Assembly (NCBI GenBank): GCA_964481205.1
Contig: CAYZYE010000005.1
Span: 1 to 49,975 of the forward strand
Direction of reading: 5' to 3'
Source: an uncultured Anaerolineae bacterium
Lineage (GTDB): Bacteria > Chloroflexota > Anaerolineae > JAFGEY01
DNA: 49,975 nt
Part shown: one piece after another, positions 1 to 49,975 of the stretch
How positions within the stretch are numbered: position 1 is the stretch's first letter
Layout: every line of letters starts with the position of its first letter
Notes under the pieces: generated by a model
What the model was told of the DNA's origin: nothing
Seen by the model: only the letters and a program-made list of their open reading frames with translations
Databases searched by the model: none
Position numbers and translations under genes: made by a program

Positions 1-201
1 GGTGAACTCGGTCAGCGGCTCGAAAACGCCCAACACGTACACGTCCAGATCGTCGCCATCCGGCGCGGGGCAGCCCGGTACAAAGCCATAGTTGACCGGG
101 TACCAAATATCGTACCGGGGGTGCTTGCTTCCCAGCGGCCGGTCGATCCGGCAAGCGACCATTTTATTCAAAAAGGTTATCGACGGTTTGTACGAATCCA
201 T
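1..201 (-). CDS. inorganic pyrophosphatase family protein (5' part; runs off window start)
   Basis: Manual translation from ATG at 201: MDSYKPSITFLNKMVACRIDRPLGSKHPRYDIWYPVNYGFVPGCPAPDGDDLDVYVLGVFEPLTEFT; contains the YPVNYG...DGDxLD PPase signature. Not in the ORF track. Confidence 0.8.
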   Translation of the reverse strand, partial: MDSYKPSITFLNKMVACRIDRPLGSKHPRYDIWYPVNYGFVPGCPAPDGDDLDVYVLGVFEPLTEFT

Positions 202-223
202 TCAACTCTTGAAAGACTCTAGC

Positions 224-418
224 CGCAGAGAACGTCGAGGCTCTATTATAACATACACAAAATGCCACCAACTTTTGGCTCTGCGCCTCTGCGTCTCTGC
301 GTTGAACTCTAAATTTCACCAACCAACCTGGCATCTACCGAGATTATCCTGTGTTTATGAATAGCTACGATGTTACTGGATGTTTTATCTCTTTGCGATC
401 TCGGCGCTCTCTGCGGTT
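224..418. repeat. cluster of CGCAGAG/CTCTGCG REP-like repeats (hairpin-forming)
   Basis: CGCAGAGAACGTCGAG (224-239), CTCTGCGCCTCTGCGTCTCTGCG (279-301), CTTTGCGATCTCGGCGCTCTCTGCGGTT (391-418); related copies at 9044-9068 and 46731-46758. Confidence 0.6.
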
Positions 419-425
419 GGCGGGC

Positions 426-1832
426 TTAGGGGCCGGCGACAATCTGTGTAAAATAGTTCGCTATGGCCTCAAAGTTGAGACCGCCGAACAGGATGGCGGA
501 CGCCAGGATGAGCAAGGCGGCAAGCGACTCCGCGGCGATTGGCGTGGACGGCTGTTCCGGCGTGCTATCCTGGCACATCGCGGCGATCCATCGCCCGCTC
601 GACAGCCAGGCCGCGCACAGCCCGACCATAGTCGCGCCGATGCGCCAGCGATTGCCGTCTGCGGCCGCGATCTGGAAAAAGCGCCACACCCCCAGCGCGC
701 CCGCCGTCGGCGGAGCGCCGGCCAGGCTGAGCAGGCACAAGATGGCGACTGCGGCGACCCAGGGATGCCGGCGGCGCAAAGCGGCCAGATCGCCGAACGA
801 CGCGCCCGGATCGAGCGCCGTGATCACCGTTCCGAGGCCGAGCAGCCCGGCGCTGCCGCCGAACAGTGTATAAAACACGAGACCCCAGCCATCGGCCTGA
901 CCACGTTGGAACGCTGCAACCAGGACAATGATCGACAGCCCCGGCGTGGTCAAGGCGATACCCCGCAAGACGTCGCCGGGCGTGCGCGCGCGCCAGGCGA
1001 CGAGGTGCCCTGTTCCAAAGAGCAGTGTACCCAGGATGGACAGCAAGGCGAGGTGCGGGGCGTACAGCACGCCGACCAAACGGCCCAGCGCCGCGATCGC
1101 CGCCCCGGAGAGGATTGTCGCCCGGAGCAGCCCCAGCGGCGCGCCCGACGCTTTATCGCCGGGGCGCGGGCACAGTATGCCCAGTGGAATGAGCACTCCC
1201 CCCAGGATGAGGCCCAGCCCCAACAGGGCCAGCGGGTTTGACTCGCCGCCCGGTTGCGAATTCAACCGCTCCGCCATCAAGTTGAGGAACCAGGCGCCGG
1301 TCGCGCCGTAGAGCAGCGCCGCGCCAAATAAAAAATGCCCCAACCCGACGCCGTGGACGACAAAATACCGCCAGGCGACGTTGGCGCCGCTCAAGGCGTC
1401 GAGCGCCAGATAGAGCATCGCCAGGCCGAGGAGCAGCGACAGCAAGTGTGTGGCTCGAGCGACGACCATTGCGCTGGTCACACCCAAGAGAATCAACGCC
1501 AGGTCGCTGCCGCGCCGAGGTCGCGCCGGGGTCGCTTCCCGCCCCAACTCGATCAAGATGGAAACCACACTGACGCTGCAAAAAAAGAGCGTCCACAGTG
1601 TGCCGGGGCCGTCGCCGATCAGCATCCCTTGCACCGAACCGCCCTGACCGCTAAACAGCACGATCAAGTCCAACGCCGGCGCGACAACGAGGCCGGTCAG
1701 GGCAAGCCAGGCCAATCGCTGCGCCCCGACGCCCCACAGGTCGAGCAACAAAACGCCAATTGCCGCGCCAACCAGGATCAGCATTGGGATTAAATTTGCC
1801 ATTTGGAGAGGCATTGTGGGCATGTTGAACAC
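426..1832 (-). CDS. nuoN: NuoN-like antiporter-type membrane subunit, highly divergent
   Basis: 468 aa, polytopic, LSLAGAPPTAG motif, last gene of the nuo order; catalytic Glu/Lys appear absent. Confidence 0.8.
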   Translation of the reverse strand: MFNMPTMPLQMANLIPMLILVGAAIGVLLLDLWGVGAQRLAWLALTGLVVAPALDLIVLFSGQGGSVQGMLIGDGPGTLWTLFFCSVSVVSILIELGREATPARPRRGSDLALILLGVTSAMVVARATHLLSLLLGLAMLYLALDALSGANVAWRYFVVHGVGLGHFLFGAALLYGATGAWFLNLMAERLNSQPGGESNPLALLGLGLILGGVLIPLGILCPRPGDKASGAPLGLLRATILSGAAIAALGRLVGVLYAPHLALLSILGTLLFGTGHLVAWRARTPGDVLRGIALTTPGLSIIVLVAAFQRGQADGWGLVFYTLFGGSAGLLGLGTVITALDPGASFGDLAALRRRHPWVAAVAILCLLSLAGAPPTAGALGVWRFFQIAAADGNRWRIGATMVGLCAAWLSSGRWIAAMCQDSTPEQPSTPIAAESLAALLILASAILFGGLNFEAIANYFTQIVAGP

Positions 1833-1844
1833 TCGCTTGGGTTT

Positions 1845-3290
1845 TTACCAGAAACTGTTTTGAATGCCGGCGTGAATCTCGGCCCCAAGCCGGCGGATCG
1901 ACGGGCCAATGGTGTCTGAAAACCACTGCGGGCGCAGACCGATGATCAGCAGGGCGACGAGGATGGGGAGCGCGAGCGCGGTTTGCGTCGTCGGCGGGGT
2001 GTCCTGGCGCGCGCGCGGCCAGGCGCGGGCCAGCGCCCACGCGCCGATCAGCAGCCCGGCGGCGATCACGCCGTACAAGCCCCAGTCTAGCGCCACATTG
2101 ATCGCTGGCGCGACGTCGGCCTGCCAATGCCAGCGCAGCATGCCGAGTACGAACAAGAGTTGGCCGGCGAATCCGGCCAGGCCGGGGATGCCGATCAGGG
2201 ATGCAAAAGCCGCCCAAGACGCCGCCCGCCCTGTTCCTTGCCGGGGGTCAGAATGGCATATCCACAGCGCGGCCAGCCCCAGCCCGCGCGCCACAAAGGC
2301 GATGACGGCGCCGTGGATGCTCAAGGCTTGCAGCATAAAAATGCCAATCAGCCCCAGCCCCATCTGGGCGACATGCCAGTAGGCCAGCGTTTCATCCAAA
2401 GAGTCGCTGGCGGCCGAGGCAAAGGCGCCATAGAGCAGCCCGGCCGCGCCCAGGACGATCATTGCCGGCGCAAAGCTGGCGGCGGCCAGTGGAAAAAGGA
2501 GCAGGCAAAAACGGATCAGCCCATAGCCGCCCAGGCTGGTCAGCAGGCTGTAGGCGAGTATTTTGGTCGCGGCCGGCGCGTCGCGCTGCGCGTCGGTCAA
2601 CCCGATGTGAAATGGGAACGCTGCGCCAGTGATCAACATTGCCGCCGTCAGTGTCCAAAACATCCAGGCTTGCGCGGGCCAGTCCGGCATTGCCTCGCCG
2701 GCGAAACCGGTTTGTTCTGCCAACAAACCGGCAATGACGACCGCGATCGCGATCGCCGCGCTGACGGCGGCGATTCCCAGGAGCGCGGTGTTGGGCCGAG
2801 ATTTCGTTGAACGTTGAGCATCGTTGTTGAACAAAAAGAACATGGACAACATGGCGATCAGCCAAAAGGCAAAGAACAAGACCAGGTTCAGCGCGGTCAG
2901 CGCGCCCAGCGCGCCCGTCTCGAACACCAGGATCGAAACTGCTTGTCCCTTGTCGAGCTGCGCCCAGGCGAGCAGCAAGGCAAGCGGCGTCAGCAGGGCG
3001 GTCATCATCACCAGGTGCAGGTTGATGCCGTCGATGCCGAGGTAATAGTCGATCCCCAGCGTGGGCGACCACGCCAGCGGCCCATCGACAAACTGCCGGG
3101 GCGCAGCGTCGTCATCGCTCCAGCCCATGTATAAAAAGAGCGCGATGAACAGGCAGGCGGCCGCGGACAAAAAGGTCAGCCAGCGCCAGACCTCGCGCCG
3201 CCTGCCTGGGATCATGGCCGCGACGACGGCGCTCAGAGCGGGCAAAAAAACGATCAAGGTCAAGAGCGGGAAGCCACCCAATTGGTTCAT
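1845..3290 (-). CDS. nuoM: NuoM-like antiporter-type subunit, divergent (start MNQLGGFPLL)
   Basis: LGIDYYLGIDGI, FPFHIGLTDAQRDAP, GGYGLIRF and IPGLAGFAG motifs; ATG at 3290 overlaps the nuoL stop (ATGA). Confidence 0.85.
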   Translation of the reverse strand: MNQLGGFPLLTLIVFLPALSAVVAAMIPGRRREVWRWLTFLSAAACLFIALFLYMGWSDDDAAPRQFVDGPLAWSPTLGIDYYLGIDGINLHLVMMTALLTPLALLLAWAQLDKGQAVSILVFETGALGALTALNLVLFFAFWLIAMLSMFFLFNNDAQRSTKSRPNTALLGIAAVSAAIAIAVVIAGLLAEQTGFAGEAMPDWPAQAWMFWTLTAAMLITGAAFPFHIGLTDAQRDAPAATKILAYSLLTSLGGYGLIRFCLLLFPLAAASFAPAMIVLGAAGLLYGAFASAASDSLDETLAYWHVAQMGLGLIGIFMLQALSIHGAVIAFVARGLGLAALWICHSDPRQGTGRAASWAAFASLIGIPGLAGFAGQLLFVLGMLRWHWQADVAPAINVALDWGLYGVIAAGLLIGAWALARAWPRARQDTPPTTQTALALPILVALLIIGLRPQWFSDTIGPSIRRLGAEIHAGIQNSFW

Positions 3291-4330
3291 TCCTGAAGCC
3301 TCGTTTCTGCGGTTTGGTTGGACCGTTTGCGATGCGCGCGACCGGCGAGGCGGCTTTCCAACCGGAGCAGATATTGCCCCCCGCGCAGCGCCGTTTTGGC
3401 GATTGCATCGCCGAGTCCATTGAACAAACCTGGCAACCGCCAGGCGCGCCGGGATCGCCGGGCAACAAAACATCCGATGTATATTGCCGTCCATAGCGCC
3501 CACAGCGCCCCGTACCAGGCAACCGGAGGCGGCGCGGGCCGAGTCTCGGTCAGCAAGGGATAGATGCGCGCGAGCAAGAGCATACTGCTGGACGGGACGA
3601 CCCAGAGCGCGATCAGCGCGCGCCGGGGGCCGGCCCGAAATGAGTATTGTGTCGCGCGGGCCAACACGCCGGCCAGCGCGCAAATGACAATAATTGTCTG
3701 CGCGGTGTGGAGGGGCAGCAGCCGTTCCGGGGCCAGGGTCGCAGAACCAAGATGGTCGATCGATGCCGAGGCAAATGTTTGATCGATCATTGCCGTCGCC
3801 AGCAGCAGACAAAGGTCTGCGCCCAGCGAGGCGATGGGCGACGATGCACGCCGTGAACTCGACGTCCACATGATCCACCCACTCAGCGACCAGCCCAGCA
3901 GCAAGACCCAAAAGTTGTCGGCAAACTCGAGCAGCAGCAAAATAGCCAGCGCGCCATTCAGACGGGCGAGGGTGCGGCGGCGGGAGCGCGCTGTGGCGCT
4001 GCGCGCGACATAGAGGTGGATGAACAGCCCAACGGCGACGGTGGTCGAGGCCGCGAGGATCGAGATGGCGTCTACTCTGAGCCGGAGGGCGATTTGAATA
4101 AAGGCGGCGCCCGACCACACTCGCAGCCAGGGCAGCGCCACAGATCGTCCGACCAGACCGGGTTCGATGATCTGGCCCCACAACAGCGGCATAATGATCA
4201 AGCCCGCGCCCACGACCGCGCCGCAAGCGACCCAGTTTTGCAACCGGCGTGTGAGCCGGTGGCCGATCAGCCCGTTGATCGACGCGCCGATCAGGGGCAG
4301 TAGGATGGGCAGCCACTCGATGTACTTCAT
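3287..4330 (-). CDS. nuoL: NuoL-like subunit, shortened to 347 aa
   Basis: N-terminus matches NuoL (LPLIGASINGLIG, LRVDAIS, VGLFIHLY, ADNFWVLLLGW); position between nuoK and nuoM; about half the usual length. Confidence 0.75.
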   Translation of the reverse strand: MKYIEWLPILLPLIGASINGLIGHRLTRRLQNWVACGAVVGAGLIIMPLLWGQIIEPGLVGRSVALPWLRVWSGAAFIQIALRLRVDAISILAASTTVAVGLFIHLYVARSATARSRRRTLARLNGALAILLLLEFADNFWVLLLGWSLSGWIMWTSSSRRASSPIASLGADLCLLLATAMIDQTFASASIDHLGSATLAPERLLPLHTAQTIIVICALAGVLARATQYSFRAGPRRALIALWVVPSSSMLLLARIYPLLTETRPAPPPVAWYGALWALWTAIYIGCFVARRSRRAWRLPGLFNGLGDAIAKTALRGGQYLLRLESRLAGRAHRKRSNQTAETRLQE

Positions 4331-4332
4331 TT

Positions 4333-4611
4333 TTAGCTGTTCTCACCCGGCCTGGAAACCGGGTACGTCAGGGCCAGGGCCACCCCAACCGCCAACTCGA
4401 TCACGGCGATGGTCAGAATGACCAGTGTGATCACCTGGCCTTCCCAATTTTGAAACCAGCTCGCCAGCGAGGCCAGGGCCAGGTTGGCGGCGTGCAAGAT
4501 CAACTCGACGCCCATCAGGATGATCAGCGGGTGCTTGCGCACGGCGACGATCATGACGCCGAGGACAAACAAAAGCATACTCGAAAATAGATAATGGTAC
4601 GGAGTGATCAT
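4333..4611 (-). CDS. nuoK: NADH-quinone oxidoreductase subunit K
   Basis: 92 aa, 3 TM segments, LFVLG..RKH..MGVEL..EGQV..IEL.VG; both conserved Glu present. Confidence 0.9.
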   Translation of the reverse strand: MITPYHYLFSSMLLFVLGVMIVAVRKHPLIILMGVELILHAANLALASLASWFQNWEGQVITLVILTIAVIELAVGVALALTYPVSRPGENS

Positions 4612-4624
4612 GTATGATCCTCAC

Positions 4625-5167
4625 TCAAGAATCTCGCGCCGATCTCGACAACCGGGCCACGATCACCAGCCCGATCAGCAAGAACAGCCCGATCAGTTCA
4701 AAAGGAACGAGGTTGTTAGCCAGCAATTCCTGGCCCAGCGCCGGGATGTATTCTCCCTGGACGGCCCACAGCGGGGGTGATTGGAGAACGGCGGCGCCAA
4801 TGCGCCCCCGGACGATCGCCCAACCGGCGACGGCCGCCAAGATCAAGGCGAGCGGCACAAAGACGAGCAGTCTGGCGAGATTTGGCCGCACCGGGGCTGT
4901 TGTTTTCGGGGACTCGGGGCGCGTCGGTTGAGCGGCGAGGTCGAAACGTTTTGCGCCCCAGATCAGGGCGCTCCCGCTCAAAAAGCAGAAAAAGAGTTGG
5001 AGCGCGGCCAGAAATGAGGCATCGAGGAGAAAATAGAGTCCGGCCAGAGCGGTGATCGAGAGCAAAAACGCACAGATGCCGGGTATGATTTTTTTCAAAA
5101 GCAGCACGCCGGCCGCGCCGGCGAGGGCCAGCGCAACCAGTGGGACGAACAGGATGGTCACGATCAT
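4625..5167 (-). CDS. nuoJ: NuoJ-like subunit, divergent (start MIVTILF)
   Basis: Hydrophobic 180 aa; LYFLLDASFLAALQ and LGQELLANNLVPFELIGLFLL match NuoJ; ATGA overlap with nuoI. Confidence 0.8.
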   Translation of the reverse strand: MIVTILFVPLVALALAGAAGVLLLKKIIPGICAFLLSITALAGLYFLLDASFLAALQLFFCFLSGSALIWGAKRFDLAAQPTRPESPKTTAPVRPNLARLLVFVPLALILAAVAGWAIVRGRIGAAVLQSPPLWAVQGEYIPALGQELLANNLVPFELIGLFLLIGLVIVARLSRSARDS

Positions 5168-5481
5168 GATCCGGTCTCCCTGGTTTGGAGCGCGTGTTCT
5201 GGGCAGACCAGGACGCAGATGGCGCAGTGCATACAGCGTTGGATGTCGATGCGGATCGCGGTCTGACCCTGAATAACGATGCAGTGAGTGGGGCATGCGT
5301 CCACGCAGCGCCGGCATGCCGTACATCGCGTTTGGCCGTCATCGTCCTCGCGCAGCGCCGGCGGGCCGCGAAAAGGCAGCGTTGATGGCGCGGCAGGTGG
5401 TTTTTGGATGCCGCGTCGCCAGACGAGGCGCATCGCTTGCCCAAGTTGGATGAGGTGGTTCAAATAGCTATCAATGGACAT
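5164..5481 (-). CDS. nuoI: NuoI-like 2x[4Fe-4S] subunit (start MSIDSYL, 105 aa)
   Basis: FRGPPAL...CTACRRCVDACP and CMHCAICVLVCP ferredoxin motifs. Confidence 0.85.
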   Translation of the reverse strand: MSIDSYLNHLIQLGQAMRLVWRRGIQKPPAAPSTLPFRGPPALREDDDGQTRCTACRRCVDACPTHCIVIQGQTAIRIDIQRCMHCAICVLVCPEHALQTRETGS

Positions 5482-5486
5482 GTTGT

Positions 5487-6350
5487 TCAACGTGTCGCGA
5501 TCAGCGCCGTGACGATCAGGTTCAACGCGGATAGCGGGATCGCGATTTTGAAAACGGTTTGGACATGTTTGTTCGAGACGGCAGGCGGCAGCGCGGATCG
5601 CGCCAGCGTCCACACCAAGGCGATCAGCCCTACCTGGAGCGTCGTGTACAAGACGGCCAGCCACGGGACTCGGTCGACGAACGGCCCGCCGCCTCCGCCC
5701 ATAAAGAGCGCGCTCGTCAACAGGGCGCGGTTCAAGGTCAATGCTTGGCCGCTCCAACCGGCCTGCGTCTGCGCAGTCCAGGCCGGAGGCCGGGCGCAGA
5801 TGAGCCACAAGAGAAACGCCGCCGGTTGTCGCCAGGCGAACCAGCCCAGGCCGTTCCATTTTCGCTGCGCCTCGAGCCAGGCCGTCAGTCGCAAACTGCC
5901 GGGTTTTACGGCCAAAAGCAAGCTCAAGACGATGAGTAGCATGGGGATCGCGTTGACAAGATGCGTTTCCAGGGTGGAATGGTGCGCGTTCCACCTTGCC
6001 TCGCCTTGTTTTTTGAGCGGGAATTCGGCGCGCGCGATCAGGATGGCCTCGCCGGCCCATTGCAGGGCCAGCGCGTAGAGCAGCGCCGCGCTGCTGTCGC
6101 CCGGCAGCCGCCAGGAGGACGATTGCGGCGCGGACAGGTTGGCCGGCGCAAGTGGAATGACCGCGCCGGCCAGTAACGCGACAACGATGACCGGCCAATC
6201 CCGGCGGCTCAATCGAGGCGCAACCCGGCCGGCGGGGCGCTGATGAAAGCGTCCGCCCAGCCATTGCTCCCAAAAATGATGTCCAACCAGCAAGAGGACA
6301 TAAAACAGCAACCAGACGGCCAATTGGGCGATCCAGGCGGGGTTGTTCAT
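5487..6350 (-). CDS. nuoH: NuoH-like membrane subunit, strongly divergent
   Basis: 287 aa polytopic protein between nuoCD and nuoI; W..WRQP.AF, LF.GGG.GP and W-K..IPLS..NL-type remnants. Confidence 0.7.
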   Translation of the reverse strand: MNNPAWIAQLAVWLLFYVLLLVGHHFWEQWLGGRFHQRPAGRVAPRLSRRDWPVIVVALLAGAVIPLAPANLSAPQSSSWRLPGDSSAALLYALALQWAGEAILIARAEFPLKKQGEARWNAHHSTLETHLVNAIPMLLIVLSLLLAVKPGSLRLTAWLEAQRKWNGLGWFAWRQPAAFLLWLICARPPAWTAQTQAGWSGQALTLNRALLTSALFMGGGGGPFVDRVPWLAVLYTTLQVGLIALVWTLARSALPPAVSNKHVQTVFKIAIPLSALNLIVTALIATR

Positions 6351-7849
6351 TGCGCGGCCCCGGCAATCGAAATGTCCAGACTGTCCAGGATGAGTGGGAG
6401 GCGCGCGGCGGGCGTTCCTGCGGCGATCAGGGGCAGCATGGATAGGTTGGCCAGGGACGGCGCGCGAATGTGAGCGTACTGTAATCGATCGGCGCCGTTG
6501 GCGCAGAGATAAATGCCCAATTCGCCGCGCGCGCTTTCAATGGCGGCATATATCGCGCCGGCCGGCAAGGTTTGGGGAAGGGCCGGCTGCCGGGGGAGGG
6601 CGAAATGGTTGACCTCTCCCTGTTTCAGTTGGGTCAGCGTTTGCCGGATGAGGCGCAAGCTGGCCTCGATCTCGGCGACGTGGACCAGGTAACGCGCCCA
6701 GGCGTCGCCTGACTGTGCGGTTATGACCGGGACATCCAGCTCGTCATAACCGGAATAGGGCAAAGCGCGACGCACGTCATAGGATACGCCCGTCGCGCGC
6801 AGGCACGGGCCGGTTGCGCCCAGCCCCAGGGCCGTGCCGGGATCGATCACGCCAATGTCCTTCCAGTGCGAGCGAAACTCGGAACTTGAGGTCAAGAGGC
6901 GGTCGATATCGACCAACAAGGTGTCCAGGGGGGGCAGCAGCGCGGCCGGCGACAGGCCGGCGTCGAGATCGCGGGCCAGCCCGCCGATGGCGATAATGTC
7001 CGGGGTGATGGGGTTGCCGCCCAGGCGCTGAAAAAAATCGAGGATGGTTTGGCGTCCCTGCCACAGGTAAGAGATGACGGCCAGGTTTGCCCCGTACAGG
7101 TTTTGCACGCAGCGCGCCAACCAATAAAGATGGGAGGCGATCCGTTGCAGCTCGGCATAGATGACCCGCAGCTGCCGCGCTCGTCTCGGCGGCGTAACGC
7201 CAAGCAGTTTTTCGATGCCTAGCGCGTAAACCAGGTCCGTTTGCATCGCCGAAAACCCGTCCATCCGCGCGGTGAGCAGGATGGCGCGGTGGTAGGGCCA
7301 TTGGGTCAGTTTGTTTTCCAGGCCGATGTGCCTGTCGCCGAATTCGACCCGGATGCCGGCGACGCGCGCCTGGCGCTGTTCAATGTCAATGTGCCACCCC
7401 TCAAGGCTGGTTGGGCAGCGCGAGCCGATCTCCCACCGCGTCCAGGCCTGGCCTCGTTCATCCTGGGTGGACGCTTTTTTGAGCAGCGGGCGCGGGTCGG
7501 GATGCCCGTTGAATTCGATGCCCCACAGGTCGCGGGCGCGGCGTTCGCTCCAATTTGCGGCCGGCCAGACCAGGGCCAGGCTGTCCGGCGCGGGCGAGGT
7601 GTTGACGCACAGCCGCAGGCGCCGGCGGTGGGACAGTGACCCAAGTTGGTAGTGTATTTGCTGCGGCGCGCGGGCGGCCGTGAGCAGCAGGTCGTAGCGG
7701 GTTTCCGGCTCGTCGCGCAAAAATTCGGCGACCTGCCCCAGGTAGGCCGACTCGACGTGCAGCGCCGGATTGGCGTTTTGCGCCGCCAGCGTGAACGAGG
7801 CGTCGGGAAAGCGTGTTTTGAGCAGATCGACCAGGCGGCGCTCGCTCAT
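6347..7849 (-). CDS. nuoCD: fused NuoC/NuoD-like protein (start MSERRL, 500 aa)
   Basis: NuoC motif WPAANWSERRARDLWGIEFNGHPD; NuoD motifs IEKLLGV, AELQRIASHL, GPCLRATGV.YDVR, ESARGELG, IRAPS..NL; ATGA overlap with nuoB. Confidence 0.9.
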   Translation of the reverse strand: MSERRLVDLLKTRFPDASFTLAAQNANPALHVESAYLGQVAEFLRDEPETRYDLLLTAARAPQQIHYQLGSLSHRRRLRLCVNTSPAPDSLALVWPAANWSERRARDLWGIEFNGHPDPRPLLKKASTQDERGQAWTRWEIGSRCPTSLEGWHIDIEQRQARVAGIRVEFGDRHIGLENKLTQWPYHRAILLTARMDGFSAMQTDLVYALGIEKLLGVTPPRRARQLRVIYAELQRIASHLYWLARCVQNLYGANLAVISYLWQGRQTILDFFQRLGGNPITPDIIAIGGLARDLDAGLSPAALLPPLDTLLVDIDRLLTSSSEFRSHWKDIGVIDPGTALGLGATGPCLRATGVSYDVRRALPYSGYDELDVPVITAQSGDAWARYLVHVAEIEASLRLIRQTLTQLKQGEVNHFALPRQPALPQTLPAGAIYAAIESARGELGIYLCANGADRLQYAHIRAPSLANLSMLPLIAAGTPAARLPLILDSLDISIAGAAQ

Positions 7850-8280
7850 AGCGCGCTCCGGTGCGTTTTTTGCCGTGACAGGTTCGACAGGGCGTGGTAC
7901 AGCGCGTTGGGGTGCGGCGGGCAGCCGGCGATCCGGGCGTCGACGGGGAGCAAATGTTCGACGGCAATGGTGTCGAATATGGCGCCCGAGATGGCGCATA
8001 CGCCGTAAGCGATGACCCACCTGGGTTGGGCCAACTGTTGGTACAGCGCGTCGAGGTGCGGGCAGATCGCCGGCGATATGCGCCCGGCGACGATGAGCAG
8101 GTTGGCCTGGGCGGGAACCAGGTCGTATGCGCCGCCGTCGACGGCGGGCCAGCCGGGGCCGAGGGTAGCCAGTCCGCAGCAGCCCAGATCGAGCAGGAGG
8201 GGACGGATCGCCGGTTGGGCGACGTTGATCTTGCGACGTTGCTGCATTTTGCGCCGGGGCTTGGAAGGCGAGGCGATCAT
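7846..8280 (-). CDS. nuoB: NuoB-like Fe-S (N2) subunit (start MIASPSK, 144 aa)
   Basis: LGCC, LIVAGRI, VIAYGVCAISG and GCPPHP; all four N2 Cys ligands present. Confidence 0.85.
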   Translation of the reverse strand: MIASPSKPRRKMQQRRKINVAQPAIRPLLLDLGCCGLATLGPGWPAVDGGAYDLVPAQANLLIVAGRISPAICPHLDALYQQLAQPRWVIAYGVCAISGAIFDTIAVEHLLPVDARIAGCPPHPNALYHALSNLSRQKTHRSAL

Positions 8281-8315
8281 TTTGGCTGGCTCCGATCGAG
8301 CTGGGGCAGAAAAGG

Positions 8316-8582
8316 TCATTCGGCGTTTTTGAAAATATAGAACACGCCCGCCGCGAGTAAAGTCACAAACAGGGCAGCGGCGGTGAGGGCGCGTTTTTGG
8401 GCGACCGCGGGCAGGCCGGCCCATGGCAAGAGCCACACCAGGCCCGCCAGGATCAACACGGCCATCAATGTCCAGGGCGGAAAAGGCGTTGCGTCGGTTT
8501 GCCGGTGTGCGTCCTGAAAAAAGCGCCACATTGCCGGCAGCGCGATGCAGGATAACAGCGTCAGGGTGAAAAATATGGTCAT
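8316..8582 (-). CDS. nuoA: NuoA-like subunit, divergent
   Basis: 88 aa, 3 TM segments, LLPWA and G.FYIFK end motifs; first gene of the operon. Confidence 0.65.
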   Translation of the reverse strand: MTIFFTLTLLSCIALPAMWRFFQDAHRQTDATPFPPWTLMAVLILAGLVWLLPWAGLPAVAQKRALTAAALFVTLLAAGVFYIFKNAE

Positions 8583-8786
8583 ATTCTTGGTGTCTCTTGA
8601 TGTTTCTAGCCACCATACGTTCTGTCATTGCGAGCGTCTCCAGGATGCCTATGGCGTCTTTCCGTCAAACAGAAACGCCCAAGTTTCTGCTCCAAGGGGA
8701 TTGACAAATCCCAGTCAGCGAGCCGGTACTGCGCCGTCTGCCTGACGCCGTCTGTGTACGACGGTGCCGTTTGCACAAAATCTCGT

Positions 8787-8850
8787 GTAGGGGGTCGCCC
8801 GACCCCCTACGACCCCCGGCTGGGGGGCTACGCCCACCCAGACCCCCCAA
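8787..8850. repeat. GTAG-type REP-like palindrome plus adjacent GC hairpin
   Basis: GTAGGGGGTCG-CC-CGACCCCCTAC perfect 11-bp stem (8787-8810), followed by TGGGGGGCTACGCCCACCCAGACCCCCCA. Confidence 0.6.
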
Positions 8851-9075
8851 AAGCGACCTGTAATTTATCGGCTGGCGCGGAGAATTGAGCCGCATAGTTC
8901 TGTGGCGCATTTGCCAGTTTCTTACGAGTGTAGCGAAGCAATTCTCAGGTTTAGATGTACTATGCTCTGCGTTTATTCATGGTGCTTGGAGATCGTTTTG
9001 GCAATGACATTGATAAAATTGTAGGATGGCTGGTTGATGTTTTCTTTTTTGGCGCTTTCTGCGGTTGGGAACTTG

Positions 9076-9912
9076 CTAGAATTCGATTTCGGCTGCCTGG
9101 TCGAGGGCCAGGTCGTCGAGGTCGTCTTCTGGGGTGTCTGCTTCCCACTCGGCCGGCAGGGGCGCTTTTCCCGGCGCCGGTTCAAGGTCGCACAAGGTCC
9201 GGTAGGTGCAATACCGGCACTTGTTCGCGTCGTCGGTGAGCGGCCAGATCGCTTCCTGGTGTGCTTTGATCTCGTGGATTCGCGCCAGCAATGTTTGTTC
9301 GGTTTGGGTGTGTTGCGCGCGGTCGTAGGCAAAGCGTTCGGTCTGGGCCGGATAGTTGGCGAACCAATAGATCATTTCAATTTGTTCGGGCAAAATGGGG
9401 GCGTTGGCGTTGATTGGCCGGCCGGCTCGCGCCAGTACGAATGGGTAGACGAGTGTTTGCCAACGTTTGGCCAGTTGTGCGCGCCGGGGACGATATTGTT
9501 CTGTTTTCCAATCGACGATGACTGCCTGCCGGCCGGGGTCGATGGCCAGTAGATCGTATCGCGCCAGCAGGCGATATTTGTCTATCGGCGTGGAAAGGCG
9601 CACTTCGGCCCGGCGCAGCGTGGTTGGCAGGTGGCCCGGCGCGGCGTTGAGGTAGGCGTTCCACCAACGGCGCAGGTCTCCTTGAGCGGCCAGGGGGGTC
9701 AGTTTTTCGACCGGAATGCCCAATGTGTGTTGGTGAACCAGGTGGTGAAAGGCGGCGCCCTGGCGCATGCGTTGTTCCCGTTCGATGGATGGCTCGTCGC
9801 CGGCGGCCGGCCACCGGGTGCCGAGGAGGTAACGCAGTTGAAAGCGTCTGGGACAGTCGGCGTAGGCGTGAAGGGAGGATTGGCTAAAAGCGAACCCCGG
9901 CGGCAAGGTCAT
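9076..9912 (-). CDS. PD-(D/E)XK nuclease, Cas4/AddB-like with Fe-S Cys motif
   Basis: FSQSSL..Y.DCPRRF, RYDLL..IVDWKT, CRYCTYRTLC. Confidence 0.85.
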   Translation of the reverse strand: MTLPPGFAFSQSSLHAYADCPRRFQLRYLLGTRWPAAGDEPSIEREQRMRQGAAFHHLVHQHTLGIPVEKLTPLAAQGDLRRWWNAYLNAAPGHLPTTLRRAEVRLSTPIDKYRLLARYDLLAIDPGRQAVIVDWKTEQYRPRRAQLAKRWQTLVYPFVLARAGRPINANAPILPEQIEMIYWFANYPAQTERFAYDRAQHTQTEQTLLARIHEIKAHQEAIWPLTDDANKCRYCTYRTLCDLEPAPGKAPLPAEWEADTPEDDLDDLALDQAAEIEF

Positions 9913-9916
9913 GATC

Positions 9917-10543
9917 TCAGCTGTCCCGGGTTTGCTGCGCGGCCTGGATGATCAACTGCGCGGCAAGTTCGGGCGCGATTTTGCTCGTGTCGATCGCCAG
10001 GTGATAGTGTTTGAGGTCTTTCCAGTTGGCGTTTTTGTGCCAATACCGGATCGACTGGCGTTTCTGTTCGTCGGATCGCTCAATGTACCGCCGGGCTTCG
10101 AGTGGTGTGATTTTGGCGCGTTCGATCAGCCGGGCGACGCGAACCTCGGTTGCGGCGTACAGGTGAACGTGCAAGGCTGTCGGCCAGGATTGCAGGATCA
10201 TTTGGCCGCCTCGTCCGACGATGACGACATTGCCTTGTTGGGCGAATTTTTCCATGGTCTCGCGGATGACCCTGGTGTATGTCTGATCGTCGATGGAGCC
10301 TTGTCTCGAAAAGGCCGCCGGGTCGCGGCCGTACAGCGAGGTCATTTGCCCGCTGATCAGTTTTGGTTTTCGCGCGACATCTTTTTCTTTGGTCAGGACC
10401 GCTTTGACATCGACGCCGGCGTCTCGCGCGATCTTGGTGAGCAGGGCTTTGTCGACGCGGCAATAGTCCAACGTCTGGCAGATCAATTCGTCAACTTGTT
10501 CCCCGTTGCTTCCCACCTCGCGTGAAATCGTAATGACGGCCAT
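9917..10543 (-). CDS. cytidylate kinase-like family protein
   Basis: MAVITISREVGSNG, VVIVGRGG, ID.SD..R, YHLAIDTS. Confidence 0.85.
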   Translation of the reverse strand: MAVITISREVGSNGEQVDELICQTLDYCRVDKALLTKIARDAGVDVKAVLTKEKDVARKPKLISGQMTSLYGRDPAAFSRQGSIDDQTYTRVIRETMEKFAQQGNVVIVGRGGQMILQSWPTALHVHLYAATEVRVARLIERAKITPLEARRYIERSDEQKRQSIRYWHKNANWKDLKHYHLAIDTSKIAPELAAQLIIQAAQQTRDS

Positions 10544-10545
10544 TT

Positions 10546-11511
10546 TTACTCCCAATCTCGTTCTGCCTGGGCATAGAGCTGGTACCGATAAAAAGGCACG
10601 CGCGGGATGCGCAGTTCAAAGCGTACCCAGGTGTTGGGTTCGATGTCTTGTTGTGGGACGAATGTCGCTCCCAGGCTGACAATGTGCCCGCTGGCGTCTT
10701 GGAGCACTCCGGCCACGCTAATGTTTTTGATCTTGAACGGGTTGTTGTTGGCGGCGCGCCCGACCACGCGCACGCTGTCGGCGCTGTCATAGTAAAAACC
10801 AATGTTGCTCAATACGATTGTGGCCGACTCGCGTCCGGTTGGCCGGCCGTCGGGGTGCAGGACAAAGGATTTGACGCGCCGCGCCGCGATTTCGACGCGG
10901 AATGGACATTCTTCGCCGGGGCCGAGCAGCAGGAACGGAAATTCGACGTCGATGGGGCCGTGCCTAAAGTCTTGATCGTCAAAGAATGTGGCGTTGACGC
11001 CCACCGCTTCATACGTTTCGGCGCTGTCGTTGCGGGCAATGCCGGTGACGAGATAGGTGCTGTTTTCTCCGGCGCGGTTGGCGCTGACGATCAGCGTGAT
11101 CGGCGGGCCAGGGTCCTGGTCTTTGATTCTGGTCATGGCCGGTGTGGGGGTTTGCACCGGCGCTGGCGTTGCCGGCGGCCGAGTCGGCGCGGGGGTGGGC
11201 GTTTGGGTTGGCGTTTCGGTCGGCGTGGGTGTTTCGGTAGATGTTGGACCGAGCGTCGGCGTGGCGGTGGGGGTCGGCGTGGCGGTTGGGAATGGGGTAT
11301 AGGTGGGCGGAGGGGTGTAGGTGGGATAGGGCGTATAGGTTGCCGCCGGCGGCGCGTCGTTTTGTTTTTCGACGACGATGCGCGTCACTTGGACCTCGCG
11401 AATGACTTCTTGGGTGACGATCACGGTCTTGGGTGTGGCGCAAGAGGCCAACAATGGCATGGCGATCGCCAGGAGGGCAATGTGGATCGTGACGGCGAAT
11501 GTTTTTTTCAC
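10546..11511 (-). CDS. lipoprotein with Pro/Thr-rich linker and two FxLYD-like beta-sandwich domains
   Basis: Lipobox LLASC; (PT)n low-complexity tract; two repeats of the form V.G..RN...V.V.A.F.D..G. Confidence 0.7.
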   Translation of the reverse strand: MKKTFAVTIHIALLAIAMPLLASCATPKTVIVTQEVIREVQVTRIVVEKQNDAPPAATYTPYPTYTPPPTYTPFPTATPTPTATPTLGPTSTETPTPTETPTQTPTPAPTRPPATPAPVQTPTPAMTRIKDQDPGPPITLIVSANRAGENSTYLVTGIARNDSAETYEAVGVNATFFDDQDFRHGPIDVEFPFLLLGPGEECPFRVEIAARRVKSFVLHPDGRPTGRESATIVLSNIGFYYDSADSVRVVGRAANNNPFKIKNISVAGVLQDASGHIVSLGATFVPQQDIEPNTWVRFELRIPRVPFYRYQLYAQAERDWE

Positions 11512-11521
11512 GCTTTGTCTC

Positions 11522-12238
11522 CTATGGTTGGTGTGTGGTGGCGGTAGCGAGCATGTCGGCGGCGTAAGCGATGCCGGCCTGCAAATTGCGCCGCGTTTCG
11601 GCCGGCAGTTTGAGGTTTTGTTTCAACAGGGTGCGCGCTGTTTGCGCGTCGATGCCGGTCAAGATCACCCGGCAGCCCATAAAGTCGATCGCCGACAAGA
11701 CCTGGGCAAAGACGGGTGTGGTTTCAGGCGGCAGGTCGGTCAGGCCGGTCAAGTCAATGATCGCCACCTGGGCGCGGTGGGCTTTGATGCTGGGCAGCAG
11801 GCCGGCGCGGATATGTTGCATGCGCGCCGGGTCGATTGCTCCGACCAGCGGGACGGCGACGACTCCCTGGGTGATCGGGATGACCGGCGTCGATAGTGTG
11901 TCAAACTGCGCGTTGGTTTGTTCGAGGCGCGCCCGGCAGCGTGCCAACTCGGCGCGGGCGTCCTCGCGTTCTCGAGTGAGGTGCGCGGCGGCGGCCGCTT
12001 TGGCGTCCAGTTCGGCGATGGTGCGACACAATGTTCTTTCCCGGTACCAGGTGAGAAAGGCGAGCCAGACCTGGGCGACGAGCAACGCGACCACGACGGT
12101 CAGCACCAGGCCGGTTTGCAGAGCAGGTGTGAGCAAGACCACGCCGGCGGCGGCGCTTCCCAGCAGGGTCAGGATTGCGCAGGCCAGATGCGGCTTGCGG
12201 GCGCGTATCGCGTCTGGATCGGGCGTTCGAGTGGTCAT
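11522..12238 (-). CDS. membrane-anchored STAS (RsbR-like) protein
   Basis: Two N-terminal TM segments, coiled coil, LSTPVIPI..GV..VPLVG.ID..R..IIDLTGL STAS motif. Confidence 0.85.
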   Translation of the reverse strand: MTTRTPDPDAIRARKPHLACAILTLLGSAAAGVVLLTPALQTGLVLTVVVALLVAQVWLAFLTWYRERTLCRTIAELDAKAAAAAHLTREREDARAELARCRARLEQTNAQFDTLSTPVIPITQGVVAVPLVGAIDPARMQHIRAGLLPSIKAHRAQVAIIDLTGLTDLPPETTPVFAQVLSAIDFMGCRVILTGIDAQTARTLLKQNLKLPAETRRNLQAGIAYAADMLATATTHQP

Positions 12239-12387
12239 AGTTGTCCTTGTATCAGGGCTGTTCAATCACAGCGGTTGGAACCGTGCCTGGCGAGTTGTTG
12301 ACTGGTCATCCACCTACGTGGACGAGGCCCCGCCGGCGGTGACTTGGAACAGCTCTGGTCCTTTTACATCTGGGGCCGCGCCCCCGC

Positions 12388-13653
12388 TTATGTCGCCAGG
12401 AGCCAGCCGGTGACGCTCACCCATATCGTTGAGGCGGGTTGCAGCATCGCAAAGATGTCAGAGTCACCGTCTCCCAACAAGACCATCACCGCAAAGATGC
12501 AGCCCAACAGCACGAGGGCGATGAGCACGGCCAGGGCTACCTTCCACCACGAGATCGGTGCTTCGCCATGTACCTGTCCCGTTTGCCCGTTGACCATAAA
12601 GTTGTATATTTTGTTGTTGAACCGGTAAGAAGCAAGCCATACGGGCAAGAGGACGTGTTTGAAGGTCAGGTCGTCGAACCTGGTTTGGACGTGCAGATCG
12701 CGGTATGTGTCGCCGGGCACCTGTTTGGCGCAGGCGGCGCGAATTCGCTCGTTGATGATTTGCTGCCCCATGTTCCAGCCTTCGTCCAGGTCGATCTGGT
12801 ATTCTTCGGCTTTCCAGCCGGCCAGATATTGGGGGCGGTACGGCACCAGTTTTTGCGTGTCGAACGGGTAAATTTTGCGGAGGATTTTCTCTTTGACGCT
12901 TCGCGTCGCATAGACCAGCACGTCGTCAAAGAATTGGTTGTATTGCCCCGCCGCGCGTTGCCAGCGTGTTTTGCGCACCTGGCGCGTGCGCGTCTGGCGC
13001 CGGCCGTTGACGGTGACGGTGTATCGCTGCGTGACATAGTAATAGTACCCGGCCATGGCGCGCCACGCGGAAAATGTTTGGGCGTCGAATGTCCAAAAGG
13101 GCAGGTAAACGCCTTGCACGCGAGCCTCGGCGTGGCTGGCGATGCGCTTGACTTTGTTGGGGCGAAACCAGCCTTTGCCAAGCCAGACGCGAAATTTGTC
13201 GATCGCCGTTTTTTGATCGATCTGAAACGGCACCAGCGATTCCGGGGTGATCAGTTTCGTGCTTTGTTCTTGCGCCAGGACGTGGTGTGAGCCGCAAAAG
13301 GGGCATACCGTGGCGGTGACGTTGGGTTCGACGCTGACCGAGGCGTTACAGCTGTTGCACTTGAAGGTGCGCGTTTCGACGCCCCAGCCCGTTTCGTGCT
13401 GCTCGCCCAGTTTGTTGAGCCATTCTCCCAGATCGTGTTCCTCGATGGTCTCGACCGCGGCCTGATCGACCTGGGTTTGCGTATGCACCTCGGTCATCGA
13501 CCCCGCCTGTTCAACGGGCGCTTTGTAGCCGCAATAGTTGCAGACCATCAATTTTTCGGCCGCGTTAAAGATCAACTCGGCGTTGCATTGCGGGCACGGG
13601 TACTTTTTTGCGTGTTCTGGTTGTTCTGGTTGTTCTGGTGTCGTTTCCATCAT
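12388..13653 (-). CDS. double zinc-ribbon protein with C-terminal membrane anchor
   Basis: CPQC..CNYC and CNSC..CPFC; YLPFWTFD, FKHVLLPVW..Y, VNGQTG.V.G.AP.SWWK. Confidence 0.75.
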   Translation of the reverse strand: MMETTPEQPEQPEHAKKYPCPQCNAELIFNAAEKLMVCNYCGYKAPVEQAGSMTEVHTQTQVDQAAVETIEEHDLGEWLNKLGEQHETGWGVETRTFKCNSCNASVSVEPNVTATVCPFCGSHHVLAQEQSTKLITPESLVPFQIDQKTAIDKFRVWLGKGWFRPNKVKRIASHAEARVQGVYLPFWTFDAQTFSAWRAMAGYYYYVTQRYTVTVNGRRQTRTRQVRKTRWQRAAGQYNQFFDDVLVYATRSVKEKILRKIYPFDTQKLVPYRPQYLAGWKAEEYQIDLDEGWNMGQQIINERIRAACAKQVPGDTYRDLHVQTRFDDLTFKHVLLPVWLASYRFNNKIYNFMVNGQTGQVHGEAPISWWKVALAVLIALVLLGCIFAVMVLLGDGDSDIFAMLQPASTIWVSVTGWLLAT

Positions 13654-13791
13654 TTGCACTCCGCCTGGGGGAGACAACCCGGCGCCTATGTCGGCCAGAC
13701 ATTTGGGTGTGCTTGCGGTTGCGTAACCACTCAGCCTGCCCTTCTGGAGGTGATCATCCGGTATATTGACGCAATTGGACGTTCATCTGGT

Positions 13792-13998
13792 TTACGGTTT
13801 GGCGTCCGCCGCCGGTTTGCATGTCGCGTGCAGGTAGGCGAAATCGCCGCGCGGTGGAATGATTTCCATGATCTCGACAATTTGAAATGTCTCATTTCCC
13901 ACCATGAGCGTATCGCCCGGTTCGGGACGTTGATCCAGGTTTTGGATCCCGCCGGGATGGGTTCCGCCTTGGACTACAAAACTGACTTTGTAGATCAT
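13792..13998 (-). CDS. small hypothetical protein (68 aa)
   Basis: GGAGG RBS upstream; compact beta-rich sequence; 19 bp after the cNMP gene on the same strand. Confidence 0.65.
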   Translation of the reverse strand: MIYKVSFVVQGGTHPGGIQNLDQRPEPGDTLMVGNETFQIVEIMEIIPPRGDFAYLHATCKPAADAKP

Positions 13999-14017
13999 TG
14001 TTTTACCTCCTTGGCCG

Positions 14018-14488
14018 CTATTTCCACGACAGGTTGCGATGTCGCAATTTGAATGACAAGTCAGCGGCGAGGTTACGCATCACTTTGTAGCCGATGTCTG
14101 TGTCTTTTTCACATAATGCGATAAACTCATCGCGCCGGATGACATACAATTCGGTCCCGTTGGACGTACATTCGACGGTGGCCGACCGTGGCCCCATGTC
14201 AATGAGCGCCATTTCGCCAAAGATTTGCCCTTGCCCCAATGTGATCAGCGATGTTGGCCCCGGCGCCGATAGCGTTTCGGCTGTGACCGCGGCGCTTCCA
14301 ATGCTGACCTGGGCGTTGCCTTGATGGATGATATAGATTTCGTCACTCGGTTCAAACTCGCGGACAATGATGTCGCCTGCGTTATAGACCTTGTTTTCAC
14401 AAATCGAGGCGATACTTGCGAGTTGTTCGGCAGAGAGGCCGTACAGGATTTCCACCCGTTTCAAAGAGTCGACTGTAATCATTGTCAC
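14018..14488 (-). CDS. stand-alone cyclic nucleotide-binding domain protein
   Basis: GQIFGEMALIDMGPRSATV cNMP cassette; no HTH. Confidence 0.9.
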   Translation of the reverse strand: MTMITVDSLKRVEILYGLSAEQLASIASICENKVYNAGDIIVREFEPSDEIYIIHQGNAQVSIGSAAVTAETLSAPGPTSLITLGQGQIFGEMALIDMGPRSATVECTSNGTELYVIRRDEFIALCEKDTDIGYKVMRNLAADLSFKLRHRNLSWK

Positions 14489-14573
14489 TCCCTTTCTTGA
14501 GCAAGCGTGAGGTTACTCGAACAAGCAGTTACATTTTACCATAAATTGCTTATGCTGGGCAAGTTTTGGTCGT

Positions 14574-16439
14574 TTAGGCATACTCGCGTACCCAGGCGAT
14601 GTCCAGTTCGGCCAGTTTGGCCTCGGTGGGCTGACCGCTGTCTGGGTCCCAGCCCATCATGCCATAGTACAGTTTTCGCGCCTGGTCGAGTGTTTCCGGC
14701 ATGACCGGCTTTTCGTTCAGGGTTTTGGTTTTGTGGTAGGCAGCGACGCGCGGCGGGAGCACGTCATCGGCTTTGCTCAGACCCTCGCGCAGGTTAAAGA
14801 CGCGCGCCATGGTCACGCCGCGTTCTCCGGCCTTGATCAGTTCCCAGACGTTTGTTTTCCACCCGGTGATGGCGCGGATCAGCTGCACGATTTGATCGCG
14901 CGACCAGGGGACAAACATGCAGCAGCAGATGTGGTTGTTGATCCAGGCCCAATTGGTCGAGATGGTGTAGGCGCGCACTTTGTGCGCGTTGAGTTCGGTT
15001 TGCGGCACCGATTCGTAGAGGCCCAGGCTTTGCATATCTTCGCCCAGCGGGTTTTGCGCCAGGCCGCCATCCCAAAAGTTGTGCATATGATCGGCGCCGG
15101 TGGGCGAAACGGCATATCCCAGGGCCTGGCCGTGGCGCGTGCGACATTCGTGCATGGGGAACGGCTGCTTTTTGACGTCGAGGACAAAGGCGCGGGCGGC
15201 GTCGCCGATCTTGTCGGCGGCGCGAGTGGGGCCTTGGGCCAGCAGGTCGCCCAGCCCTCGACGTTCGCAGATTTGCCGCGTCAGTTCGACCATTGCCGCT
15301 CCGTTGCCAAAGTTCAGGGCCAGGCCGCCGCTATCTTGGGTGTTGAGCAGCCCGTTCTCAAAACATTCCATGGCAAAAGAGACGGTCATCCCGGTCGAAA
15401 TCGTGTCCAGGCCATAGGCGTTACAAAGTTCGTTGGCCTTGGCGATCGCGCGCAGGTCATCGACGCCGCAGTTGGAGCCAAACGCGCCGACGGTTTCGTA
15501 TTCGGGGCCGCCGTATTGCGGATCGACTTGATAGTCTTTGTCGTCGACCGCGACCACGCGCTTGCAGCGGATGGGGCAGGCGAAACAGCCGCCCCGGTCG
15601 ATCAAAATGGTGTCGCGCATGGCCTCGCCGCCGATCTTGGCCGCTTTCTGAAACTGGCCATCTTGAAAGTTGCGGGTGGGCAAGGCGCCGATCTCGCTGA
15701 GGCCGAGCAGTCCGCCGCAAGTGCCCAGGTCGTGCATACCCCAGGCTTTTTCTTTCCAGTTTTGCGCCATCCATTTAGCCAGCGCTTTGAGCGCGCCGGC
15801 GTCGGCCAGGGGGACGGGGGTGTTGCCTTTGGCGGCGACGCATTTGAGGTTTTTCGACCCCATCACTGCGCCCATGCCGGTGCGGCCGGCGGCGTGTTTG
15901 AGGTCATTGATCACGCAGGCATAGCGCACCAGTTTTTCGCCGCCCGGCCCAATCATGGCCAGACGGGCGCGTTTTTCTCCCAACTCGGCGCGCACGGCTT
16001 TTTGGCATTCCAGCGTGGTCATTCCCCACAGGTGGCCGGCCGGGCGGATTTCGACCTGGCCGTGGTTGATCCACAGGTAAACCGGCGTGGGCGACTTGCC
16101 ATAGATGACGATCGCGTCAAATCCGGCGTGTTTGAGTTCGGCGCCGAAAAAGCCGCCCACGTCGGCCTCGCCATAGCCACCGCTGAGCGGCGACTTGGCC
16201 CCGACGGCGCTTCGCCCGGCCCCGGCGACGGCGACGCCGGTGAGGACGCCGGTCGCAAAAATCAGGACATTGTCGGGGCCAAGGGGGTCGGCGCCGGCGG
16301 GTACGTGTTTGAGTGTATAGTAGCCGATAAAGCCGTTTCCGCCGAGGTAGCGCCGGTAAAAGCTCTCCGGCGGTTCTTCGATGTTGAACGTGCCTCGAGT
16401 TAAATCGACATGCAAAATTTTACCAGTGTACCCATTCAT
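14574..16439 (-). CDS. aor: aldehyde:ferredoxin oxidoreductase (tungstopterin family)
   Basis: KSPLSGG, AGRTGMGAVMGSKNLK, CFACPIRC, GPEYET, GLDTISTG; AGGAGG RBS. Confidence 0.93.
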   Translation of the reverse strand: MNGYTGKILHVDLTRGTFNIEEPPESFYRRYLGGNGFIGYYTLKHVPAGADPLGPDNVLIFATGVLTGVAVAGAGRSAVGAKSPLSGGYGEADVGGFFGAELKHAGFDAIVIYGKSPTPVYLWINHGQVEIRPAGHLWGMTTLECQKAVRAELGEKRARLAMIGPGGEKLVRYACVINDLKHAAGRTGMGAVMGSKNLKCVAAKGNTPVPLADAGALKALAKWMAQNWKEKAWGMHDLGTCGGLLGLSEIGALPTRNFQDGQFQKAAKIGGEAMRDTILIDRGGCFACPIRCKRVVAVDDKDYQVDPQYGGPEYETVGAFGSNCGVDDLRAIAKANELCNAYGLDTISTGMTVSFAMECFENGLLNTQDSGGLALNFGNGAAMVELTRQICERRGLGDLLAQGPTRAADKIGDAARAFVLDVKKQPFPMHECRTRHGQALGYAVSPTGADHMHNFWDGGLAQNPLGEDMQSLGLYESVPQTELNAHKVRAYTISTNWAWINNHICCCMFVPWSRDQIVQLIRAITGWKTNVWELIKAGERGVTMARVFNLREGLSKADDVLPPRVAAYHKTKTLNEKPVMPETLDQARKLYYGMMGWDPDSGQPTEAKLAELDIAWVREYA

Positions 16440-16481
16440 TTTTTTCCTCCTGTTGGCTTACGCTTGGTCGGGTGGCGACGA

Positions 16482-18011
16482 TCATTGGATGAATGACCAG
16501 GGCAGCGGCGTGTTTTCATCTCGAACCGGGTTGGCGGCGAGGTCGATCTCGCATTTTTCCAGGGCCTGACGCCACGCTTTGGACGACGTGCCCTGTAGCG
16601 CCGTCAGGACGCGCCCGATGCGGCGGTCGCCGCGCGCCAACAGCCCCTGAATGACCGCCCACCTGGGGCTTTCGCCTTTGAGCGCAATGTGTTGTCGTTT
16701 GAGTTGCGCGTCGAGTCGCTTGAGCCGCGCGTCGAGCACGGCGGTGGGCGTCATTGTGACGCGCTGAAATGGAGTGTGCGCCTTGGGTACAAATGGCGTC
16801 ACGTTGGCCGTGATTTGGCCGGGAAAACGGGCCGCGACCTGGGCGCACAGTTGGGCGATGGCGGCAATGTCATGGTCGGTCTCGGTGGGCAGGCCGATCA
16901 TAAAATACAGTTTGAGTCGTCGAAACCGGTGGTGCGCGGCGCGTTCGGCGGCGTGGAGCAGGTTGGTTTCGGTGACGCCTTTGCGGATCGAGCGCCGCAA
17001 GCGTTCGCTGCCGGCTTCGGGGGCCAGGGTCAATGTTTGCGCGCCGCTTTCGGCCAGCGCTTGCAGCAGCGATTCTGACAGGGGCGCGACTCGGAGCGAC
17101 GACACGGAGAGCCGCGCGCCCAGCGCCCGCAGTTTGGAGACCAGCTCGTCGATCGGCGCATAGTCGGACACGGCGGCGCCGACCAGCCCGATTTTGTTGC
17201 GCTGCGTCAGCCCATATTTGGCCTGTTCCAGGATCGACTCGACGCTGCGCTCGCGTTTGGGGCGCGTGGTGAACCCGGCGAGACAGAATTGGCACCGGCG
17301 GCTGCACCCGCGCGAAATTTCGATCAGGTGCATATCGCCAAATTCGGCGTCGGGGGTGTGAATGACCGTCGAGGTCGGGTGATCGTCCAGGCGGCGCACC
17401 CATTGGCGCGTGACCGGTGGTGGTTCTGCGCCGGGGTGGAGCTGCGGCGCGTATACGCCGGGGATTTGCCCCAGCGCCGACCACAACAACTCGCGCGGTT
17501 GGGACGCATTTTCGATCAGCGTCTCGACGAGTGGTTCGAGTACCGGTTCGATCTCGCCGATGACAAAGGCGTCGATCAGGTCGGCCAACGGCAAGGGGTT
17601 GGCCGAAACGGCCGGCCCGCCGGCGATGACGAGCGGCCAGTTTTGGTCGCGTTCGCCGGCGCGCAGGGGGATTTTGGCCTGACGCAGCGTTTGCACCACG
17701 TGCGCATAATCCATCTCGAACGAGATCGAAAAGGCGATCACCCCAAAATTGCCGATCGCGCTTTGGCTTTCGATGGATACGATCGGGGCGCCGGGTTTGC
17801 GGTGCGGCTGCCAAAAGGCGCGTTCGCAAACGATGTTCGGGTAAGCGTTGAACAGGCGGTAGACGGTTTGAAAGCCCAGGCTGGACATGCCGACGCGGTA
17901 CGTGTTGGGATAGACCAGGGCGACCGGCAGTTTGCCGCCCCAGTCCTTGATCACGACGCCATGCTCGCGCGCCAGGATGCGGCGCGCGTGTTCAATGTAT
18001 GACCATTTCAT
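16482..18011 (-). CDS. radical SAM protein with N-terminal B12-binding-like domain
   Basis: EISRGCSRRCQFC (CxxxCxxC); YPNTY.VGMSSLG; LAPEAGSERLR; YFMIGLPTE. Confidence 0.9.
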   Translation of the reverse strand: MKWSYIEHARRILAREHGVVIKDWGGKLPVALVYPNTYRVGMSSLGFQTVYRLFNAYPNIVCERAFWQPHRKPGAPIVSIESQSAIGNFGVIAFSISFEMDYAHVVQTLRQAKIPLRAGERDQNWPLVIAGGPAVSANPLPLADLIDAFVIGEIEPVLEPLVETLIENASQPRELLWSALGQIPGVYAPQLHPGAEPPPVTRQWVRRLDDHPTSTVIHTPDAEFGDMHLIEISRGCSRRCQFCLAGFTTRPKRERSVESILEQAKYGLTQRNKIGLVGAAVSDYAPIDELVSKLRALGARLSVSSLRVAPLSESLLQALAESGAQTLTLAPEAGSERLRRSIRKGVTETNLLHAAERAAHHRFRRLKLYFMIGLPTETDHDIAAIAQLCAQVAARFPGQITANVTPFVPKAHTPFQRVTMTPTAVLDARLKRLDAQLKRQHIALKGESPRWAVIQGLLARGDRRIGRVLTALQGTSSKAWRQALEKCEIDLAANPVRDENTPLPWSFIQ

Positions 18012-18039
18012 TGGATGTTTGCCAACCGGTGGCGCAGGT

Positions 18040-18795
18040 TCATCGCGCCAAACATGCTTTCTCGCGCTGGTCGATCCAGGTTTTTTGCCTGGGGTTCCAC
18101 CACTCGGTGATCAATTGCTTGAGCAGTCCCTTGTTTTCCAAAAAGGTGTGCGCGTTCTGGACGCGGGCGACGTCGGCGGCAAAGTCGTGTGTGTCGGAGC
18201 CAATTGAAAAGCGGACCTTGTGTTTTGCCAGCGCTTTCCACAGTTCGAGCGAGTAGGGGTCTGTGCTTTTGTAATAGGCGGTGAATGGGTTGGTCGAGAG
18301 TTCGACAAAGATGTCGTGTTCGTGCAGCGCCCAGGCCAATTCGTCGGCGGTATAATAGGAACAAAAGTTTTCGCTGAGGTTGTTGTGCGCCAGCCCAACC
18401 GGGATCGAGATGCACGTCCGCGCGGTCAGCAGACTTTCCAGGCTGTTGCCGTGCCACTCGGCGTCCTCGACGTATTCAAACAACACATAGTCAAAGCGGT
18501 CGATCTTGGGCCACAGCGCCGCGATCTTGGACTGGGTTCGGGCCGACCAGTCCACTTCGATGCCGGCGAGCAGGTTGATTTTGGAGGCAAAACGCCGCGC
18601 CACGCGGCGCAGATCATCGAGATAGTCATCGATCTGGTCGACGTCGACAAATGTCCGTTCCAGAAACATCTTGTTGGTGAAAAAATGATCGCTGATGCCG
18701 AGATGCGATAGTTTGCTTTGGATGCCCAACCGGGCCAGTTGTTTGGGCGTGTATCTGCCGTCTGACCAGGTCGAGTGGTTGTGCAAGTTGATCAC
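18040..18795 (-). CDS. PHP domain phosphoesterase
   Basis: GTG start; HNHSTWSDG, ISDH, AGIE, GSDTH metal ligands. Confidence 0.85.
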   Translation of the reverse strand: MINLHNHSTWSDGRYTPKQLARLGIQSKLSHLGISDHFFTNKMFLERTFVDVDQIDDYLDDLRRVARRFASKINLLAGIEVDWSARTQSKIAALWPKIDRFDYVLFEYVEDAEWHGNSLESLLTARTCISIPVGLAHNNLSENFCSYYTADELAWALHEHDIFVELSTNPFTAYYKSTDPYSLELWKALAKHKVRFSIGSDTHDFAADVARVQNAHTFLENKGLLKQLITEWWNPRQKTWIDQREKACLAR

Positions 18796-18887
18796 TTGGA
18801 TTTTCCCTTGTGTTGTTTGGTTGGTATGGTATGTTAGCACAACAGACTTGATTGTGCAAATCGGGGGGGTGGACAAAAAAAAGGGTG

Positions 18888-18916
18888 TTGGCATCGGGGC
18901 AAAAGAATGATATAAT
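18888..18916 (+). promoter_or_regulatory. sigma70-type promoter for the LysM/secreted protein genes
   Basis: TTGGCA-17 bp-TATAAT with extended TG. Confidence 0.55.
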
Positions 18917-18967
18917 CAATTGGTTGTGTTTCAAACAAGTTGAGGGATTCGAGGACAAGGCGCAGGT

Positions 18968-19336
18968 ATGAATGCAAAGCAGTGGTTGGCGGTCACATTG
19001 ATCGTTATTTTGAATATTATCATCTTGGGAGCGTTGCTCGGCGATCCGTCGGCGCGTCGGATCGATCCGACGCCGACCTGGACGCCGTATCCGACTTTTA
19101 CTCCGGCGCCTTTGCCCACGGCGACGGCGATTTTGATGCCGACGCTGCCGCCATCGCCGACGCCGCTGCCTACGTCGACGCCGGTGGTGCATGTCGTGGT
19201 TTTGGGTGAAACGCTGGAGACGATTGCCGCGGCCTATAACATCACTGTTGAGCAGCTTGTGGTCGCCAATCACCTGGCCGCGCCGTTCAAGCTTGCCCCC
19301 GGCGATCAGCTGCTCGTGCCCATTTCTGAACGATAG
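18968..19336 (+). CDS. membrane-anchored LysM domain protein
   Basis: N-terminal TM, PT linker, HVVVLGETLETIAAAYNITVEQLVVANHL...L.PGDQLLVP. Confidence 0.9.
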   Translation: MNAKQWLAVTLIVILNIIILGALLGDPSARRIDPTPTWTPYPTFTPAPLPTATAILMPTLPPSPTPLPTSTPVVHVVVLGETLETIAAAYNITVEQLVVANHLAAPFKLAPGDQLLVPISER

Positions 19337-19344
19337 AGGAGAAT

Positions 19345-20478
19345 ATGTTTAGGACGAACAAACAAGTTTTTCGAGTGTTGAACCTGTTTACCATGCTCGC
19401 ACTTGGGCTGCTGGCGATCACATTGTCGTCGGCGCTGGCGCAAGCGCCGGAAGGCGCGGGGCGCACAGAGGTCTCTCCGGCCGCCTGGGAGGTCGAGATC
19501 GTCGCGCCGAGTTTTACCAGCGGCGCTGACTTTGCCGCCACCGAGGTGGGCAACCCGTGGGATATGGACAGCGTGGATGACATCGACCGCTTGTGGACGA
19601 CCGACGAGCCTAGTTCTCACAATGGCCTCCCGGTCTCGACGACGTACAAGGTCGAGAATGGCATTCTGAAAATTTCGACCAATAGTACTGTTGCGGAAAA
19701 TGATCCTAATGACCCGTGCGAGTTTCCCAAGGGCGTGCCGCACCGCCCGCTGGCGTTCAACATGGGGGGCAAGCGGATCGACACATACAAGTATCGTTAT
19801 TTCTCTTACCGCTACAAGCTGATCCACGCGCCGCAGTCTCTGAATCGATACAAGTGCGGCAATGTGAACCGGATTCGCTGGTATCAGAACGACCTGGAGT
19901 GGGCGGAGGGGCGTACTAGCGATATTCTCATTCCCGACGAGGATCATATTCGATCGGCGCCGAATGACTGGTACACGTACAAGATCGATCTGTGGGAATA
20001 TGCTCACGTGGCTGCTCCCTACCGGGGCCCGGCGCAGTGGAACATCTTGCAGCTCATGTTTCACGAGGCCAACTATGGGTGGCCGGCGCAGCTGGACTGG
20101 GCGATGCTGACCGCCGAGAACGTGGCCGGCAGTTCATACACGGCCGCCTGGAACCTGGGCAGCGCGGTTCGGGCCAGCGCCACGCCGACGATGACCGTCT
20201 ATTGGTCTACCGACCGGACGGTCGGTGGTGTGTTCGGTTCGGGATATGTCTATGTGCCGCCGTCGGGCGGGGGGGGAACGGCAGGGCCGAATATGGTTTA
20301 CCTGCCGGTGGTGCTCAATCACGTCGTCGCCGGTTTTTCACCGTTGGAAGCCGATTATTCGCTCCAGATCGACGCGACCGGCCTGACCAGCGGCCAATAT
20401 TATTATGTCGCCATCGAGGTGGATGACGGCAGCAGCACGGCGTGGTTTTTTAGCGAGGTGCCGGTCAAAAAGCGGTGA
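19345..20478 (+). CDS. secreted hypothetical protein (beta-rich, Trp/Tyr-rich) with YLPVV motif
   Basis: Sec signal peptide (ALAQA cleavage); aromatic-rich; GGGG loop followed by MVYLPVVLN near the C-terminus. Confidence 0.7.
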   Translation: MFRTNKQVFRVLNLFTMLALGLLAITLSSALAQAPEGAGRTEVSPAAWEVEIVAPSFTSGADFAATEVGNPWDMDSVDDIDRLWTTDEPSSHNGLPVSTTYKVENGILKISTNSTVAENDPNDPCEFPKGVPHRPLAFNMGGKRIDTYKYRYFSYRYKLIHAPQSLNRYKCGNVNRIRWYQNDLEWAEGRTSDILIPDEDHIRSAPNDWYTYKIDLWEYAHVAAPYRGPAQWNILQLMFHEANYGWPAQLDWAMLTAENVAGSSYTAAWNLGSAVRASATPTMTVYWSTDRTVGGVFGSGYVYVPPSGGGGTAGPNMVYLPVVLNHVVAGFSPLEADYSLQIDATGLTSGQYYYVAIEVDDGSSTAWFFSEVPVKKR

Positions 20479-20480
20479 AT

Positions 20481-20509
20481 TTGCTTTTTGGCGCTGTTGG
20501 TGCTATACT
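20481..20509 (+). promoter_or_regulatory. sigma70-type promoter of the tRNA
   Basis: TTGCTT-17 bp-TATACT with extended TG, 12 bp upstream of the tRNA. Confidence 0.6.
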
Positions 20510-20521
20510 AGACGCTGTTAT

Positions 20522-20595
<74 letters not shown>

Positions 20596-20607
20596 TTTTT
20601 TGTTGCC

Positions 20608-21561
20608 TCATTCGGTATACCTCTGCAATGTCCCTCTGGCCGTTTCCTGGACGCGCGCGACGAGTTCGGCAGGTTCCAGTACCCTGGCTTGAGCGCCATA
20701 GCTCAACACCCATCCGGTCGCCCAGTCGAGCGTGCTTTGCCCAAAGTGCGCCGTCAGCGAGCCGTCGGCGTGATCCTCGATGCGCATCCAGTGCCCGTAT
20801 CGTTCTCTGACCTGAGCGGCGGCGGCGACCCCAATCTGTACTTTGACCCAATAATTGGGTTCAAAATGCCTGGTGCGGGCCATATACTCGCGCACGTCAA
20901 AGTCGCGCGGCATCGCAAAGCAGTCTTGTACCGGCGTAATGTTTTGGATGCGATCGATGCGAAAGGTGCGCAAATCCTGGCGCAAACGGCAGTATCCCAC
21001 CAGGTACCACAGTCCCCATTGCAGCGTGAGCGCATAAGGCTCGACCACGCGCTCGGTTTGCTTTAGGCCAAAACTTTGATATTGCAGGCTGATGCAGCGC
21101 CGGTTGGCGATGCACTCGCGCAAGGTGTGGATCGCCTGTTCCCAGGGGCGATAGTCCCGCGCGGTCAGGCCGGAGACGAACAGGCTTTGCCGCGCTTGAG
21201 CCACTTGATGGCGCAGGTCGTCGGGCAGGACGTTGTCCAGTTTGGCTGTGACCGAGGTGACGGCGTCGTTGTAGGTTTGTCCCCATACCTCCCGGATCAG
21301 GTTGGCGCCCATATAGAGCACCGTCGCTTCCTCGGCGGTAAAGATGAGCGGCGGCAGTTTGTAGCCGCGCAGCAGCGAAAAGCCGCCATACGGGCCTCGT
21401 TCAGAGTAAATGGGGATGCCCATTTCTTCGAGCATGGCGATATAGCGATGTACGGTTCGCTCGGAAACGTTCAACTCTTTTTTGAGTTCGGAGGCTTTCC
21501 ATCTGGCGCGCGATTGCAGCAGCAAGATGAGTGAAAGCAGGCGTGTGGCAACGTTGCTCAC
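20608..21561 (-). CDS. YafY-family HTH-WYL transcriptional regulator
   Basis: GTG start with GGAAGGAG RBS; RLLSLILLLQ..VSERTVHRYI..L..MG; WYLVGYC.LR.DLRTFRIDRI. Confidence 0.93.
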   Translation of the reverse strand: MSNVATRLLSLILLLQSRARWKASELKKELNVSERTVHRYIAMLEEMGIPIYSERGPYGGFSLLRGYKLPPLIFTAEEATVLYMGANLIREVWGQTYNDAVTSVTAKLDNVLPDDLRHQVAQARQSLFVSGLTARDYRPWEQAIHTLRECIANRRCISLQYQSFGLKQTERVVEPYALTLQWGLWYLVGYCRLRQDLRTFRIDRIQNITPVQDCFAMPRDFDVREYMARTRHFEPNYWVKVQIGVAAAAQVRERYGHWMRIEDHADGSLTAHFGQSTLDWATGWVLSYGAQARVLEPAELVARVQETARGTLQRYTE

Positions 21562-21670
21562 AAATGATCTCCTTCCAGCGGGTGATTGGTTGGCATAGAC
21601 CTGGTTATTATACCACAAAATCTCGACACAAAGTGACATCATTTCACAGCCGGTGGTTGCAGGGATTGTT

Positions 21671-21699
21671 TTGACGGTTTGGCGTGATTGGGTTATACT
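21671..21699 (+). promoter_or_regulatory. sigma70-type promoter for the SGNH-fabG-MaoC genes
   Basis: TTGACG-17 bp-TATACT; a divergent extended -10 (TGGTATAAT on minus, 21607-21615) would serve the WYL gene. Confidence 0.6.
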
Positions 21700-21733
21700 G
21701 GCGTGGATTAAATCTTGAATGTGGAGGATGTCG

Positions 21734-22363
21734 ATGATTTACGAAAATGATCTTGTTTTGTTTCAGGGGGACAGCATCACCGATGCCGGGCGCAGCCGCA
21801 GGGACGATCATGACCTGGGGCGCGGTTACGCGGCTATGGTCGCCGCCTGGTTTGGAGCGGCCTGGCCGGAAAAGAATGTGCGTTTTGTCAACCGGGGCGT
21901 CAGCGGCAACCGCTCCAAGGATTTGGTTGCGCGCTGGCCGGCCGATTGTTTGAGTCTCAAGCCGAATCTGGTTTCGATCATGATTGGGATCAATGACACC
22001 TGGCGGCGCTATGACAGCAACGATCCCACCTCGACGGAGGCGTTTGCGCGCTCGTATCGCGCCATTTTGGGCCAGGTGCGCAATCGGCTCGACGCGCGGC
22101 TGGTGATCTGTGAGCCTTTTTTGCTGCCGGTGCTCGACGATCGCCGCGCCTGGCGTGTTGACCTGGACCCCAAGATCGTTATTGTCCGCGACCTGGCGCG
22201 TGAGTTTGGCGCGGTCTATGTCCCGCTCGACGGCATTTTTGCCCAGGCTTCGATGCGCCGCGAACCGGCTTTTTGGACCGCCGACGGCGTGCATCCCTCC
22301 CCGGCCGGTCACGCGCTGATCGCGCAAGCGTGGCTCAAGGCGGTCGTTGGCGCGCTGGGGTAA
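21734..22363 (+). CDS. SGNH/GDSL hydrolase
   Basis: FQGDSIT, NRGVSG, GIND, DGVHP blocks. Confidence 0.93.
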   Translation: MIYENDLVLFQGDSITDAGRSRRDDHDLGRGYAAMVAAWFGAAWPEKNVRFVNRGVSGNRSKDLVARWPADCLSLKPNLVSIMIGINDTWRRYDSNDPTSTEAFARSYRAILGQVRNRLDARLVICEPFLLPVLDDRRAWRVDLDPKIVIVRDLAREFGAVYVPLDGIFAQASMRREPAFWTADGVHPSPAGHALIAQAWLKAVVGALG

Positions 22364-22464
22364 AGGGCGCTCAATTCGACGTTCGCTTTCTGCCGCGCAT
22401 GGCACGAATTGTGACCGAGTTTTTGTGTTCTGGCCTGGGGTTTTGGGCGAGAAAGGGGGAATGG

Positions 22465-23202
22465 ATGACCAGAGTGGCATTGATCACGGGCGCGTCGCGG
22501 GGAATAGGGCGCGCGATTGCCGGGCGATTGGCTGCCGACGGTTTTCGGGTTGCCGTCAATTACGTCGCTCGCGCCGACGCTGCCCGCCAGGTGGTGGAAG
22601 AGATCCGTGATCGGGGAGGGACGGCGGTGGCCGTGCAGGCCGATGTGCGCCGGATGGACGCCGTGCTCGAGATGACGGCTCAGGTGGAGGATGCCTTGGG
22701 CGCGGTCGATGTGTTGATCAACAATGCCGGTATTACGCGGGATGGATTGTTGGTTCGTATGCCGGCGCAGGATTGGCTTGATGTGATCGAGACCAATTTG
22801 CACGGCGCGTTTTTTTGCACCCAGGCCGTGCTGCGCAAGATGATGCGGCGACGTTGGGGCCGGATCGTCAACATTTCGTCGGTGGCGGGGTTGGCCGGCA
22901 ATGCCGGGCAGGCCAATTATGCGGCGGCCAAGGCCGGGTTGATTGGCTTGACCCGTTCGTTGGCCAGGGAGGTCGGCTCGCGCAACATTACCGTCAATGC
23001 GGTTGCGCCGGGTTTTGTCGAGACCGAGATGACGGCAAATCTGGCCCCAGAGTGGAAGGCACAGGCGCTCCAGTTGACGCCGGCCGGGCGTTTTGGTCGC
23101 CCCCAAGATGTGGCGGCGATGGTGGCCTTTTTGGTTTCGGATCGGGCGGCCTATGTGACCGGGCAGGTCATTTCGGTCGATGGCGGATTGGGAATGAGGT
23201 GA
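22465..23202 (+). CDS. fabG: 3-oxoacyl-ACP/CoA reductase
   Basis: TGASRGIG, NNAGITRD, GNAGQANYAAAK, NAVAPGF. Confidence 0.88.
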   Translation: MTRVALITGASRGIGRAIAGRLAADGFRVAVNYVARADAARQVVEEIRDRGGTAVAVQADVRRMDAVLEMTAQVEDALGAVDVLINNAGITRDGLLVRMPAQDWLDVIETNLHGAFFCTQAVLRKMMRRRWGRIVNISSVAGLAGNAGQANYAAAKAGLIGLTRSLAREVGSRNITVNAVAPGFVETEMTANLAPEWKAQALQLTPAGRFGRPQDVAAMVAFLVSDRAAYVTGQVISVDGGLGMR

Positions 23203-23207
23203 AGACA

Positions 23208-23678
23208 ATGAATAAACAGTTATCTCTGCCCAAGGGGGCGTATTTTGAGGATTTTGCCGTGGGGCAAGAGATGGTGACGCGGGGGCGCACGATCACCGAA
23301 GCCGACGTCGTCAATTTTGCCGGTTTGTCGGGCGATTTTCACCCTCTGCATACCGACGAGGTGTACGCCGGTCAGCAGATTTTTGGGCAACGTGTCGCTC
23401 ACGGCGTGTTGGGGCTGTCGGTCGCCACCGGCCTGGCTATGGGGTTGGGGGTTATCGACGAGTCGATCATTGCTTTTCGTGAACTGCGGTGCAGGTTCTC
23501 CAAGCCGATTCTCATCGGTGATACCATTTACGTGCGTCTGCTCATCACCAGGGTCAAGGCGATGCCGCGTCTAAACGGCGGGCTGGTCGAGCTGGATGTC
23601 AAGGTGTACAATCAGCGGGACCAGGTGGTGCAATCCGGGAGTTGGACGGTGCTGTCTCGCAACCGTGAAGCAGGGTAA
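23208..23678 (+). CDS. MaoC-family (hot-dog) dehydratase
   Basis: YFEDF.VG, RTITEAD..FAGLSGDFHPLH.D, AHG. Confidence 0.9.
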   Translation: MNKQLSLPKGAYFEDFAVGQEMVTRGRTITEADVVNFAGLSGDFHPLHTDEVYAGQQIFGQRVAHGVLGLSVATGLAMGLGVIDESIIAFRELRCRFSKPILIGDTIYVRLLITRVKAMPRLNGGLVELDVKVYNQRDQVVQSGSWTVLSRNREAG

Positions 23679-23700
23679 CGCCCAAGGGGCCGGCCGGGGG

Positions 23701-25185
23701 CTATTTTTTTGCGTTTTCGGCGTCTCGGATGTATGTCCAATCACCGGCAAAAGCTCGCTCTCCTTGCCCGGCCGGGCCGGCGAGTCCCAGTTGTCCTTTG
23801 CCTGTTACCGGTTCGTGTGTGCCGTCGAGGGCGGGATCGACATAGTGTACGAACCACGCTTCCAGCTCGGCTTTCATTTCCCGAATTTGGCCTTGATAGG
23901 CCGTTTCCTCGATCAAGTTGTTTTCCTCGCCGGGGTCGTTCACCAGGTCATAGAACTCGTGCGGGCCATAGGGATAGCGATGGATGTATTTCCACGTTGT
24001 GCTGCGGATCATCCGCACCGGGCCGTACTCGGCGAACGGCTTGCGGTTGTCCAAAATCACGATGCTTTCTCGACCGCCCAGGGTTTTCCCATTGAGCAGT
24101 GACGCAAAACTGGCGCCGGGCAGTTGTTCGGCGGCCGGGTTTTCAAGCCCCAGGTATTCGAGCAGGGTGGGCATGATGTCATAGTGGCTCAACAGGTGTT
24201 CATCGACGACGCCCTCGGGCGCGTGGCCGGGGCGGGAGATCAGGGTGGGTACGCGGACCGAGGTGTCGAACATGTTTTGTGGAAAGGTGCCGTTGCCTTT
24301 GCCAAAGATGCCGTGGTGTCCCATGTTCATTCCATTGTCGCTGGTAAAGATGAGCAGGGTGTTTTCGCGCAGGCCGTTTTCTTCCAGCCAGCCGAGCAGC
24401 CGGCCGACATTGGCATCCATGGCGGTGATTGCGGCGTAATAGCCGCTCAAGAGCGGGCGGCGGGTCTCTGGGGTGTAGCCATGTGGTGCGCTGTTCACTT
24501 GCCAGGGGTGCATCGGCAGACGTGGGATCGAGGCAAAGGAACAGTTGTTGAAATAGTCGTCGAACAGGTCATGGGGATGGTTGCCGCGGTCCCACGGGCT
24601 GTGCGGCGCAGTATAGTGTACGCTGAGGTAAAAGGGCGCATCGGAGCCAATTTGTTCGTTCAAAAAACCTAGCGCGTTGTCGGTGATGTGGTCGGTGACG
24701 TATTTTGGTTCGCAGACGACCTTGCCGTCGACGATCATTGGCGCGTCATAGTACGAGCTGCCACCTTTGGCGTGTACCTGCCAAAAGGTAAAGCCCTTTT
24801 GGGCGTGGTGCGCGTCGCCGAGGTGCCATTTGCCGCTCAGGCCGCAGCGGTAGCCGTTTTGGGCGAGCAGTTCGGTATAGGCCAGTTGCCCCTGGAGGTA
24901 CTCGATCAGCCGTCCGCCTTTGTCGCGTTCGATGGTCGAATTTCCGGCGCGCAGCCAGTCGTGGATGCCATGTTGCGAGGGGATGCGTCCGGTGAGGATC
25001 GACGCGCGGGCGGGTGAGCAGACCGGCGAGGCGCAAAAGAAATTTTCAAAACGAATGCCTTGGGCGGCAATCCGGTCGAGGTTGGGTGTGCGTACCTGGG
25101 CGCCGGCGCAGCCCATCGCCCAGTAGCCCTGGTCGTCGGTGAGAATAAAGAGAATGTTGGGTCGAGTTGGGTCTTGGCTTGGCAT
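23701..25185 (-). CDS. Cys-type sulfatase, cytoplasmic
   Basis: PNILFILTDDQ, CSPARAS (CxPxR), GKWHLG, FTSDNG; no signal peptide. Confidence 0.92.
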   Translation of the reverse strand: MPSQDPTRPNILFILTDDQGYWAMGCAGAQVRTPNLDRIAAQGIRFENFFCASPVCSPARASILTGRIPSQHGIHDWLRAGNSTIERDKGGRLIEYLQGQLAYTELLAQNGYRCGLSGKWHLGDAHHAQKGFTFWQVHAKGGSSYYDAPMIVDGKVVCEPKYVTDHITDNALGFLNEQIGSDAPFYLSVHYTAPHSPWDRGNHPHDLFDDYFNNCSFASIPRLPMHPWQVNSAPHGYTPETRRPLLSGYYAAITAMDANVGRLLGWLEENGLRENTLLIFTSDNGMNMGHHGIFGKGNGTFPQNMFDTSVRVPTLISRPGHAPEGVVDEHLLSHYDIMPTLLEYLGLENPAAEQLPGASFASLLNGKTLGGRESIVILDNRKPFAEYGPVRMIRSTTWKYIHRYPYGPHEFYDLVNDPGEENNLIEETAYQGQIREMKAELEAWFVHYVDPALDGTHEPVTGKGQLGLAGPAGQGERAFAGDWTYIRDAENAKK

Positions 25186-25216
25186 TGGGGTGTCCTTTGT
25201 GTTTTTGTCTGGCCGG

Positions 25217-26428
25217 TCAATTGGTCTCGAATTGTTGTCGTTTGTCTCCAAACAATGTCATCAAGGCGACAAAGATGATCAGCGCCAGTCCCAGGTTGGC
25301 GATTGTGGTGTAAGTGATCACCTGGGGGCCAATTCTTTCAAAGAGCTGCCCGATGAGCCAGGGTATGATCAACCCGCCAGAGCTGACGCCGATAAAAAAC
25401 CAGCCCGTGGCCTGGCCGGTGATTGACATCAAACTTTCGGCCAGCGACATGGTGGTGGCAAAGAGCGGCGCAATGGTCAGGCCGGCGCCCATCACGCCGA
25501 TCCACACGGCCGGCGGCGAGTGGGGCCAGATCAAGATGATGCACGCGCTCAAGACCCCCAGGATCAGGTTGCCGGCCAACATTGTGCGCGGGCGCAAGCG
25601 GATGGCGATGGGGATCGCCAACAGTCGCCCCAGTGTAAATGCGCCCCAGAATGCCGAGTTGAGATAGGCGGCGGTCGTTTCGTCGCCCAGGTTCATTTTC
25701 AGCGCATAGGTGAAAATCCACCCACCGATGCCCAACTCGGCGCCGACGATGAGAAAAAAGAACAGCGCGAGCAGGATGACGAGCAAGATGTTGACCTGGC
25801 TGTTTGCTTTTTCTTGGCCGGCATTCTGCACGGACGGGCTGGGCAAGCGACTGATCAGCAGGATGACGGGAACGACGAGCAAGGCGAGTGTCCAGTACAC
25901 CCAGCGTACATTGTCGGTTCGCTGCATTACCTGGGCGACGATGAGCGGCGACAGGAACGCGCCAACGCCAAAGAAAAAGTGCAGGCCATTCATGTACGGC
26001 CCTACCTGGTCTTGGTGAACCCAAACCAACAATGTGTTGCCGCCCACGTCGAGGACGCCTGCGGCGGCGCCGATCAACAGCCATACGGCGGCCAGCAGCC
26101 ACAGGTGGGTGACAAAGGGCACGCCGACGATCAGCGCGGCGACGATCAGGAGGACGCTCGCCAGCACCGGATGTCCGGGCATGCGGTCGTACAATCGTCC
26201 GCCTTGGGACGAGCCGATCAGATAACCCAGTGAATGGGCCGTGAACACATAGCTGATTTGACTCAAGGCGCTCGATGTGTTTTCGGCCAGGTTGGGCAGT
26301 GTTGGCCCCAGCGAGGCCGAGACGACGCCCAGGGCGGCAAAACCGGCATAATAGCCGATGGTTTGCGCAGTTTTACGGGCGCGTAATGTGGTTGGCGAAA
26401 CGGTGGTCGTTGATGAATTCATGATCAC
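25217..26428 (-). CDS. MFS transporter (FucP/MFSD4-like)
   Basis: About 12 TM segments, LGPTLP.LA, LDVGGN, MNGLHFFFGVGA. Confidence 0.88.
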   Translation of the reverse strand: MIMNSSTTTVSPTTLRARKTAQTIGYYAGFAALGVVSASLGPTLPNLAENTSSALSQISYVFTAHSLGYLIGSSQGGRLYDRMPGHPVLASVLLIVAALIVGVPFVTHLWLLAAVWLLIGAAAGVLDVGGNTLLVWVHQDQVGPYMNGLHFFFGVGAFLSPLIVAQVMQRTDNVRWVYWTLALLVVPVILLISRLPSPSVQNAGQEKANSQVNILLVILLALFFFLIVGAELGIGGWIFTYALKMNLGDETTAAYLNSAFWGAFTLGRLLAIPIAIRLRPRTMLAGNLILGVLSACIILIWPHSPPAVWIGVMGAGLTIAPLFATTMSLAESLMSITGQATGWFFIGVSSGGLIIPWLIGQLFERIGPQVITYTTIANLGLALIIFVALMTLFGDKRQQFETN

Positions 26429-26455
26429 TCCTGCTACCGAGAATAATAGATTGTT

Positions 26456-26926
26456 CTATGATCGCAATGTGGCTTTGAGGCGCAGTGGGTGGAGTAAGAG
26501 TTCCAGCGCATAAACGATGCCCGGACTGACGATGTCGGCGGCGTTGACCGTTTCGATGGCGGCGCCTTCCGGCTGGATCAGGGCGATGCCCAGCGTCGAT
26601 GCCTGGAGCATCAGGCGGTCGTTGCGCCCGTTGCCAATGCTGACCGTGTGCGCCGCGCCGAGGCTGTGTACGTAATCGCGTTTGGCCTCGGTTTGATTGC
26701 CGGCCGGCAAGATGGACAGTGTGCAGGGGACGCCGGCAAGCTGCGCGCGTGCGCTGCCAAAAGTGTCGGCGGTGACGACGTGGACGGCAACCTGTGCGGC
26801 CAGCTCGTTCAATGCCTCTCTGACCCCGGCGATCAGTTGGCCGTCAAAGGCGATCGTGCCATTGTAATCCAGGATGACATGTTCAAATTTGAGCGTTTTA
26901 TAACCCGGAATGTCGATTTGAATCAT
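26456..26926 (-). CDS. HAD-family hydrolase (soluble P-type ATPase-like)
   Basis: LDYNGT motif I, TADT motif II, GNGRND motif IV. Confidence 0.85.
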   Translation of the reverse strand: MIQIDIPGYKTLKFEHVILDYNGTIAFDGQLIAGVREALNELAAQVAVHVVTADTFGSARAQLAGVPCTLSILPAGNQTEAKRDYVHSLGAAHTVSIGNGRNDRLMLQASTLGIALIQPEGAAIETVNAADIVSPGIVYALELLLHPLRLKATLRS

Positions 26927-27006
26927 TCTTTTTCCTTTGCAAGAGTCGTCTTGGCGTTTGACAATCCCCTTGGAGCACAGGCGCCGGCCGCGCCCTGGCG
27001 TTTTTG

Positions 27007-27768
27007 CTAGACCTGTCCCCACTTGATCAAGTTGTCGATGCTCAATTTGGCGCTTTCCAGCGACGGGCGTTGGCAGCGATCCTGCTCGACGATGTACCAT
27101 GTCGCGCCGTTGGCCTGGCTGGCGGCGAAAATGGCGTGCATGTCGATAATTCCTTCTCCCACCTCGGCAAAAGTCGGCTCGTCGCCGGCGGTCATATCTT
27201 TGAGGTGAATCAATGGGAAACGCCCCGGACGGGCGGCAATGGTTTCGGCGGGATCATGGCCCGCAAACTGCACCCAGTAGACATCCACTTCGCCTTTGAC
27301 CAGCTCTGGGTCCGTGTTGTCGTACAGGGCGTCGAACAGTGTCTTGTCCCCGATCCGGGCCTCAAACTCAAAGGCGTGGTTGTGGTAACAAAACTGCATT
27401 CCACGGGACTGGCAGGTCTGACCGATGCGGTTGAACAGGGCGCACGTTTCGGCAAACTGCTCCGGCGCGCGGTATGGTTCCGGCAAATAGGGACAGGTGA
27501 TGTACGGCGCGCCCAGTTCGGCAAAGTAGTCGAGTTGGGCCTCCAGTTCGCCGGTGAGCAGGTCGATCGCCAGGTGCGGCCCGACCGCCTTGAGGTTCAG
27601 TTCGTCGAGCAGCGCTTTCAATGCTGGCGCCGATAGCCCGCCCGTTCCGGCAAACTCGACGCTGTTGTAACCCATTTGGGCGACCTGGCGCACCGTACCG
27701 GCAAAATCTTGGGCCGTTTTGTCTCGAACGGTGTAAAGCTGTAATGCAACAGGTAATTTCTTGGTCAT
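27007..27768 (-). CDS. sugar phosphate isomerase/epimerase (IolE/AP endonuclease 2 TIM barrel)
   Basis: QLYTVRD, YHNHAFEF, EVDVYW, HLKD, E.GEG, IVEQD. Confidence 0.9.
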   Translation of the reverse strand: MTKKLPVALQLYTVRDKTAQDFAGTVRQVAQMGYNSVEFAGTGGLSAPALKALLDELNLKAVGPHLAIDLLTGELEAQLDYFAELGAPYITCPYLPEPYRAPEQFAETCALFNRIGQTCQSRGMQFCYHNHAFEFEARIGDKTLFDALYDNTDPELVKGEVDVYWVQFAGHDPAETIAARPGRFPLIHLKDMTAGDEPTFAEVGEGIIDMHAIFAASQANGATWYIVEQDRCQRPSLESAKLSIDNLIKWGQV

Positions 27769-28832
27769 TTTTTCTCCTTGTCGGCAAACTCGTTGATCTG
27801 GATTTTTTGTCCGGTCTCGGCGCTCTCGATGGCCCCCAAGACCATAGTCAAACTTTTGATATTGTCGGCGCCGGTTGTCTCCGGCTCGGTGCGGGTTTGC
27901 ACCGCGTGGATAAAAGCCTCGATCACGCCCGCGTGCCCGCAAAGCATCTGCGGGGCGTCCCATTCGGGCACGGGAACGTCTTGCAATTTAGAGTTAAATC
28001 CCCCGCTTTCCACCGCCACCTGGGCTTGAAACCCTGCCGCGCCGTTCCAGGTCACGCTGCCCTTTTCGCCGATGATGCGCCAATCGCACTCCCAGGCGGT
28101 GTTGAGACCCTCTGCGCACCAGCTGCCGCGATAGGTATAGACGACATCGGGCGCGGGTGCGCCGGCGCTTTGCATCTCGAAAATGGCGACTGCCGAGGCG
28201 TCGTGATCGTACCACGAACCGGGCGGGTTCCACTCGTGGCAGTAGACGGATGCGGGGTCGCGGCCCGTGATCAACCGCGCGGCGTCAAAGGTATGGATGG
28301 CCATGTCGAGCAGCAGGACGTGCTGCATGTGGTCGCGAAAGCCGCCAAAATGCGCGCCGATGTAAAAATCACAGTTGACGGTGGTGATGCGCCCCAGCGC
28401 GCCGCTGTCCAGAAACTTGCGCAGGCGGCGAATGTTGGGGTCGTAACGCCGGTTTTGGATGATCGCCAGGGTGCGCCCGGCCCGGCGCGCGGTTTCGATC
28501 ATTTGCGCGGCGTTCTCTATCGAGTCGGCGAGCGGTTTTTCGCACAGCACGTGGCAGCCGCTTTCGAGGGCCGTGATCGTCGTCGCGGCGTGCGCCTGAG
28601 GGACGGTGCAGTTGAACACCACTTGGGGGCGGGTGGCCTGGAGCGCGGCGGCGAGATCGGCGCCGATCATTGCGTTGTCGTCGCCGTATTCGGCGGCGCG
28701 CTGCCTCGCGGCCTCGACAATCAAGTCGACATAGGCGACCATGTTCACATCGCCTCTGGCCTTGATCGCGTCGAGCCAGGCGCGGCTGATCCCACCGCAG
28801 CCAACGAGCAATGCGCGGATCATAGTGCTCAT
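27765..28832 (-). CDS. Gfo/Idh/MocA oxidoreductase
   Basis: VGCGGIS, CEKPL, QNRRY, DMAIHTFD. Confidence 0.92.
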   Translation of the reverse strand: MSTMIRALLVGCGGISRAWLDAIKARGDVNMVAYVDLIVEAARQRAAEYGDDNAMIGADLAAALQATRPQVVFNCTVPQAHAATTITALESGCHVLCEKPLADSIENAAQMIETARRAGRTLAIIQNRRYDPNIRRLRKFLDSGALGRITTVNCDFYIGAHFGGFRDHMQHVLLLDMAIHTFDAARLITGRDPASVYCHEWNPPGSWYDHDASAVAIFEMQSAGAPAPDVVYTYRGSWCAEGLNTAWECDWRIIGEKGSVTWNGAAGFQAQVAVESGGFNSKLQDVPVPEWDAPQMLCGHAGVIEAFIHAVQTRTEPETTGADNIKSLTMVLGAIESAETGQKIQINEFADKEKK

Positions 28833-28850
28833 ACAATGTTCTCCTCTTGG

Positions 28851-28943
28851 TTATGGAATTGCCCAGGCTTTTCCAGCCCGTTTCAAAGACAACTTTTGTC
28901 GCTTGCAAGTTTTGGGACATTTTACAAACTGGAAAAGCCTTAT
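28851..28943. repeat. dispersed ~95-bp repeat, copy A, with inner 12-bp inverted repeat
   Basis: TTATGGAATTGCCCA..GCTTGCAAGTTTTGGGACATT..AAACTGGAAAAGCCTTAT shared with 37436-37535; AGGCTTTTCCAG (28865) / CTGGAAAAGCCT (28929). Confidence 0.8.
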
Positions 28944-30481
28944 GCCCCGGCGATGCGCGGCATGCGCGTCGGCTCGCGCTGAATTTCGGCCTGGACAAAT
29001 TTGAGCAACAGTTCGGCCTTGATCGCGGCGTATGCCGGGTCGTCCCAGCGGTTGTGCAACTCGCGCGGGTCGGTTTGCAGGTCAAACAACTCGCCGTACC
29101 CGGCGTTCCGGTAGACGGTGATTTTGTAGCGGTCTGTGACCAGCGTGCGCAGGTGAACGGTGGTCGGGTTGTGACGGTTTTCGATCAGCACCCAGTCGCG
29201 GGCCTGGCTCTCGTCGCCGCTCCACACCTCGAGCTGGTTCAACCCCTGCATCAGTCCCGGCGTTTCGATGCCGGCCGCGTTCAAGAATGTGACCGGCCAA
29301 TCGACCTGGCATTGCAGCGTGTTGGAGCGGACGCCGGCCGGGAGCACGCCGGGGTAACGGGCGATCATTGGTATTCTGAGCATATCTTCATAGTGAAACG
29401 CACCTTTGGCGATCAGGCCATGCTGTCCCAAAAAGTGGCCGTGGTCGGTGCTGAACACCACCAGCGTATTGTCGGCGATGCCCAGGCGATCCAGCGCGTC
29501 GAGGATGCGCCCTATCTCGCTGTCGATCAGGCTGACCATGCCATAATAGCTGGCCATACTCTGCCGCAGCTCGTGCTCGCTGTGCAGGTGCGAGTGAAAC
29601 CCGTGCAGTCCCTTGCCGTTCGGCTCGCGGTACATTGAATAGTCGGGGTTTTGTTCTTGCGTTTTGGCAAATTGCGGCGGCATGTCGTCCATCTCGCCGG
29701 CGACAAATTCTCCCGGTTCCATATCCTCCATATCGTACATGCTGGCCCACGGCTCGGGTATGGCATAGGGCGGGTGGGGGTCGAAAAAGCTGGCCCACAG
29801 GAAAAAGGGCTTGTCTTCTTGCAGCGACCGCTCCATGTTGGCCACCGTCCGCTCGCCGACCCAGTGTGTGTGATGGAACGCTTCGGGGATGTCCCAGATC
29901 ATTGCTCCGCGCGTGTACTGGGGGCCGCGGTACTTGTCGTTGGGATCGGGCGGCCATTTTTGAAAATAGTCGCGCCATTGGGTAAACCCTTTTTCTTCCA
30001 TCCAGATGGCGTAATGCTGCCCGGCGTGCGATTCGTGGGCGTGCATACGCGCCGTCTCGACGTGGTTAAAGCCGTACCACGGGCCGTGGAAATTGCGCCA
30101 GAATTCCAGGTCGCGCATGATCGGCTGGCACTCGATCGACTCGCTGCCCGGCGCCGAGGCCAGTGGTTGAAAGTGCGCTTTGCCCACAAGGATGCTGTTG
30201 TAGCCGTGCGCCTGAAAGGTGTCGCCGACGGTGGGCACGTCTTCCGGCAGTTTGACGCCGATTGTCCAGCAGCCGTGCCAGGCCGGGTACAGCCCGGTGA
30301 TCATTGTCGAGCGCGAGGGCGAGCAGACCGGATTGTTACAGTAGGCACGGTCGAACAGCACGCCCGTCGCGGCCAGGCGATCCAGATTGGGCGTTTTGAT
30401 TGTGGCATTGTTGGCGCCCAGAGCGTTGTAATGTTGTTGGTCGCTGGTGATGAGCAGGATGTTGGGGCGAGAGTGAGACAT
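28940..30481 (-). CDS. Cys-type sulfatase, cytoplasmic
   Basis: PNILLITSDQQ, CSPSRS (CxPxR), GKAHF, FSTDHG. Confidence 0.92.
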   Translation of the reverse strand: MSHSRPNILLITSDQQHYNALGANNATIKTPNLDRLAATGVLFDRAYCNNPVCSPSRSTMITGLYPAWHGCWTIGVKLPEDVPTVGDTFQAHGYNSILVGKAHFQPLASAPGSESIECQPIMRDLEFWRNFHGPWYGFNHVETARMHAHESHAGQHYAIWMEEKGFTQWRDYFQKWPPDPNDKYRGPQYTRGAMIWDIPEAFHHTHWVGERTVANMERSLQEDKPFFLWASFFDPHPPYAIPEPWASMYDMEDMEPGEFVAGEMDDMPPQFAKTQEQNPDYSMYREPNGKGLHGFHSHLHSEHELRQSMASYYGMVSLIDSEIGRILDALDRLGIADNTLVVFSTDHGHFLGQHGLIAKGAFHYEDMLRIPMIARYPGVLPAGVRSNTLQCQVDWPVTFLNAAGIETPGLMQGLNQLEVWSGDESQARDWVLIENRHNPTTVHLRTLVTDRYKITVYRNAGYGELFDLQTDPRELHNRWDDPAYAAIKAELLLKFVQAEIQREPTRMPRIAGA

Positions 30482-30508
30482 GAACAGAGGCTCCTTTTTG
30501 ATGTTGTG

Positions 30509-31522
30509 TTATGCCATTGTGTCCAGCATATCAATCGTCACCGGCCATTGCAGCGGTTGACCATTGACAAAACGTTCGATCTCTTGGACGGTATAGTCGC
30601 CTTGTCGCTGGCGCGCTTTTTCAGATGCTCCGGCGATGTGCGGGGTGAGGAATACGTTGGGCAGGGCGCGGTAGGGGTGGTCTGGGGGCAGCGGTTCCTG
30701 GTCGAACACGTCCAGCGCAGCCTGGATGCGACCGCTTTCCAGTTCGGCCAGCAGCGCCTCCTGGTCGATCGAATGGGCACGCGCGGTGTTGACCAGGGCG
30801 GCGCCGTCTTGCATCAACCCGAGTTCTCGCGCGCCGATCATGTGGTAGGTGGCCGGCGTCGAGGGCACTTGCATCGACACGACGCGGCAGTTGGCGAGCA
30901 GATCGTCCAGTTCGACCTGGTGTACGCCCAGTTCGGCGGCGCGTTTGTTGCTCAAATAGGGGTCATAGACCCATGTTTCCACCCCCAGCGCGCGCAGCAG
31001 TTTGATCAGGCAGCGCCCGGTATAGCCGGCGCCGACCACGCCGATGCGTTGGTGGACGATCTCTTGCCCCAGCGCGGGGATGGATTGGCTGCGCCATTCG
31101 CCGGCGCGGACGGCTTGGTCGTGGCGGTAGGCGTGACGGAGCATCAACATGATCAGCATCAGCGACATGTCGGCGACGGCGGGGGCGATCGCGCCGGCGG
31201 CGTGGGTCACGGCAATGCCGCGCTCGAACACGGGACGGGGCAACATTTTTTTGATGCTGCCCGCCGTGTGGGCGACGAGTTTGAGCCGGTTGGCTGCGTC
31301 CAGCACTTGGGGGGTAAAGGTGGGCGTCCCCCAGCCGGTCAGCACGATGTCGAAATCGGGGATCAGCCCGGCCAGCTCTGGGGATGAGGGGTTGTGCGCT
31401 TGTTCGTTAAAGACGACATGCCCCAGTTTGCGCAGGGCGCGATCGGCGTCTGGCGTAAAGAGTGTGTGGTACAAGCCTGGTTGCGGTACGACGAGGATGC
31501 GGGGTTGGGATGACACGGTCAT
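30509..31522 (-). CDS. D-isomer-specific 2-hydroxyacid dehydrogenase family
   Basis: GVVGAGYTG, VNTARA, LDVF.QEP, TPHIAG; GGAGG RBS. Confidence 0.9.
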   Translation of the reverse strand: MTVSSQPRILVVPQPGLYHTLFTPDADRALRKLGHVVFNEQAHNPSSPELAGLIPDFDIVLTGWGTPTFTPQVLDAANRLKLVAHTAGSIKKMLPRPVFERGIAVTHAAGAIAPAVADMSLMLIMLMLRHAYRHDQAVRAGEWRSQSIPALGQEIVHQRIGVVGAGYTGRCLIKLLRALGVETWVYDPYLSNKRAAELGVHQVELDDLLANCRVVSMQVPSTPATYHMIGARELGLMQDGAALVNTARAHSIDQEALLAELESGRIQAALDVFDQEPLPPDHPYRALPNVFLTPHIAGASEKARQRQGDYTVQEIERFVNGQPLQWPVTIDMLDTMA

Positions 31523-31595
31523 TGTTTTGGCCTCCATGTTTGGGCGGTTGGCGGGATCGCCGGCGCGTTTTTTGGCGAACTCGCGAGTGTGAGCC

Positions 31596-31624
31596 ATTAT
31601 AATGCCTGCTCGTTCTGCTGTCAA
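31596..31624 (-). promoter_or_regulatory. perfect consensus sigma70 promoter of the leftward sulfatase operon
   Basis: Minus strand TTGACA (31624-31619), 17 bp, TATAAT (31601-31596). Confidence 0.8.
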
Positions 31625-31656
31625 CATCGGTGTGTGTTTTTGTCTGGGATGCGCTT

Positions 31657-31685
31657 TTGACAAGAATAGCACATCGGGGTAAAAT
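31657..31685 (+). promoter_or_regulatory. sigma70 promoter of the deoR-rhaA operon
   Basis: TTGACA-17 bp-TAAAAT. Confidence 0.75.
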
Positions 31686-31735
31686 GAAAGAAATCGAAAA
31701 CAAAGACAACTCGAACAAGAATAGGGAATGCCTCA

Positions 31736-32512
31736 ATGGTGACGGACAAACTTTTTCTTCAGGAGCGATTGGATCGTATCGTTACTTTGCTTCAGGAACA
31801 GGGACGTGTTTCGGTTTCCGAGTTGAGCCGGCGTTTTGCCGTTTCAGCCGTGACGATCCGCAATGATTTGACCACGTTGGAAAAACAGGGGTTGCTTATT
31901 CGCACGCATGGCGGGGCGATGCTCAAGCCCATTTCCGGCGCAGAATTGGCTTTTGACTTTCGGCGTGGGCTTTACCCCGTTGAAAAGGAGCGCATTGGTC
32001 GGGCTGCGGCGGCGATGGTGCTGGATGGTGAGGCGATTGCCCTCGATGCCAGCACGACCGCCTGGCATGTCGCCCGGCATCTCAAGGACCGGCGCGAGTT
32101 GACGGTGGTGACCAATGGCTTGTTTATCGCGCTCGAATTTCTCGATTCTCCCGGTGTGATGGTGGTGATGCCCGGTGGTTCGCTGCGCGCGGCGTCGGCA
32201 TCGTTGACCGGCGAGCTGGGCGCAGATATTTTGGATCGTTACAACGTGCAAAAAGGGTTTTTTGGCGCGCGTGGTTTTACCCTGGGCGAAGGGTTGACCG
32301 ATGTCAATCAATACGAGGTGGCGCTCAAACGGCGGATGGTCGATCGCTGCAAACAAGTGTTTGCCGTGGTCGATTCGAGCAAGTGGGGGCAGGTTGCGTT
32401 TGCGACTTTTGCCAAATTGGACGAGATCGAGTGCGTCATCGTCGATCAGTCGGCGCCAGAAGAGATGTTGTCGGTGTTGAGGGAAAGACAAATCAAGGTG
32501 ATGTTGGTGTAA
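31736..32512 (+). CDS. DeoR/GlpR transcriptional regulator (RhaR-like by context)
   Basis: VSVSELSRRFAVSAVTIRNDL..LE..G...RTHGGA; DASTT, VVTN, DSSKW. Confidence 0.93.
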   Translation: MVTDKLFLQERLDRIVTLLQEQGRVSVSELSRRFAVSAVTIRNDLTTLEKQGLLIRTHGGAMLKPISGAELAFDFRRGLYPVEKERIGRAAAAMVLDGEAIALDASTTAWHVARHLKDRRELTVVTNGLFIALEFLDSPGVMVVMPGGSLRAASASLTGELGADILDRYNVQKGFFGARGFTLGEGLTDVNQYEVALKRRMVDRCKQVFAVVDSSKWGQVAFATFAKLDEIECVIVDQSAPEEMLSVLRERQIKVMLV

Positions 32513-32524
32513 AGGAGTCAAATT

Positions 32525-33802
32525 GTGAACAGGTACCCAACTGAAAAACAGGTTCGGGATGCTTATGCGCTGGCTCGAGAGCGTTACGCTTTGATCGGTG
32601 TGGATGCCGGCCAGGCGTTGAAAACGCTGGCCGGTATTTCGTCCAGTTTGCATTGCTGGCAGGGCGATGATGTGGGGGGCTTTGAGAACCCCGAGGGCGA
32701 GCTTTCAGGCGGCATTGCCGCCACGGGCAATTATCCCGGCAAGGCGCGCAACGCCGATGAGCTGCGCGCCGACCTCGATGTGGCCTATAGCCTGATTCCG
32801 GGCGTGCATCGTCTGAATTTGCACGCCATCTATGCCGAGACAGGCGGTCGGGCGGTCGATCGCAACGAGTTGCAGCCGGCGCATTTTGCCAATTGGGTGG
32901 ATTGGGCCAGGGAAAAGGGGCATGCTCTCGATTTCAACCCCACCTTGTTTTCGCACCCCAAGGCCGGCAGCGGCTTTACGCTGTCGCATTATGACGAGGG
33001 GATTCGCCGGTTTTGGATCGAGCATTGCATCGCCTGCCGCGAGATCGGCGCGTCTTTTGGCCGGGCGCTGGGCGCGCCGTGCGTGACCAACATTTGGATT
33101 CCCGACGGGTTCAAGGACACGCCGGTCGACCGGGCCACGCCGCGTTTGCTGCTCAAGGACTCGCTGGACAAGATTTTGGCCGAGCCGATCGATCCCGCTT
33201 ACAACCTCGACGCGGTCGAGGGCAAGTTGTTTGGCCTGGGCGCCGAGAGTTATACCGTCGGCTCGCACGAGTTTTATCTTGCTTATGCCGTCGCCAACCA
33301 CGTGTTGTTGACTCTTGATTCGGGGCATTTTCACCCCACCGAGGTCATTTCTGACAAGCTTTCGGCGGTGATGCCTTTTGTCGACGAGCTGTTGTTGCAC
33401 GTCAGTCGCGGCGTGCGCTGGGACAGCGATCACGTCGTCACTTTGACCGATGAGCTGCAAGCGATTGCTCAAGAGCTGGTGCGCGGCGGGTACTTGGGCC
33501 GCGTCCATATTGGCCTCGATTACTTTGACGCCAGTATCAACCGCGTGGCTGCGTGGGCGATCGGCGCGCGAAATACGATGCGGGCGCTGTTGATGGCGCT
33601 GCTCGAGCCGCTGGCGCAGATGAAAGCCCTGGAGATCGATGGCAATTATACCGCTCGTCTGGCCCTGTTGGAGGCGCTCAAGGGGATGCCATTTGGCGCG
33701 GTGTGGGACCAGTTTTGCCTGGAGCAGGGCGCGCCGTTGGGGCTGGCCTTGATGGAGGCGATCGAGGATTATGAGGTGAGCACGCTGTCGGCGCGCGGGT
33801 GA
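32525..33802 (+). CDS. rhaA: L-rhamnose isomerase
   Basis: [65 protein letters not shown]. Confidence 0.95.
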
Positions 33803-33965
33803 TGAGGGGCATCATACTGCCGGCCAACGCGGAAAATTGGGCAAAATGTAAATTGCAATCCGTCGGGCCAGTTTCTTGGGAGCAATTCAAGTCCGGTGGT
33901 GATACGATCTGGGTTTACTTGGCTGCTTGAGGATTGCTTCAGGTGCAAAAGGTGTGCCTTTGCAA

Positions 33966-34138
33966 TAGGGCTGTTCAATTCTAATTTGTGACTAAAGTCA
34001 CCGCTGGCGGGCCAAAGCCGGGCGTTCCACCTGCGTGGACGCCGCCGCTGGTGGGGACTCGTCGCTGTAGAGGGACGACCAGCCAACGGCTCGCCAAACG
34101 CGGTTTCAACCGCTGGGTTGTAGAATTGAACAGCCCTG
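33966..34138. mobile_element. 173-bp MITE, 18-bp TIRs, 10-bp TSD (ISAs1-like ends)
   Basis: TAGGGCTGTTCAATTCTA / TAGAATTGAACAGCCCTG (17/18 complementary); GCCTTTGCAA duplicated at 33956-33965 and 34139-34148. Confidence 0.88.
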
Positions 34139-34205
34139 GCCTTTGCAATGACATTATCGTAGGGGGGCTGGTTGGGGTGTGGTGGCGATGCCAGTTTGAC
34201 ATGGA

Positions 34206-35339
34206 ATGGAGGCAACCTTGGATCATCTTGGGCGTTTTATCGCCGTAATGGAATACCAACCGGTGGATCGCGTGCTCAACTGGGAGATGGGCGTGTGGGG
34301 GCAGACGCGCGATCGTTGGGCCGGGGAGGGACTGGACACGACCTCGCTGCATTGGCAGTGGTTTCCGGGCGAGGCGGCGTTGGGGCTGGCTCCCAAAGAG
34401 TTTATCTATTTCAACGGCGGGATGATCCCTCCGTTCGAGTACGAGGTGTACGAGGAAGATGAGCGGACGATCACCTTTCGTGACGCCAGAGGTATGGTGC
34501 GCCGCGCGCTCAAAGAGGGCACGGCGCACGGCATGCGCGCCTCGATGGATCATTTTATCAGCTTTCCGGTGCAGACGATGGCCGACTGGCAAGAGGTCAA
34601 AAAACGGCTTGACCCGGCCAGTCCCCAGCGCTACGAGCCAAACTGGGAGGTGACGCGCGTTTTGGGCTGGCAAAAGCGGCGTCATCCGCTGGTGTTTGGG
34701 CCGAACACGTCGACAGAGGGGTTTTATTGGTTTGCTCGCGAGTTGATGGGTACCGAGGGGCTGTCTTATGGCTGGTACGATCAGCCCAATTTGCTGCACG
34801 ATATTATGGAGCACCACGCCGATTTTTTGATCGAGGCGGCGCGACCAATTTTGGAGCGCACGACGGTGGATTATGTGGTGTTTGCCGAAGACCTGGCTAT
34901 GAAAACCGGCCCGCTGCTCAGCCCCGGCACATACAAGACCTTTATTTATCCTCGTTTGAAAAAGGTTTGCGAATTTTACAAATCACACGGCGTGCGCTAT
35001 GTGGTGATCGATACCGACGGCAATCCCGAGGCCGTGATCCCGCTGATGCTCGACGCCGGGGTTGACGCGCTGTGGCCGCTCGAACGCGCCGCCGATCAAG
35101 ACCCGCTGCGCCTGCGCAAGACATTTGGCAAATCATTGCGGCTGTGGGGCGGGGTCGACAAGCGCGTGCTTGCACAAGGCCCGGCGGCGATCGACGCCCA
35201 TTTGCGCGAAATGCGCCCATTGATCGCGGAAGGCGGTTTTATTCCAACTGTCGATCACACCGTTCCGCCCGACGTCAGTTGGGCAAATTTTCAGCACTAT
35301 TTGCGCAGCAAAGAAAAACTGTTGCGCGGCGAATTGTGA
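34206..35339 (+). CDS. uroporphyrinogen decarboxylase/MtaA-fold family protein 1
   Basis: FAEDLA.K.GPL.SP, IDTDGN, L.PLE.AA..D, GGVDK, GGFIP.VDH.VPPDVS; true start may be TTG 34218 (GGAGG at 34208). Confidence 0.8.
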   Translation: MEATLDHLGRFIAVMEYQPVDRVLNWEMGVWGQTRDRWAGEGLDTTSLHWQWFPGEAALGLAPKEFIYFNGGMIPPFEYEVYEEDERTITFRDARGMVRRALKEGTAHGMRASMDHFISFPVQTMADWQEVKKRLDPASPQRYEPNWEVTRVLGWQKRRHPLVFGPNTSTEGFYWFARELMGTEGLSYGWYDQPNLLHDIMEHHADFLIEAARPILERTTVDYVVFAEDLAMKTGPLLSPGTYKTFIYPRLKKVCEFYKSHGVRYVVIDTDGNPEAVIPLMLDAGVDALWPLERAADQDPLRLRKTFGKSLRLWGGVDKRVLAQGPAAIDAHLREMRPLIAEGGFIPTVDHTVPPDVSWANFQHYLRSKEKLLRGEL

Positions 35340-35438
35340 CCCCTGATTCGCGTCCTGTGCCCCGCTGCCGGCCTGGCTTTTTGTTCCGCTGGCGATGAGG
35401 TCAACAAGGCGATTTTTTTCGCAAAAGAAAGGTATTCG

Positions 35439-36593
35439 ATGAACAATCGAGAACGAGCAAACGCCGTGTTGCATTATCAAAATTACGACCGGCTGCCCAT
35501 TGTCCATTTTGGCTTTTGGGACGAGACCCTGCTCAAGTGGGCGCAAGAGGGGCATATCAGCGCGGAGCAGGCGCGCGCCTGGCGCGATGGAAATCCCGCT
35601 GACGCCGAGATCACGGCCAAACTGGGCTTTGATTTCAACTGGTACCACTGCTTTGCCCCGCAAACCGGGCTGCGTCCCCCGTTCGAGTTTCAGGTCGTGG
35701 CCGAGTTTCCCGATGGGTCGCAGCACATCCGCGACGGCAATGGGGCGATCGTCTTGCGCAAACCTGGCGCCACCTCGATCCCGGCCGAGATCGACCACCT
35801 GCTCAAGGATCGCGCTTCGTGGGAGGCCGAGTTCAAGCCGCGCCTCCAGTTCACGCCAGAGCGCGTCACCGACGGGTGGGTGAATGTGGCGGGCGAAATG
35901 ACGCCGTTCACCGAGGGCGGATTGGCGTATCTCTGCGCCGGCGAGTGGGAGACGCCCTATGGCCTTTTTTGCGGCAGTCTGTTCGGTAAAATCCGCGACT
36001 GGTTGGGATTGGTGGGGTTATCTTATCTGCAAGTGGACGACTCGCTGTTGTACGACGAGATCATTGACACGGTCGGCGAATTGTGCTATCAATGTACCAA
36101 AGCCACGCTAGAGACAGGCGCCCAGTTTGATTTTGGGCACTTTTGGGAGGACATTTGTTTCAAGAGCGGCCCGCTGATCAACCCCAAGGTGTTTCGCGCC
36201 AGGGTGGGGCCAAAATACAAACGGATCACCGACTTGCTGCATACCTATGATATCGACATCGTCTCGCTCGACTGCGATGGCAAGATCGACGACCTGGTGC
36301 CAATCTGGGTCGAAAACGGCGTCAATACAATGTTCCCGATCGAGGTCGGCACGTGGCACGCCAGCATTGCACCATGGCGAGAGAAATACGGCAAGGCCGT
36401 TCTTGGCGTGGGTGGGATGGACAAAAAAGTTTTTGCCTACGATTATGCCGCCATCGAAGCCGAGGTTGAACGACTCAAGCCGCTGGTCGATCTGGGCGGA
36501 TTCATTCCTTGTGTCGATCATCGTATTCCGCCCGACGCCAGGTGGGAGAATGTACAATATTATTGTGAAAAAATGCACGAGGCGTTTAGATAA
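35439..36593 (+). CDS. uroporphyrinogen decarboxylase/MtaA-fold family protein 2
   Basis: FWEDICFKSGPLI, SLDCDG, FPIEV, GGMDK, GGFIPCVDHRIPPD. Confidence 0.8.
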   Translation: MNNRERANAVLHYQNYDRLPIVHFGFWDETLLKWAQEGHISAEQARAWRDGNPADAEITAKLGFDFNWYHCFAPQTGLRPPFEFQVVAEFPDGSQHIRDGNGAIVLRKPGATSIPAEIDHLLKDRASWEAEFKPRLQFTPERVTDGWVNVAGEMTPFTEGGLAYLCAGEWETPYGLFCGSLFGKIRDWLGLVGLSYLQVDDSLLYDEIIDTVGELCYQCTKATLETGAQFDFGHFWEDICFKSGPLINPKVFRARVGPKYKRITDLLHTYDIDIVSLDCDGKIDDLVPIWVENGVNTMFPIEVGTWHASIAPWREKYGKAVLGVGGMDKKVFAYDYAAIEAEVERLKPLVDLGGFIPCVDHRIPPDARWENVQYYCEKMHEAFR

Positions 36594-36629
36594 ACCACGC
36601 GGCGCGTACCTCGGAAAGGAATCCCATCC

Positions 36630-37364
36630 ATGTCTCTACTGACCAAATATGCCTCTCAAGTATCCACTTTTGTTTCCGTTTGTCACCGATTGGCGAACAA
36701 TATGTATGTTACCGGCTATGGGGGCAACCTGGCCTGGAAATTGGAAGACGATCTGTTGCTGATCACCCCCACGCAGGTCAACAAGGGCGACATTACGCCG
36801 CAAGATGTGATCTTGATCGATCTGACCGGCGAGATCATTGAGGGCGTGCGTCGTCCGACCGGCGAGACGCCAATGTACCTCAAGTTCTTTAACGATCGCC
36901 CCGACATCATCTCGGTGCTGCACTGCCACCCGCCCAACATTTGCGCGATGGCGATTATGGACGGCCCCAACTGGCTGATGCGTCCGCTCTATCCCGAAAC
37001 GACGACCGAGATCGGCCCGGTGCCGGTGGTGCCGTATGGCGAACCGCTCACCGACAAATTGGCGCAAAATTTTGCCCCCTATTTGCCCAAGTACAACAGT
37101 TTTATCATGGAAAACCACGGTCTGGTTTCGATGAGTCAGGGCGACATTCGCTGGACGCTGCTCAATGTCGAGGTCTTGGAGGCGACGGCGCAGATGGTCT
37201 TGCTGGCCCTGGCCTCCGGGCAGGGGATCAAGGAACTGGACCGGCAGGCGGTGATCGATCTGGACAATGTGATGAAGACCCGTGGCTTGCCGCTCTTTGG
37301 CGCGCCGGGGGTCAATTTCTCTTTGGAGGCGTTGTATTTTGAGGACGCTCAACTGCCTGGATAG
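36630..37364 (+). CDS. class II aldolase/adducin family (ketose-1-phosphate aldolase candidate)
   Basis: GGNL, ITPT, GET.M, VLHCHPP, MENHG. Confidence 0.88.
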   Translation: MSLLTKYASQVSTFVSVCHRLANNMYVTGYGGNLAWKLEDDLLLITPTQVNKGDITPQDVILIDLTGEIIEGVRRPTGETPMYLKFFNDRPDIISVLHCHPPNICAMAIMDGPNWLMRPLYPETTTEIGPVPVVPYGEPLTDKLAQNFAPYLPKYNSFIMENHGLVSMSQGDIRWTLLNVEVLEATAQMVLLALASGQGIKELDRQAVIDLDNVMKTRGLPLFGAPGVNFSLEALYFEDAQLPG

Positions 37365-37535
37365 TTGGGCAATTCCAGAAAAATAATTGTCCCAGATTGG
37401 CATAGGCCATAGAATAATGTTGAAAGTAAGCAAGTTTATGGAATTGCCCAAGTTTTTCCAGTCTGTTTCGAGGGCAACTTTTTATCTCCAGTGCTTGCAA
37501 GTTTTGGGACATTGTAAAAACTGGAAAAGCCTTAT
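37365..37535. repeat. dispersed repeat copy B (37436-37535) preceded by a 13-bp inverted repeat
   Basis: Matches 28851-28943; TTGGGCAATTCCA (37365-37377) is the inverted complement of TGGAATTGCCCAA (37439-37451). Confidence 0.8.
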
Positions 37536-37548
37536 TGGAGGGAAATGA

Positions 37549-38634
37549 ATGCCTGAGACGATCGTTCATCTGCGCCGGGCTTTTTTTGCGTCTGGTGAAA
37601 GCAAACTGATCGAGGTAGGCGCGTTATCGGTTTGGGCTTTTCTGTTCGATTCCGGCGTGTGTGGCTTGCGTCTGTGCAGCGACGTCGGCGAACTGGTGCT
37701 GCTGCCCTTTCAGGGCCAGCAAGTCTGGTCGGCGATGTTTAACGGGCGCAATATAACGATGAAGTCGATGTGTGACATGCCGGTCGCGGACGTTCCTTTT
37801 CTGGAAACATTTGGCGGTTTTGTCCAGCATTGCGGCGCGATGGCGGTGGGCGGCCCCGCTCCGGAGGATACCCATCCTTTGCACGGCGAACTGCCCAACG
37901 CGCCGTATCAGCGGGCGTGGCTCGTCGCTGGCGAGGACGCTCAGGGGACGTACATTGGCCTGGGCGGGCAGTATCGTCACACGGTCGCCTTTGGGGTCGA
38001 TTACGTCGCCGAACCACTGCTCAAGCTCCATACCGGCTCGACTTTGTTCAATCTGGCAATGACGATCCGCAACCTCAAAAATTCGCCGATGGAGTTGCTC
38101 TATTTGACCCATGTCAATTTTATGCCCGTCGATGGCGGCCGGTTGGTTTACAGTGCGCAGCCGACGCCGGCGCACGTCCGCGTGCGCGCATCCATTCCGG
38201 CGCACATCCAGCCCCGGCCCGGTTACGCCGAGTTTTTGGCCGGCCTGCGCGAGCATCCCGAAAGGCATCATCGCCTTTCGTCCGAGTTGATGGCCGACCC
38301 AGAAGTGGTTTTGTTCATCGACTATCTGGCCGGCGGCGACGGTTGGGCGCACTCGATGCAAGTGCATCCGGCGGGATACGCCGATTACATTGCCCATCGC
38401 CCAGAGCAACTGCCCAAGGGCACGCGCTGGATCAGCCGCACACCCGATCAACAGGCCATTGCCCTGGTCGAGCCGGGCACGGCCGAGCCGGAAGGCTATA
38501 GCGCCGAAAAAGCCAAAGGCAATGTGCGCGTCTTGCCGCCCCAGGGCACGTTCCACAGCGATCTGATCATCGGCGCGTTGGACGCAGACAAAGCGGCTTT
38601 GATAGAGGCAAAGGTGCTGGAAATTGTAGGCTAG
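37549..38634 (+). CDS. DUF4432 / aldose 1-epimerase-like protein
   Basis: LPFQGQQVW.A.F.GR..TM, FG..HCG..A.G.P..ED.HPLHGELP, YLTHVNF. Confidence 0.8.
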   Translation: MPETIVHLRRAFFASGESKLIEVGALSVWAFLFDSGVCGLRLCSDVGELVLLPFQGQQVWSAMFNGRNITMKSMCDMPVADVPFLETFGGFVQHCGAMAVGGPAPEDTHPLHGELPNAPYQRAWLVAGEDAQGTYIGLGGQYRHTVAFGVDYVAEPLLKLHTGSTLFNLAMTIRNLKNSPMELLYLTHVNFMPVDGGRLVYSAQPTPAHVRVRASIPAHIQPRPGYAEFLAGLREHPERHHRLSSELMADPEVVLFIDYLAGGDGWAHSMQVHPAGYADYIAHRPEQLPKGTRWISRTPDQQAIALVEPGTAEPEGYSAEKAKGNVRVLPPQGTFHSDLIIGALDADKAALIEAKVLEIVG

Positions 38635-38666
38635 TGATCAAGGGACGCCATTCATAGGGAGTCGAT

Positions 38667-38930
38667 ATGGTTACGCAATCTGTTGATACTTGTCCCAAAG
38701 CGGAACAAGTTCAGATATCGCTACTTTGTCAGGCAACGGTCGCCAAAAGGCTGACCATTATGTGCTCTCTGTCTCGGACGACGATCAACCTCGCGCGCCG
38801 CGCCATACAAAGGGTTCATCCTTCTTATAGTCAAACGGAACTAGATTTGGCTTTTGTTGCTTATCATTATGGCACAGAGATGGCTGACCGTTTGAGTCGA
38901 TATTTGGAGAATACACAAAATTTACGATAG
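38667..38930 (+). CDS. small AT-rich protein resembling Rv0078B-like putative antitoxins
   Basis: DT.P.AEQVQI.LL...KRL..SLS..L.RRAI...P pattern recalled from antitoxin-like proteins; GGGAG RBS. Confidence 0.5.
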   Translation: MVTQSVDTCPKAEQVQISLLCQATVAKRLTIMCSLSRTTINLARRAIQRVHPSYSQTELDLAFVAYHYGTEMADRLSRYLENTQNLR

Positions 38931-38969
38931 GGGAGGTGCAACATTAACCGGATTTTATGGGAAGAGAAA

Positions 38970-40271
38970 TTGAACGATTTTGATCTCGGCGTGCGGACGC
39001 AGGCGCTCAAACAATTGTTGTCCTGGGTCGAACAGGCCAAGATCGAAGTCGCGCCGGAGGCCGAGGTCGCCAACATGCACTGCCACACCTTTTTCTCTTT
39101 CAACGGCTATGGCTATTCGCCGACGGCGTTGGCCTGGCTGGCGAAAAAGAATGGCTACAAACTGATCGGCGTCGTCGATTTTGACGTGCTCGATGCGGTA
39201 GACGAGTTTTTGGCCGCCTGCGATCTCGCCGGCGTGCGCGGCAGCGCGGGGATGGAGACGCGCGTTTTCATCCCCGAATTTGCTACGCGCGAGATCAACT
39301 CGCCGGGCGAACCGGGCATTTCTTATTATATGGGCATCGGGTTCACGTCGAGCCGGGTGCCGGGGACGGTCGTGGACATTTTGGCGGGAATGAAGCGCCG
39401 CGCCGGGACGCGCAACCGGGGGTTGATCGAGCGGGTCAACGCCTACCTCGCGCCGGTGCAGATCGACTATGAGCGCGACGTGCTGCCGCTTACGCCGTCG
39501 GGCAACGCCACCGAGCGTCACATCACCGCCGCGTATGCCGCCGTTGCTGCGCGGATGATCGATGACCCGGCGGCCTTTTGGTCGTGCAAGCTCCGGCTGC
39601 CGCCGGCGCAGATCGCCGCTGTTTTCGACGACCCGGTCAAACTCGAAAAGCTGATTCGCGCCAGGTTGATGAAGCGCGGCGGGGTGGGCTATGTGCCGCC
39701 CGACGGCGGTTCTTTTCCAACGGTGGAAAAGGTGAACGAGTTGATTTCCGCTTGCGGCGCGCTGCCCTGCGCCACTTGGCTCGACGGCACTCTGCCGGGC
39801 GAGCAGGATGAAGAGGAACTGCTCCGGCTGCTGATCGACAAGGGCGTGGCGGCGTTGAACATTGTTCCAGACCGCAACTGGAACATTGCCGACCCGGAGG
39901 TCAAAAAGCGCAAGCTGCAAAACTTGTACGATGTGGTCGAATTGGCGCAGCGCCTCGACTTGCCGCTCAACATCGGCACCGAGATGAACGCCTTTGGTCT
40001 CAAGCGGATCGATACTTTTGACGCGCCAGAGCTTGCGCCGGTGCGCCAGGCTTTTATCGACGGCGCGTATTTTATCTATGGGCACACGGCGGCCCAGCGC
40101 GCGCTGGGCATTGGCTGCCGGAGCGAGTGGGCGCGGGCGCATTTCGCTTCGCATAGTGAGGAAAATGCCTTTTATACCGCTCTGGGACGCCGCACACCGC
40201 CGGGTGAGGCCGGGTTGGCGTGGTTGAGGCGAATTGGCGCCGGCGCGCCGCAGGCGTTCTTGTCGGCGTAA
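38970..40271 (+). CDS. PHP domain protein with atypical ligand set
   Basis: MHCHTFFS, VVDFD, GMETR; C-terminal IGTEMN in place of GSDxH; start uncertain (TTG 38970 or ATT 38943). Confidence 0.75.
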   Translation: MNDFDLGVRTQALKQLLSWVEQAKIEVAPEAEVANMHCHTFFSFNGYGYSPTALAWLAKKNGYKLIGVVDFDVLDAVDEFLAACDLAGVRGSAGMETRVFIPEFATREINSPGEPGISYYMGIGFTSSRVPGTVVDILAGMKRRAGTRNRGLIERVNAYLAPVQIDYERDVLPLTPSGNATERHITAAYAAVAARMIDDPAAFWSCKLRLPPAQIAAVFDDPVKLEKLIRARLMKRGGVGYVPPDGGSFPTVEKVNELISACGALPCATWLDGTLPGEQDEEELLRLLIDKGVAALNIVPDRNWNIADPEVKKRKLQNLYDVVELAQRLDLPLNIGTEMNAFGLKRIDTFDAPELAPVRQAFIDGAYFIYGHTAAQRALGIGCRSEWARAHFASHSEENAFYTALGRRTPPGEAGLAWLRRIGAGAPQAFLSA

Positions 40272-40274
40272 GGG

Positions 40275-40319
40275 CAGGGCTGTTCAATTCTAATTTGTGA
40301 TCAGGTCTGAACATCTCTG
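40275..40319. mobile_element. 45-bp minimal MITE of the same family as 33966-34138
   Basis: Left end CAGGGCTGTTCAATTCTAATTTGTGA (25 bp identical to the larger MITE); degenerate right end TGAACATCTCTG; CGTAAGGG duplicated at 40267-40274 and 40320-40327. Confidence 0.75.
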
Positions 40320-40392
40320 CGTAAGGGAACAGTCTGTTCGATCGGGATGGGTTGCCGGTTGAATTGCACAATTTGGAACAAAGGAGTACACT

Positions 40393-42627
40393 GTGAATCA
40401 TTTTGATAGTTGGCAGTTTCCTCTCCCACGCACACACACCGGCATCTTGCAGGGCAACGGCAAGATGGGGGTGATGATCTGGGGCGAGGGCAATGTGCTG
40501 CGCGTCACCGTCAACCGGGGCGATTTTTGGGACCACCGCGGCGGCAAGCCCTGGGTCGATGGGATGAGCTATGCCAACATTCGACGCCTGCTTGAGACGG
40601 GCGACGAGGCCGGGCTGCGCGCGTTGTTCGAGACGGGTGAGGTTCAGTCCGGGCATCCGCGCCGGCCGAGTTTGCTGCCCCTGGGACGGATCGAGTTGGT
40701 GTTGGATGAGGCGTTGTCGCTCGCCAGCGCCGATCTCGATATGCAGCGCGGGCAGGTGATCGTCCACGCGGCGGGGGGCGGGCGCAAGTGCGATCTGCTC
40801 CTCACTTTGTCGATGGTCGATCCGCTGCTGCACATTCGCGCCTCGGCGGCGTTTCCGGCGCTCCGGCGGGTGACGGCGTGGGATTATGTCGGCGAACAAT
40901 TGCGCGACATTTCCTTTGCCGAACCCGAGTTGTTCGACGGCGAAACTCTTTCCGGCTGGGTGCAGGCGCGCCCGGTCGATCCGCCGCTGTGTCTTGGCTA
41001 TCGCCTTGTAGACGGCGAATTGTGGTTGGGGTTGGAATACGGCAATGACGCGCCCTCGGCGCGGGCGGCGGTGGGGCGGTTGGTCGATCGTTACGCTGCG
41101 CAAGGCAGCAAACAGTTGCGCGTCGATGTCGCCGATTGGTGGGCGCGCTATTGGGCGACCGTGCCCAAACTCGATCTCCCCAACCCGCGTCTCGATTTCC
41201 TGTATCGCTATGGCATGTACAAATTTGCCGGGCTGACCAGTCCCGATGGAGGAGTGCCCGCCGGATTGCAAGGGCCGTGGATCGAGGAATACCAGCTGCC
41301 GCCCTGGTCGGGCGATTATCACTTTAACATCAATGTGCAAATGTGCTACTGGCCTGCTTATCGCGGCAACCGGTTGAGTCACCTCAAACCGCTCTTTGAA
41401 TTGATCGCCGGTTGGACGCCGCGCCTGCGCGACAATGCGCGCGTTTTTGTCGGGATCGAGGATGGGTTTATGCTTCCGCATGCGGTCGATGATCGTTGCA
41501 CGTGTATGGGCGGTTTTTGGACCGGCTCGGTCGATCATGGCTGCACGGCCTGGGTGGCGCAAATGATGTACGATTATTATCGTTATTCGGGCGACGTCGA
41601 TTTTTTGCGCCGGACGGCTTATCCCTTTATGGTCGGGGCGATGCGGGTCTATGAGGAAATGCTCGAACGCGACGGCGATGGCTGGGCTTTGCCGGTCAGC
41701 GTCTCGCCCGAATATCGCGGCTCGGCGATGAACGCCTGGGGGCGCAACGCCAGTTTTCAATTGGCGGCGATCCATCGCTTGTGCGAAAACCTCGGCGAGG
41801 CGGCGCGGATACTGGGCGAGACGCCCAGGCCGGTTTGGGCCAGCATCCAGGCAGGATTGCCTCTGGCGGCGCTGTACGGCGCGGAGGGGGGCGCGCAGAT
41901 TGCGCTCTGGGAGGGGACGCCGCTCCAAGAGAGCCACCGTCACCACTCGCACCTGGCGGGCATCTGCCCCTTTGACACGCTCGATCTCGACAACCCTGCC
42001 TGGCAACCGATTTATGAGCGATCGCTGCGTACCTGGGTCCGCGAGGGGATGGGCATGTGGTCGGGGTGGTGTGTGCCCTGGGCGAGTATGATCCACACCC
42101 GGTTCAATAATCCCGAGATGGCCGAGTTGCTGCTCGAAATCTGGCAGCGCGTCTACACCAACGAGGGGCACGGCACGCTGCACGACTGCGTCTTTCCCGG
42201 CTTTACGCTGATCGGCGCGCCGGGGATGATTGACCCCGTTCATTTGCCCGAAAAGATGCAGATGGACGCCGGCATGAGCGCGACCACGGCGATTATGGAG
42301 ATGATGCTGCACGAACGGCGTGGCGTGCATTATCTCTTTGCCGGCGCGCCTGCGGCCTGGTCGCGAGTGGCCTTTGACGGCATCCGCGCTGCGGGCGCGT
42401 TTCTGGTCGGCGCGGAACGGGTGAATGGGACGGTGACGCGGGTGACGATTCGCAGCCAGGTGGGCGGTGTTTTTCGTGTAGCGAACCCGTGGCCGGCACA
42501 AGCCGAAATCGTTTCCTCAACAGGAGAACAAAAGGCGATAAAGGGAGATATTTTAACACTCAGTACACAAGCCGGGCAGACGCTTACAATACGATCGTTT
42601 GTCCGGGATCAAGTTCAAAGGAGTTGA
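40393..42627 (+). CDS. GH95-like glycoside hydrolase (alpha-L-fucosidase/L-galactosidase family), cytoplasmic
   Basis: LQGPW, WSGDYHFNINVQMCYWP, SVSPEY, HRHHSHL, QMDAG; no signal peptide. Confidence 0.8.
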   Translation: MNHFDSWQFPLPRTHTGILQGNGKMGVMIWGEGNVLRVTVNRGDFWDHRGGKPWVDGMSYANIRRLLETGDEAGLRALFETGEVQSGHPRRPSLLPLGRIELVLDEALSLASADLDMQRGQVIVHAAGGGRKCDLLLTLSMVDPLLHIRASAAFPALRRVTAWDYVGEQLRDISFAEPELFDGETLSGWVQARPVDPPLCLGYRLVDGELWLGLEYGNDAPSARAAVGRLVDRYAAQGSKQLRVDVADWWARYWATVPKLDLPNPRLDFLYRYGMYKFAGLTSPDGGVPAGLQGPWIEEYQLPPWSGDYHFNINVQMCYWPAYRGNRLSHLKPLFELIAGWTPRLRDNARVFVGIEDGFMLPHAVDDRCTCMGGFWTGSVDHGCTAWVAQMMYDYYRYSGDVDFLRRTAYPFMVGAMRVYEEMLERDGDGWALPVSVSPEYRGSAMNAWGRNASFQLAAIHRLCENLGEAARILGETPRPVWASIQAGLPLAALYGAEGGAQIALWEGTPLQESHRHHSHLAGICPFDTLDLDNPAWQPIYERSLRTWVREGMGMWSGWCVPWASMIHTRFNNPEMAELLLEIWQRVYTNEGHGTLHDCVFPGFTLIGAPGMIDPVHLPEKMQMDAGMSATTAIMEMMLHERRGVHYLFAGAPAAWSRVAFDGIRAAGAFLVGAERVNGTVTRVTIRSQVGGVFRVANPWPAQAEIVSSTGEQKAIKGDILTLSTQAGQTLTIRSFVRDQVQRS

Positions 42628-42632
42628 ATGCA

Positions 42633-44348
42633 ATGTCTGATAAATTGACGGAATACAAACGCGGCGATGGCCCGCTGCCAGAAAAGAACAGGTTGTGGCC
42701 GCTGTACGGCGCTGGGTTTGAGAACTTGGGCCAGAACGGTCAGCCGATCGACGCGCCGATGCCCGACTATGGCCCCGATGAGCTGTTGGTGCGCCACGAT
42801 GCCTGCGGGTTGTGCTTTTCCGACATCAAGGTGATCCGCGCCGGGCAAGACCACCCGCGCATTTACCGCGACATGAGCGTCGATCCCGTTGTCCTCGGCC
42901 ACGAGGTGGCGCTGACCGTGGTCGGTGTGGGCGAAAACCTCAACGGGCAGTACCGGGTGGGCGACCGTTTTGTAGTGCAGGCCGATATTTACGCCAAAGG
43001 CGTTAATTTGGCGTATGGATATGAAATTCAGGGTGGATTATCGCAGTATAATGTGATCGATTGGAAGGTGTTGGCCGGCGATGACGGCTGCTATCTGTTG
43101 CCCGTTCAGGCGACGACCGGCTATGCCGAGAGCGCGTTGACCGAGCCGTGGGCCTGCGTCATTGCCGCATACGAGCTGAGCTATCGCACCGCTCTCAAGG
43201 ACGGCGGCGCGATGTGGGTCGTGGGGACGCCGGGCGCGTCGCGCGACGACTATGTGGTGGGCGCCGGGTTCGATGCCGCCTCACATCCGGCCAAACTCTT
43301 GCTCACCGATGTACCGGCGCAGTTTGCCGTCTGGCTGCAAGCGCGCGCCGCCGAGTTGGGCGTCGAGGTGATTGAAAACGTGGCCCTCGACGCGCCGCCG
43401 GTCGAAACGGTGGACGATATTGTGCTGTTGGGCGCCGATCCCGACCGCATCGAGCGGCTCAGTCCTTATTTGGCCCAGTTTGGGATTATGGCCTTGATCG
43501 ACGACAAGCCGATGGCGCGTCCGGTGTCCGTCGACGTGGGGCGCGTCCATTATTCGCGTTGGCTCTATGTGGGCGGCGCCGGCCCCGACATTGCCCAGGC
43601 GTACAGCGCCGTGCCTGCGCGTTCGACGCTCAAGCCGGGTGGCAAAGCCTGGTTTGTCGGCGCGGGCGGGCCGATGGGGCGTATGCACGTCCAGCGGGCG
43701 ATCCAGTCCGAAAACAGCCCGCAGACGATCGTCTGCACCGACGTCAGCGACGGGCGGCTGCAAGACCTGTATCTCTCTTTTGCCGGAGAGGCGGAGAGCA
43801 AGGGGATCGCGTTCGTGTGCCTCAATCCGATGAACAAAGAGGCGTATGCCGGGGGAATGGCGCCGTTCAAAGAAACCGGCCTGGACGACATTGTCGTTTT
43901 GGCGCCGATCGCGCCGGTGATCGCCGACGCGGCGACGTACCTTGCTCCCCGAGGGGTGATGAACATCTTTGCCGGGATTCAGCGCGGCAAGCTGGCGCGA
44001 ATTGACCTCAGCGATGCCTACCTCAAGGGCGTGCGCGTGATCGGCCATTCGGCGTCGAGCATTGACGATATGAAGTTGATGTTGTCTCAGGCCGAGAGCG
44101 GCACGCTTTCGCCCAACCGCTCGGTGGCCGCGGTCGGCTCGTTGGACGCGGCCCGCGACGGTTTTCAGGCCATGGTCGATACGATCTATCCCGGCAAGGT
44201 GGTGGTGTACCCGCAGATCAAGGATTTGGCGCTGACCGCGCTGGTCGATTTGAAGGATGTGCTGCCGACCGTTTACGCGCTGCTCCAAGATGGGCGCGAG
44301 TGGACGACCGAGGCCGAGGCCGAGTTTTTGCAGCAGATGTTGTCATAG
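42633..44348 (+). CDS. extended Zn-dependent MDR dehydrogenase, SorE (sorbose-1-P reductase)-like, 571 aa
   Basis: CGLCFSD, VLGHE, LTEPWACV, GAGGPMG. Confidence 0.75.
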   Translation: MSDKLTEYKRGDGPLPEKNRLWPLYGAGFENLGQNGQPIDAPMPDYGPDELLVRHDACGLCFSDIKVIRAGQDHPRIYRDMSVDPVVLGHEVALTVVGVGENLNGQYRVGDRFVVQADIYAKGVNLAYGYEIQGGLSQYNVIDWKVLAGDDGCYLLPVQATTGYAESALTEPWACVIAAYELSYRTALKDGGAMWVVGTPGASRDDYVVGAGFDAASHPAKLLLTDVPAQFAVWLQARAAELGVEVIENVALDAPPVETVDDIVLLGADPDRIERLSPYLAQFGIMALIDDKPMARPVSVDVGRVHYSRWLYVGGAGPDIAQAYSAVPARSTLKPGGKAWFVGAGGPMGRMHVQRAIQSENSPQTIVCTDVSDGRLQDLYLSFAGEAESKGIAFVCLNPMNKEAYAGGMAPFKETGLDDIVVLAPIAPVIADAATYLAPRGVMNIFAGIQRGKLARIDLSDAYLKGVRVIGHSASSIDDMKLMLSQAESGTLSPNRSVAAVGSLDAARDGFQAMVDTIYPGKVVVYPQIKDLALTALVDLKDVLPTVYALLQDGREWTTEAEAEFLQQMLS

Positions 44349-44376
44349 ATATTATGAACCTGTAGGAGGATGCGAT

Positions 44377-45168
44377 ATGGATAAAATATTGGACGGCAAA
44401 ACCGCGGTTGTCACCGGCGGGGCGCAGGGGTTGGGGGCGGCGTTGTGCCTGCGGCTGGCTCAAGAGGGCTGCAACGTCGTGGTCGCCGATTTGAACCTGG
44501 AAGGCGCGCAAAAGACTGCCGCCGAGATCGCCGCCGCAAGCGGGCAGCAGGTCATTGCCGTGGGCGTCGATGTGACGAATGAGGCGCAGGTCGAGGCGAT
44601 GGTGCAAACCGCCGTCGAGAAATTTGGTGCGCTGGATATTTTGGTCTCCAACGCCGGCATTTTGCTCTCCGGCCCGATCGACGAGTTTGAGGTGGGCAAA
44701 TGGCAGGCGGTGATCAATGTCAATCTGGTCGGTTATATGATCTGCGCCAAGCACGCTGCGCGGGCGATGAAAAAACAGGGCCGCGGCGTGATCATTCAGA
44801 TCAACAGCAAATCGGGCAAGAAGGGAAGTTTCAAGAACTCGGCTTATGCGGCGGCCAAGTTTGGCGGCATCGGCCTGACCCAGAGTTTGGCCCTAGAGCT
44901 GGCCGGCGAGGGCATCCGCGTCAATGCCGTGTGCCCCGGCAATCTGCTCAACTCGCCGCTGTGGGTCAATTCGTTGTTCAAACAGTACGCTCAAAATCAG
45001 GGCATCACCGAGGATGAGGTACGTCAAAAGTACATCAATCAGGTGCCGATGAAGCGTCCTTGCGAGTACGAGGATGTCGCCAACGTGGTCGTCTTTTTGG
45101 CCTCCGAGCAGGCGGGTTATATGACCGGTCAGGCGATCAATGTCACTGGCGGGCAAGAGATGCGGTAG
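44377..45168 (+). CDS. srlD: SDR, sorbitol-6-phosphate 2-dehydrogenase-like
   Basis: TGGAQGLG, QINSKSGKKGSFKNSAYAAAKFGGIGLTQSLALELA, PGNLL.SP, VPMKRPC.Y.DV, TGQ.INVTGGQ. Confidence 0.75.
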   Translation: MDKILDGKTAVVTGGAQGLGAALCLRLAQEGCNVVVADLNLEGAQKTAAEIAAASGQQVIAVGVDVTNEAQVEAMVQTAVEKFGALDILVSNAGILLSGPIDEFEVGKWQAVINVNLVGYMICAKHAARAMKKQGRGVIIQINSKSGKKGSFKNSAYAAAKFGGIGLTQSLALELAGEGIRVNAVCPGNLLNSPLWVNSLFKQYAQNQGITEDEVRQKYINQVPMKRPCEYEDVANVVVFLASEQAGYMTGQAINVTGGQEMR

Positions 45169-45174
45169 GCGGGC

Positions 45175-45195
45175 GGTTGGTGGTTGGTGGTTGGT
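45175..45195. repeat. heptamer tandem repeat (GGTTGGT)x3
   Basis: Directly visible between srlD and rhaB. Confidence 0.6.
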
Positions 45196-45221
45196 GACCA
45201 CTGTTTTCAAGGAGGATGGGT

Positions 45222-46709
45222 ATGACCAGGTTTCTCGCTTTCGATCTGGGCGCGGAAAGTGGCCGCGCTGTGGTAGGACATTTGGACGGCGGCAAGTTGA
45301 GTCTGGAGGTGATTCATCGTTTTCCAAACGGGCCGGTGCGCGTGGGCGACAATTTGCACTGGGATGTGCTGCGTCTGTGGAGCGAAATCAAGACCGGTTT
45401 GACAATGACGGTGAAACGATACGATGACATCGCCAGCATCGGCCTCGACACCTGGGGCGTCGATTTTGGCCTGTTGGCCGAGGATGGTACGCTGCTCGGC
45501 AACCCGTACCATTATCGCGACAGCCGCACCGACGGGATGATGGACGCCGCGTTCGAGATCGTGCCGCGCGCCGAGATTTTTGACGTGACCGGCATCCAGT
45601 TTATGCAGCTCAACAGTCTGTACCAGCTTTTGGCGATGGTCAAGGCGAACGCGCCGGCGTTGTCGATGGCGCATACATTGCTCACCATGCCCGACTTGCT
45701 CAATTTTTGGTTGGCCGGGCGCCGGGTGAGCGAGTTTACGATCGCCACGACGACGCAGTGCTATGACCCGCGCGCCGGCGATTGGGCCTACGATCTGTTG
45801 CGGCGATTGGGCGTCCCCACAGAAATGTTTGCCGAGATTGTCCCACCGGGCACGGTGCTCGGCGATCTGTTGCCCGGTGTGCAGGAAGAAACGGGCGCGG
45901 GGGCGATCCCTGTGGTGGCGACGGCGACGCACGATACCGGCTCGGCGGTGGCGGCGGTGCCGGCGACGGGGGAGGATTATATTTATCTCAGTTCGGGCAC
46001 GTGGTCGCTGATGGGTATTGAGTCTGAAACACCGCTGATCAGCGAGGATATGCTTTATTTTAATTTGACCAACGAGGGCGGCGTGGCGCATACGCCGCAT
46101 GCGCCAAATGTTTTTCGCGTGCTCAAAAACATTATGGGGTTGTGGCTGGTCCAAGAGTGCAAGCGTGAGTGGGAACGCGCGGGGCAGGTGTACAGTTACG
46201 ACGAGTTGACGCGGATGGCCGCCGACGCGCCCGCGTTCGGGCCGTTGGTGTTGGTCGATGATCCGCGTTTTCTCGCGCCGGGCGGGATGCCGGAGCGCAT
46301 TCGAGCGTTTTGCCGGGAAACAGGTCAAAGCGCGCCGCAGAGCAAAGGCGAGATTTTGCGCTGTGCGCAGGAAAGTCTGGCCCTCGAGTATCGCTGGGTG
46401 GCCGAAAGTCTGGACAAACTCACCGGCAAGCGCCTGGACACGATTCACATCATCGGCGGCGGGTCCAAGAACAAGTTGCTCAACCAGTTTACCGCCGACG
46501 CGACCGGGCGCACGGTCGTTTCCGGGCCGGTCGAGGCGACGGCGATCGGCAATGTGCTGGTGCAGGCGATGGCGATGGGGCAGATTTCGTCGTTGGAAGA
46601 GGGGCGTAGAATCGTCGCCCAGTCCTTTGACGTGGAGAGATTTGAACCCGGCGATTCGTCGCGGTGGGATGAGGCGTATCAAAAGTACCTGGGGTTCAAG
46701 AATATCTAG
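45222..46709 (+). CDS. rhaB: rhamnulokinase (FGGY family)
   Basis: AFDLGAESGR, DTWGVDFGLL, YHYRD.RT, TGIQFMQLNSLYQL, THDT.SAV, LSSGTWSL, TNEGG, GPVEATA.GN. Confidence 0.92.
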   Translation: MTRFLAFDLGAESGRAVVGHLDGGKLSLEVIHRFPNGPVRVGDNLHWDVLRLWSEIKTGLTMTVKRYDDIASIGLDTWGVDFGLLAEDGTLLGNPYHYRDSRTDGMMDAAFEIVPRAEIFDVTGIQFMQLNSLYQLLAMVKANAPALSMAHTLLTMPDLLNFWLAGRRVSEFTIATTTQCYDPRAGDWAYDLLRRLGVPTEMFAEIVPPGTVLGDLLPGVQEETGAGAIPVVATATHDTGSAVAAVPATGEDYIYLSSGTWSLMGIESETPLISEDMLYFNLTNEGGVAHTPHAPNVFRVLKNIMGLWLVQECKREWERAGQVYSYDELTRMAADAPAFGPLVLVDDPRFLAPGGMPERIRAFCRETGQSAPQSKGEILRCAQESLALEYRWVAESLDKLTGKRLDTIHIIGGGSKNKLLNQFTADATGRTVVSGPVEATAIGNVLVQAMAMGQISSLEEGRRIVAQSFDVERFEPGDSSRWDEAYQKYLGFKNI

Positions 46710-46815
46710 GCGCGTGCTGAAAAACCTTCCAATCGCAGAGAACGCCGAGAGCGCCAGGAAGCAAGGAGGCTCATTGCGAAATCCCCGGGTTGGCAAGGAT
46801 CAGTGGGAGGCAGAA

Positions 46816-47505
46816 ATGACTACCGCAGGACAGGATTTGATCGATATACCCGAAATTATCAGGACGGAACTTTTCTGTTCGCCGTACCTGCCATTGTATG
46901 CGCGGCAGTTGCAAATCTGGATGGAAAGGGAACAAGCCAGACGCGAGCAGTTTTATGAGGAAATGTCCGAGACGCAAAAAACAGAATTTATCAACGGGGA
47001 GGTGATTGTGCATTCACCGGTCAGGTCTTGCCACAATCTGGTTGGACAAAACTTGTTGCACTTGATGGGCACTTTTGTACGCAAACATAAACTAGGTTAC
47101 ATTGGATATGAGAAAATTCTCATCACGCTGACGCGCAATGATTATGAACCCGATCTTTGCTACTTTGGCCCGGCAAAAGCGCAGCACTTTACGCCGCAGC
47201 AGACCAGGTTTCCCGCTCCAGACTTTATAGCGGAAATCACTTCTCCAGGGACAGAGGCCAACGATCGGGGCATCAAATTTGAGGATTATGCGTTTCACGG
47301 TGTGCGTGAATATTGGATCATTGATCCAGAACAAGAATTTGTCGAACAATATTTTCTCCAAGATCGAGTTTACGAATTGCACTCCAAAGCGTTGACCGGC
47401 GTGTTGGAAAGCATCGCCATTGCGGGCTTTGTTATTCCGGTGCGGGCGATTTTCGACGAGGTGGAGCAATTTACGGCATTGCAAGCGCTGTTGAAAGGCG
47501 CGTAG
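46816..47505 (+). CDS. Uma2/DUF820 family putative endonuclease
   Basis: EFINGEV, PDL.YF, PD.IAEI.SP.T...DR..K..Y..GV.EYWIIDP; lower GC than its neighbours. Confidence 0.9.
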   Translation: MTTAGQDLIDIPEIIRTELFCSPYLPLYARQLQIWMEREQARREQFYEEMSETQKTEFINGEVIVHSPVRSCHNLVGQNLLHLMGTFVRKHKLGYIGYEKILITLTRNDYEPDLCYFGPAKAQHFTPQQTRFPAPDFIAEITSPGTEANDRGIKFEDYAFHGVREYWIIDPEQEFVEQYFLQDRVYELHSKALTGVLESIAIAGFVIPVRAIFDEVEQFTALQALLKGA

Positions 47506-47532
47506 GATCAAGTTTAACCACAAGGAGACAAA

Positions 47533-49611
47533 ATGCAAGTAATTCAAGATTTTCTCGTTCAGGCGGGTTTGACCAAAGAACAGGCGCTCGATCTGCTGCG
47601 GCAGATGTGGGAGATCCGCATGTTCGAAAACCGGGTTTATGAGCTGCTGGGGCAGAACATTATCAAGGGCGCGTCGCACCTTTACGCCGGGCAAGAGGCC
47701 GTCGCCGTGGGCGCGATCTCGACGCTGCGCGACGATGATTTGATCACCAGCACGCATCGCGGGCACGGGCACTGTCACGCGCGCGGCGCGGCGATCGCCA
47801 AGAGCGAAGCGGACAAGACGGCGCATTACAACAAAATGCTGGCCGAATTGTGCGGCCGGGCGACCGGCTACTGTCTGGGGCGCGGCGGTTCGATGCACAT
47901 TGCCGATGTCGAAAAGGGCAACCTTGGCGCGACCGGCATCGTCGGCGGCAACATTCCTGTGGCGGCCGGCGCGGCGTTGGCGCAGCAGATGCAGGGCAGC
48001 GACCGGGTGGTGCTCTGCTTTTTCGGCGACGGCGCAACCAACACCGGCAACTTTCACGAGGCGCTCAACCTGGCCTCGCGCTGGTGCCTGCCGGTCGTCT
48101 TTATCGCCGAAAACAACCTCTATGGGATGAGCGTGCCCTTTTGCAACGCTTCGGCGCTGATGGACATTGCCGATCGCGCCTGCGCTTATGGGATGGACGG
48201 CGAGGTCGTCGATGGCATGGATGTGCTCGCCGTGCGCGAGGCGGTCGCCAGAGCGGTGGAAAAAGCGCGTTTGGGCAAAGGGCCGACGCTGATCGAGGCC
48301 AAGACGTACCGCTATTACGGCCACAGCCGCTCTGACCCGCGCGCTTATCGCACCAAGACGGAAGAGCAAGAGTGGCACGACCGCGACGCGATCGAAACCT
48401 TTGCCGCCCGGCTGGTCGAGGCCGGCATTTGCACCCAGGCCGAGATCGACGCGCTAGAGGTCAAGGTCGAGGACGAGATCGACGCGGCGCAAGAATTTGC
48501 GCTCAATTCCCCCTTTCCAGACCCGGCCGAACTGGAAAAGTTTGTCTATGCGCCTTTTGTCTGGCGCGAGGAGGATTTTGCCCGCGAGCGCCGTTTGCGC
48601 AAACTGTGCAAGAACGCCGACGAGAACACGCCGGGGGTACACAAGGTACTGTACAAAGAGGCGCTGGTCGAGGCGGCGGACGAAGAGATGCAGCGCGACG
48701 AGCGCGTGTTCATTATGGGTGAAGATGTGGGCTTGTACGGCGGCGCCTATGGTGCGACCAAGGGGCTGTTTCAAAAATACGGCGTCGATCGCGTCAAGGA
48801 CACGCCGATCAGTGAGGCGACGATCGGCGGCGCGGCGGTCGGCGCGGCGATGGCCGGCATGCGCCCGGTGGCCGAGATCATGTATGTCGATTTTACGCCG
48901 TTGGCGATGGACCAGATCGCCAATCAGGGCGCCAAAAACCGTTACATGTTTGGCGGCAAGACCAAAGTGCCGATGGTCGTTCGTTCTGAGGGCGGTGCGG
49001 GGCGCAGCATCGCTGCCCATCACAGCCAGTCGCTCGAGGCGCTGTGGACGCATTTCCCCGGCATTTACGTGGTGATGCCGGCTACACCCTATGACGCCAA
49101 AGGCTTGCTCAAAGCAGCGATCCGCGACGACAACCCGGTGATGTTTATCGAACATAAAATGCTCTACAACACCGATGGTTACGTGCCCGACGAGGATTAC
49201 ATCATTCCCTATGGCGTCGCCGATGTCAAGCGCGAGGGCAACGACGTGACCGTCGTTACTTATAGCCGGATGGTGCTGCGCGCCCTGGAGGCAGCCGAAA
49301 AATTGGCCGAGGAGGGAATCAGCGTCGAGGTGATCGACCTGCGCACGCTCAAGCCGCTCGATATGGACACCGTCGCCGCGTCGGTGAAAAAGACCGGGCG
49401 CGTGGTCGGCGTGACCGAGGCGTACAAGACCGGCTCGTTCATCAGCGAGTTGGCGATGCGCATTCAGGAAGAGGTGTTCGACTGGCTCGACGCGCCGGTC
49501 GTCCGTGTCGCTGCCGCCGATGTGCCCGTGCCGATGAGCGAACCGCTGGAAGACGCCGATATTCCCAATGTCGAGGCGATCATTGCCGGGATTCGCCAGG
49601 TACTGAGATAA
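47533..49611 (+). CDS. fused TPP-dependent 2-oxoacid/acetoin dehydrogenase E1 alpha+beta
   Basis: HLYAGQEA, HRGHGH, GDGA..TGNFHEALN, YRYYGHS.SDP (alpha); GEDV, DTPISE, HHSQS, EHK.LY, DLRTL.PLD (beta). Confidence 0.92.
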   Translation: MQVIQDFLVQAGLTKEQALDLLRQMWEIRMFENRVYELLGQNIIKGASHLYAGQEAVAVGAISTLRDDDLITSTHRGHGHCHARGAAIAKSEADKTAHYNKMLAELCGRATGYCLGRGGSMHIADVEKGNLGATGIVGGNIPVAAGAALAQQMQGSDRVVLCFFGDGATNTGNFHEALNLASRWCLPVVFIAENNLYGMSVPFCNASALMDIADRACAYGMDGEVVDGMDVLAVREAVARAVEKARLGKGPTLIEAKTYRYYGHSRSDPRAYRTKTEEQEWHDRDAIETFAARLVEAGICTQAEIDALEVKVEDEIDAAQEFALNSPFPDPAELEKFVYAPFVWREEDFARERRLRKLCKNADENTPGVHKVLYKEALVEAADEEMQRDERVFIMGEDVGLYGGAYGATKGLFQKYGVDRVKDTPISEATIGGAAVGAAMAGMRPVAEIMYVDFTPLAMDQIANQGAKNRYMFGGKTKVPMVVRSEGGAGRSIAAHHSQSLEALWTHFPGIYVVMPATPYDAKGLLKAAIRDDNPVMFIEHKMLYNTDGYVPDEDYIIPYGVADVKREGNDVTVVTYSRMVLRALEAAEKLAEEGISVEVIDLRTLKPLDMDTVAASVKKTGRVVGVTEAYKTGSFISELAMRIQEEVFDWLDAPVVRVAAADVPVPMSEPLEDADIPNVEAIIAGIRQVLR

Positions 49612-49743
49612 TAAATACACGAGTTACGCAGTTCGAGTCATGGAGGGCGTTTTGCACCCGAGATATATCAAAAAGCAACTCGTTCTATCCAAGAACTCGA
49701 TGTTTGGGCCTTTCTAGTACTAGAGCAGGACTTTCCTGGGACC

Positions 49744-49975
49744 GTCATTCTGAGTGGGCTATGGCGCTGACGCGTCACGCTTTCAGCAAGAAACAGCACT
49801 TTCAAAGAGCTTGTCATTCCGAGCGTAGCGAGGAATCTCCTGGCTCTAATTTGACCAAGTTTGTTTCTTAGTAGGAGCGGAGCGACGAAGCCTGCCCTGA
49901 GCGCAGTCGAAGGGAATCTCCTCTTGTATGTTAAATTCAAGCCACGAGATTCTTCACTGCGCCGCCTGCGGCGGC
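49744..49975. repeat. cluster of GTCATTC(C/T)GAGC-type REP-like palindromes
   Basis: GTCATTCTGAG (49744), GTCATTCCGAGCGTAGCGAGGAATCTC (49813-49839), GAGCGGAGCGACGAAG-CCTGCCCTGAGCGCAGTCGAAGG-GAATCTC (to 49920), inverted GAGATTCTTCACTGCG (49946). Confidence 0.7.

Follow-up and report, generated by a model that had tools for sequence, protein, structure and literature searches.

The 49,975-nucleotide stretch of DNA from an uncultured Anaerolineae bacterium analysed here, referred to as the window, contains an operon in which homologues of all 11 core subunits of complex I are encoded together, and which, judged from sequence comparison, is part of a small conserved family of Anaerolineae complex I paralogues and not a one-off dying cluster. 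The reading preferred here, held tentatively and with somewhat less than even confidence, is that the operon encodes a non-pumping, membrane-anchored Fe-S electron-transfer module derived from complex I with a putative donor and acceptor. A repurposed, non-pumping complex had been suggested in an earlier note on this DNA, and this suggestion gains support from substitutions fixed throughout the family, from dN/dS ratios well below 1 and from invariant motifs specific to the family.

All genes of the operon are located on the minus strand between positions 8582 and 426 in the order A-B-CD-H-I-J-K-L-M-N, with zero internal stops in the ten open reading frames. ATGA overlaps couple five gene pairs, A/B, B/CD, CD/H, I/J and L/M, the first of which is additional to the four counted in the earlier note. 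The canonical nuo order, the uninterrupted reading frames and the absence of nuoEFG had been recognized correctly; NuoE/F/G were absent from the 50-kb window upon tblastn with E. coli NuoE/F/G and NuoE/F-like proteins, and no second nuo operon was detected anywhere in the window by the same program. B, CD, H, I, J, K, L, M and N are Nuo homologues according to Pfam and NCBIfam, with nearly all subunits scoring far below the curated NCBIfam cut-offs and one NuoK model scoring above. Residues were compared by MAFFT with 33-41 canonical sequences, by hhalign and by HMMER against T. thermophilus, the canonical comparison set comprising more than 30 operons.

The subunit set and fold of the Q-module and of the membrane arm are retained. 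Ligands are kept for three [4Fe-4S] clusters, N2 in NuoB and N6a and N6b in NuoI, with 12 of 12 cysteines present in the window, and the conservation of Fe-S ligands, gene order and translational coupling proposed previously holds. NuoB (8319-7846; 157 aa; PF01058, 60 bits; NF005012, 88 bits with a cut-off of 116) possesses all four N2 cysteines (CC, C, CPP), which are kept in 13/13 family sequences, and has lost 16 of 19 conserved charged/His/Tyr positions together with the canonical N-terminal region. NuoI (5481-5164; 105 aa; Fer4 families; TIGR01971, 41 bits with a cut-off of 113) is a minimal 2x[4Fe-4S] ferredoxin core without inter-cluster insert and C-terminal extension, in which all eight cysteines are found, as in 8/8 aligned NuoI proteins of the family.

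In the fused NuoCD (7849-6347; 500 aa; PF00329 and PF00346; NuoD model NF004739, 245 bits with a cut-off of 360), Tyr87 (T. thermophilus numbering) is replaced by Gly198, the quinone partner Asp139 by Asn and His169 by Thr282, while the beta1-beta2 loop is devoid of His, with GPQHPxxHGV changed to G-S-R-C-P-T-S-L-E-G. The quinone Tyr/His are missing in 13/13 NuoCD proteins of the family and present in canonical Anaerolineae NuoCD encoded at other loci (approximately 32% identity). Despite the loss of the quinone ligands the predicted fold of NuoCD is intact, as the AF2 model (pLDDT 88.8, pTM 0.91) matches E. coli NuoCD in Foldseek with a TM-score of 0.89.

Among the membrane subunits, NuoA (8582-8316; 88 aa, three transmembrane (TM) segments) shows zero Pfam/NCBIfam matches and is recognizable solely through profile-profile alignment, whereby the family profile aligns with the canonical NuoA profile over TM2-3 at an hhalign probability of 74%; its location upstream of nuoB is conserved among relatives and its PW motif is retained, while the canonical Asp79/Glu81 are missing. 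NuoH (6350-5487; 287 aa) is matched by Pfam only in its C-terminal 75 aa, yet is a full-length homologue with an hhalign probability of 100% against the canonical profile, in which gaps mark deletions of the TM1-2 and TM5-6 loops. All of its E-channel acids are lost and 3/27 conserved charged/His/Tyr positions are kept; the Lys equivalent to E. coli 274 is conserved in 10/11 relatives. In NuoJ (5167-4625; 180 aa; PF00499) the TM3 motif YAGA is replaced, with Tyr59 changed to Leu. NuoK (4611-4333; 92 aa; PF00420; NF004320, 66.6 bits, above the cut-off of 57) is the least altered membrane subunit and retains Glu36, Glu72, Arg25 and Lys26 in the window; across the family, Glu36 is found in 6/12 and Glu72 in 9/12 sequences.

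Among the antiporter-like subunits, NuoL (4330-3287) is truncated; with 347 aa compared to approximately 600-615 aa in canonical proteins it spans TM1 to about TM9, displays seven TM-like segments and ends in an Arg-rich basic tail. TM10-16 and the lateral helix HL are gone, and the partial NCBIfam NuoL matches align only positions 4-233 of 615-630. Glu144 is replaced by Ser and Lys229, conservatively, by Arg, Asp178 is kept and the remaining key positions are absent; full-length NuoL with HL and TM16 is encoded in relatives (L003, L004, L169). NuoM (3290-1845; 481 aa; TIGR01972, 195 bits with a cut-off of 264), with about 12 TM segments in a crude hydropathy scan, has Glu144 changed to Leu, Lys234 to Thr, Lys265 to Ser and Glu407 to Gln, and NuoN (1832-426, GTG start; 468 aa; TIGR01770, 83 bits with a cut-off of 333) has Glu133 changed to Ala, Lys217 to Pro, Lys247 to Ser and Lys395 to Val. 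All four key charged residues of both M and N are lost in 6/6 loci, and the key-residue loss in NuoM extends to 23/23 library representatives of the family. In H, M and N combined, 19 of 84 charged conserved positions are retained versus 82 of 178 other conserved positions (Fisher p = 0.0002).

The earlier impression that almost every mechanistic residue is substituted is largely upheld, the losses being real by MAFFT, hhalign and HMMER, but Glu36/Glu72 of NuoK and Asp178/Arg229 of NuoL remain. Its statement that topology is kept fails on the shortened NuoL without lateral helix and on the missing loops of NuoH, and the designation 'intact' applies to the open reading frames but not to NuoL.

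With these substitutions, the complex would be unable to act as a redox-driven proton pump. A still energy-converting quinone reductase, which would operate with non-canonical residues at shifted positions or with another coupling ion or path, could draw on the conserved NuoK Glu36/Glu72, NuoL Asp178/Arg229 and NuoH Lys, as well as on two His newly invariant in TM segments of NuoM. It is nevertheless highly improbable, as conserved Lys/Glu residues at or near TM5, 7, 8 and 12 of L/M/N, the displaced charges that the earlier note had named as a refuting outcome, are absent from the family, and as Leu, Ala, Pro and Val are among the residues that replace the canonical ones. NuoH is likewise without its TM5-6 loop, none of the E-channel acids is left, the quinone Tyr/His are gone, and relatives do without whole antiporter subunits. 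A residual ion path is conceivable because the two NuoK glutamates and the two NuoM histidines remain.

The search for orthologous degenerate operons proposed earlier retrieved the same substitutions in approximately 46 NuoCD clusters, with 41-54% identity to the window NuoCD, and in 23 NuoM clusters (50%-identity clusters); the named organisms among the sources are all Anaerolineae (Chloroflexota). NuoCD of the family is characterized by the motifs R-[YF]-P-[TS]-S-x-[DE]-G-L, of which the beta1-beta2 loop of the window, S-R-C-P-T-S-L-E-G-W, is a divergent variant, and R-x-D-G/A-[FAS]. A neighbour-joining tree resolves the family as a monophyletic group with a long stem, in which the window NuoCD is nested, and places it on the Nuo side of HycE. 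Consistently, the best PDB sequence match of the family profile is T. thermophilus Nqo4 (326 bits), ahead of MBS (MbsL, 235 bits), FHL (HycE, 186 bits) and MBH (MbhL, 168 bits), and the NuoD part is matched by NuoD, FpoD and NdhH models of NCBIfam only. No description of this family was found in the searchable literature. It is proposed here as new under the term charge-less Nuo paralogues of Anaerolineae, defined by the NuoCD motifs, the retention of the N2 ligands and the replacement of every key residue of L/M/N by a neutral one, features by which the window operon is assigned to it.

Operon genes show dN/dS ratios of 0.13-0.62, typically 0.2-0.4, M and N included, such that every gene is, by this estimate, under purifying selection and far from neutral. 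Constraint is relaxed, though, because these ratios exceed those of canonical nuo genes (0.02-0.18) and, within the same genome pairs, those of the flanking lar genes (0.08-0.17), with dN, and likewise dN/dS, about 2-3 times that of the flanking genes. In relatives, subunits have been lost independently. NuoL is shortened in the window and at locus L088 and absent from L168, L-M-N are absent from L008, I-M-N are absent from L002, L005, L089 and L171 with an L stub left, and L001 apparently contains A-B-CD only. The core A-B-CD-H-J-K is present at nearly all loci, and the antiporter module is, as far as gene content tells, dispensable in relatives. In a reduced subclade the operon adjoins a divergent cluster coding for response regulators, NuoE/NuoF-like proteins, an ACT protein and a histidine kinase.

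The elevated dN, the repeated and independent truncation or loss of L, M, N and I, the apparent A-B-CD remnant and the rarity of the family, with 2 carriers among 185,579 species representatives, would suit a relic in slow decay, that is a redundant paralogue whose function was lost long ago and which disintegrates piecemeal under weak residual constraint, for example the avoidance of toxic misfolded membrane proteins, without any positive role. This explanation is considered improbable. The ten reading frames are intact in the window, at least 10 other lineages with saturated synonymous sites (dS > 1) likewise carry an intact operon, the dN/dS ratios are low for each gene, and the 12 Fe-S cysteines and the ATGA coupling are preserved. 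Moreover, charge-less NuoM occurs in 23 distinct clusters, and among 35 NuoCD sequences 43 columns are invariant, including family-specific motifs at the former quinone site. Of the early decay envisaged in the earlier note, relaxed constraint and repeated loss of antiporter subunits stand, but decay in one genome with dN/dS near 1 is refuted by ratios mostly of 0.2-0.4 and by the many Anaerolineae clusters with the same substitutions.

For the electron-transfer module preferred here, electrons would enter at NuoI from a soluble donor and proceed to N2 in NuoB. Ferredoxin is the obvious candidate donor, because NuoEFG is absent and a ferredoxin-dependent AOR is also encoded in the window. Exit would be to an acceptor, perhaps other than a quinone, that would bind non-canonically in the remodelled NuoB/NuoD pocket bearing the family motifs. 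At most, the antiporter-like subunits would serve as a structural anchor, and they are probably being shed. Entry through NuoI cannot be universal, as one subclade lacks this subunit.

The dispensability of NuoI in the reduced subclade, together with the regulatory genes and the histidine kinase next to its operon, is also compatible with a non-catalytic scaffold or an N2-based redox sensor which signals to other proteins without net turnover, and so are the absent input module and the unrecognizable acceptor site. Such a role is judged unlikely: the regulatory neighbourhood is missing from the window and most other loci, a Pfam search detected no sensor output domain fused to subunits of the operon, and the retention of three Fe-S clusters along with the strong conservation of the NuoD pocket suits catalysis equally well or better.

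With respect to known systems, the operon shares the same 11 core subunits, the gene order and the ligands of N2, N6a and N6b with canonical complex I (T. thermophilus Nqo, E. coli Nuo), and the fused NuoCD with the E. coli and Aquifex enzymes, but lacks NuoEFG, the quinone-site residues Tyr87/His38, Asp139 and His169, the Lys/Glu axis of L/M/N, the cavity loops of NuoH, the E-channel acids and the lateral helix of NuoL. Cyanobacterial/plastid NDH-1, archaeal Fpo and NuoEFG-less bacterial Nuo consist of the same subunits A, B, C, D, H, I, J, K, L, M, N as the operon encodes, they too are without the NADH-oxidising module, and delivery of electrons to NuoI by a ferredoxin-type donor is plausible. 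These enzymes retain the quinone/methanophenazine site and the pumping residues, and alignments show quinone-site and pumping residues also to be kept in the canonical Anaerolineae operons at loci L091-L094, whereas the charge-less family has neither.

The loss of ancestral catalytic ligands from the large subunit is shared with Ehr, a member of the complex I/group 4 hydrogenase superfamily (Marreiros et al., 2013, as summarised in PMC6349859 and PMC4758237), one of these summaries grouping Ehr with group 4 [NiFe] hydrogenases and presuming its Mrp-like subunits to be ion-translocating (PMC6349859). Membership in Ehr was rejected, as profile comparison and neighbour-joining tree place the family with NuoD and not with HycE or MbhL, and as its antiporter-like subunits are charge-less and not of the ion-translocation-competent Mrp type; the presence of nuoA, nuoJ and nuoK, arranged as in nuo operons, further distinguishes the family. 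In MBS of Pyrococcus (PDB 6u8y), on the other hand, the NuoD homologue is without NiFe and quinone ligands and the substrate is reduced at the proximal [4Fe-4S] cluster (PMC7684303). By analogy, the Tyr-to-Gly change beside N2 would expose the cluster as in MBS, which differs in its functional Mrp-type ion-translocating subunits and gene organisation. A rather doubtful extension of these observations is that the family constitutes a new functional class in which, in parallel to MBS but independently of it, the NuoB/NuoCD/(NuoI) Fe-S module would catalyse non-quinone redox chemistry or sense redox state directly at an exposed N2, anchored by a vestigial membrane arm and without ion pumping; in one subclade, it may cooperate with neighbouring nickel-pincer (Lar) or 2-hydroxyacid genes. 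If true, this would provide a natural experiment in which all coupling residues are gone and assembly is preserved.

Coupling in complex I has usually been dissected with point mutants. Here evolution has stripped an assembled-looking 11-subunit operon, under selection in dozens of lineages, of its quinone ligands together with the E-channel and the whole charged axis, all at once, and the relatives form a graded series in which antiporter-like subunits are lost stepwise. If expressed, such complexes would reveal the capabilities of the complex I scaffold without pumping, separate the parts required for assembly from those required for catalysis and show how respiratory machines become repurposed or dismantled. 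Family genes are annotated in their sources as ordinary NADH-quinone oxidoreductase subunits, and reconstructions of Anaerolineae metabolism from metagenome-assembled genomes may therefore wrongly infer respiratory energy conservation.

The region 426-8582 consists of ten adjoining minus-strand open reading frames free of internal stops, encoding proteins like NuoA (8582-8316, 88 aa), NuoB (8319-7846, 157 aa), a fused NuoCD (7849-6347, 500 aa), NuoH (6350-5487, 287 aa), NuoI (5481-5164, 105 aa), NuoJ (5167-4625, 180 aa), NuoK (4611-4333, 92 aa), NuoL (4330-3287, 347 aa), NuoM (3290-1845, 481 aa) and NuoN (1832-426, 468 aa, GTG start). ATGA stop/start overlaps join A/B, B/CD, CD/H, I/J and L/M, five junctions rather than the four counted in an earlier note. 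Pfam and NCBIfam assign B, CD, H, I, J, K, L, M and N to their Nuo subunits, and all scores but that of one NuoK model fall far short of the curated NCBIfam cut-offs (245 versus 360 bits for NuoD, 35 versus 305 for NuoH, 49 versus 556 for NuoL, 83 versus 333 for NuoN); NuoA is detectable by profile-profile alignment only, with a probability of 74%. Within the 50-kb window, tblastn recovered neither a second nuo operon nor a match to NuoE, NuoF or NuoG, in agreement with the earlier reading that nuoEFG is missing. In a promoter/terminator scan of the operon region, promoter matches equal the shuffle expectation and terminator-like matches lie within coding sequence. An AT-rich spacer of ~210 nt separates the nuoN stop from a soluble inorganic-pyrophosphatase-like gene (1-215, minus strand), which begins at about 215 and continues beyond position 1 of the window.

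The window proteins and their close relatives were aligned with canonical nuo operons, comprising loci from two collection scans and the E. coli K-12 nuo operon. In NuoCD, Gly198 aligns with the quinone ligand Tyr87 of T. thermophilus (RMDG versus RMDY in Nqo4, HMMER alignment), the beta1-beta2 loop GPQHPxxHGVLR has become G-S-R-C-P-T-S-L-E-G-W and is devoid of His, Asp139 is replaced by Asn, and His169 corresponds to Thr282. NuoH matches the canonical profile over its full length (hhalign probability 100%), has lost the TM1-2 loop (GLLQPxADxxKL..KE) and the TM5-6 loop (AExNRxPFDLxEAExEL..EYSG), and keeps 3 of 27 canonical conserved charged, His or Tyr positions. NuoA is without Asp79/Glu81, and NuoJ without Tyr59 and the YAGA motif. 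Among the antiporter-like subunits, Glu144, Lys234, Lys265 and Glu407 of NuoM are changed to Leu, Thr, Ser and Gln, Glu133, Lys217, Lys247 and Lys395 of NuoN to Ala, Pro, Ser and Val, and Glu144 of NuoL to Ser. As the flanking motifs FW-E, PFH, GYGL-R and PG-GF-G align cleanly, these are true substitutions and not misalignments. Across H, M and N, conserved charged, His or Tyr positions are retained more rarely (19/84) than other conserved positions (82/178; Fisher p = 0.0002).

The look-alike operon with intact reading frames and lost mechanistic residues described in the earlier note is thus borne out by alignments, hhalign and HMMER; the loss holds for D, H, A, J, L, M and N and fails for NuoK, whose Glu36 and Glu72 remain. 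In NuoL, Asp178 is kept and Lys229 is conservatively replaced by Arg. The topology, described as kept in the earlier note, is not fully preserved, with two loops gone from NuoH and NuoL truncated to approximately TM1-9 plus an Arg-rich tail, the lateral helix being absent. That the key residues are present at shifted positions was rejected upon MAFFT alignment against 33-41 canonical sequences, comparison of hhalign profiles and a scan for charged residues conserved in the family, that is the window operon and its charge-less relatives in Anaerolineae, which found no compensating Lys or Glu. A pump that persists by use of non-canonical residues is considered very improbable. The sole new finds of the scan are two invariant histidines in hydrophobic segments of the NuoM-like protein (1845-3290, minus strand), His92 and His326, which occur in 6/6 family NuoM sequences and have no equivalent in canonical NuoM.

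Used as a HMMER query against all of 1.84 billion representatives, the window NuoM retrieved 23 family members, all of which (23/23) lack the four key charges, and directly below them the canonical EKKE pattern dominates. By an automatic alignment, several NuoM matches outside the family (P0147, P0153, P0165, P0167, P0198, P0215, P0256, P0261 and P0266) also lack some or all four key charges, so that other lineages may likewise have degenerate antiporter-like subunits.

The window complex is a descendant of complex I. The family profile scores highest against T. thermophilus Nqo4 (326 bits), followed by MbsL of MBS (235), HycE of FHL (186) and MbhL of MBH (168), and the confident AlphaFold2 model of the window NuoCD (pLDDT 88.8, pTM 0.91) superposes on E. 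coli NuoCD with a TM score of 0.89. A simple neighbour-joining tree built from the NuoD domain, with E. coli HycE as the root, shows the family as monophyletic on a long stem and apart from the canonical NuoCD of Anaerolineae, in which all key residues are kept. While Ehr complexes fall among the group 4 hydrogenases and presumably pump (PMC6349859, PMC4758237), the window family matches Nqo4 best, and membership of Ehr or group 4 hydrogenases is ruled out by profile scores and tree. Functional complex I is equally ruled out, as several of its defining features were looked for and are lacking.

The canonical quinone site, E-channel and antiporter charges are lost and the Fe-S ligands retained, as the earlier note had observed, with all four N2 cysteines in NuoB and all eight cysteines in NuoI present, in a family conserved under purifying selection. 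As judged from the sequence, the complex is most likely, if tentatively, a non-pumping, membrane-anchored Fe-S electron-transfer module with a donor at NuoI and an acceptor pocket by N2. A soluble donor would hand over electrons at NuoI, for which ferredoxin is a plausible, conjectural candidate as the window encodes a tungsten-type aldehyde:ferredoxin oxidoreductase (14574-16439, minus strand), and an equally conjectural acceptor would sit in the remodelled pocket adjoining N2; chemistry at the proximal cluster has a precedent in MBS (PMC7684303). A non-catalytic scaffold or sensor appears unlikely.

Relatives of NuoCD number ~46 in JGI, ENA, NCBI and Logan data, all fused proteins of ~500 aa at 41-54% identity and Anaerolineae in every case where the source names the organism, below which identity falls sharply to canonical NuoCD at <=33%. 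Alignment of 35 family NuoCD shows 43 invariant columns. The family is rare, as its carriers among GTDB species representatives are 2/185,579. MAGs with the family include GCA_016931365.1, GCA_964428175.1, GCA_053495155.1 and CAYVBK01, and JGI Ga0256846, 3300041077 and 3300061472 are among the source samples. The last 106 residues of the window NuoCD are encoded with 100% protein identity on a 1628 bp metagenome contig (L100, Ga0256846_1013841; tblastn, 3-320), by which match its JGI sample contains the same or a near-identical organism. Decay in a single genome or an assembly artefact is excluded by the relatives from these sources and this independent contig. The full-text literature searched yielded no account of a Nuo lineage without these charges, which, as its coverage is incomplete, is weak evidence of novelty.

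Nei-Gojobori dN/dS (own script) amounts to 0.24-0.32 at dS 0.4-1.0 for B, CD, H, J, K and the L stub of loci L002/L005, to 0.13-0.62 at dS 0.04-0.38 for L089/L171, and to 0.14-0.41 over all genes (M 0.26-0.28, N 0.31-0.41) for the remaining pairs, the majority, which are saturated at dS 1.0-2.2. Canonical Anaerolineae nuo genes give 0.02-0.18 and flanking LarA/B/C of the same genome pairs 0.08-0.17; in this control, Lar proteins are 71-84% and NuoCD 53-69% identical, the operon evolving 2-3 times as fast as its neighbours. Purifying selection on the operon is therefore real, yet relaxed. A relic in slow decay, to which the relaxation and not the persisting selection would conform, is deemed rather improbable.

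The relatives form a reduction series around a nearly constant A-B-CD-H-J-K part. Full operons with a NuoL of ~600 aa and its lateral helix are present in L003, L004 and L169; NuoL is truncated C-terminally in the window and absent from L168, which has M and N; L008 lacks L, M and N; L002, L005, L089 and L171 lack I, M and N and retain an L stub, after which comes a metallo-beta-lactamase-fold gene; and L001, a frameshift-prone assembly, possibly has A-B-CD only. The antiporter-like subunits are dispensable. Very divergent L/M/N downstream of nuoK in L008 were dismissed, the reading frames encoding a soluble 658-aa protein, an alpha-glucosidase and others, and no Nuo. NuoL of L088 (13699-15000, ~426 aa) differs from the C-terminally truncated window NuoL in having an apparent internal deletion, with TM1-9, TM15, lateral helix and TM16 kept.

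In one subclade, at eight loci (L004, L168, L169, L170, L088, L006, L090, L001), the operon strikingly lies inside a nickel-pincer cofactor (Lar) cluster (L004 7766-9052 and 18443-21509; L168 1258-5908 and 13927-18153), with larA divergent upstream, glycosyltransferase, larC, larB and larE genes convergent downstream, and often Ldh_2, HD and Amidohydro_2 genes. From one of these loci to another, Lar proteins share 72-85% identity, so that the organisms are closely related, with NuoCD at only ~50-59%; lar neighbours are also missing from the window, from L003 and L008 and from the reduced subclade. A functional link was therefore down-weighted, and the synteny may reflect shared ancestry. The reduced operons (A-B-CD-H-J-K-L stub; L005 2305-9306 and 14222-15127, L171, L089, L002) are followed by a Lactamase_B_2 gene. 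Ahead of them lie a radical-SAM gene and a divergent cluster in which four genes for response regulators stand with NuoE-like, NuoF-like, ACT-domain and histidine kinase genes.

With respect to the remaining window, the oxidoreductase gene adjoins genes for a radical-SAM protein (16482-18011, minus strand) and a cNMP-binding protein (14018-14488, minus strand), and the set at 14018-18011 points to anaerobic metabolism using ferredoxin. A rhamnose/deoxy-sugar utilisation cluster (31736-38634 and 45216-46709, plus strand) encodes a DeoR regulator, L-rhamnose isomerase, two URO-D-like proteins, class II aldolase, DUF4432 and FGGY kinase, with a sulfatase (23701-25251) and an MFS transporter (25217-26428) upstream. 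The sole tRNA gene (20522-20595, plus strand) adjoins an HTH-WYL-WCX regulator (20608-21642, minus strand). Two long reading frames of 809 and 578 aa (40072-42501, minus strand; 29651-31387, plus strand), without Pfam match and with a comparatively low third-position GC of 0.64, may be spurious or novel. A predicted lipoprotein (10546-11511, minus strand) combines a long Pro/Thr-rich linker of PTxTPT repeats with a weak DUF3426 match.

Follow-up and report, generated by a model that had tools for sequence, protein, structure and literature searches.

A divergent complex I-like operon of Anaerolineae lacks the conserved proton-path residues of its antiporter-like subunits and the quinone ligands of NuoD

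The locus described here lies in a stretch of 49,975 nucleotides from an uncultured Anaerolineae bacterium (the window) and raises the question of what a complex I relative might do once the buried charges of its proton pumps are gone. The original prediction, a comparison made by eye, claimed that pumping Glu and Lys residues are missing from all three antiporter-like subunits while NuoK keeps its two Glu, and that their replacement is directional rather than random.

A ten-gene operon with a conserved iron-sulfur arm

Positions 426-8582 of the window carry, on the minus strand, a tightly coupled nuoA-B-CD-H-I-J-K-L-M-N operon of ten intact genes, all of which were assigned using Pfam, PDB, and family profiles (Table 1). 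The majority of their junctions are overlaps of 4 nt, including the one between the nuoL stop and the nuoM start, and there are no frameshifts. Gene set, order, and 4-nt overlaps show that this is one translationally coupled operon, and its GC3 (0.69-0.81 across the ten genes) is native. Pfam returned no match for the NuoA-like or the NuoL-like protein of the window. The former scored 112 bits against the family NuoA profile, a circular result because that profile contains the window's own sequence. For the latter, a phmmer search of the PDB gave only a weak match to ND5 (E = 0.0095), and a profile built from 10 L sequences of the family matched NuoL chains over the full length (5.8e-40).

Table 1. 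Products of the nuo-like operon, in order of position within the window
Product	Coordinates	Strand	Length (aa)	Basis of assignment
NuoN-like antiporter-like subunit	426..1832	-	468	PF00361, 36.3 bits, above cut-off
NuoM-like antiporter-like subunit	1845..3290	-	481	PF00361, 56.9 bits, above cut-off; PDB phmmer
Truncated NuoL-like subunit (about TM1-9 plus a short tail)	3287..4330	-	347	Family profile, alignment
NuoK-like	4333..4611	-	92	PF00420, 62.5 bits; alignments
NuoJ-like	4625..5167	-	180	PF00499, 43.3 bits
Minimal NuoI-like 2x[4Fe-4S]	5164..5481	-	105	Fer4 Pfam matches
NuoH-like	5487..6350	-	287	PF00146, 31.8 bits, C-terminal part only
Fused NuoC-NuoD-like	6347..7849	-	500	PF00346, 179.6 bits; PF00329, 68.3 bits
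NuoB-like	7846..8319	-	157	PF01058, 58.6 bits
NuoA-like	8316..8582	-	88	Operon position; alignment to NuoA of four relatives and E. coli

Genes for NuoEFG, the N-module, were found neither between nuoCD and nuoH nor elsewhere in the 50-kb window, and NuoEFG is also missing from the relatives' operons that we examined; such genes may lie elsewhere in the window's genome. The iron-sulfur arm is complete in its ligands. The N2 ligands of NuoB (CC...C...CPP) are present, with C63, C64, C129, and C158 found in 7/7 relatives, and the N6a/N6b ligands of NuoI (8/8 Cys) occur in the window and in 6/6 relatives. This conservation of all 12 FeS cysteines had not been mentioned in the original prediction.

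Also missed was the state of the quinone site. In Thermus thermophilus Nqo4, the quinone head group is bound by His38 of the GPQHPxxHG loop and by Tyr87 of the DRxDY motif. In the NuoCD of the window, whose best PDB match is T. thermophilus Nqo4 (7e-53), GPxHPxxHG has become GSRCPTSLE and DRxEY has become ARMDGF, so that both the His and the Tyr are gone. All 47 family NuoCD clusters lack the His loop and the Tyr. The canonical NuoD matches shown keep the His loop, and they keep the Tyr too except for one (P0173), which has Phe. Most family members carry a Tyr within a GxRYPTS loop; this residue is Cys in the window and F, L, Q, W, or M in others. NiFe Cys motifs are absent from the window's NuoCD and likewise from all NuoD.

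Loss of charged residues in the membrane arm

The residue losses proposed for the antiporter-like subunits held up in every alignment (E. coli numbering throughout). In the NuoM-like protein, E144->L, K234->T, K265->S, and E407->Q were recovered both by phmmer against PDB chains (E. coli NuoM 3rko_M, 2.9e-32; Paracoccus denitrificans, 4.9e-34) and by MAFFT against E. coli K-12 NuoM. Three further losses extend the list, namely H248->Q, H322->Q, and H348->R. In the window's own numbering, axis positions are now L144, T221 (K234), S252 (K265), Q309 (H322), R335 (H348), and Q377 (E407), and H228 (H241) is still present. The NuoN-like protein, which matches NuoN of Mycobacterium smegmatis, E. coli, and T. 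thermophilus in the PDB (phmmer), has E133->A, K217->P, K247->S, and K395->V by MAFFT (phmmer places an A at K247) and retains H124. These four residues are missing in 12/12 N-like sequences, the window and 11 relatives, aligned with E. coli by MAFFT.

The NuoL-like protein shows the expected E144->S and K229->R when aligned with E. coli K-12 and solved structures, and the same losses, K229->R included, occur in 10/10 L-like relatives. The Arg preserves the positive charge at position 229, a point not previously stressed. D134 and D178 are also retained, and a D178/R229 pair is present. At 347 aa compared with 613 in E. coli, the protein physically lacks the regions of H334, H338, K342, K399, and D400. 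TM11-16 and the transverse helix HL are missing from it, which had been overlooked. Most L relatives are 551-619 aa long and align with NuoL through the C-terminus; relative to these, the window's sequence has an internal or C-terminal deletion.

The small subunits follow the predicted pattern. NuoA lacks the FESG/ECG loop between TM1 and TM2 as well as D79/E81, NuoJ lacks the VYxGA motif, and NuoK of the window has both E36 and E72. The NuoK Glu are not invariant among relatives, however, with E36 present in 5/7 and E72 in 6/7, and Q or G found instead. A further loss, which the original prediction missed, is in NuoH: the TM5-6 loop (a 20-residue region in E. coli), E157, and PRxRYDQ are absent. 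Thus, among the E-channel elements considered (the NuoH loop and acidic residues, NuoA D79/E81, and the NuoK Glu pair), only the NuoK pair is left. The earlier picture was incomplete, as the losses extend to the quinone site, the loop of NuoH, the distal NuoL half, and the N-module. At the level of sequence, it is the coupling machinery as a whole that is missing, not the pumps alone.

The retained residues (E36/E72 of NuoK, D134/D178/R229 of NuoL, H241 of M, and H124 of N) may outline a residual single ion path. One alternative is an ion-translocating oxidoreductase of lower stoichiometry, working only through an E-channel remnant (the NuoK Glu pair and NuoH) or through Thr/Asn/Gln water wires, with menaquinone or another quinone still the acceptor and its binding taken over by other residues, for instance the GxRYPTS Tyr. 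The NuoK glutamates, the polar and H-bond-capable nature of the axis replacements, the occurrence of that Tyr in most family members, and purifying selection on the membrane arm (see below) are all consistent with it. We nevertheless regard it as unlikely. The substitute Tyr is variable and is Cys in the window itself, one NuoK Glu is Q or G in 3/7 relatives, NuoH has lost the loop and acidic residues linking the quinone site to NuoK, and no titratable chain remains in L, M, or N.

Given the low Pfam scores (36 bits for N, 32 bits for H, and none for L), the losses might instead be alignment artefacts in very divergent sequences. We consider this highly improbable. The structure-based comparison that had been proposed as a check was run, and alignments to solved structures agree with an AlphaFold2 model and Foldseek on the losses; phmmer, MAFFT, and the family profile against the PDB also concur. 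Flanking motifs (FW[E/L], PxH, GGYG, and GFxG[E/Q]) align unambiguously. Alternative conserved Lys/Glu/His residues at the TM5/7/8/12 positions, which would have undercut the proposal, were looked for in the family and none was found; scans for conserved titratable residues elsewhere likewise found none at central-axis positions. The AlphaFold2 model of M (pLDDT 89.6, pTM 0.91) had NuoM/ND4/NdhD as its best Foldseek matches, with TM scores of 0.82-0.87, and DSSP placed helix breaks in TM7 and TM12 at 221-231 and 366-372. The 14-TM Mrp/NuoLMN antiporter-like fold with discontinuous TM7 and TM12 is thus predicted to be preserved in M.

A clade-wide state under selection

The operon belongs to a small and discrete family of about 18 full-length clusters at 50% identity among 1.84 billion representatives, and scores fall from 581 to 293 bits beyond its members. 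All members come from metagenome assemblies, and the clade with the operon is confined to Anaerolineae (Chloroflexota). Our literature search found no description of such a complex. In the nearest canonical relative, the nuo operon is a normal one of 14 genes that includes EFG and a fused CD; therefore, the family's state is derived.

We aligned 36 M-like clusters, each 37-53% identical to the window's M, in a MAFFT alignment of at least 60 sequences. The four axis residues are E/D, K, K, and E in 24/24 canonical NuoM and are missing in 36/36 family clusters. Axis replacements recur: K234 has become T and K265 has become N in 28/36 each, while Q replaces H322 in 32/36 and E407 in 22/36, frequencies that exceed the family's mean column identity of 41%. 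The Gly and Pro residues responsible for the fold and its broken helices (P239, G397-P399-G400, G270, and P280) are kept in 86-100% of members. Judged from these alignments, the losses are a clade-wide state and not private decay in the window. Clade-wide losses in intact genes, conserved replacements, and retained fold residues along with the modeled fold of M together support the claim that the buried charges were replaced directionally and not at random.

The statistical enrichment is modest. About half of the canonical near-invariant M positions (33/66) are changed in the family, and by a rough estimate all six M axis positions would be lost by chance with a probability of about 0.5^6, and all 14 L, M, and N positions with a probability of about 6e-5. 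Of the near-invariant M positions, 4/13 titratable ones are retained, compared with 29/53 of the remainder (Fisher P = 0.21; Mann-Whitney P = 0.048). Charge loss is therefore only weakly significant in its excess over other loss of invariant residues, because the proteins are very divergent overall.

The same generality, with 24/53 non-titratable near-invariant positions changed, could be taken to indicate that the operon is a relic left by a complex I duplication, in slow decay and with no function of its own. NuoL has been shortened differently by lineage (347, 334, and 427 aa), the family is rare, and some relatives carry partial operons (L-M-N, L-M, or M-N alone, or A-K with a short L). 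These partial forms could reflect relaxed selection, or two halves working separately. We find a relic quite improbable, since neutral decay across such divergence would wreck reading frames. Instead, none of the ten genes is disrupted, their junctions are coupled, their GC3 is native, and at 37-53% identity the lengths, fold Gly/Pro, 12 FeS cysteines, and specific replacements have all been kept. Mean pairwise identity is 54% for B, 50% for CD, 47% for K, 43% for M, 38-39% for H, I, and J, 36% for N, and 35% for L. The membrane subunits thus show about the degree of conservation expected of a working complex, indicating that selection acts on them.

Between one and six of these axis positions are also lost in other NuoM-like proteins, which come from Thermodesulfobacteriota, Acidobacteriota, and further groups. 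Some are encoded as orphan pairs (locus L093) and some in membrane-arm-only nuoA-H-J-K-L-M-N operons (locus L107). They are 27-32% identical to the window's M, fall outside the family, and have different gene contexts.

Possible function and comparison with known systems

Respiratory complex I (E. coli NuoA-N; T. thermophilus Nqo1-16) shares with the window the same ten subunits in the same gene order and, in E. coli, the fused NuoCD. For NuoD, L, M, and N, complex I chains are the best matches in sequence and fold, and the N2 and N6a/N6b cysteines are common to both. Unlike complex I, the locus has no NuoEFG, no NuoD His/Tyr ligands, no NuoH TM5-6 loop, no conserved proton-path Lys/Glu in L, M, and N, and no HL in the window's NuoL. 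In P. denitrificans complex I, mutations of charged residues in Nqo13/ND4 impede catalysis but leave the enzyme strictly coupled (PMC9802314); therefore, canonical turnover without such residues is not expected.

The 11-subunit complex I-like enzymes keep a quinone or phenazine site and pump residues, and they conserve energy. The D. hafniense type, cyanobacterial NDH-1, and archaeal Fpo have the same A-D and H-N complement as the window operon and no E/F/G, a likeness that implies, by analogy, that the donor is not NADH but, for example, ferredoxin. Cyanobacterial NdhD and NdhH chains scored as canonical in our PDB matches. The family's nearest canonical relative is a 14-gene rather than an 11-gene operon. 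Enzymes of this kind without an NADH module are found in strict anaerobes, e.g., Desulfitobacterium hafniense (PMC11238625).

On balance, we lean towards the view that the operon encodes a derived complex I relative of the 11-subunit type that has kept its FeS arm, does not pump in L, M, or N, and uses a non-canonical acceptor; it probably does something other than proton pumping. A NuoB/NuoCD/NuoI iron-sulfur arm would sit on a NuoA/H/J/K/L/M/N-like membrane arm. Because there is no NADH module, a low-potential donor in the cytoplasm, for example ferredoxin, would supply electrons, which would pass through N6a/N6b to N2 and from there to an acceptor bound in another way than canonical quinone. 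The antiporter-like subunits would form a proton-tight anchor or scaffold in the membrane. The neutral polar Thr/Asn/Gln replacements may stabilize the broken-helix fold and may also stop an uncoupled antiporter module from leaking protons.

A related alternative is recruitment to a non-bioenergetic job, as scaffold or electron delivery for another enzyme system, possibly the Lar 2-hydroxyacid system. In three relatives, larA/Ldh_2 on one side and GT2-larC-larB-larE on the other flank the operon, and two more have part of this arrangement. The conserved, remodeled pocket beside N2 suggests a new ligand, and a gene for a Band_7 scaffold protein follows the L-M-N-only versions. However, no lar genes adjoin nuoA in the window, loci L005 and L086 have other neighbors, and the lar synteny may be plain inheritance within one subclade. 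We know of no mechanistic link between LarA-type enzymes and FeS chains, and we give recruitment a low probability.

Returning to the derived complex I relative, a bolder form of it is tentative, and we would sooner expect it to fail than to hold: a natural, evolutionarily stable "pump-dead and quinone-blind" complex I that has kept its ancient iron-sulfur arm and its full membrane arm but acts as a non-electrogenic electron-delivery or scaffold machine, with an acceptor new to this enzyme family. If true, the acceptor might link to the neighboring nickel-pincer (Lar) 2-hydroxyacid genes, and the family would be the endpoint of a wider, unrecognized trend of neutralized antiporter-like subunits in several phyla.

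Two other groups resemble the complex in part. Ehr complexes, described in 2013 and summarized in PMC6349859, are described as related to the group 4 [NiFe]-hydrogenases and as carrying Mrp-type subunits, on account of which charge translocation is presumed; their large subunit lacks known substrate ligands, and they have no assigned function. They have been reported in the Chloroflexi supergroup (bioRxiv 10.1101/2021.08.23.457424). Ehr and the window share a membrane complex of the complex I/hydrogenase family whose "catalytic" large subunit is missing its substrate ligands. The window's large subunit scores 183 bits to NuoD, compared with 96 to MbhL and 84 to HycE; the gene order, with homologues of NuoA and NuoJ, is that of nuoA-N, and the disabled parts are the antiporter-like subunits. 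MBH, MBS, and FHL have a NuoB/D/I/H-like module and antiporter-like subunits in common with the window operon. They differ from it in operon architecture and in the NiFe Cys motifs that its NuoCD lacks, and they give much weaker NuoCD matches (MBS 6u8y_L, 1.3e-36; MBH 6cfw_L, 1.5e-26; FHL 7z0s_E, 7e-23).

Operon layout and residues of the proton path

Ten contiguous minus-strand genes of complex I identity occupy the window's first 8.6 kb; their coordinates are listed in the table with those of the other loci discussed. Four-nucleotide start/stop overlaps join the A/B, B/CD, CD/H, I/J, and L/M pairs, and the other neighbors are separated by 2-13 nt. All ten frames are open, with a GC3 of 0.69-0.81, the same as in the rest of the window. 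No nuoE, nuoF, or nuoG was found in the window's operon. An 833-codon ORF at 1845-4346 was rejected as a real gene. It is a high-GC artefact in which the nuoM frame runs without a stop through the 352 codons that precede its real start, spanning the whole of nuoL, and it could mislead gene callers. Many NuoM-like proteins of relatives are annotated at 540-600 aa.

Coordinates of the window's features and of loci in other contigs (L numbers)
Feature	Location	Strand	Details
NuoN-like	window 426-1832	-	Pfam 36.3 bits (low)
NuoM-like	window 1845-3290	-	Pfam 56.9 bits (low)
Short NuoL-like	window 3287-4330	-	no Pfam hit
NuoK-like	window 4333-4611	-	
NuoJ-like	window 4625-5167	-	
NuoI-like	window 5164-5481	-	
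NuoH-like	window 5487-6350	-	Pfam 31.8 bits (low)
Fused NuoC-NuoD-like	window 6347-7849	-	Pfam NuoD 179.6 bits (good)
NuoB-like	window 7846-8319	-	
NuoA-like	window 8316-8582	-	no Pfam hit
Aldehyde:ferredoxin oxidoreductase	window 14574-16439		AFOR_N/AFOR_C, 621 aa
The same with adjoining radical SAM gene	window 14574-18011		radical SAM protein, 509 aa
Saccharolytic region	window 20608-46709		two sulfatases, MFS transporter, L-rhamnose isomerase, class II aldolase, FGGY kinase, DeoR regulator, two URO-D-like proteins, WYL-domain regulator
Lar neighbourhoods of relatives	L004:1-20759; L087:2415-17001; L088:1310-15146; L002:15285-20560; L090:4913-9038		
Partial operons	L002:8337-14528; L089:1887-5476; L006:9998-12915; L091:3828-8747		
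Fragmented locus	L090:1-21512		249-kb ENA contig
Membrane-arm-only operon	L107:5547-13179		nuoA-H-J-K-L-M-N; B, C, D, I absent
Orphan Proton_antipo_M gene pair	L093:10001-13100		unrelated 6-Mb contig

The original prediction was that the pump glutamates and lysines had been systematically lost from NuoL, NuoM, and NuoN while NuoK kept its own. We compared the subunits with all PDB chains using phmmer and with the E. coli K-12 nuo operon, our numbering reference, using MAFFT, and all of the predicted residue changes were borne out. In NuoM, FWE144 has become FWL, K234 is T (ITGAAFPFH), K265 is S (LLTSLGGYG), and E407 is Q (GFAGQ); H248Q, H322Q, and H348R are further changes. NuoN carries E133A, K217P, K247S/A, and K395V. 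NuoL carries E144S and K229R, the latter retaining a positive charge on a residue, arginine, that is not a proton carrier.

The losses extend to the parts that couple the quinone site to the pumps. NuoH has no TM5-6 loop, no E157, and no PRxRYDQ motif. As predicted, NuoA is without its loop motif and D79/E81, NuoJ is without VYxGA, and NuoK has both E36 and E72. With the NuoK glutamates in place and these neighboring elements missing, we regard a residual one-ion path through NuoK as unlikely. In the window's NuoCD, the GPxHPxxHG loop that bears the quinone-ligand histidine reads GSRCPTSLE, the DRxDY tyrosine motif reads ARMDGF, and a segment of about 20 residues that E. coli and T. thermophilus NuoD possess has been deleted. 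Both the histidine loop and the tyrosine are absent from all 47 family NuoCD clusters; among the canonical NuoCD matches inspected, all had the loop and all but one the tyrosine. The iron-sulfur ligands are retained: the four cluster N2 cysteines of NuoB are kept in 7/7 operons and all eight NuoI cysteines in 6/6.

The window's NuoL, identified by profile search (its AlphaFold2 model, from a 3-sequence alignment, was unusable at pLDDT 39.9), is 347 aa long, compared with 551-619 aa in relatives. It ends at about TM9 and therefore physically has neither the second half-channel nor the transverse helix. The relatives' NuoL profile aligns to NuoL chains from end to end, C-terminal helix included (5.8e-40). 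NuoL has been independently shortened in two relatives, to 334 and 427 aa.

Extent of the losses, fold, and selection

Searched against 5.8 billion proteins, the NuoM-like query returned 35 relatives at 37-53% identity, followed by a sharp drop to canonical NuoM at ≤31%; the named relatives are from Anaerolineae MAGs. The family is small and discrete, with about 18 full-length 50%-identity clusters scoring 581-717 bits in an exhaustive profile search of 1.84 billion representatives and the next full-length match at 293 bits. In a joint alignment, E144, K234, K265, and E407 are absent from all 36 family NuoM sequences, and the same positions are E/D, K, K, and E in 24/24 canonical ones. The commonest replacements are L at E144 (21/36), T at K234 (28/36), N at K265 (28/36), Q at H322 (32/36), R at H348 (20/36), and Q at E407 (22/36), against a family mean column identity of 41%.

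NuoN and NuoL sequences were gathered from the relatives' operons. Besides the window's own genome, the assemblies GCA_016929205.1, GCA_040960625.1, GCA_016929775.1, GCA_964449465.1, GCA_054026155.1, and GCA_016931365.1 carry the operon. A scan of genome contigs with the NuoM alignment, in which a generic search pattern let canonical NuoM predominate, returned a single family locus (L006). A metagenome-contig scan with a family-specific sub-alignment found 13 loci, mostly on 3-4 kb contigs, and contributed four NuoN and two NuoL sequences; a word-index search with NuoL found two relatives only. All 12 NuoN-like sequences lack E133, K217, K247, and K395. All 10 NuoL-like sequences have E144 replaced by S or A and K229 by R, and K342, K399, and D400 are kept in none. 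On these alignments, the whole family shares the loss of the axis residues, which is therefore not decay confined to the window.

The AlphaFold2 model of the NuoM-like protein, built from a 36-sequence alignment, scored pLDDT 89.6 and pTM 0.91 and contains both discontinuous helices; Foldseek matched it to NuoM, ND4, and NdhD at TM 0.82-0.87. Fold-shaping residues (P239, Y269, G270, P280, G324, G397, P399, G400, F404, G479, and P482) are kept in 86-100% of family members. We looked for Lys, Glu, or His that might substitute at the TM5/7/8/12 positions by scanning for columns in which at least 60-75% of members have D, E, K, R, or H. The titratable survivors were D84, E124, D135 (N in the window), H241, and R273 in NuoM, in addition to the arginine at the H348 position; D70, H124, and R256 in NuoN; and D82, D134, D178, R229, and R268 in NuoL. 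None of them re-creates a Lys/Glu pattern at the TM5/7/8/12 positions, so the substitution that would have countered the original prediction was not seen. The family proteins are strongly divergent overall, and misalignment could imitate residue loss; given the modeled fold, we consider an alignment artefact highly improbable.

Among 66 near-invariant canonical NuoM positions, the family keeps 4/13 titratable residues versus 29/53 others (Fisher P = 0.21; Mann-Whitney P = 0.048). By Fisher's test the difference is not significant and the specificity is statistically modest, so we make no claim that charges were lost preferentially over the general divergence. The earlier reading of the changes as directional rather than random is nevertheless supported and extended on a basis other than charge-specific enrichment: all central-axis positions are lost in three paralogous subunits, the substitutes are conserved, the quinone site and coupling loops are lost in parallel, and the genes are intact clade-wide.

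Mean pairwise identity within the family is 54% for B, 50% for CD, 47% for K, 43% for M, 39% for I, 38% for H and J, 36% for N, 35% for L, and 30% for A, a ranking that resembles that of working complex I. The closest protein pairs, P0015/P0022 and P0025/P0033, are 85% and 79% identical. The genes have kept their frames and lengths over a divergence that has saturated synonymous sites; the closest DNA pairs compared are ≤58% identical. Pseudogenisation was rejected on the intact frames, conserved cysteines, and clade-wide conservation. A decaying relic would account for the lost sites, and in view of these intact genes we hold it to be quite unlikely.

Origin and proposed function

The window's NuoD-like domain is far nearer to complex I than to the hydrogenase-type large subunits, matching T. 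thermophilus Nqo4 at 7e-53 (183 bits), MBS (6u8y_L) at 1.3e-36 (130 bits), MBH (6cfw_L) at 1.5e-26 (96 bits), and FHL (7z0s_E) at 7e-23 (84 bits). The nearest canonical NuoCD proteins (31-35% identity) have all motifs intact and belong to a 14-gene nuo operon of the usual kind, which includes EFG and a fused CD. This affinity and this operon context together indicate that the family is a derived offshoot of bona fide complex I.

Our full-text literature searches turned up the Ehr concept and the 11-subunit enzymes, but no description of the family. Among known systems, canonical complex I and the 11-subunit, complex-I-like enzymes found in anaerobes (PMC11238625) come closest to the window's operon, which shares their parts list. 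But it lacks hallmarks of the quinone site and the E-channel, the pump residues, and, in the window's genome, helix HL. It resembles in spirit the Ehr complexes, relatives of complex I and hydrogenases whose catalytic subunit has no ligands (PMC6349859) and which Chloroflexi are reported to carry (bioRxiv 10.1101/2021.08.23.457424). However, Ehr complexes are defined as group-4-hydrogenase relatives with presumed ion translocation through the antiporter-like subunits, the disabled part of the window's operon. Gene order and the affinity of NuoD speak against classing the operon as Ehr, and it is not of the Mbh type.

How quinone-site redox chemistry in complex I drives proton pumps up to 200 Å away is still debated, and the enzyme is crippled when single axis residues are mutated in the laboratory. 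The family offers a natural case: the whole charged axis is neutral in three pump subunits and the quinone ligands and coupling loop are gone, with a ten-subunit complex and its FeS chain apparently still under selection. Mutation of ND4 axis residues in P. denitrificans slows catalysis and never uncouples it (PMC9802314), so a complex without these residues should be unable to run the canonical cycle. If coupling had been given up altogether, the quinone site and the pumps would be expected to go together. The family operon is almost certainly not an energy-conserving complex I.

The family retains a fully ligated FeS chain and a membrane arm that folds, and has lost the titratable axis, quinone ligands, and coupling loop. 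We lean toward a single explanation for this pattern, combining an FeS electron chain, a remodelled acceptor pocket, and an L/M/N module that serves as a proton-tight anchor. Electrons from a low-potential donor would pass through N6a/N6b to N2 and exit to an acceptor in the remodelled pocket. Ferredoxin would be the default donor, as in other complexes that lack the N-module, and an aldehyde:ferredoxin oxidoreductase gene is present in the window. The maintained complex might instead have been recruited to a new partner system, which we think improbable.

Structural and computational studies of the hydrophilic axis could use the family as a natural negative control that separates residues needed for the fold from those needed for function, and it offers a test case for other uses of the complex I scaffold. 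It also calls for care in metabolic reconstruction: automatic annotation labels its genes "NADH-quinone oxidoreductase subunit M/D", and an Anaerolineae MAG carrying them would be credited with an energy-conserving complex I.

Genomic context and related loci

The aldehyde:ferredoxin oxidoreductase and radical SAM pair suggests that the host has an anaerobic metabolism based on ferredoxin. Upstream of the window's operon are a PD-(D/E)XK nuclease gene and a cytidylate-kinase-like gene instead of a lar block; its downstream flank extends past the window's edge. The operon of three relatives is flanked by two blocks of a nickel-pincer cofactor (Lar) neighbourhood, and two others have part of this arrangement. 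The divergent upstream block contains larA and an Ldh_2-family dehydrogenase gene, two Amidohydro_2 genes, and HD; the convergent downstream block is GT2-larC-larB-larE. At L090, one of these loci, larA, Ldh_2, and NAD synthase are each in pieces and the nuo-like operon ends inside nuoH, which likely reflects a frameshift-rich long-read assembly, not biology.

Neutralised antiporter-like proteins also exist outside nuo operons, as the orphan pair at L093 indicates. At E144/K234/H241/K265/H322/H348/E407, its first gene has A, R, H, N, Y, Y, and Q; the NuoM-like protein of the membrane-arm-only operon has Q, P, H, P, Q, Q, and E. About 45 of the roughly 125 next-best NuoM-like representatives (P0248-P0374), a ranking biased toward such proteins by the query profile, lack at least one of six axis residues. 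Examples from Thermodesulfobacteriota and Acidobacteriota suggest a graded series of partial axis losses in several phyla.

The family operon is itself modular. Partial versions comprise L-M-N only, followed by a 552-aa Band_7 protein; L-M only; M-N only; and, in one genome, A-B-CD-H-J-K with the 334-aa NuoL and neither M nor N.

Follow-up and report, generated by a model that had tools for sequence, protein, structure and literature searches.

What can a complex I-like enzyme do when the residues that bind quinone have been replaced and the ligands of its iron-sulfur clusters have been kept? This question arose from positions 5164-8280 of a 49,975-nucleotide stretch of Anaerolineae DNA, the whole of which we call the window. 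These positions are the electron-transfer half of a complete nuoA-N operon. The operon, nuoA-B-CD-H-I-J-K-L-M-N, comprises ten genes at 426-8582, lies on the minus strand throughout, and has unbroken reading frames, with ATGA overlaps of start and stop codons:

8316..8582, minus strand: nuoA-like, probable (88 aa, membrane protein); occupies the place of nuoA and overlaps nuoB by ATGA
7846..8319, minus strand: nuoB-like (157 aa); Pfam Oxidored_q6 60 bits; NCBIfam NuoB 88 bits, cut-off 116
6347..7849, minus strand: nuoCD-like, fused (500 aa); Pfam Complex1_30kDa and Complex1_49kDa; NCBIfam NuoD 245 bits, cut-off 360
5487..6350, minus strand: nuoH-like (287 aa); Pfam NADHdh 31.8 bits, residues 209-282 only
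5164..5481, minus strand: nuoI-like 2x[4Fe-4S] ferredoxin subunit (105 aa); Fer4 family; NCBIfam NuoI 41 bits, cut-off 113
4625..5167, minus strand: nuoJ-like (180 aa); Pfam Oxidored_q3 44.5 bits
4333..4611, minus strand: nuoK-like (92 aa); NCBIfam NF004320 66.6, cut-off 57, the sole subunit above its NCBIfam cut-off
3287..4330, minus strand: truncated nuoL-like (347 aa vs about 600); NCBIfam NuoL over the first 230 residues only, no Pfam match
1845..3290, minus strand: nuoM-like (481 aa); family profile aligned to P. denitrificans NuoM 8qby_M
426..1823, minus strand: nuoN-like (465 aa); family profile aligned to M. smegmatis NuoN 8e9g_N; family alignment A6

Position 8280, taken as the end of nuoB in a first-pass annotation of this DNA, is an internal ATG, and the gene reaches 8319. 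The Nuo identity was recognizable in every subunit, with NCBIfam scores far under the cut-offs except for NuoK, and Pfam and NCBIfam profile searches detected no N-module genes in the operon. Automatic annotation would miscount the operon as a functional NADH dehydrogenase. The operon probably encodes a "pseudo-complex I", repurposed or vestigial, and it belongs to a rare, fast-evolving, monophyletic Anaerolineae family of complex I derivatives.

The quinone site of NuoCD has lost its known ligands. Residues 142-151 (7397-7426) read GSRCPTSLEG and align with GPQHPSTHGV of T. thermophilus Nqo4, a correspondence counted back from the HMMER alignment, which places Cys at His34 and Leu at His38. 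ARMDG (7256-7270) aligns with PRMDY, turning Tyr87 of Nqo4 into Gly, and Asp139 is replaced with Asn in the segment VQNLYGA (7088-7108). His38, Tyr87, and Asp139 are lost across the family, where the motif G-x-R-Y-P-T-S-x-D-G is conserved instead; the replacement of quinone residues claimed in the first-pass annotation extends to Asp139 and to the whole family. Two other details it had singled out are present in the window and narrower in scope. Of 24 family members, only one has the new Cys in its former His loop, the others having Tyr, Phe, Leu, etc., and the C-terminus AGAAQ (6350-6364), where each of the remaining 32 sequences in alignment A1 has GEVDR or GEVER, is a private change, the family retaining (G/A)E(V/A)ER. 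The surroundings of cluster N2 are retained in NuoCD, including Arg84 and the His129 "SHL" motif. An AF2 model of NuoCD (pLDDT 86.9) matched E. coli NuoCD with a Foldseek TM score of 0.89. No CxxC was found anywhere in the 500 residues of NuoCD, and a PDB search gave 183 bits for Nqo4, followed by MBS (130), MBH (96), and FHL (84). The absence of CxxC pairs together with the sequence affinity to complex I excludes a group 4 hydrogenase, in agreement with the first-pass annotation.

The cysteines present the opposite picture. NuoB has all four N2 ligands, Cys47, Cys48, Cys108, and Cys133, in the motifs GCCG (8173-8184), GVCAISG (7984-8004), and GCPP (7915-7926). NuoI is a short form without the inter-cluster insertion and the C-terminal extension, and it carries both ligand motifs, CTACRRCVDACP at 5290-5325 and CMHCAICVLVCP at 5200-5235, so that every ligand Cys described earlier was located in both proteins. 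Among family members, the four NuoB ligands were retained in 15 of 15 (60/60 cells) and the eight NuoI ligands in 6 of 6 sequences (48/48 cells), whereas other canonical-invariant positions were retained at 33% in NuoB and 16% in NuoI (Fisher, p = 5e-16 for NuoB with the non-ligand Cys column included, p = 3e-35 for NuoI). The fifth canonical-invariant Cys of NuoB, which is not a ligand, was retained in none of the 15. This selective retention is far beyond chance, albeit a folding requirement alone could explain it. The first-pass annotation had considered that ligands might be lost in orthologues at the same rate as other sites; instead, 108 of 108 ligand cells were kept. Its further claim of three clusters under selection holds for N2 in NuoB and fails for N6a and N6b, since nuoI is absent from five of the 12 orthologous operons reaching the nuoI position (L082, L085, L141, L169, and L170).

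The membrane subunits adjoining this core have changed as well. In NuoH, a QP..F motif is followed by LWLICARPPAWTAQTQ... and later by ...GGGGGP, and the AExNRxPFDxxExE stretch is missing. The TM5-6 acidic loop is gone (region 5682-5828), leaving an interval shorter than in E. coli NuoH by an estimated 18-20 residues. Two comparisons, one of 9 and one of 24 family members, both showed the loop to be missing, so that the collapse noticed in the first-pass annotation is common to the whole family. By sequence, only the last two helices (TM7-8) align, to E. coli NuoH 251-322 in a profile-versus-PDB comparison; an AF2 model (pLDDT 84.3) matched NdhA/NuoH/ND1 over its full length (TM about 0.7, about 16% identity). 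Across 24 family members we found no conserved acidic residue in NuoH, and across the family no new conserved charged or Cys/His residues. The canonical NuoA motif is FDxExxFLxPW; the NuoA-like protein retains LLPWA (8418-8432), and the acidic residues before it are absent. This protein had no Pfam or NCBIfam match; eight orthologous loci have its gene in the corresponding position, with partial sequence conservation. NuoJ lost the canonical TM3 motif VYAGAIMVLFLFV, and in all nine family members aligned with canonical NuoJ this helix is 3-4 residues shorter and lacks the Tyr. NuoK of the window retains both canonical membrane glutamates, in GVELIL (4495-4512) and VIELAV (4387-4404); across the family, the TM2 Glu is retained in 5/9 and the TM3 Glu in 7/9.

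The retained NuoH fold and QP..F tunnel-entry motif, together with the preserved N2 surroundings, might suggest that menaquinone is still reduced at a shallow or alternative site without pumping, as by a membrane-bound ferredoxin:quinone oxidoreductase. Mutants at the Tyr87 equivalent stay active with short-chain quinones (cited in PMC4758237). However, the three head-group ligands were lost jointly, the beta1-beta2 loop is remodelled, the deleted NuoH loop forms part of the quinone cavity, and the lineages lacking NuoI would have no electron supply. We consider such an uncoupled quinone reductase distinctly improbable.

The proton-translocation machinery as a whole is erased too, which the first-pass annotation had overlooked. 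The key Glu and Lys residues of NuoL, NuoM, and NuoN are replaced by uncharged residues, the only exception being the TM7 Lys of NuoL, which became Arg. In alignments with the family and PDB sequences, NuoL has WS for the TM5 WE (3875-3898) and this Arg at 3647-3661. NuoM has Leu for the TM5 Glu (2853-2873), Thr for the TM7 Lys (2586-2633), Thr/Ser for the TM8 Lys (2520-2546), and Gln for the TM12 Glu (2154-2174), the four losses being identical in 6/6 family members. NuoN has Ala for the TM5 Glu (1410-1430) and lost the Lys of TM7 (1179-1208), TM8, and TM12 (684-713). The key residues of all three subunits are replaced in all family members compared, and the substitutes are themselves conserved (Thr, Asn, and Gln in NuoM, Arg in NuoL), which suggests that the charges were lost long ago and that the altered proteins have been maintained since. 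NuoL of the window, in addition, stops after about TM9 and lacks TM12 and the lateral helix; tblastn with full-length family NuoL recovered only residues 2-291 in the window, and the ATGA overlap with nuoM indicates a clean deletion rather than a frameshift. With such residues, canonical quinone reduction and proton pumping by the canonical routes would be impossible, and we infer that the product does not pump.

The loss of the proton-translocation machinery counts against an energy-converting enzyme that merely uses another acceptor, which was essentially the reading of the first-pass annotation. A ferredoxin-fed N6a-N6b-N2 wire would then reduce a non-quinone substrate in the old quinone cavity, and a rebuilt pathway would move the ions, on the model of MBS/MBX, Fpo-like enzymes, or Ehr. 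The intact wire in the window, the conserved family loop GxRYPTSxDG in place of the His loop, and the NuoK glutamates kept here and in most members are consistent with this idea, and NuoD homologues without quinone or Ni ligands that perform redox chemistry provide a precedent (PMC4758237; Ehr, PMC6349859). However, the NuoH loop and the motifs of NuoA and NuoJ have disappeared along with the canonical Lys/Glu residues of all three antiporter-like subunits, NuoH offers no new conserved charged or Cys/His residues in exchange, and some lineages dispense with subunits I, L, M, or N. The AOR at 14.6 kb, proposed earlier as a partner, is separated from the operon by unrelated genes and occurs in no orthologous locus. 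Such an enzyme appears improbable.

How the family evolves bears on whether the operon functions at all. NuoCD has about 46 relatives at 42-54% identity, followed by a gap down to 35% or less, and the family is rare, with 17-38 NuoH clusters among 1.84 billion representatives. In a neighbour-joining tree it is monophyletic, with Anaerolineae as the host group, and forms a long-stemmed clade beside canonical NuoD from bacteria in which C and D are fused or adjacent, a position that makes the loss of the quinone ligands probably secondary. Every locus has A, B, and CD, whereas I, L, M, and N are each missing somewhere: nuoL was lost as the whole gene, as its C-terminal half, or by internal deletion, nuoM and nuoN were lost as well, and L081 consists of A-B-CD and an H remnant only.

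A serious rival, if a somewhat unlikely one, is that the operon is a functionless complex I leftover drifting to loss with its frames not yet broken, having been a redundant paralogue or the ancestral enzyme in a lineage that no longer respires. At similar dS, the family's rate of evolution is 5-8 times that of canonical nuo genes, and it far exceeds that of its own flanks, LarA, LarB, and LarC being 72-85% identical where the nuo-like genes of the same loci are 40-67% identical. The repeated independent losses of nuoI, nuoL, and nuoM/N, and in L081 of everything after CD, would also fit decay, as would the copy in the window, which has a truncated NuoL and more private changes at family-invariant sites than any other copy, among them one at the terminal Arg of NuoD, elsewhere invariant. 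On the other hand, dN/dS was 0.15-0.31 (one unsaturated pair), compared with 0.02-0.06 for canonical Chloroflexota nuo at similar dS, and well under 1 for every gene, "dead" membrane subunits included; the family is under purifying but clearly relaxed selection. About 8 kb of intact, translationally coupled reading frames persist in many lineages with saturated synonymous sites, and both the contrast between ligand and non-ligand cysteines and the conservation of the substituted residues speak against mere drift.

The neighbourhood gave no lead: the orthologous loci compared shared no conserved neighbour hinting at a donor or acceptor. Since the N-module is missing and canonical 14-subunit nuo operons are common among Anaerolineales MAGs, the proteins might join modules whose genes lie elsewhere (a canonical Nuo membrane arm, NuoEF-like proteins, or another oxidoreductase, for instance), in which case the operon alone would not define the enzyme. 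Indeed, the short-form operons L085, L141, and L169 have NuoE- and NuoF-like genes a few kb upstream. However, these genes are on the other strand amid response regulators and a histidine kinase, and they accompany exactly operons lacking NuoI, leaving no wire from them to N2. Most family members also encode their own complete membrane arm, and we regard an auxiliary subunit set as highly improbable.

We tentatively favor a non-pumping, non-canonical, membrane-anchored Fe-S complex with NuoB(N2)-NuoCD as its selected core. In the family ancestor, the residues defining complex I chemistry were replaced, nearly all by uncharged ones: His38, Tyr87, and Asp139 of Nqo4, the NuoH TM5-6 loop, the NuoA acidic and NuoJ TM3 motifs, and in NuoL/M/N the TM5 Glu, TM7 Lys, TM8 Lys, and TM12 Lys/Glu, with Arg for the TM7 Lys of NuoL. 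The cysteines for N2, and for N6a/N6b where nuoI is present, stayed invariant and presumably hold clusters. The core may sit on an anchor of NuoA/H/J/K and the N-terminal part of NuoL, the charge-depleted L/M/N arm being structural and dispensable. Where present, as here, NuoI could act as the input wire, its two clusters taking electrons from ferredoxin or another soluble donor of low potential, in the manner of other complex I-like enzymes without NuoEFG, and N2 might be the working end, passing electrons to a non-quinone acceptor or sensing a redox state. Against the Fe-S complex, relaxed selection and repeated gene losses resemble ongoing decay, no conserved Cys or His marking a new catalytic site was found in the family, and lineages without NuoI have no obvious way to bring electrons to N2.

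We found no published description of the family, nor a described subfamily with the same substitutions, which the first-pass annotation had envisaged. By sequence, the closest systems are the 11-subunit enzymes without NuoEFG, namely Desulfitobacterium/Dehalococcoidia "Nuo11", cyanobacterial and plastid NDH-1, and archaeal Fpo and Fpo-like enzymes (NuoD NF004739 245 bits, FpoD 193 bits, Nqo4 183 bits). They share the gene order A-B-C-D-H-I-J-K-L-M-N without an N-module, the NuoCD and NuoH folds, and the N2 and N6a/N6b ligands. However, they retain Tyr87 at the quinone/phenazine site, the NuoH loop, and the antiporter Lys/Glu, and they pump ions, whereas the family lost such residues and can do without I, L, M, and N. 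Of the three quinone-site residues, only His38 and Asp139 are absent from Fpo (PMC4758237). In Ehr, a group of [NiFe] hydrogenase group 4 relatives whose Mrp-like subunits are thought to translocate ions, the NuoD-like large subunit has neither Ni-Fe ligands nor a known substrate site, and a partner oxidoreductase is presumed (PMC6349859). The family NuoD resembles it in both absences; unlike Ehr, set apart here by its description, the family nests with true complex I NuoD, has the full nuo gene order, and has charge-depleted antiporter-like subunits. NuoD of Sulfolobus, Nautiliales, and Desulfurobacteriales, in which His38, Tyr87, and Asp139 are replaced by non-hydrogen-bonding residues (Degli Esposti, 2015, PMC4758237), shares with the family a complex I-type NuoD with three substituted quinone-binding residues. 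Those variants belong to other phyla and were interpreted as ancestral, pre-quinone forms; our family lost the pumping residues too, an erasure that PMC4758237 does not report for these groups.

MBS/MBX of Thermococcales (PDB 6u8y) is likewise a complex I relative with no Ni and no quinone site. NuoCD is clearly more distant from 6u8y_L (130 bits) than from Nqo4, and MBS belongs to the Mrp-Mbh lineage, with a different subunit set and order, and keeps ion-translocating modules. In the paper on the MBS structure, the proximal [4Fe-4S] cluster is reportedly thought to perform the chemistry itself. A precedent for antiporter-like subunits altered for a new role is NdhF3/NdhD3 of the cyanobacterial CO2-uptake complex NDH-1MS, in which non-polar residues have taken over part of the proton path. 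There, only one module is altered and the remaining complex still reduces plastoquinone and pumps, whereas in the family all three antiporter modules and the quinone site are altered.

On the minus strand of the window, homologues of the core complex I subunits A, B, C, D, H, I, J, K, L, M and N are all present in the nuo gene order, as follows.

8316-8582, minus strand: nuoA-like gene, assigned by position and its LLPWA motif
7846-8319, minus strand: nuoB, Pfam and NCBIfam matches
6347-7849, minus strand: fused nuoCD, Pfam and NCBIfam matches, and fold
5487-6350, minus strand: nuoH, Pfam match on the last 75 residues only, NCBIfam match, and fold
5164-5481, minus strand: nuoI, Pfam and NCBIfam matches
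4625-5167, minus strand: nuoJ, Pfam and NCBIfam matches
4333-4611, minus strand: nuoK, Pfam match, NCBIfam match above the cut-off
3287-4330, minus strand: short nuoL, NCBIfam match, no Pfam match
1845-3290, minus strand: nuoM, Pfam and NCBIfam matches
426-1823, minus strand: nuoN, Pfam and NCBIfam matches

Most junctions are four-base ATGA start/stop overlaps; the genes are thus intact and translationally coupled. Pfam returned no match for A or L of the operon, and NuoK alone passed its NCBIfam equivalog cut-off (66.6 against 57). The scores of the other subunits stood at 245 against a cut-off of 360 for NuoD, 88 against 116 for NuoB, 35 against 305 for NuoH, 195 against 264 for NuoM, 83 against 333 for NuoN and 49 against 408 for NuoL. 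The high G+C content of positions 1-8600 leaves wrong frames and the opposite strand open over very long, overlapping stretches, such as an 833-aa wrong frame at 1845-4346 that spans nuoL into nuoM, so that ORF length by itself is misleading here. Genes for the NADH-oxidising N-module (NuoE, F and G) were found neither in the operon nor in the rest of the 50-kb window. The operon might supply an auxiliary subunit set that joins modules encoded elsewhere, a reading we regard as the least probable of those considered here and rank below the vestigial operon taken up with the selection data.

The operon belongs to a family that is rare. A search with NuoCD recovered 46 relatives at 42-54% identity, mostly C-D fusions of about 500 residues and one of them from an NCBI metagenome-assembled genome (MAG) named Anaerolineae bacterium; beyond them, identity drops sharply to 35% or less, where ordinary NuoD and NuoCD begin. 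GCA_016931365.1, GCA_964428175.1 and GCA_053495155.1 are examples of MAGs in which the family occurs. Family NuoB patterns retrieved seven family loci among 80 returned in a metagenome scan, and an exhaustive NuoH profile search of 1.84 billion representatives gave 17 clusters at E<=1e-30 and 38 at E<=1e-10. A word-indexed protein search with the NuoH profile yielded four proteins. Among the matches listed from a genome-contig profile scan with the NuoCD family alignment, there were only canonical NuoC/D loci (<=37% identity), which served as controls. Neighbour joining recovered the family as a monophyletic group on a long stem, split into a main clade and a smaller second one, with within-family NuoD distances as large as those among the sampled canonical NuoD, including Syntrophales and Anaerolineae. 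The NuoH-like protein on a JGI/ENA contig of 5210 bases (P0121) differs from that of the window by a single residue (Val for Ala, RQPAAFLL), indicating that a near-identical genome was sampled elsewhere.

All motifs quoted in the first-pass annotation were located at their places in the window, and its claim that the quinone-site residues are gone from NuoD was borne out well beyond this sequence. The HMMER alignment of the window NuoCD to Thermus thermophilus Nqo4, which begins at Nqo4 residue 55, places ARMDG opposite PRMDY (Tyr87 to Gly) and VQNLYGA opposite LLDLGA (Asp139 to Asn). An ungapped back-count from this alignment sets GSRCPTSLEG opposite GPQHPSTHGV, replacing His34 by Cys and His38 by Leu, and a multiple alignment with canonical NuoD gave the same register for the loop. 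Across the 24 aligned family NuoD, position 38 is always aliphatic and position 87 always Gly, Ala or Ser; position 139 is variable, with Asp139 retained in two. A family motif, G-x-R-(Y/F/L)-P-(T/S)-S-x-(D/E/N)-G, stands in these 24 members where GPQHPxxHG was. The new Cys in the former His loop, to which the annotation had drawn attention, occurs in only one of the 24; being private to the window, it was rejected as a ligand. The altered AGAAQ end of the C-terminus, SIAGAAQ, proved equally private, as the family retains (G/A)E(V/A)ER and the terminal Arg is found in all 32 other aligned sequences. A gap of about 20 residues in NuoD (Nqo4 305-337) was discarded as a family diagnostic because some canonical NuoD share it.

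A group 4 membrane-bound [NiFe] hydrogenase (Ech, Hyc/Hyf or Mbh) is excluded for the operon, as had been proposed from the lack of Ni-binding CxxC pairs. The window NuoCD has five isolated Cys and no CxxC pair anywhere, and solved hydrogenase large subunits were its weakest PDB matches, at 96 and 84 bits. With the family alignment as input, AlphaFold2 gave a NuoCD model (pLDDT 86.9, pTM 0.91) whose top PDB match was E. coli NuoCD, with a TM score of 0.89, and whose remodelled loop at residues 142-150 has a pLDDT below 50. The NuoH-like model (pLDDT 84.3) matched NdhA, NuoH and ND1 over the full length, with TM scores of about 0.7 at about 16% identity. Because confident models match complex I chains, the predicted structures identify the NuoCD and NuoH subunits as real structural homologues rather than chance ORFs.

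The acidic TM5-6 loop of NuoH, described earlier as collapsed, has indeed gone: the QP..F motif ahead of it is retained in the window and the AExNRxPFDxxExE stretch is deleted, leaving the interval up to the GGW motif an estimated 18-20 residues shorter than in E. coli NuoH, with which sequence alignment was limited to TM7-8 (residues 251-322). No conserved acidic residue was found across 24 NuoH-like sequences. The NuoA-like protein retains LLPWA with no acidic residues ahead of it, where canonical NuoA carries them before the equivalent motif, and NuoJ has lost its TM3 motif VYAGAIMVLFLFV. NuoK is the exception, since both membrane Glu are present in the window and are retained in 5/9 and 7/9 family members. 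Thus, among the E-channel carboxylates of NuoH, NuoA, NuoJ TM3 and NuoK, only the two Glu of NuoK persist.

The membrane arm has been stripped as well, a feature that the first-pass annotation overlooked. When family profiles were aligned to the solved structures 8qby_M (NuoM), 8e9g_N (NuoN) and 8e9g_L (NuoL), the TM5 Glu, TM7 Lys, TM8 Lys/His and TM12 Lys/Glu of L, M and N turned out to be replaced in all family members. In NuoM, all six members have Leu or Val for the TM5 Glu, Thr for the TM7 Lys, Asn or Thr for the TM8 Lys and Gln or Asn for the TM12 Glu. The four equivalent residues of NuoN became Ala, Ser/Gly, Pro and Leu/Val. In NuoL, WE of TM5 has become WS, Arg invariably takes the place of the TM7 Lys, and the region of HAATMVTAG can no longer be recognised. 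The window NuoL ends at about TM9, without TM12 or the lateral helix. As tblastn detected nothing of the lost half, and nuoL at its end overlaps nuoM by ATGA, the short NuoL is a clean deletion.

Judged by these residues, the canonical complex I mechanism is excluded for the family, which has no head-group triad, no NuoH loop and no charged membrane-arm axis. The operon might still encode an energy-converting enzyme with a new acceptor, which we hold to be unlikely, or an uncoupled quinone reductase, which appears slightly less likely again; both rank below the vestigial operon. Sources label family genes 'NADH-quinone oxidoreductase subunit C/D'. Any metabolic reconstruction of an Anaerolineae MAG that takes them for a working complex I would credit the organism with a respiratory NADH or ferredoxin dehydrogenase that pumps protons, for which the sequence gives no support.

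The Fe-S sites tell of a different constraint. All four Cys ligands of N2 in NuoB and all eight of N6a/N6b in NuoI are present in the window. We scored positions invariant in a small canonical Chloroflexota set (control sets of 5-6 sequences) for retention in the family: the N2 ligand Cys were retained in 60/60 cells against 33% for other invariant NuoB positions, and the N6a/N6b ligand Cys in 48/48 against 16% for other NuoI positions. A fifth, non-ligand Cys of canonical NuoB was retained in 0/15. The ligands are not lost as often as other sites; loss at an equal rate was what had been named as speaking against selection on the clusters. The proposal that three clusters remain under selection holds for N2 only: where the subunits are present their ligands are strictly retained, but nuoI is absent from five loci (L082, L085, L141, L169 and L170), so that N2 alone is universal in the family.

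The only clearly unsaturated pair, the second-clade loci L082 and L085 (dS 0.47-1.03), gave dN/dS of 0.15 for B, 0.26 for CD and 0.24-0.31 for A, H, J, K and L; most other pairs had dS >1.5, at which dN/dS is unreliable. Canonical Chloroflexota nuoB, D, K and I at dS 0.8-1.0 have dN/dS of 0.02-0.06. The family is thus under purifying selection, 5-8 times weaker than in canonical complex I. The flanking genes agree with this: between loci whose nuo-like proteins share only 40-67% identity, LarA, LarB, LarC and Ldh_2 reach 72-85%. At sites that are otherwise invariant, no other copy carries as many private substitutions as that of the window (six each in NuoCD and NuoH), which could reflect extra relaxation or merely an isolated branch. 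This relaxed selection, together with repeated losses of modules, favours the main rival explanation, a vestigial operon on its way out, which we consider rather unlikely. Purifying selection on all genes and the conserved replacements (Thr, Asn and Gln in NuoM, Arg in NuoL) argue instead that the residue losses are old and that the operon was then long retained for some purpose.

No locus lacks A, B or CD; the remaining gene content differs among the window and the orthologous loci on other contigs.

L083, L084, L087: full sets, with NuoL of about 600 residues
L170: I alone missing
L086: without L
L092: L with an internal deletion, C-terminal helix retained
Window: L truncated
L082, L085, L141 (second clade): A-B-CD-H-J-K and a 334-residue L stub, without I, M and N
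L169 (second clade): as the preceding three up to K, then contig end
L081: A-B-CD and a weak NuoH remnant only

In L081 and L168 (ENA contig_23254 and contig_136509), larA, Ldh_2, Amidohydro_2, NAD synthase and DPPIV genes are split into 2-3 adjacent ORFs, and nuoH and nuoI of L168 were called as a single 446-aa ORF. The split genes look like assembly indel errors, and the apparent reduction of L081 to A-B-CD calls for caution.

Nickel-pincer lar genes flank the operon in L081, L084, L086, L087, L092, L093, L168 and L170, larA upstream and larC/B/E downstream. In the main clade, for example at L084:7766-9052 and 18443-21509, the operon lies between lar genes that are all on the opposite strand, with larA accompanied upstream by HD, Ldh_2 and two Amidohydro_2 genes and with glycosyltransferase, larC, larB and larE-like genes downstream. 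We rejected a functional link because the lar genes are on the opposite strand, are far better conserved than the nuo-like genes and are absent beside the window operon, L083 and the short-form operons of the second clade; we take the synteny to reflect relatedness, not function.

Upstream of short-form operons, on the other strand, we observed NuoE-like (2Fe-2S thioredoxin-like) and NuoF-like (51 kDa, FMN/NADH) genes (L085:4363-8215, L169:4223-8090 and L141:~4950-6660) among 3-4 response regulators, an AsnC-type regulator, an ACT protein and a histidine kinase, which looks like a redox- or NADH-linked signalling cluster. A same-strand radical SAM gene (L085:8371-9306), 77-78% identical between loci, precedes these operons, and a metallo-beta-lactamase-fold gene (L085:14222-15127), 90-92% identical, follows them, likewise in L141, L169 and L082; both may be co-transcribed with the operon.

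The remaining genes of the window encode a nuclease, a kinase-like protein, STAS, aldehyde:ferredoxin oxidoreductase (AOR), radical SAM, PHP, a WYL regulator, sulfatases, an MFS transporter, a GH95 fucosidase, sugar kinases and dehydrogenases. The AOR (621 aa, AFOR_N and AFOR_C) lies at 14574-18011 together with a following 509-aa radical SAM protein with a Radical_SAM_N2 domain. Its suggested partnership with the operon was abandoned, since unrelated genes intervene and none of the orthologous loci has an AOR. A 321-aa predicted secreted or lipoprotein-like protein with a long Thr/Pro-rich low-complexity linker (PTPTATPTLGPTSTETPTPTETPTQTPTPAPTRPPATPAPVQTPTP) is encoded at 10546-11511. Positions 23701-47505 form a polysaccharide/deoxy-sugar utilisation cluster with two sulfatases, an MFS transporter, a xylose-isomerase-like TIM barrel, a GFO/IDH/MocA oxidoreductase, a 2-hydroxyacid dehydrogenase, two URO-D-like proteins, a class II aldolase, a GH95 fucosidase, an SDR and an FGGY kinase, as would fit an Anaerolineae bacterium living heterotrophically.

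That the Fe-S ligands are strictly kept and that all loci share an A-B-CD core suggests that it is the N2-bearing head on which selection acts. From these sequences we tentatively infer that the operon encodes a non-pumping, membrane-anchored Fe-S complex, with cluster binding, expression and activity all presumed. In the window, a soluble low-potential donor would feed the complex through NuoI, and N2 would be its working end toward some acceptor or signal. The family may, with similar reserve, be a stably maintained 'pseudo-complex I', whose catalytic and ion-translocating residues were neutralised in an ancestor before selection for a different job kept the complex for a long time. For such a job, which could be to sense redox state or to pass electrons to an acceptor other than quinone, the NuoB-NuoCD head with its Fe-S cluster would suffice, carried by a passive scaffold in the membrane. 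If so, complex I would have its first known multi-subunit pseudoenzyme form, in which nature has separated structural from functional residues. The family amounts to a natural mutagenesis experiment: residues held essential for quinone chemistry and long-range coupling have been replaced, almost all by uncharged ones, and folds, subunit contacts and Fe-S sites persist, making structural and catalytic constraints on complex I distinguishable.

Full-text literature searches found no description of a stripped Anaerolineae complex I family. By sequence and gene order, its closest relatives are complex I-like enzymes without NuoEFG. Sulfolobus, Nautiliales and Desulfurobacteriales have been described as having NuoD without His38, Tyr87 and Asp139, and in FpoD both His38 and Asp139 are missing (PMC4758237). 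Ehr and MBX/MBS, also related to complex I, have no Ni site and no quinone site (PMC6349859). Unlike the family, none of these has been reported to combine loss of the site with neutralisation of all antiporter residues. Ehr complexes are marked by a large subunit that falls within or beside the group 4 hydrogenases and has no Ni-Fe ligands, accompanied by Mrp-type antiporter subunits. Ni-Fe ligands are absent here too; sequence affinity, as judged from NCBIfam profiles and PDB chains, and gene order point to complex I proper. MBS/MBX have the Mrp-Mbh subunit set (MbsA-N) and retain a sodium/proton module, whereas the set and order here are nuo-type, and MBS chains scored below complex I chains for family D, M and N in PDB alignments. 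If functional, the family would be a new end-point of complex I evolution, in which energy conversion was lost and the scaffold kept, in contrast to the gains of modules such as NuoEFG, FpoF and CupA/B.

What the first reader, a model, noticed from the sequence alone, without database searches (positions are those of the whole stretch)
38970..46709. Candidate ketose-phosphate 'flip' pathway: atypical PHP, SorE-like, SrlD-like and RhaB
Known: SorE reduces L-sorbose-1-P to D-glucitol-6-P and SrlD oxidises that to fructose-6-P, inverting the carbon chain; these normally accompany a PTS. Here there is no PTS, and the pair sits directly before a rhamnulokinase-type ketose 1-kinase, in an operon with RhaA, which is known to accept L-mannose and other rare aldoses. 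Inference: isomerase, kinase, reductase and dehydrogenase channel a rare hexose into central metabolism alongside aldol cleavage. The SorE-like protein is unusually long (571 aa) and the PHP has altered ligands (VDFD, GTEMN).
Basis: inference. Interest (0 to 1): 0.6.

Follow-up and report, generated by a model that had tools for sequence, protein, structure and literature searches.

The report
Alternative deoxy-sugar breakdown module in Anaerolineae
The flagged genes are part of a conserved, undescribed gene module that in many Anaerolineae replaces the usual last steps of rhamnose/fucose breakdown, and probably turns the sugar phosphate end-for-end before a vitamin-B1 enzyme complex cuts it into acetyl-CoA and a four-carbon sugar phosphate.

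Summary
An atypical PHP-fold protein, a 571-aa SorE/YggP-type zinc dehydrogenase, an SrlD-type SDR (53% identical to solved SrlD) and rhamnulokinase lie on one strand with RhaA, and the genome has no PTS.

The extra MDR length is a duplicated, degenerate Rossmann domain.

In 80 Chloroflexota loci the order [RhaA/RhaI][RhaB][class II aldolase] PHP-MDR-SDR [E1ab-E2-E3] recurs. In 151 genomes of the class:
- MDR-long co-occurs with RhaB (46 of 54).
- It never co-occurs with the known RhaEW fusion (0 of 46, against 18 of 25 RhaB genomes without it).
- Its E1ab orthogroup is tied to it (47 of 55).
- PHP alternates, without overlap, with an EryC-like TIM-barrel gene (36, 13, 0 both). EryC is a ketose-1-phosphate racemase.

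Best reading (about 45%): deoxyketose-1-P is epimerised at C3, reduced at C2 and oxidised at C5. The resulting 1-deoxyketose-6-P is cleaved by E1/E2/E3 to acetyl-CoA plus erythrose-4-P.

Main rival: aldolase first, with lactaldehyde oxidised to pyruvate for a dedicated PDH.

No description of this module was found. Biochemistry is untested.

The parts
31736..32512 (+). DeoR-family regulator, first gene of the + strand operon
   Evidence: Pfam HTH_DeoR + DeoRC. A 49% identical DeoR gene sits next to E1ab-E2 in a complete relative genome. DeoR genes are found in 19 of 80 related loci.
32525..33802 (+). L-rhamnose isomerase RhaA
   Evidence: Pfam RhaA 654 bits. NCBIfam NF002203 668.8 bits, over the 572 cut-off.
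36630..37364 (+). Class II aldolase/adducin-family protein, 244 aa (FucA/OtnC-like). It occupies the place that a RhaE-like aldolase holds in most related loci.
   Evidence: Pfam Aldolase_II 118.6 bits. Best NCBIfam hits lie below their cut-offs. A RhaE-like AldII is found in 18 of 80 loci, and is fused to MDR-long in P0142.
37549..38634 (+). DUF4432 protein. Inferred to be mutarotase-like.
   Evidence: Pfam DUF4432 67.9 bits. Function not tested.
38970..40271 (+). Atypical PHP-fold metalloprotein, proposed ketose-1-phosphate 3-epimerase. The true start is probably upstream of the TTG.
   Evidence: AF2 pLDDT 89.4. Z 22 to RNase AM and BAD_1165. Ligand substitutions Asn45 and Phe71. Found in 36 of 37 cases together with MDR-long, and never with the EryC-like gene that takes its position.
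40393..42627 (+). GH95 glycoside hydrolase (alpha-L-fucosidase/galactosidase family). A lineage-specific insert between PHP and MDR.
   Evidence: Pfam Glyco_hydro_95_cat 174 bits + C-terminal domain. Present at this place in only 2 of 80 related loci.
42633..44348 (+). 571-aa SorE/YggP-type zinc MDR with a duplicated Rossmann domain. Proposed deoxyketose-1-phosphate 2-reductase.
   Evidence: 27% identical to Klebsiella SorE over the full length. Internal duplication. Zn ligands C61, H90, E91, E171 are invariant. AF2 pLDDT 96.3, with polyol-DH-type neighbours.
44377..45168 (+). SrlD-type SDR. Proposed 1-deoxyhexitol-6-phosphate 2-dehydrogenase.
   Evidence: NCBIfam PRK12384 372 bits, over the 307 cut-off. 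53% identical to SrlD PDB 5o3z at 247.8 bits, against 166 bits for the next SDR. Adjacent to MDR in 68 of 80 loci and fused to it in P0137.
45216..46709 (+). Rhamnulokinase RhaB
   Evidence: TIGR02627 500.9 bits (cut-off 527.95), plus FGGY_N and FGGY_C. Co-occurs with MDR-long in 46 of 54 genomes.
46816..47505 (+). Uma2-family endonuclease gene, probably an insertion between rhaB and E1ab. Its start is approximate.
   Evidence: Pfam Uma2 102 bits. The close relative L001 has RhaB directly followed by E1ab.
47533..49611 (+). Fused E1 alpha-beta TPP-dependent dehydrogenase. Proposed to cleave the 1-deoxyketose phosphate. The contig ends at 49975.
   Evidence: Pfam E1_dh + Transket_pyr + Transketolase_C. 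It is the only E1ab in the genome; E2 and E3 lie at the starts of contigs C31 and C16. The orthogroup is found in 47 of 55 cases with MDR-long and in no RhaEW genome.

Best explanation
The finding is the core of a conserved catabolic module of Anaerolineae and other Chloroflexota. The module takes over from rhamnulokinase (and, in relatives, from fucose genes) in place of the known RhaEW aldolase/lactaldehyde dehydrogenase.

Proposed mechanism, all steps inferred:
1. L-rhamnulose-1-P or L-fuculose-1-P is epimerised at C3 by the PHP-fold protein. In other lineages an EryC-like TIM-barrel enzyme does this.
2. The class II aldolase-family protein possibly resets C4 by retro-aldol/aldol.
3. The SorE-like MDR reduces the C2 keto group to a 6-deoxyhexitol-1-P.
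4. The SrlD-like SDR oxidises C5. The molecule, read from the other end, is now a 1-deoxy-ketohexose-6-P. In the cleanest version this is 6-deoxy-L-sorbose-1-P -> 1-deoxy-D-glucitol-6-P -> 1-deoxy-D-fructose-6-P.
5. This acetoin-like methyl ketol is cleaved by the dedicated E1ab/E2/E3 complex into acetyl-CoA and D-erythrose-4-P.

No lactaldehyde is formed.

Shown here: the gene content, homologies, fusions, synteny and phyletic patterns. Inferred: every substrate and the order of steps.
For: Homology to sugar-phosphate enzymes:
- The SDR is 53% identical to solved SrlD, scores above NCBIfam's equivalog cut-off, and keeps the C-terminal substrate loop.
- The MDR is homologous over its full length to SorE and YggP.
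- Distant MDR-long relatives also sit with phosphosugar genes: SIS, PfkB, FGGY, DeoR.

Linkage:
- PHP-MDR-SDR is the core of 80 loci, accompanied by RhaB (21), RhaA (12), E1ab (24), E2 (19), RhaE-like aldolase (18), and also FucI and RhaI.
- Gene order is collinear with the proposed steps: RhaB-RhaA-AldII-PHP-MDR-SDR-E1ab-E2-E3 in L010, L047 and L055.
- Fusions AldII-MDR and MDR-SDR exist.

Replacement of the known route: among 71 RhaB genomes, 0 of 46 with MDR-long have RhaEW, against 18 of 25 without it.

Dedicated E1:
- The orthogroup is found in 47 of 54 MDR genomes, in 8 of 97 others, and in none of the RhaEW genomes. It usually lies within 10 kb of MDR.
- The genome also has PFOR for pyruvate.
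- The nearest plasmid relatives of the E1 lie inside sugar operons.

Epimerase step:
- PHP and an AP_endonuc_2 gene occupy the same slot and never co-occur: 36, 13 and 0.
- The best solved relative of the AP_endonuc_2 gene is Brucella EryC. EryC is a tetrulose-4-P racemase, i.e. a ketose-1-P epimerase (PMC11508834).
- PHP has lost canonical metal ligands, which fits a change of chemistry.

Stereochemistry (established Fischer configurations and the known SorE reaction): only with C3 inversion does cleavage give D-erythrose-4-P.
Against: - No enzyme was assayed. Every substrate is inferred from family resemblance and context.
- A class II aldolase is nearly always present and is fused to the MDR in some lineages. 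That is most simply read as aldol cleavage preceding the MDR, which would destroy the proposed substrate.
- The E1ab looks most like pyruvate dehydrogenase E1: the NCBIfam PDH E1 beta model scores above its cut-off, and the best PDB hits are PDH E1. No sequence feature showing a non-pyruvate substrate was found.
- The PHP fold has no known epimerase member.
- E2 is replaced by a thiolase in one distant locus, L094.
- The roles of the frequently linked DUF89 phosphatase, MtlD-like and GatD-like dehydrogenases are unexplained.
- The phyletic counts come from related genomes, so the P values overstate independence.
Confidence: 0.45

Rival explanations
1. Aldolase first. The class II aldolase (RhaE-like) cleaves the deoxyketose-1-P into DHAP and L-lactaldehyde, as in the known pathways. 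The MDR and SDR then oxidise lactaldehyde in two steps, via methylglyoxal or lactate, to pyruvate. The PHP or EryC-like protein isomerises or racemises the C3 aldehyde. The E1ab/E2/E3 is a dedicated pyruvate dehydrogenase.
For: - AldII is RhaE-like, is fused to the MDR, and MDR is fused to SDR, as expected for channelling of reactive C3 aldehydes.
- The module replaces RhaEW, which is an aldolase plus a lactaldehyde dehydrogenase.
- The E1ab is most similar to PDH E1.
- Two dehydrogenases match the two oxidations needed.
Against: - The SDR is far closer to sorbitol-6-P dehydrogenase (372 bits, 53% identity) than to the RhaW domain (193 bits).
- The MDR belongs to the SorE/YggP sugar-phosphate clade.
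- The EryC-like alternate of PHP points to a ketose-1-phosphate substrate.
- A pathway-specific PDH that is absent from RhaEW genomes is hard to explain, because those genomes also end in pyruvate, and the genome has PFOR.
- MtlD-like and GatD-like hexitol-phosphate dehydrogenases in the loci have no role in this scheme.
Confidence: 0.22
2. RhaA/RhaB together with the MDR/SDR pair channel a rare non-deoxy hexose (L-mannose, L-galactose, L-gulose or their ketoses) through a hexitol phosphate into fructose-6-P or tagatose-6-P. This would run in parallel with normal aldol cleavage of rhamnulose-1-P.
For: - SorE and SrlD do exactly this with L-sorbose (established knowledge), and homology to both is confirmed.
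- GH95 enzymes release L-fucose or L-galactose (family knowledge).
- GatD-like, MtlD-like and PfkB genes occur in related loci.
Against: - The module is mutually exclusive with RhaEW instead of additional to it.
- Its tightest partner is a TPP/lipoamide complex, which a normal ketohexose-6-P does not need.
- GH95 is present in only 2 of 80 loci.
- The linked isomerases are the rhamnose and fucose ones.
Confidence: 0.07
3. An acetoin/2,3-butanediol utilisation cluster (butanediol dehydrogenases plus an acetoin dehydrogenase complex) that merely lies beside rhamnose genes.
For: - Structural neighbours of the MDR include (2R,3R)-butanediol dehydrogenase.
- The SDR also hits butanediol/acetoin reductase models at about 200-213 bits.
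- E1/E2/E3 complexes of this type cleave acetoin (established knowledge).
Against: - It does not explain 85% co-occurrence with RhaB, zero overlap with RhaEW, the aldolase-MDR fusions, or the EryC-like/PHP slot.
- The SDR scores much higher on the SrlD model than on the butanediol models.
Confidence: 0.03

Closest known systems
L-sorbose pathway enzymes SorE (L-sorbose-1-P reductase) and SrlD/SorD (sorbitol-6-P 2-dehydrogenase) of Enterobacteria and lactobacilli
   Same: The same two enzyme families appear in the same order. The chemical logic is the same: reduce the keto group next to the phosphate, then oxidise the far end, so the chain is read in reverse. MDR is 27% identical to Klebsiella SorE. 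SDR is 53% identical to Erwinia SrlD.
   Different: - There is no PTS. The phosphate comes from an FGGY kinase.
- The MDR carries a duplicated, degenerate Rossmann domain.
- The partners are rhamnose and fucose genes.
- The product would be a 1-deoxyketose-6-P, which cannot enter glycolysis as fructose-6-P does and is tied to an E1/E2/E3 complex.
RhaEW (bifunctional rhamnulose-1-P aldolase / L-lactaldehyde dehydrogenase) of Chloroflexus and Bacillus (Rodionova et al. 2013, PMC3870299)
   Same: It holds the same place in the pathway, downstream of RhaA/RhaB, under a DeoR-type regulator in Chloroflexota. The stand-alone aldolase of the module is RhaE-like.
   Different: It is never found together with the module (0 of 46 against 18 of 25). 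The module has three to six extra proteins. Its SDR is SrlD-like, not RhaW-like (193 bits against the 567 cut-off).
Acetoin dehydrogenase / pyruvate dehydrogenase E1-E2-E3 complexes, and DXP synthase chemistry
   Same: A TPP-dependent E1 with lipoyl E2 and E3. The proposed substrate is a methyl ketol like acetoin, and a one-carbon-longer homologue of 1-deoxy-D-xylulose-5-P.
   Different: The alpha and beta subunits are fused. The orthogroup is restricted to genomes with the MDR module. It is regulated next to a DeoR gene. Its substrate is unknown.
Brucella erythritol pathway, EryC tetrulose-4-P racemase (PMC11508834)
   Same: In PHP-less lineages an EryC-like TIM-barrel gene sits directly before the MDR. 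Both routes would end in D-erythrose-4-P.
   Different: The window itself has a PHP-fold protein in that slot, not an EryC homologue. The substrate would be a six-carbon deoxyketose phosphate.

Membership tests
SorE-type L-sorbose-1-phosphate reductase (MDR) | Zinc MDR catalytic domain with Cys/His/Glu/Glu ligands | tested here: met
   C61, H90, E91 and E171 are invariant in 56 sequences. ADH_N is recognised by Pfam. The fold matches polyol-DH MDRs.
SorE-type L-sorbose-1-phosphate reductase (MDR) | Full-length homology to a named SorE, including the C-terminal W..EAEA tail | tested here: met
   27% identity in two segments that cover the Klebsiella sorE product. 32% identity between the short relative P0230 and E. 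coli YggP.
SorE-type L-sorbose-1-phosphate reductase (MDR) | About 410 aa with a single Rossmann domain, encoded in a sorbose PTS operon | tested here: not met
   The protein is 571 aa with two Rossmann copies. No PTS is present in the window or genome.
SorE-type L-sorbose-1-phosphate reductase (MDR) | Reduces L-sorbose-1-P to D-glucitol-6-P | not testable with these tools
   Needs an enzyme assay.
SrlD sorbitol-6-phosphate 2-dehydrogenase (SDR) | Score above the curated equivalog cut-off, and close identity to a solved SrlD | tested here: met
   PRK12384 372 bits against 307. 53% identity and 247.8 bits to 5o3z.
SrlD sorbitol-6-phosphate 2-dehydrogenase (SDR) | SDR cofactor and catalytic motifs (TGxxxGxG, N, S, YxxxK) | tested here: met
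   VTGGAQGLG, NVNLVG, INSKS and YAAAK are read directly from the translation.
SrlD sorbitol-6-phosphate 2-dehydrogenase (SDR) | Encoded with a glucitol PTS; substrate is D-glucitol-6-P | tested here: not met
   The context is rhaB, the MDR and E1ab. No PTS is present. The substrate was not assayed.
PHP phosphoesterase superfamily | PHP (distorted beta/alpha barrel) fold | tested here: met
   VIA-align Z 22.2 to 9etk and 22.0 to 3o0f, with 275-276 residues aligned. Foldseek E 9e-11.
PHP phosphoesterase superfamily | Pfam PHP gathering score | tested here: not met
   20 bits against 26.4.
PHP phosphoesterase superfamily | Full set of canonical ligands for the trinuclear metal site | tested here: not met
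   HxH is kept (H37, H39). The SDG aspartate is Asn45 and the DHD histidine is Phe71. Both are invariant in 32 homologues. The last motif reads GTEMN.
Rhamnulokinase RhaB | Equivalog model score and FGGY domains | tested here: inconclusive
   TIGR02627 500.9 bits against a 527.95 cut-off. It is by far the best model, and both FGGY domains are present.
RhaEW bifunctional aldolase/dehydrogenase | Fused RhaE aldolase and RhaW SDR scoring above TIGR02632's cut-off | tested here: not met
   The best match in the genome is the SDR alone: 193 bits against 567.75, covering only the C-terminal half of the model.
Pyruvate dehydrogenase E1 (heterotetrameric type) | Curated model scores for the alpha and beta parts | tested here: inconclusive
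   The beta subfamily model NF006667 scores 398 against 321 (met). The alpha model TIGR03182 scores 357.9 against 393.85 (not met). The substrate is not inferable.

The most novel reading that the evidence does not exclude
Many Anaerolineae degrade L-rhamnose and L-fucose by a hitherto undescribed, lactaldehyde-free route. The ketose-1-phosphate is epimerised, reduced and re-oxidised at the methyl end, then split by a dedicated lipoamide-linked TPP complex into acetyl-CoA and D-erythrose-4-phosphate. A PHP-fold protein has been recruited as a sugar-phosphate epimerase, which would be the first non-hydrolytic PHP enzyme.
Probability: 0.4. Interest if true: 0.85.

Novelty: new variant of a known kind. 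Interest (0 to 1): 0.75.

Why it matters
Rhamnose and fucose are major sugars of plant, algal and bacterial glycans. Anaerolineae are abundant degraders in sediments, digesters and mats.

All known phosphorylative routes end in DHAP plus lactaldehyde. That forces anaerobes either to excrete propanediol or to run microcompartments.

A route that keeps all six carbons as acetyl-CoA and a pentose-phosphate-pathway intermediate would:
- change carbon and energy budgets for these organisms;
- correct automatic annotations ('sorbitol-6-phosphate dehydrogenase', 'alcohol dehydrogenase catalytic domain protein', 'pyruvate dehydrogenase');
- add new chemistry to the 2-oxoacid dehydrogenase and PHP families;
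- offer enzymes for making 1-deoxy and 6-deoxy sugars.

Even if the aldolase-first rival is right, the module is a clear non-orthologous replacement of RhaEW that is missing from pathway databases.

Tried and rejected
- Regulon motif: I looked for a shared DeoR operator in the window's intergenic regions. Only MITE copies and weak direct repeats were found, so no regulon claim is made.
- Absence of aldolases: I tried to show that genomes with RhaB-RhaA-PHP-MDR-SDR operons lack class II aldolases. All five genomes have several, and G000 has three, so absence cannot be argued.
- SrlD phosphate site: the SrlD structure paper is not in the library, and PMC12474828 gave no phosphate-site residues. 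The phosphate-binding site could not be checked residue by residue.
- NCBIfam: it gave no family for the PHP protein, DUF89, 'unk357' or the EryC-like protein.
- Divergent 2-hydroxyacid dehydrogenase (30509-31672): it is generic, not PdxB-like. It gives no support for a tetronate branch.
- MDR-long contexts at 35-41% identity: these belong to other subfamilies and were used only as family-level context.
- Literature: five full-text searches found no description of the module or its proposed intermediates.
- Earlier findings of this scan: searches by the MDR and PHP sequences and by words found no look-alike in another genome.
- Complex prediction: none was run, because the report does not claim binding.
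- Model coordinates: they are not available to scripts, so distances between the zinc site, His306/Tyr307 and the NAD loop were not measured.


Full report
**What is in the window.** The window is a whole 49,975-bp contig of a 94%-complete Anaerolineae-type MAG. From 31.7 kb onward one + strand operon holds, in order:
- a DeoR regulator and RhaA;
- two URO-D-like genes;
- a class II aldolase-family gene and a DUF4432 gene;
- the PHP-like gene;
- the 571-aa MDR, the SDR and RhaB;
- an inserted Uma2 gene;
- a fused E1 alpha-beta TPP dehydrogenase.

A divergent operon upstream encodes two sulfatases, an MFS transporter, a GFO/IDH/MocA oxidoreductase, a TIM-barrel protein and a 2-hydroxyacid dehydrogenase. 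The locus as a whole therefore targets a sulfated deoxy-sugar glycan. The contig ends in repeats. The genome's only E2 and E3 genes lie at the very starts of two other contigs, so the operon almost certainly continues E1ab-E2-E3.

**The four proteins of the finding.**

*SDR.* It is a close SrlD relative. It is 53% identical to the solved Erwinia enzyme at 247.8 bits, against 166 bits for the next SDR. It scores above NCBIfam's sorbitol-6-P dehydrogenase cut-off. It scores only 193 bits on the RhaEW model.

*MDR.* It has all four zinc ligands and aligns end to end with Klebsiella SorE at 27% identity, including the C-terminal tail. Its ~406-aa relatives resemble E. coli YggP and SorE. The single Rossmann domain of the 406-aa relative aligns to both residues 182-327 and residues 323-500 of the query. 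The two halves also align to each other at 30% identity, E 2e-5. The extra length is therefore an internal duplication. Copy 1 lost the GxGxxG loop but kept an invariant His-Tyr. Copy 2 kept the cofactor loop. The AlphaFold model is very confident (pLDDT 96.3), and its neighbours are polyol-type MDRs. The ~570-aa form is a large family, with 313 clusters at E < 1e-30.

*PHP protein.* It folds confidently (pLDDT 89) into a TrpH/RNase AM-type PHP barrel at Z 22. Two canonical metal ligands are replaced: Asp by Asn45 and His by Phe71. The last motif reads GTEMN. All of these are invariant in 32 homologues.

*RhaB.* It scores just under the equivalog cut-off but is clearly a rhamnulokinase.

No PTS enzyme I exists in the genome.

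**Conservation of the neighbourhood.** A genome-collection scan returned 80 loci, all from Chloroflexota, with MDR orthologues of 63-75% identity. The SDR is next to the MDR in 68 of them, and PHP in 46; many contigs are truncated. The recurrent order is [DeoR][RhaA or RhaI][RhaB][RhaE-like aldolase] PHP-MDR-[DUF89]-SDR-[E1ab-E2-E3]. FucI, a second FGGY kinase, and MtlD-like and GatD-like dehydrogenases are frequent extras.

Natural fusions join the RhaE-like aldolase to the MDR (P0142) and the MDR to the SDR (P0137). E1ab lies nearby in both distant loci.

**Phyletic patterns.** I searched an even sample of 151 genomes of the class.
- MDR-long occurs in 54 and RhaB in 71. 46 have both. The 8 MDR-only genomes carry divergent MDRs.
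- The known RhaEW fusion occurs in 19 genomes and never with MDR-long. Of 25 RhaB genomes without the MDR, 18 have RhaEW. Of 46 with it, none do.
- The E1ab orthogroup (>=66% identity) occurs in 55 genomes. 47 of these have MDR-long and none has RhaEW. In 20 of 23 cases checked it lies within 10 kb of the MDR.

These genomes are related, so the Fisher P values overstate independence. The zero-overlap patterns are still striking. The E1ab is thus not a housekeeping PDH. The genome also has PFOR. In a complete relative genome the orthologous E1ab-E2 pair sits beside a DeoR gene 49% identical to the window's. The closest E1 relatives on plasmids are embedded in sugar transporter/kinase operons of Agrobacterium and Brevibacillus.

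**The PHP slot.** PHP occurs in 37 genomes, and 36 of them have MDR-long. In MDR genomes without PHP, the gene directly before the MDR is an AP_endonuc_2 TIM-barrel protein. One example is RhaI-AldII-TIM-MDR-SDR...E1ab-E2 in L104. That protein occurs in 14 genomes: 13 with MDR-long and none with PHP. Of the 54 MDR genomes, 36 have PHP, 13 have the TIM-barrel protein, none has both and 5 have neither.

The best solved relative of the TIM-barrel protein is Brucella EryC. EryC is now understood to be a tetrulose-4-phosphate racemase (PMC11508834). That means it inverts the carbon next to the keto group of a ketose whose neighbouring carbon is phosphorylated. This is a clean case of two unrelated metal-dependent barrels filling one pathway slot. 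It suggests the PHP protein is an epimerase rather than a phosphatase.

**Mechanism proposed (inference).**

The Fischer configurations at C3, C4, C5 are: L-sorbose L,R,L; L-fuculose R,R,L; L-rhamnulose R,L,L.
- SorE reduces L-sorbose-1-P to D-glucitol-6-P, and SrlD oxidises that to fructose-6-P (established knowledge).
- The exact 6-deoxy analogues would be 6-deoxy-L-sorbose-1-P, 1-deoxy-D-glucitol-6-P and 1-deoxy-D-fructose-6-P.
- 6-Deoxy-L-sorbose-1-P differs from L-fuculose-1-P only at C3. That is the EryC-type step.
- It differs from L-rhamnulose-1-P at C3 and C4. C4 can be inverted by a class II aldolase-family enzyme through retro-aldol/aldol, as AraD does (established knowledge).
- A 1-deoxy-2-ketose is a methyl ketol like acetoin, and a homologue of DXP. 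TPP-dependent cleavage by E1 gives an acetyl unit for E2/E3 plus the C3-C6 aldehyde.
- With C3 inverted and SorE stereochemistry at C2, that aldehyde is D-erythrose-4-P. Without the inversion it would be D-threose-4-P or L-erythrose-4-P.

The net reaction is: rhamnose + ATP + CoA + NAD+ -> acetyl-CoA + erythrose-4-P + NADH, with no lactaldehyde. The gene order in L010, L047 and L055 is collinear with these steps.

**Why confidence is limited.**
- The ever-present aldolase, and its fusion to the MDR, is most simply read as real aldol cleavage before the MDR. In that rival the MDR and SDR oxidise lactaldehyde to pyruvate, and the E1ab is a dedicated PDH. The PDH-like sequence of the E1ab agrees with this.
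- Against the rival stand five points: the SrlD and SorE affinities, the EryC-like slot, the hexitol-phosphate dehydrogenase extras, the restriction of the E1ab orthogroup to module genomes, and the sugar-operon context of its relatives.

The rest is unassigned.

That the module as such is a conserved alternative to RhaEW downstream of RhaB I hold at about 90%.

**Novelty.** Rodionova et al. 2013 (PMC3870299) describe RhaEW and DeoR-type RhaR in Chloroflexales, but nothing like this module. Five full-text searches for the module or its intermediates found nothing. The enzymes belong to known families. Their combination, the duplicated-Rossmann MDR, the module-specific E1ab and the PHP/EryC alternation are undescribed.

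Noticed in passing
window 34206-35339 and 35439-36593; L005:7749-8624; L006:9035-11266: Two URO-D/MtaA-like genes lie inside the rhamnose operon. Related loci add a methyl-THF:corrinoid methyltransferase-like gene, a LacI-URO-D fusion and a flavin reductase. This may be a corrinoid-dependent O-demethylase system for methylated deoxy sugars.
   Followed up: partly
It is present at this place only in the window and its two closest relatives (L001, L002).
   Followed up: yes
window 23701-31672, minus strand: A divergent operon encodes two sulfatases, an MFS transporter, a GFO/IDH/MocA oxidoreductase, an IolE-like TIM-barrel protein and a D-2-hydroxyacid dehydrogenase. Together with GH95 it suggests use of a sulfated fucose/rhamnose glycan.
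   Followed up: partly
window 38943-38970: Homologues of the PHP protein extend upstream with a conserved LExQLNDFD. The in-frame window sequence reads WEEKLNDF before the TTG.
   Followed up: partly
window 33962-33990, 34120-34138, 40275-40300: Copies of one short inverted-repeat element (CAGGGCTGTTCAATTCTAATTTGTGA) sit in the RhaA/URO-D gap and right after the PHP stop codon.
   Followed up: partly
window 46816-47505: A Uma2-family endonuclease gene is inserted between rhaB and E1ab. The close relative L001 has the two genes adjacent.
   Followed up: partly
window 49612-49975; G000 C31:1-110; C16:1-131: The contig ends in REP-like repeats (GTCATTCTGAG...). C31 starts with the reverse complement of that 11-mer about 100 bp before the only E2 gene. 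E3 starts contig C16. The assembly probably broke the E1ab-E2-E3 operon at repeats.
   Followed up: partly
L101 (Agrobacterium pAtCFBP7129b 139698-157646) and L102 (Brevibacillus plasmid 610937-626884): The nearest annotated relatives of the E1 (50-55% identity) are E1a-E1b-E2-lpdA sets inside sugar operons. One is ABC transporter-PfkB kinase-oxidoreductase. The other is PTS plus a SorC-type regulator. They may be further sugar-cleaving 2-oxoacid-dehydrogenase-like complexes of unknown substrate.
   Followed up: no
P0205 cluster, L097:9001-11406: A 64-member cluster fuses a glycerophosphodiester phosphodiesterase domain to an MDR-long of another subfamily. It lies next to DeoR and PfkB genes.
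   Followed up: no
L094:4976-8488: In a distant version of the module the E1ab gene is followed by a thiolase and a FabG-like SDR instead of E2.
   Followed up: no
related loci, e.g. L015:12753-14027: A DUF89/ARMT1-like 'damage-control' phosphatase gene sits between MDR and SDR in 24 of 80 loci. In G000 its homologue is on another contig (C102).
   Followed up: partly
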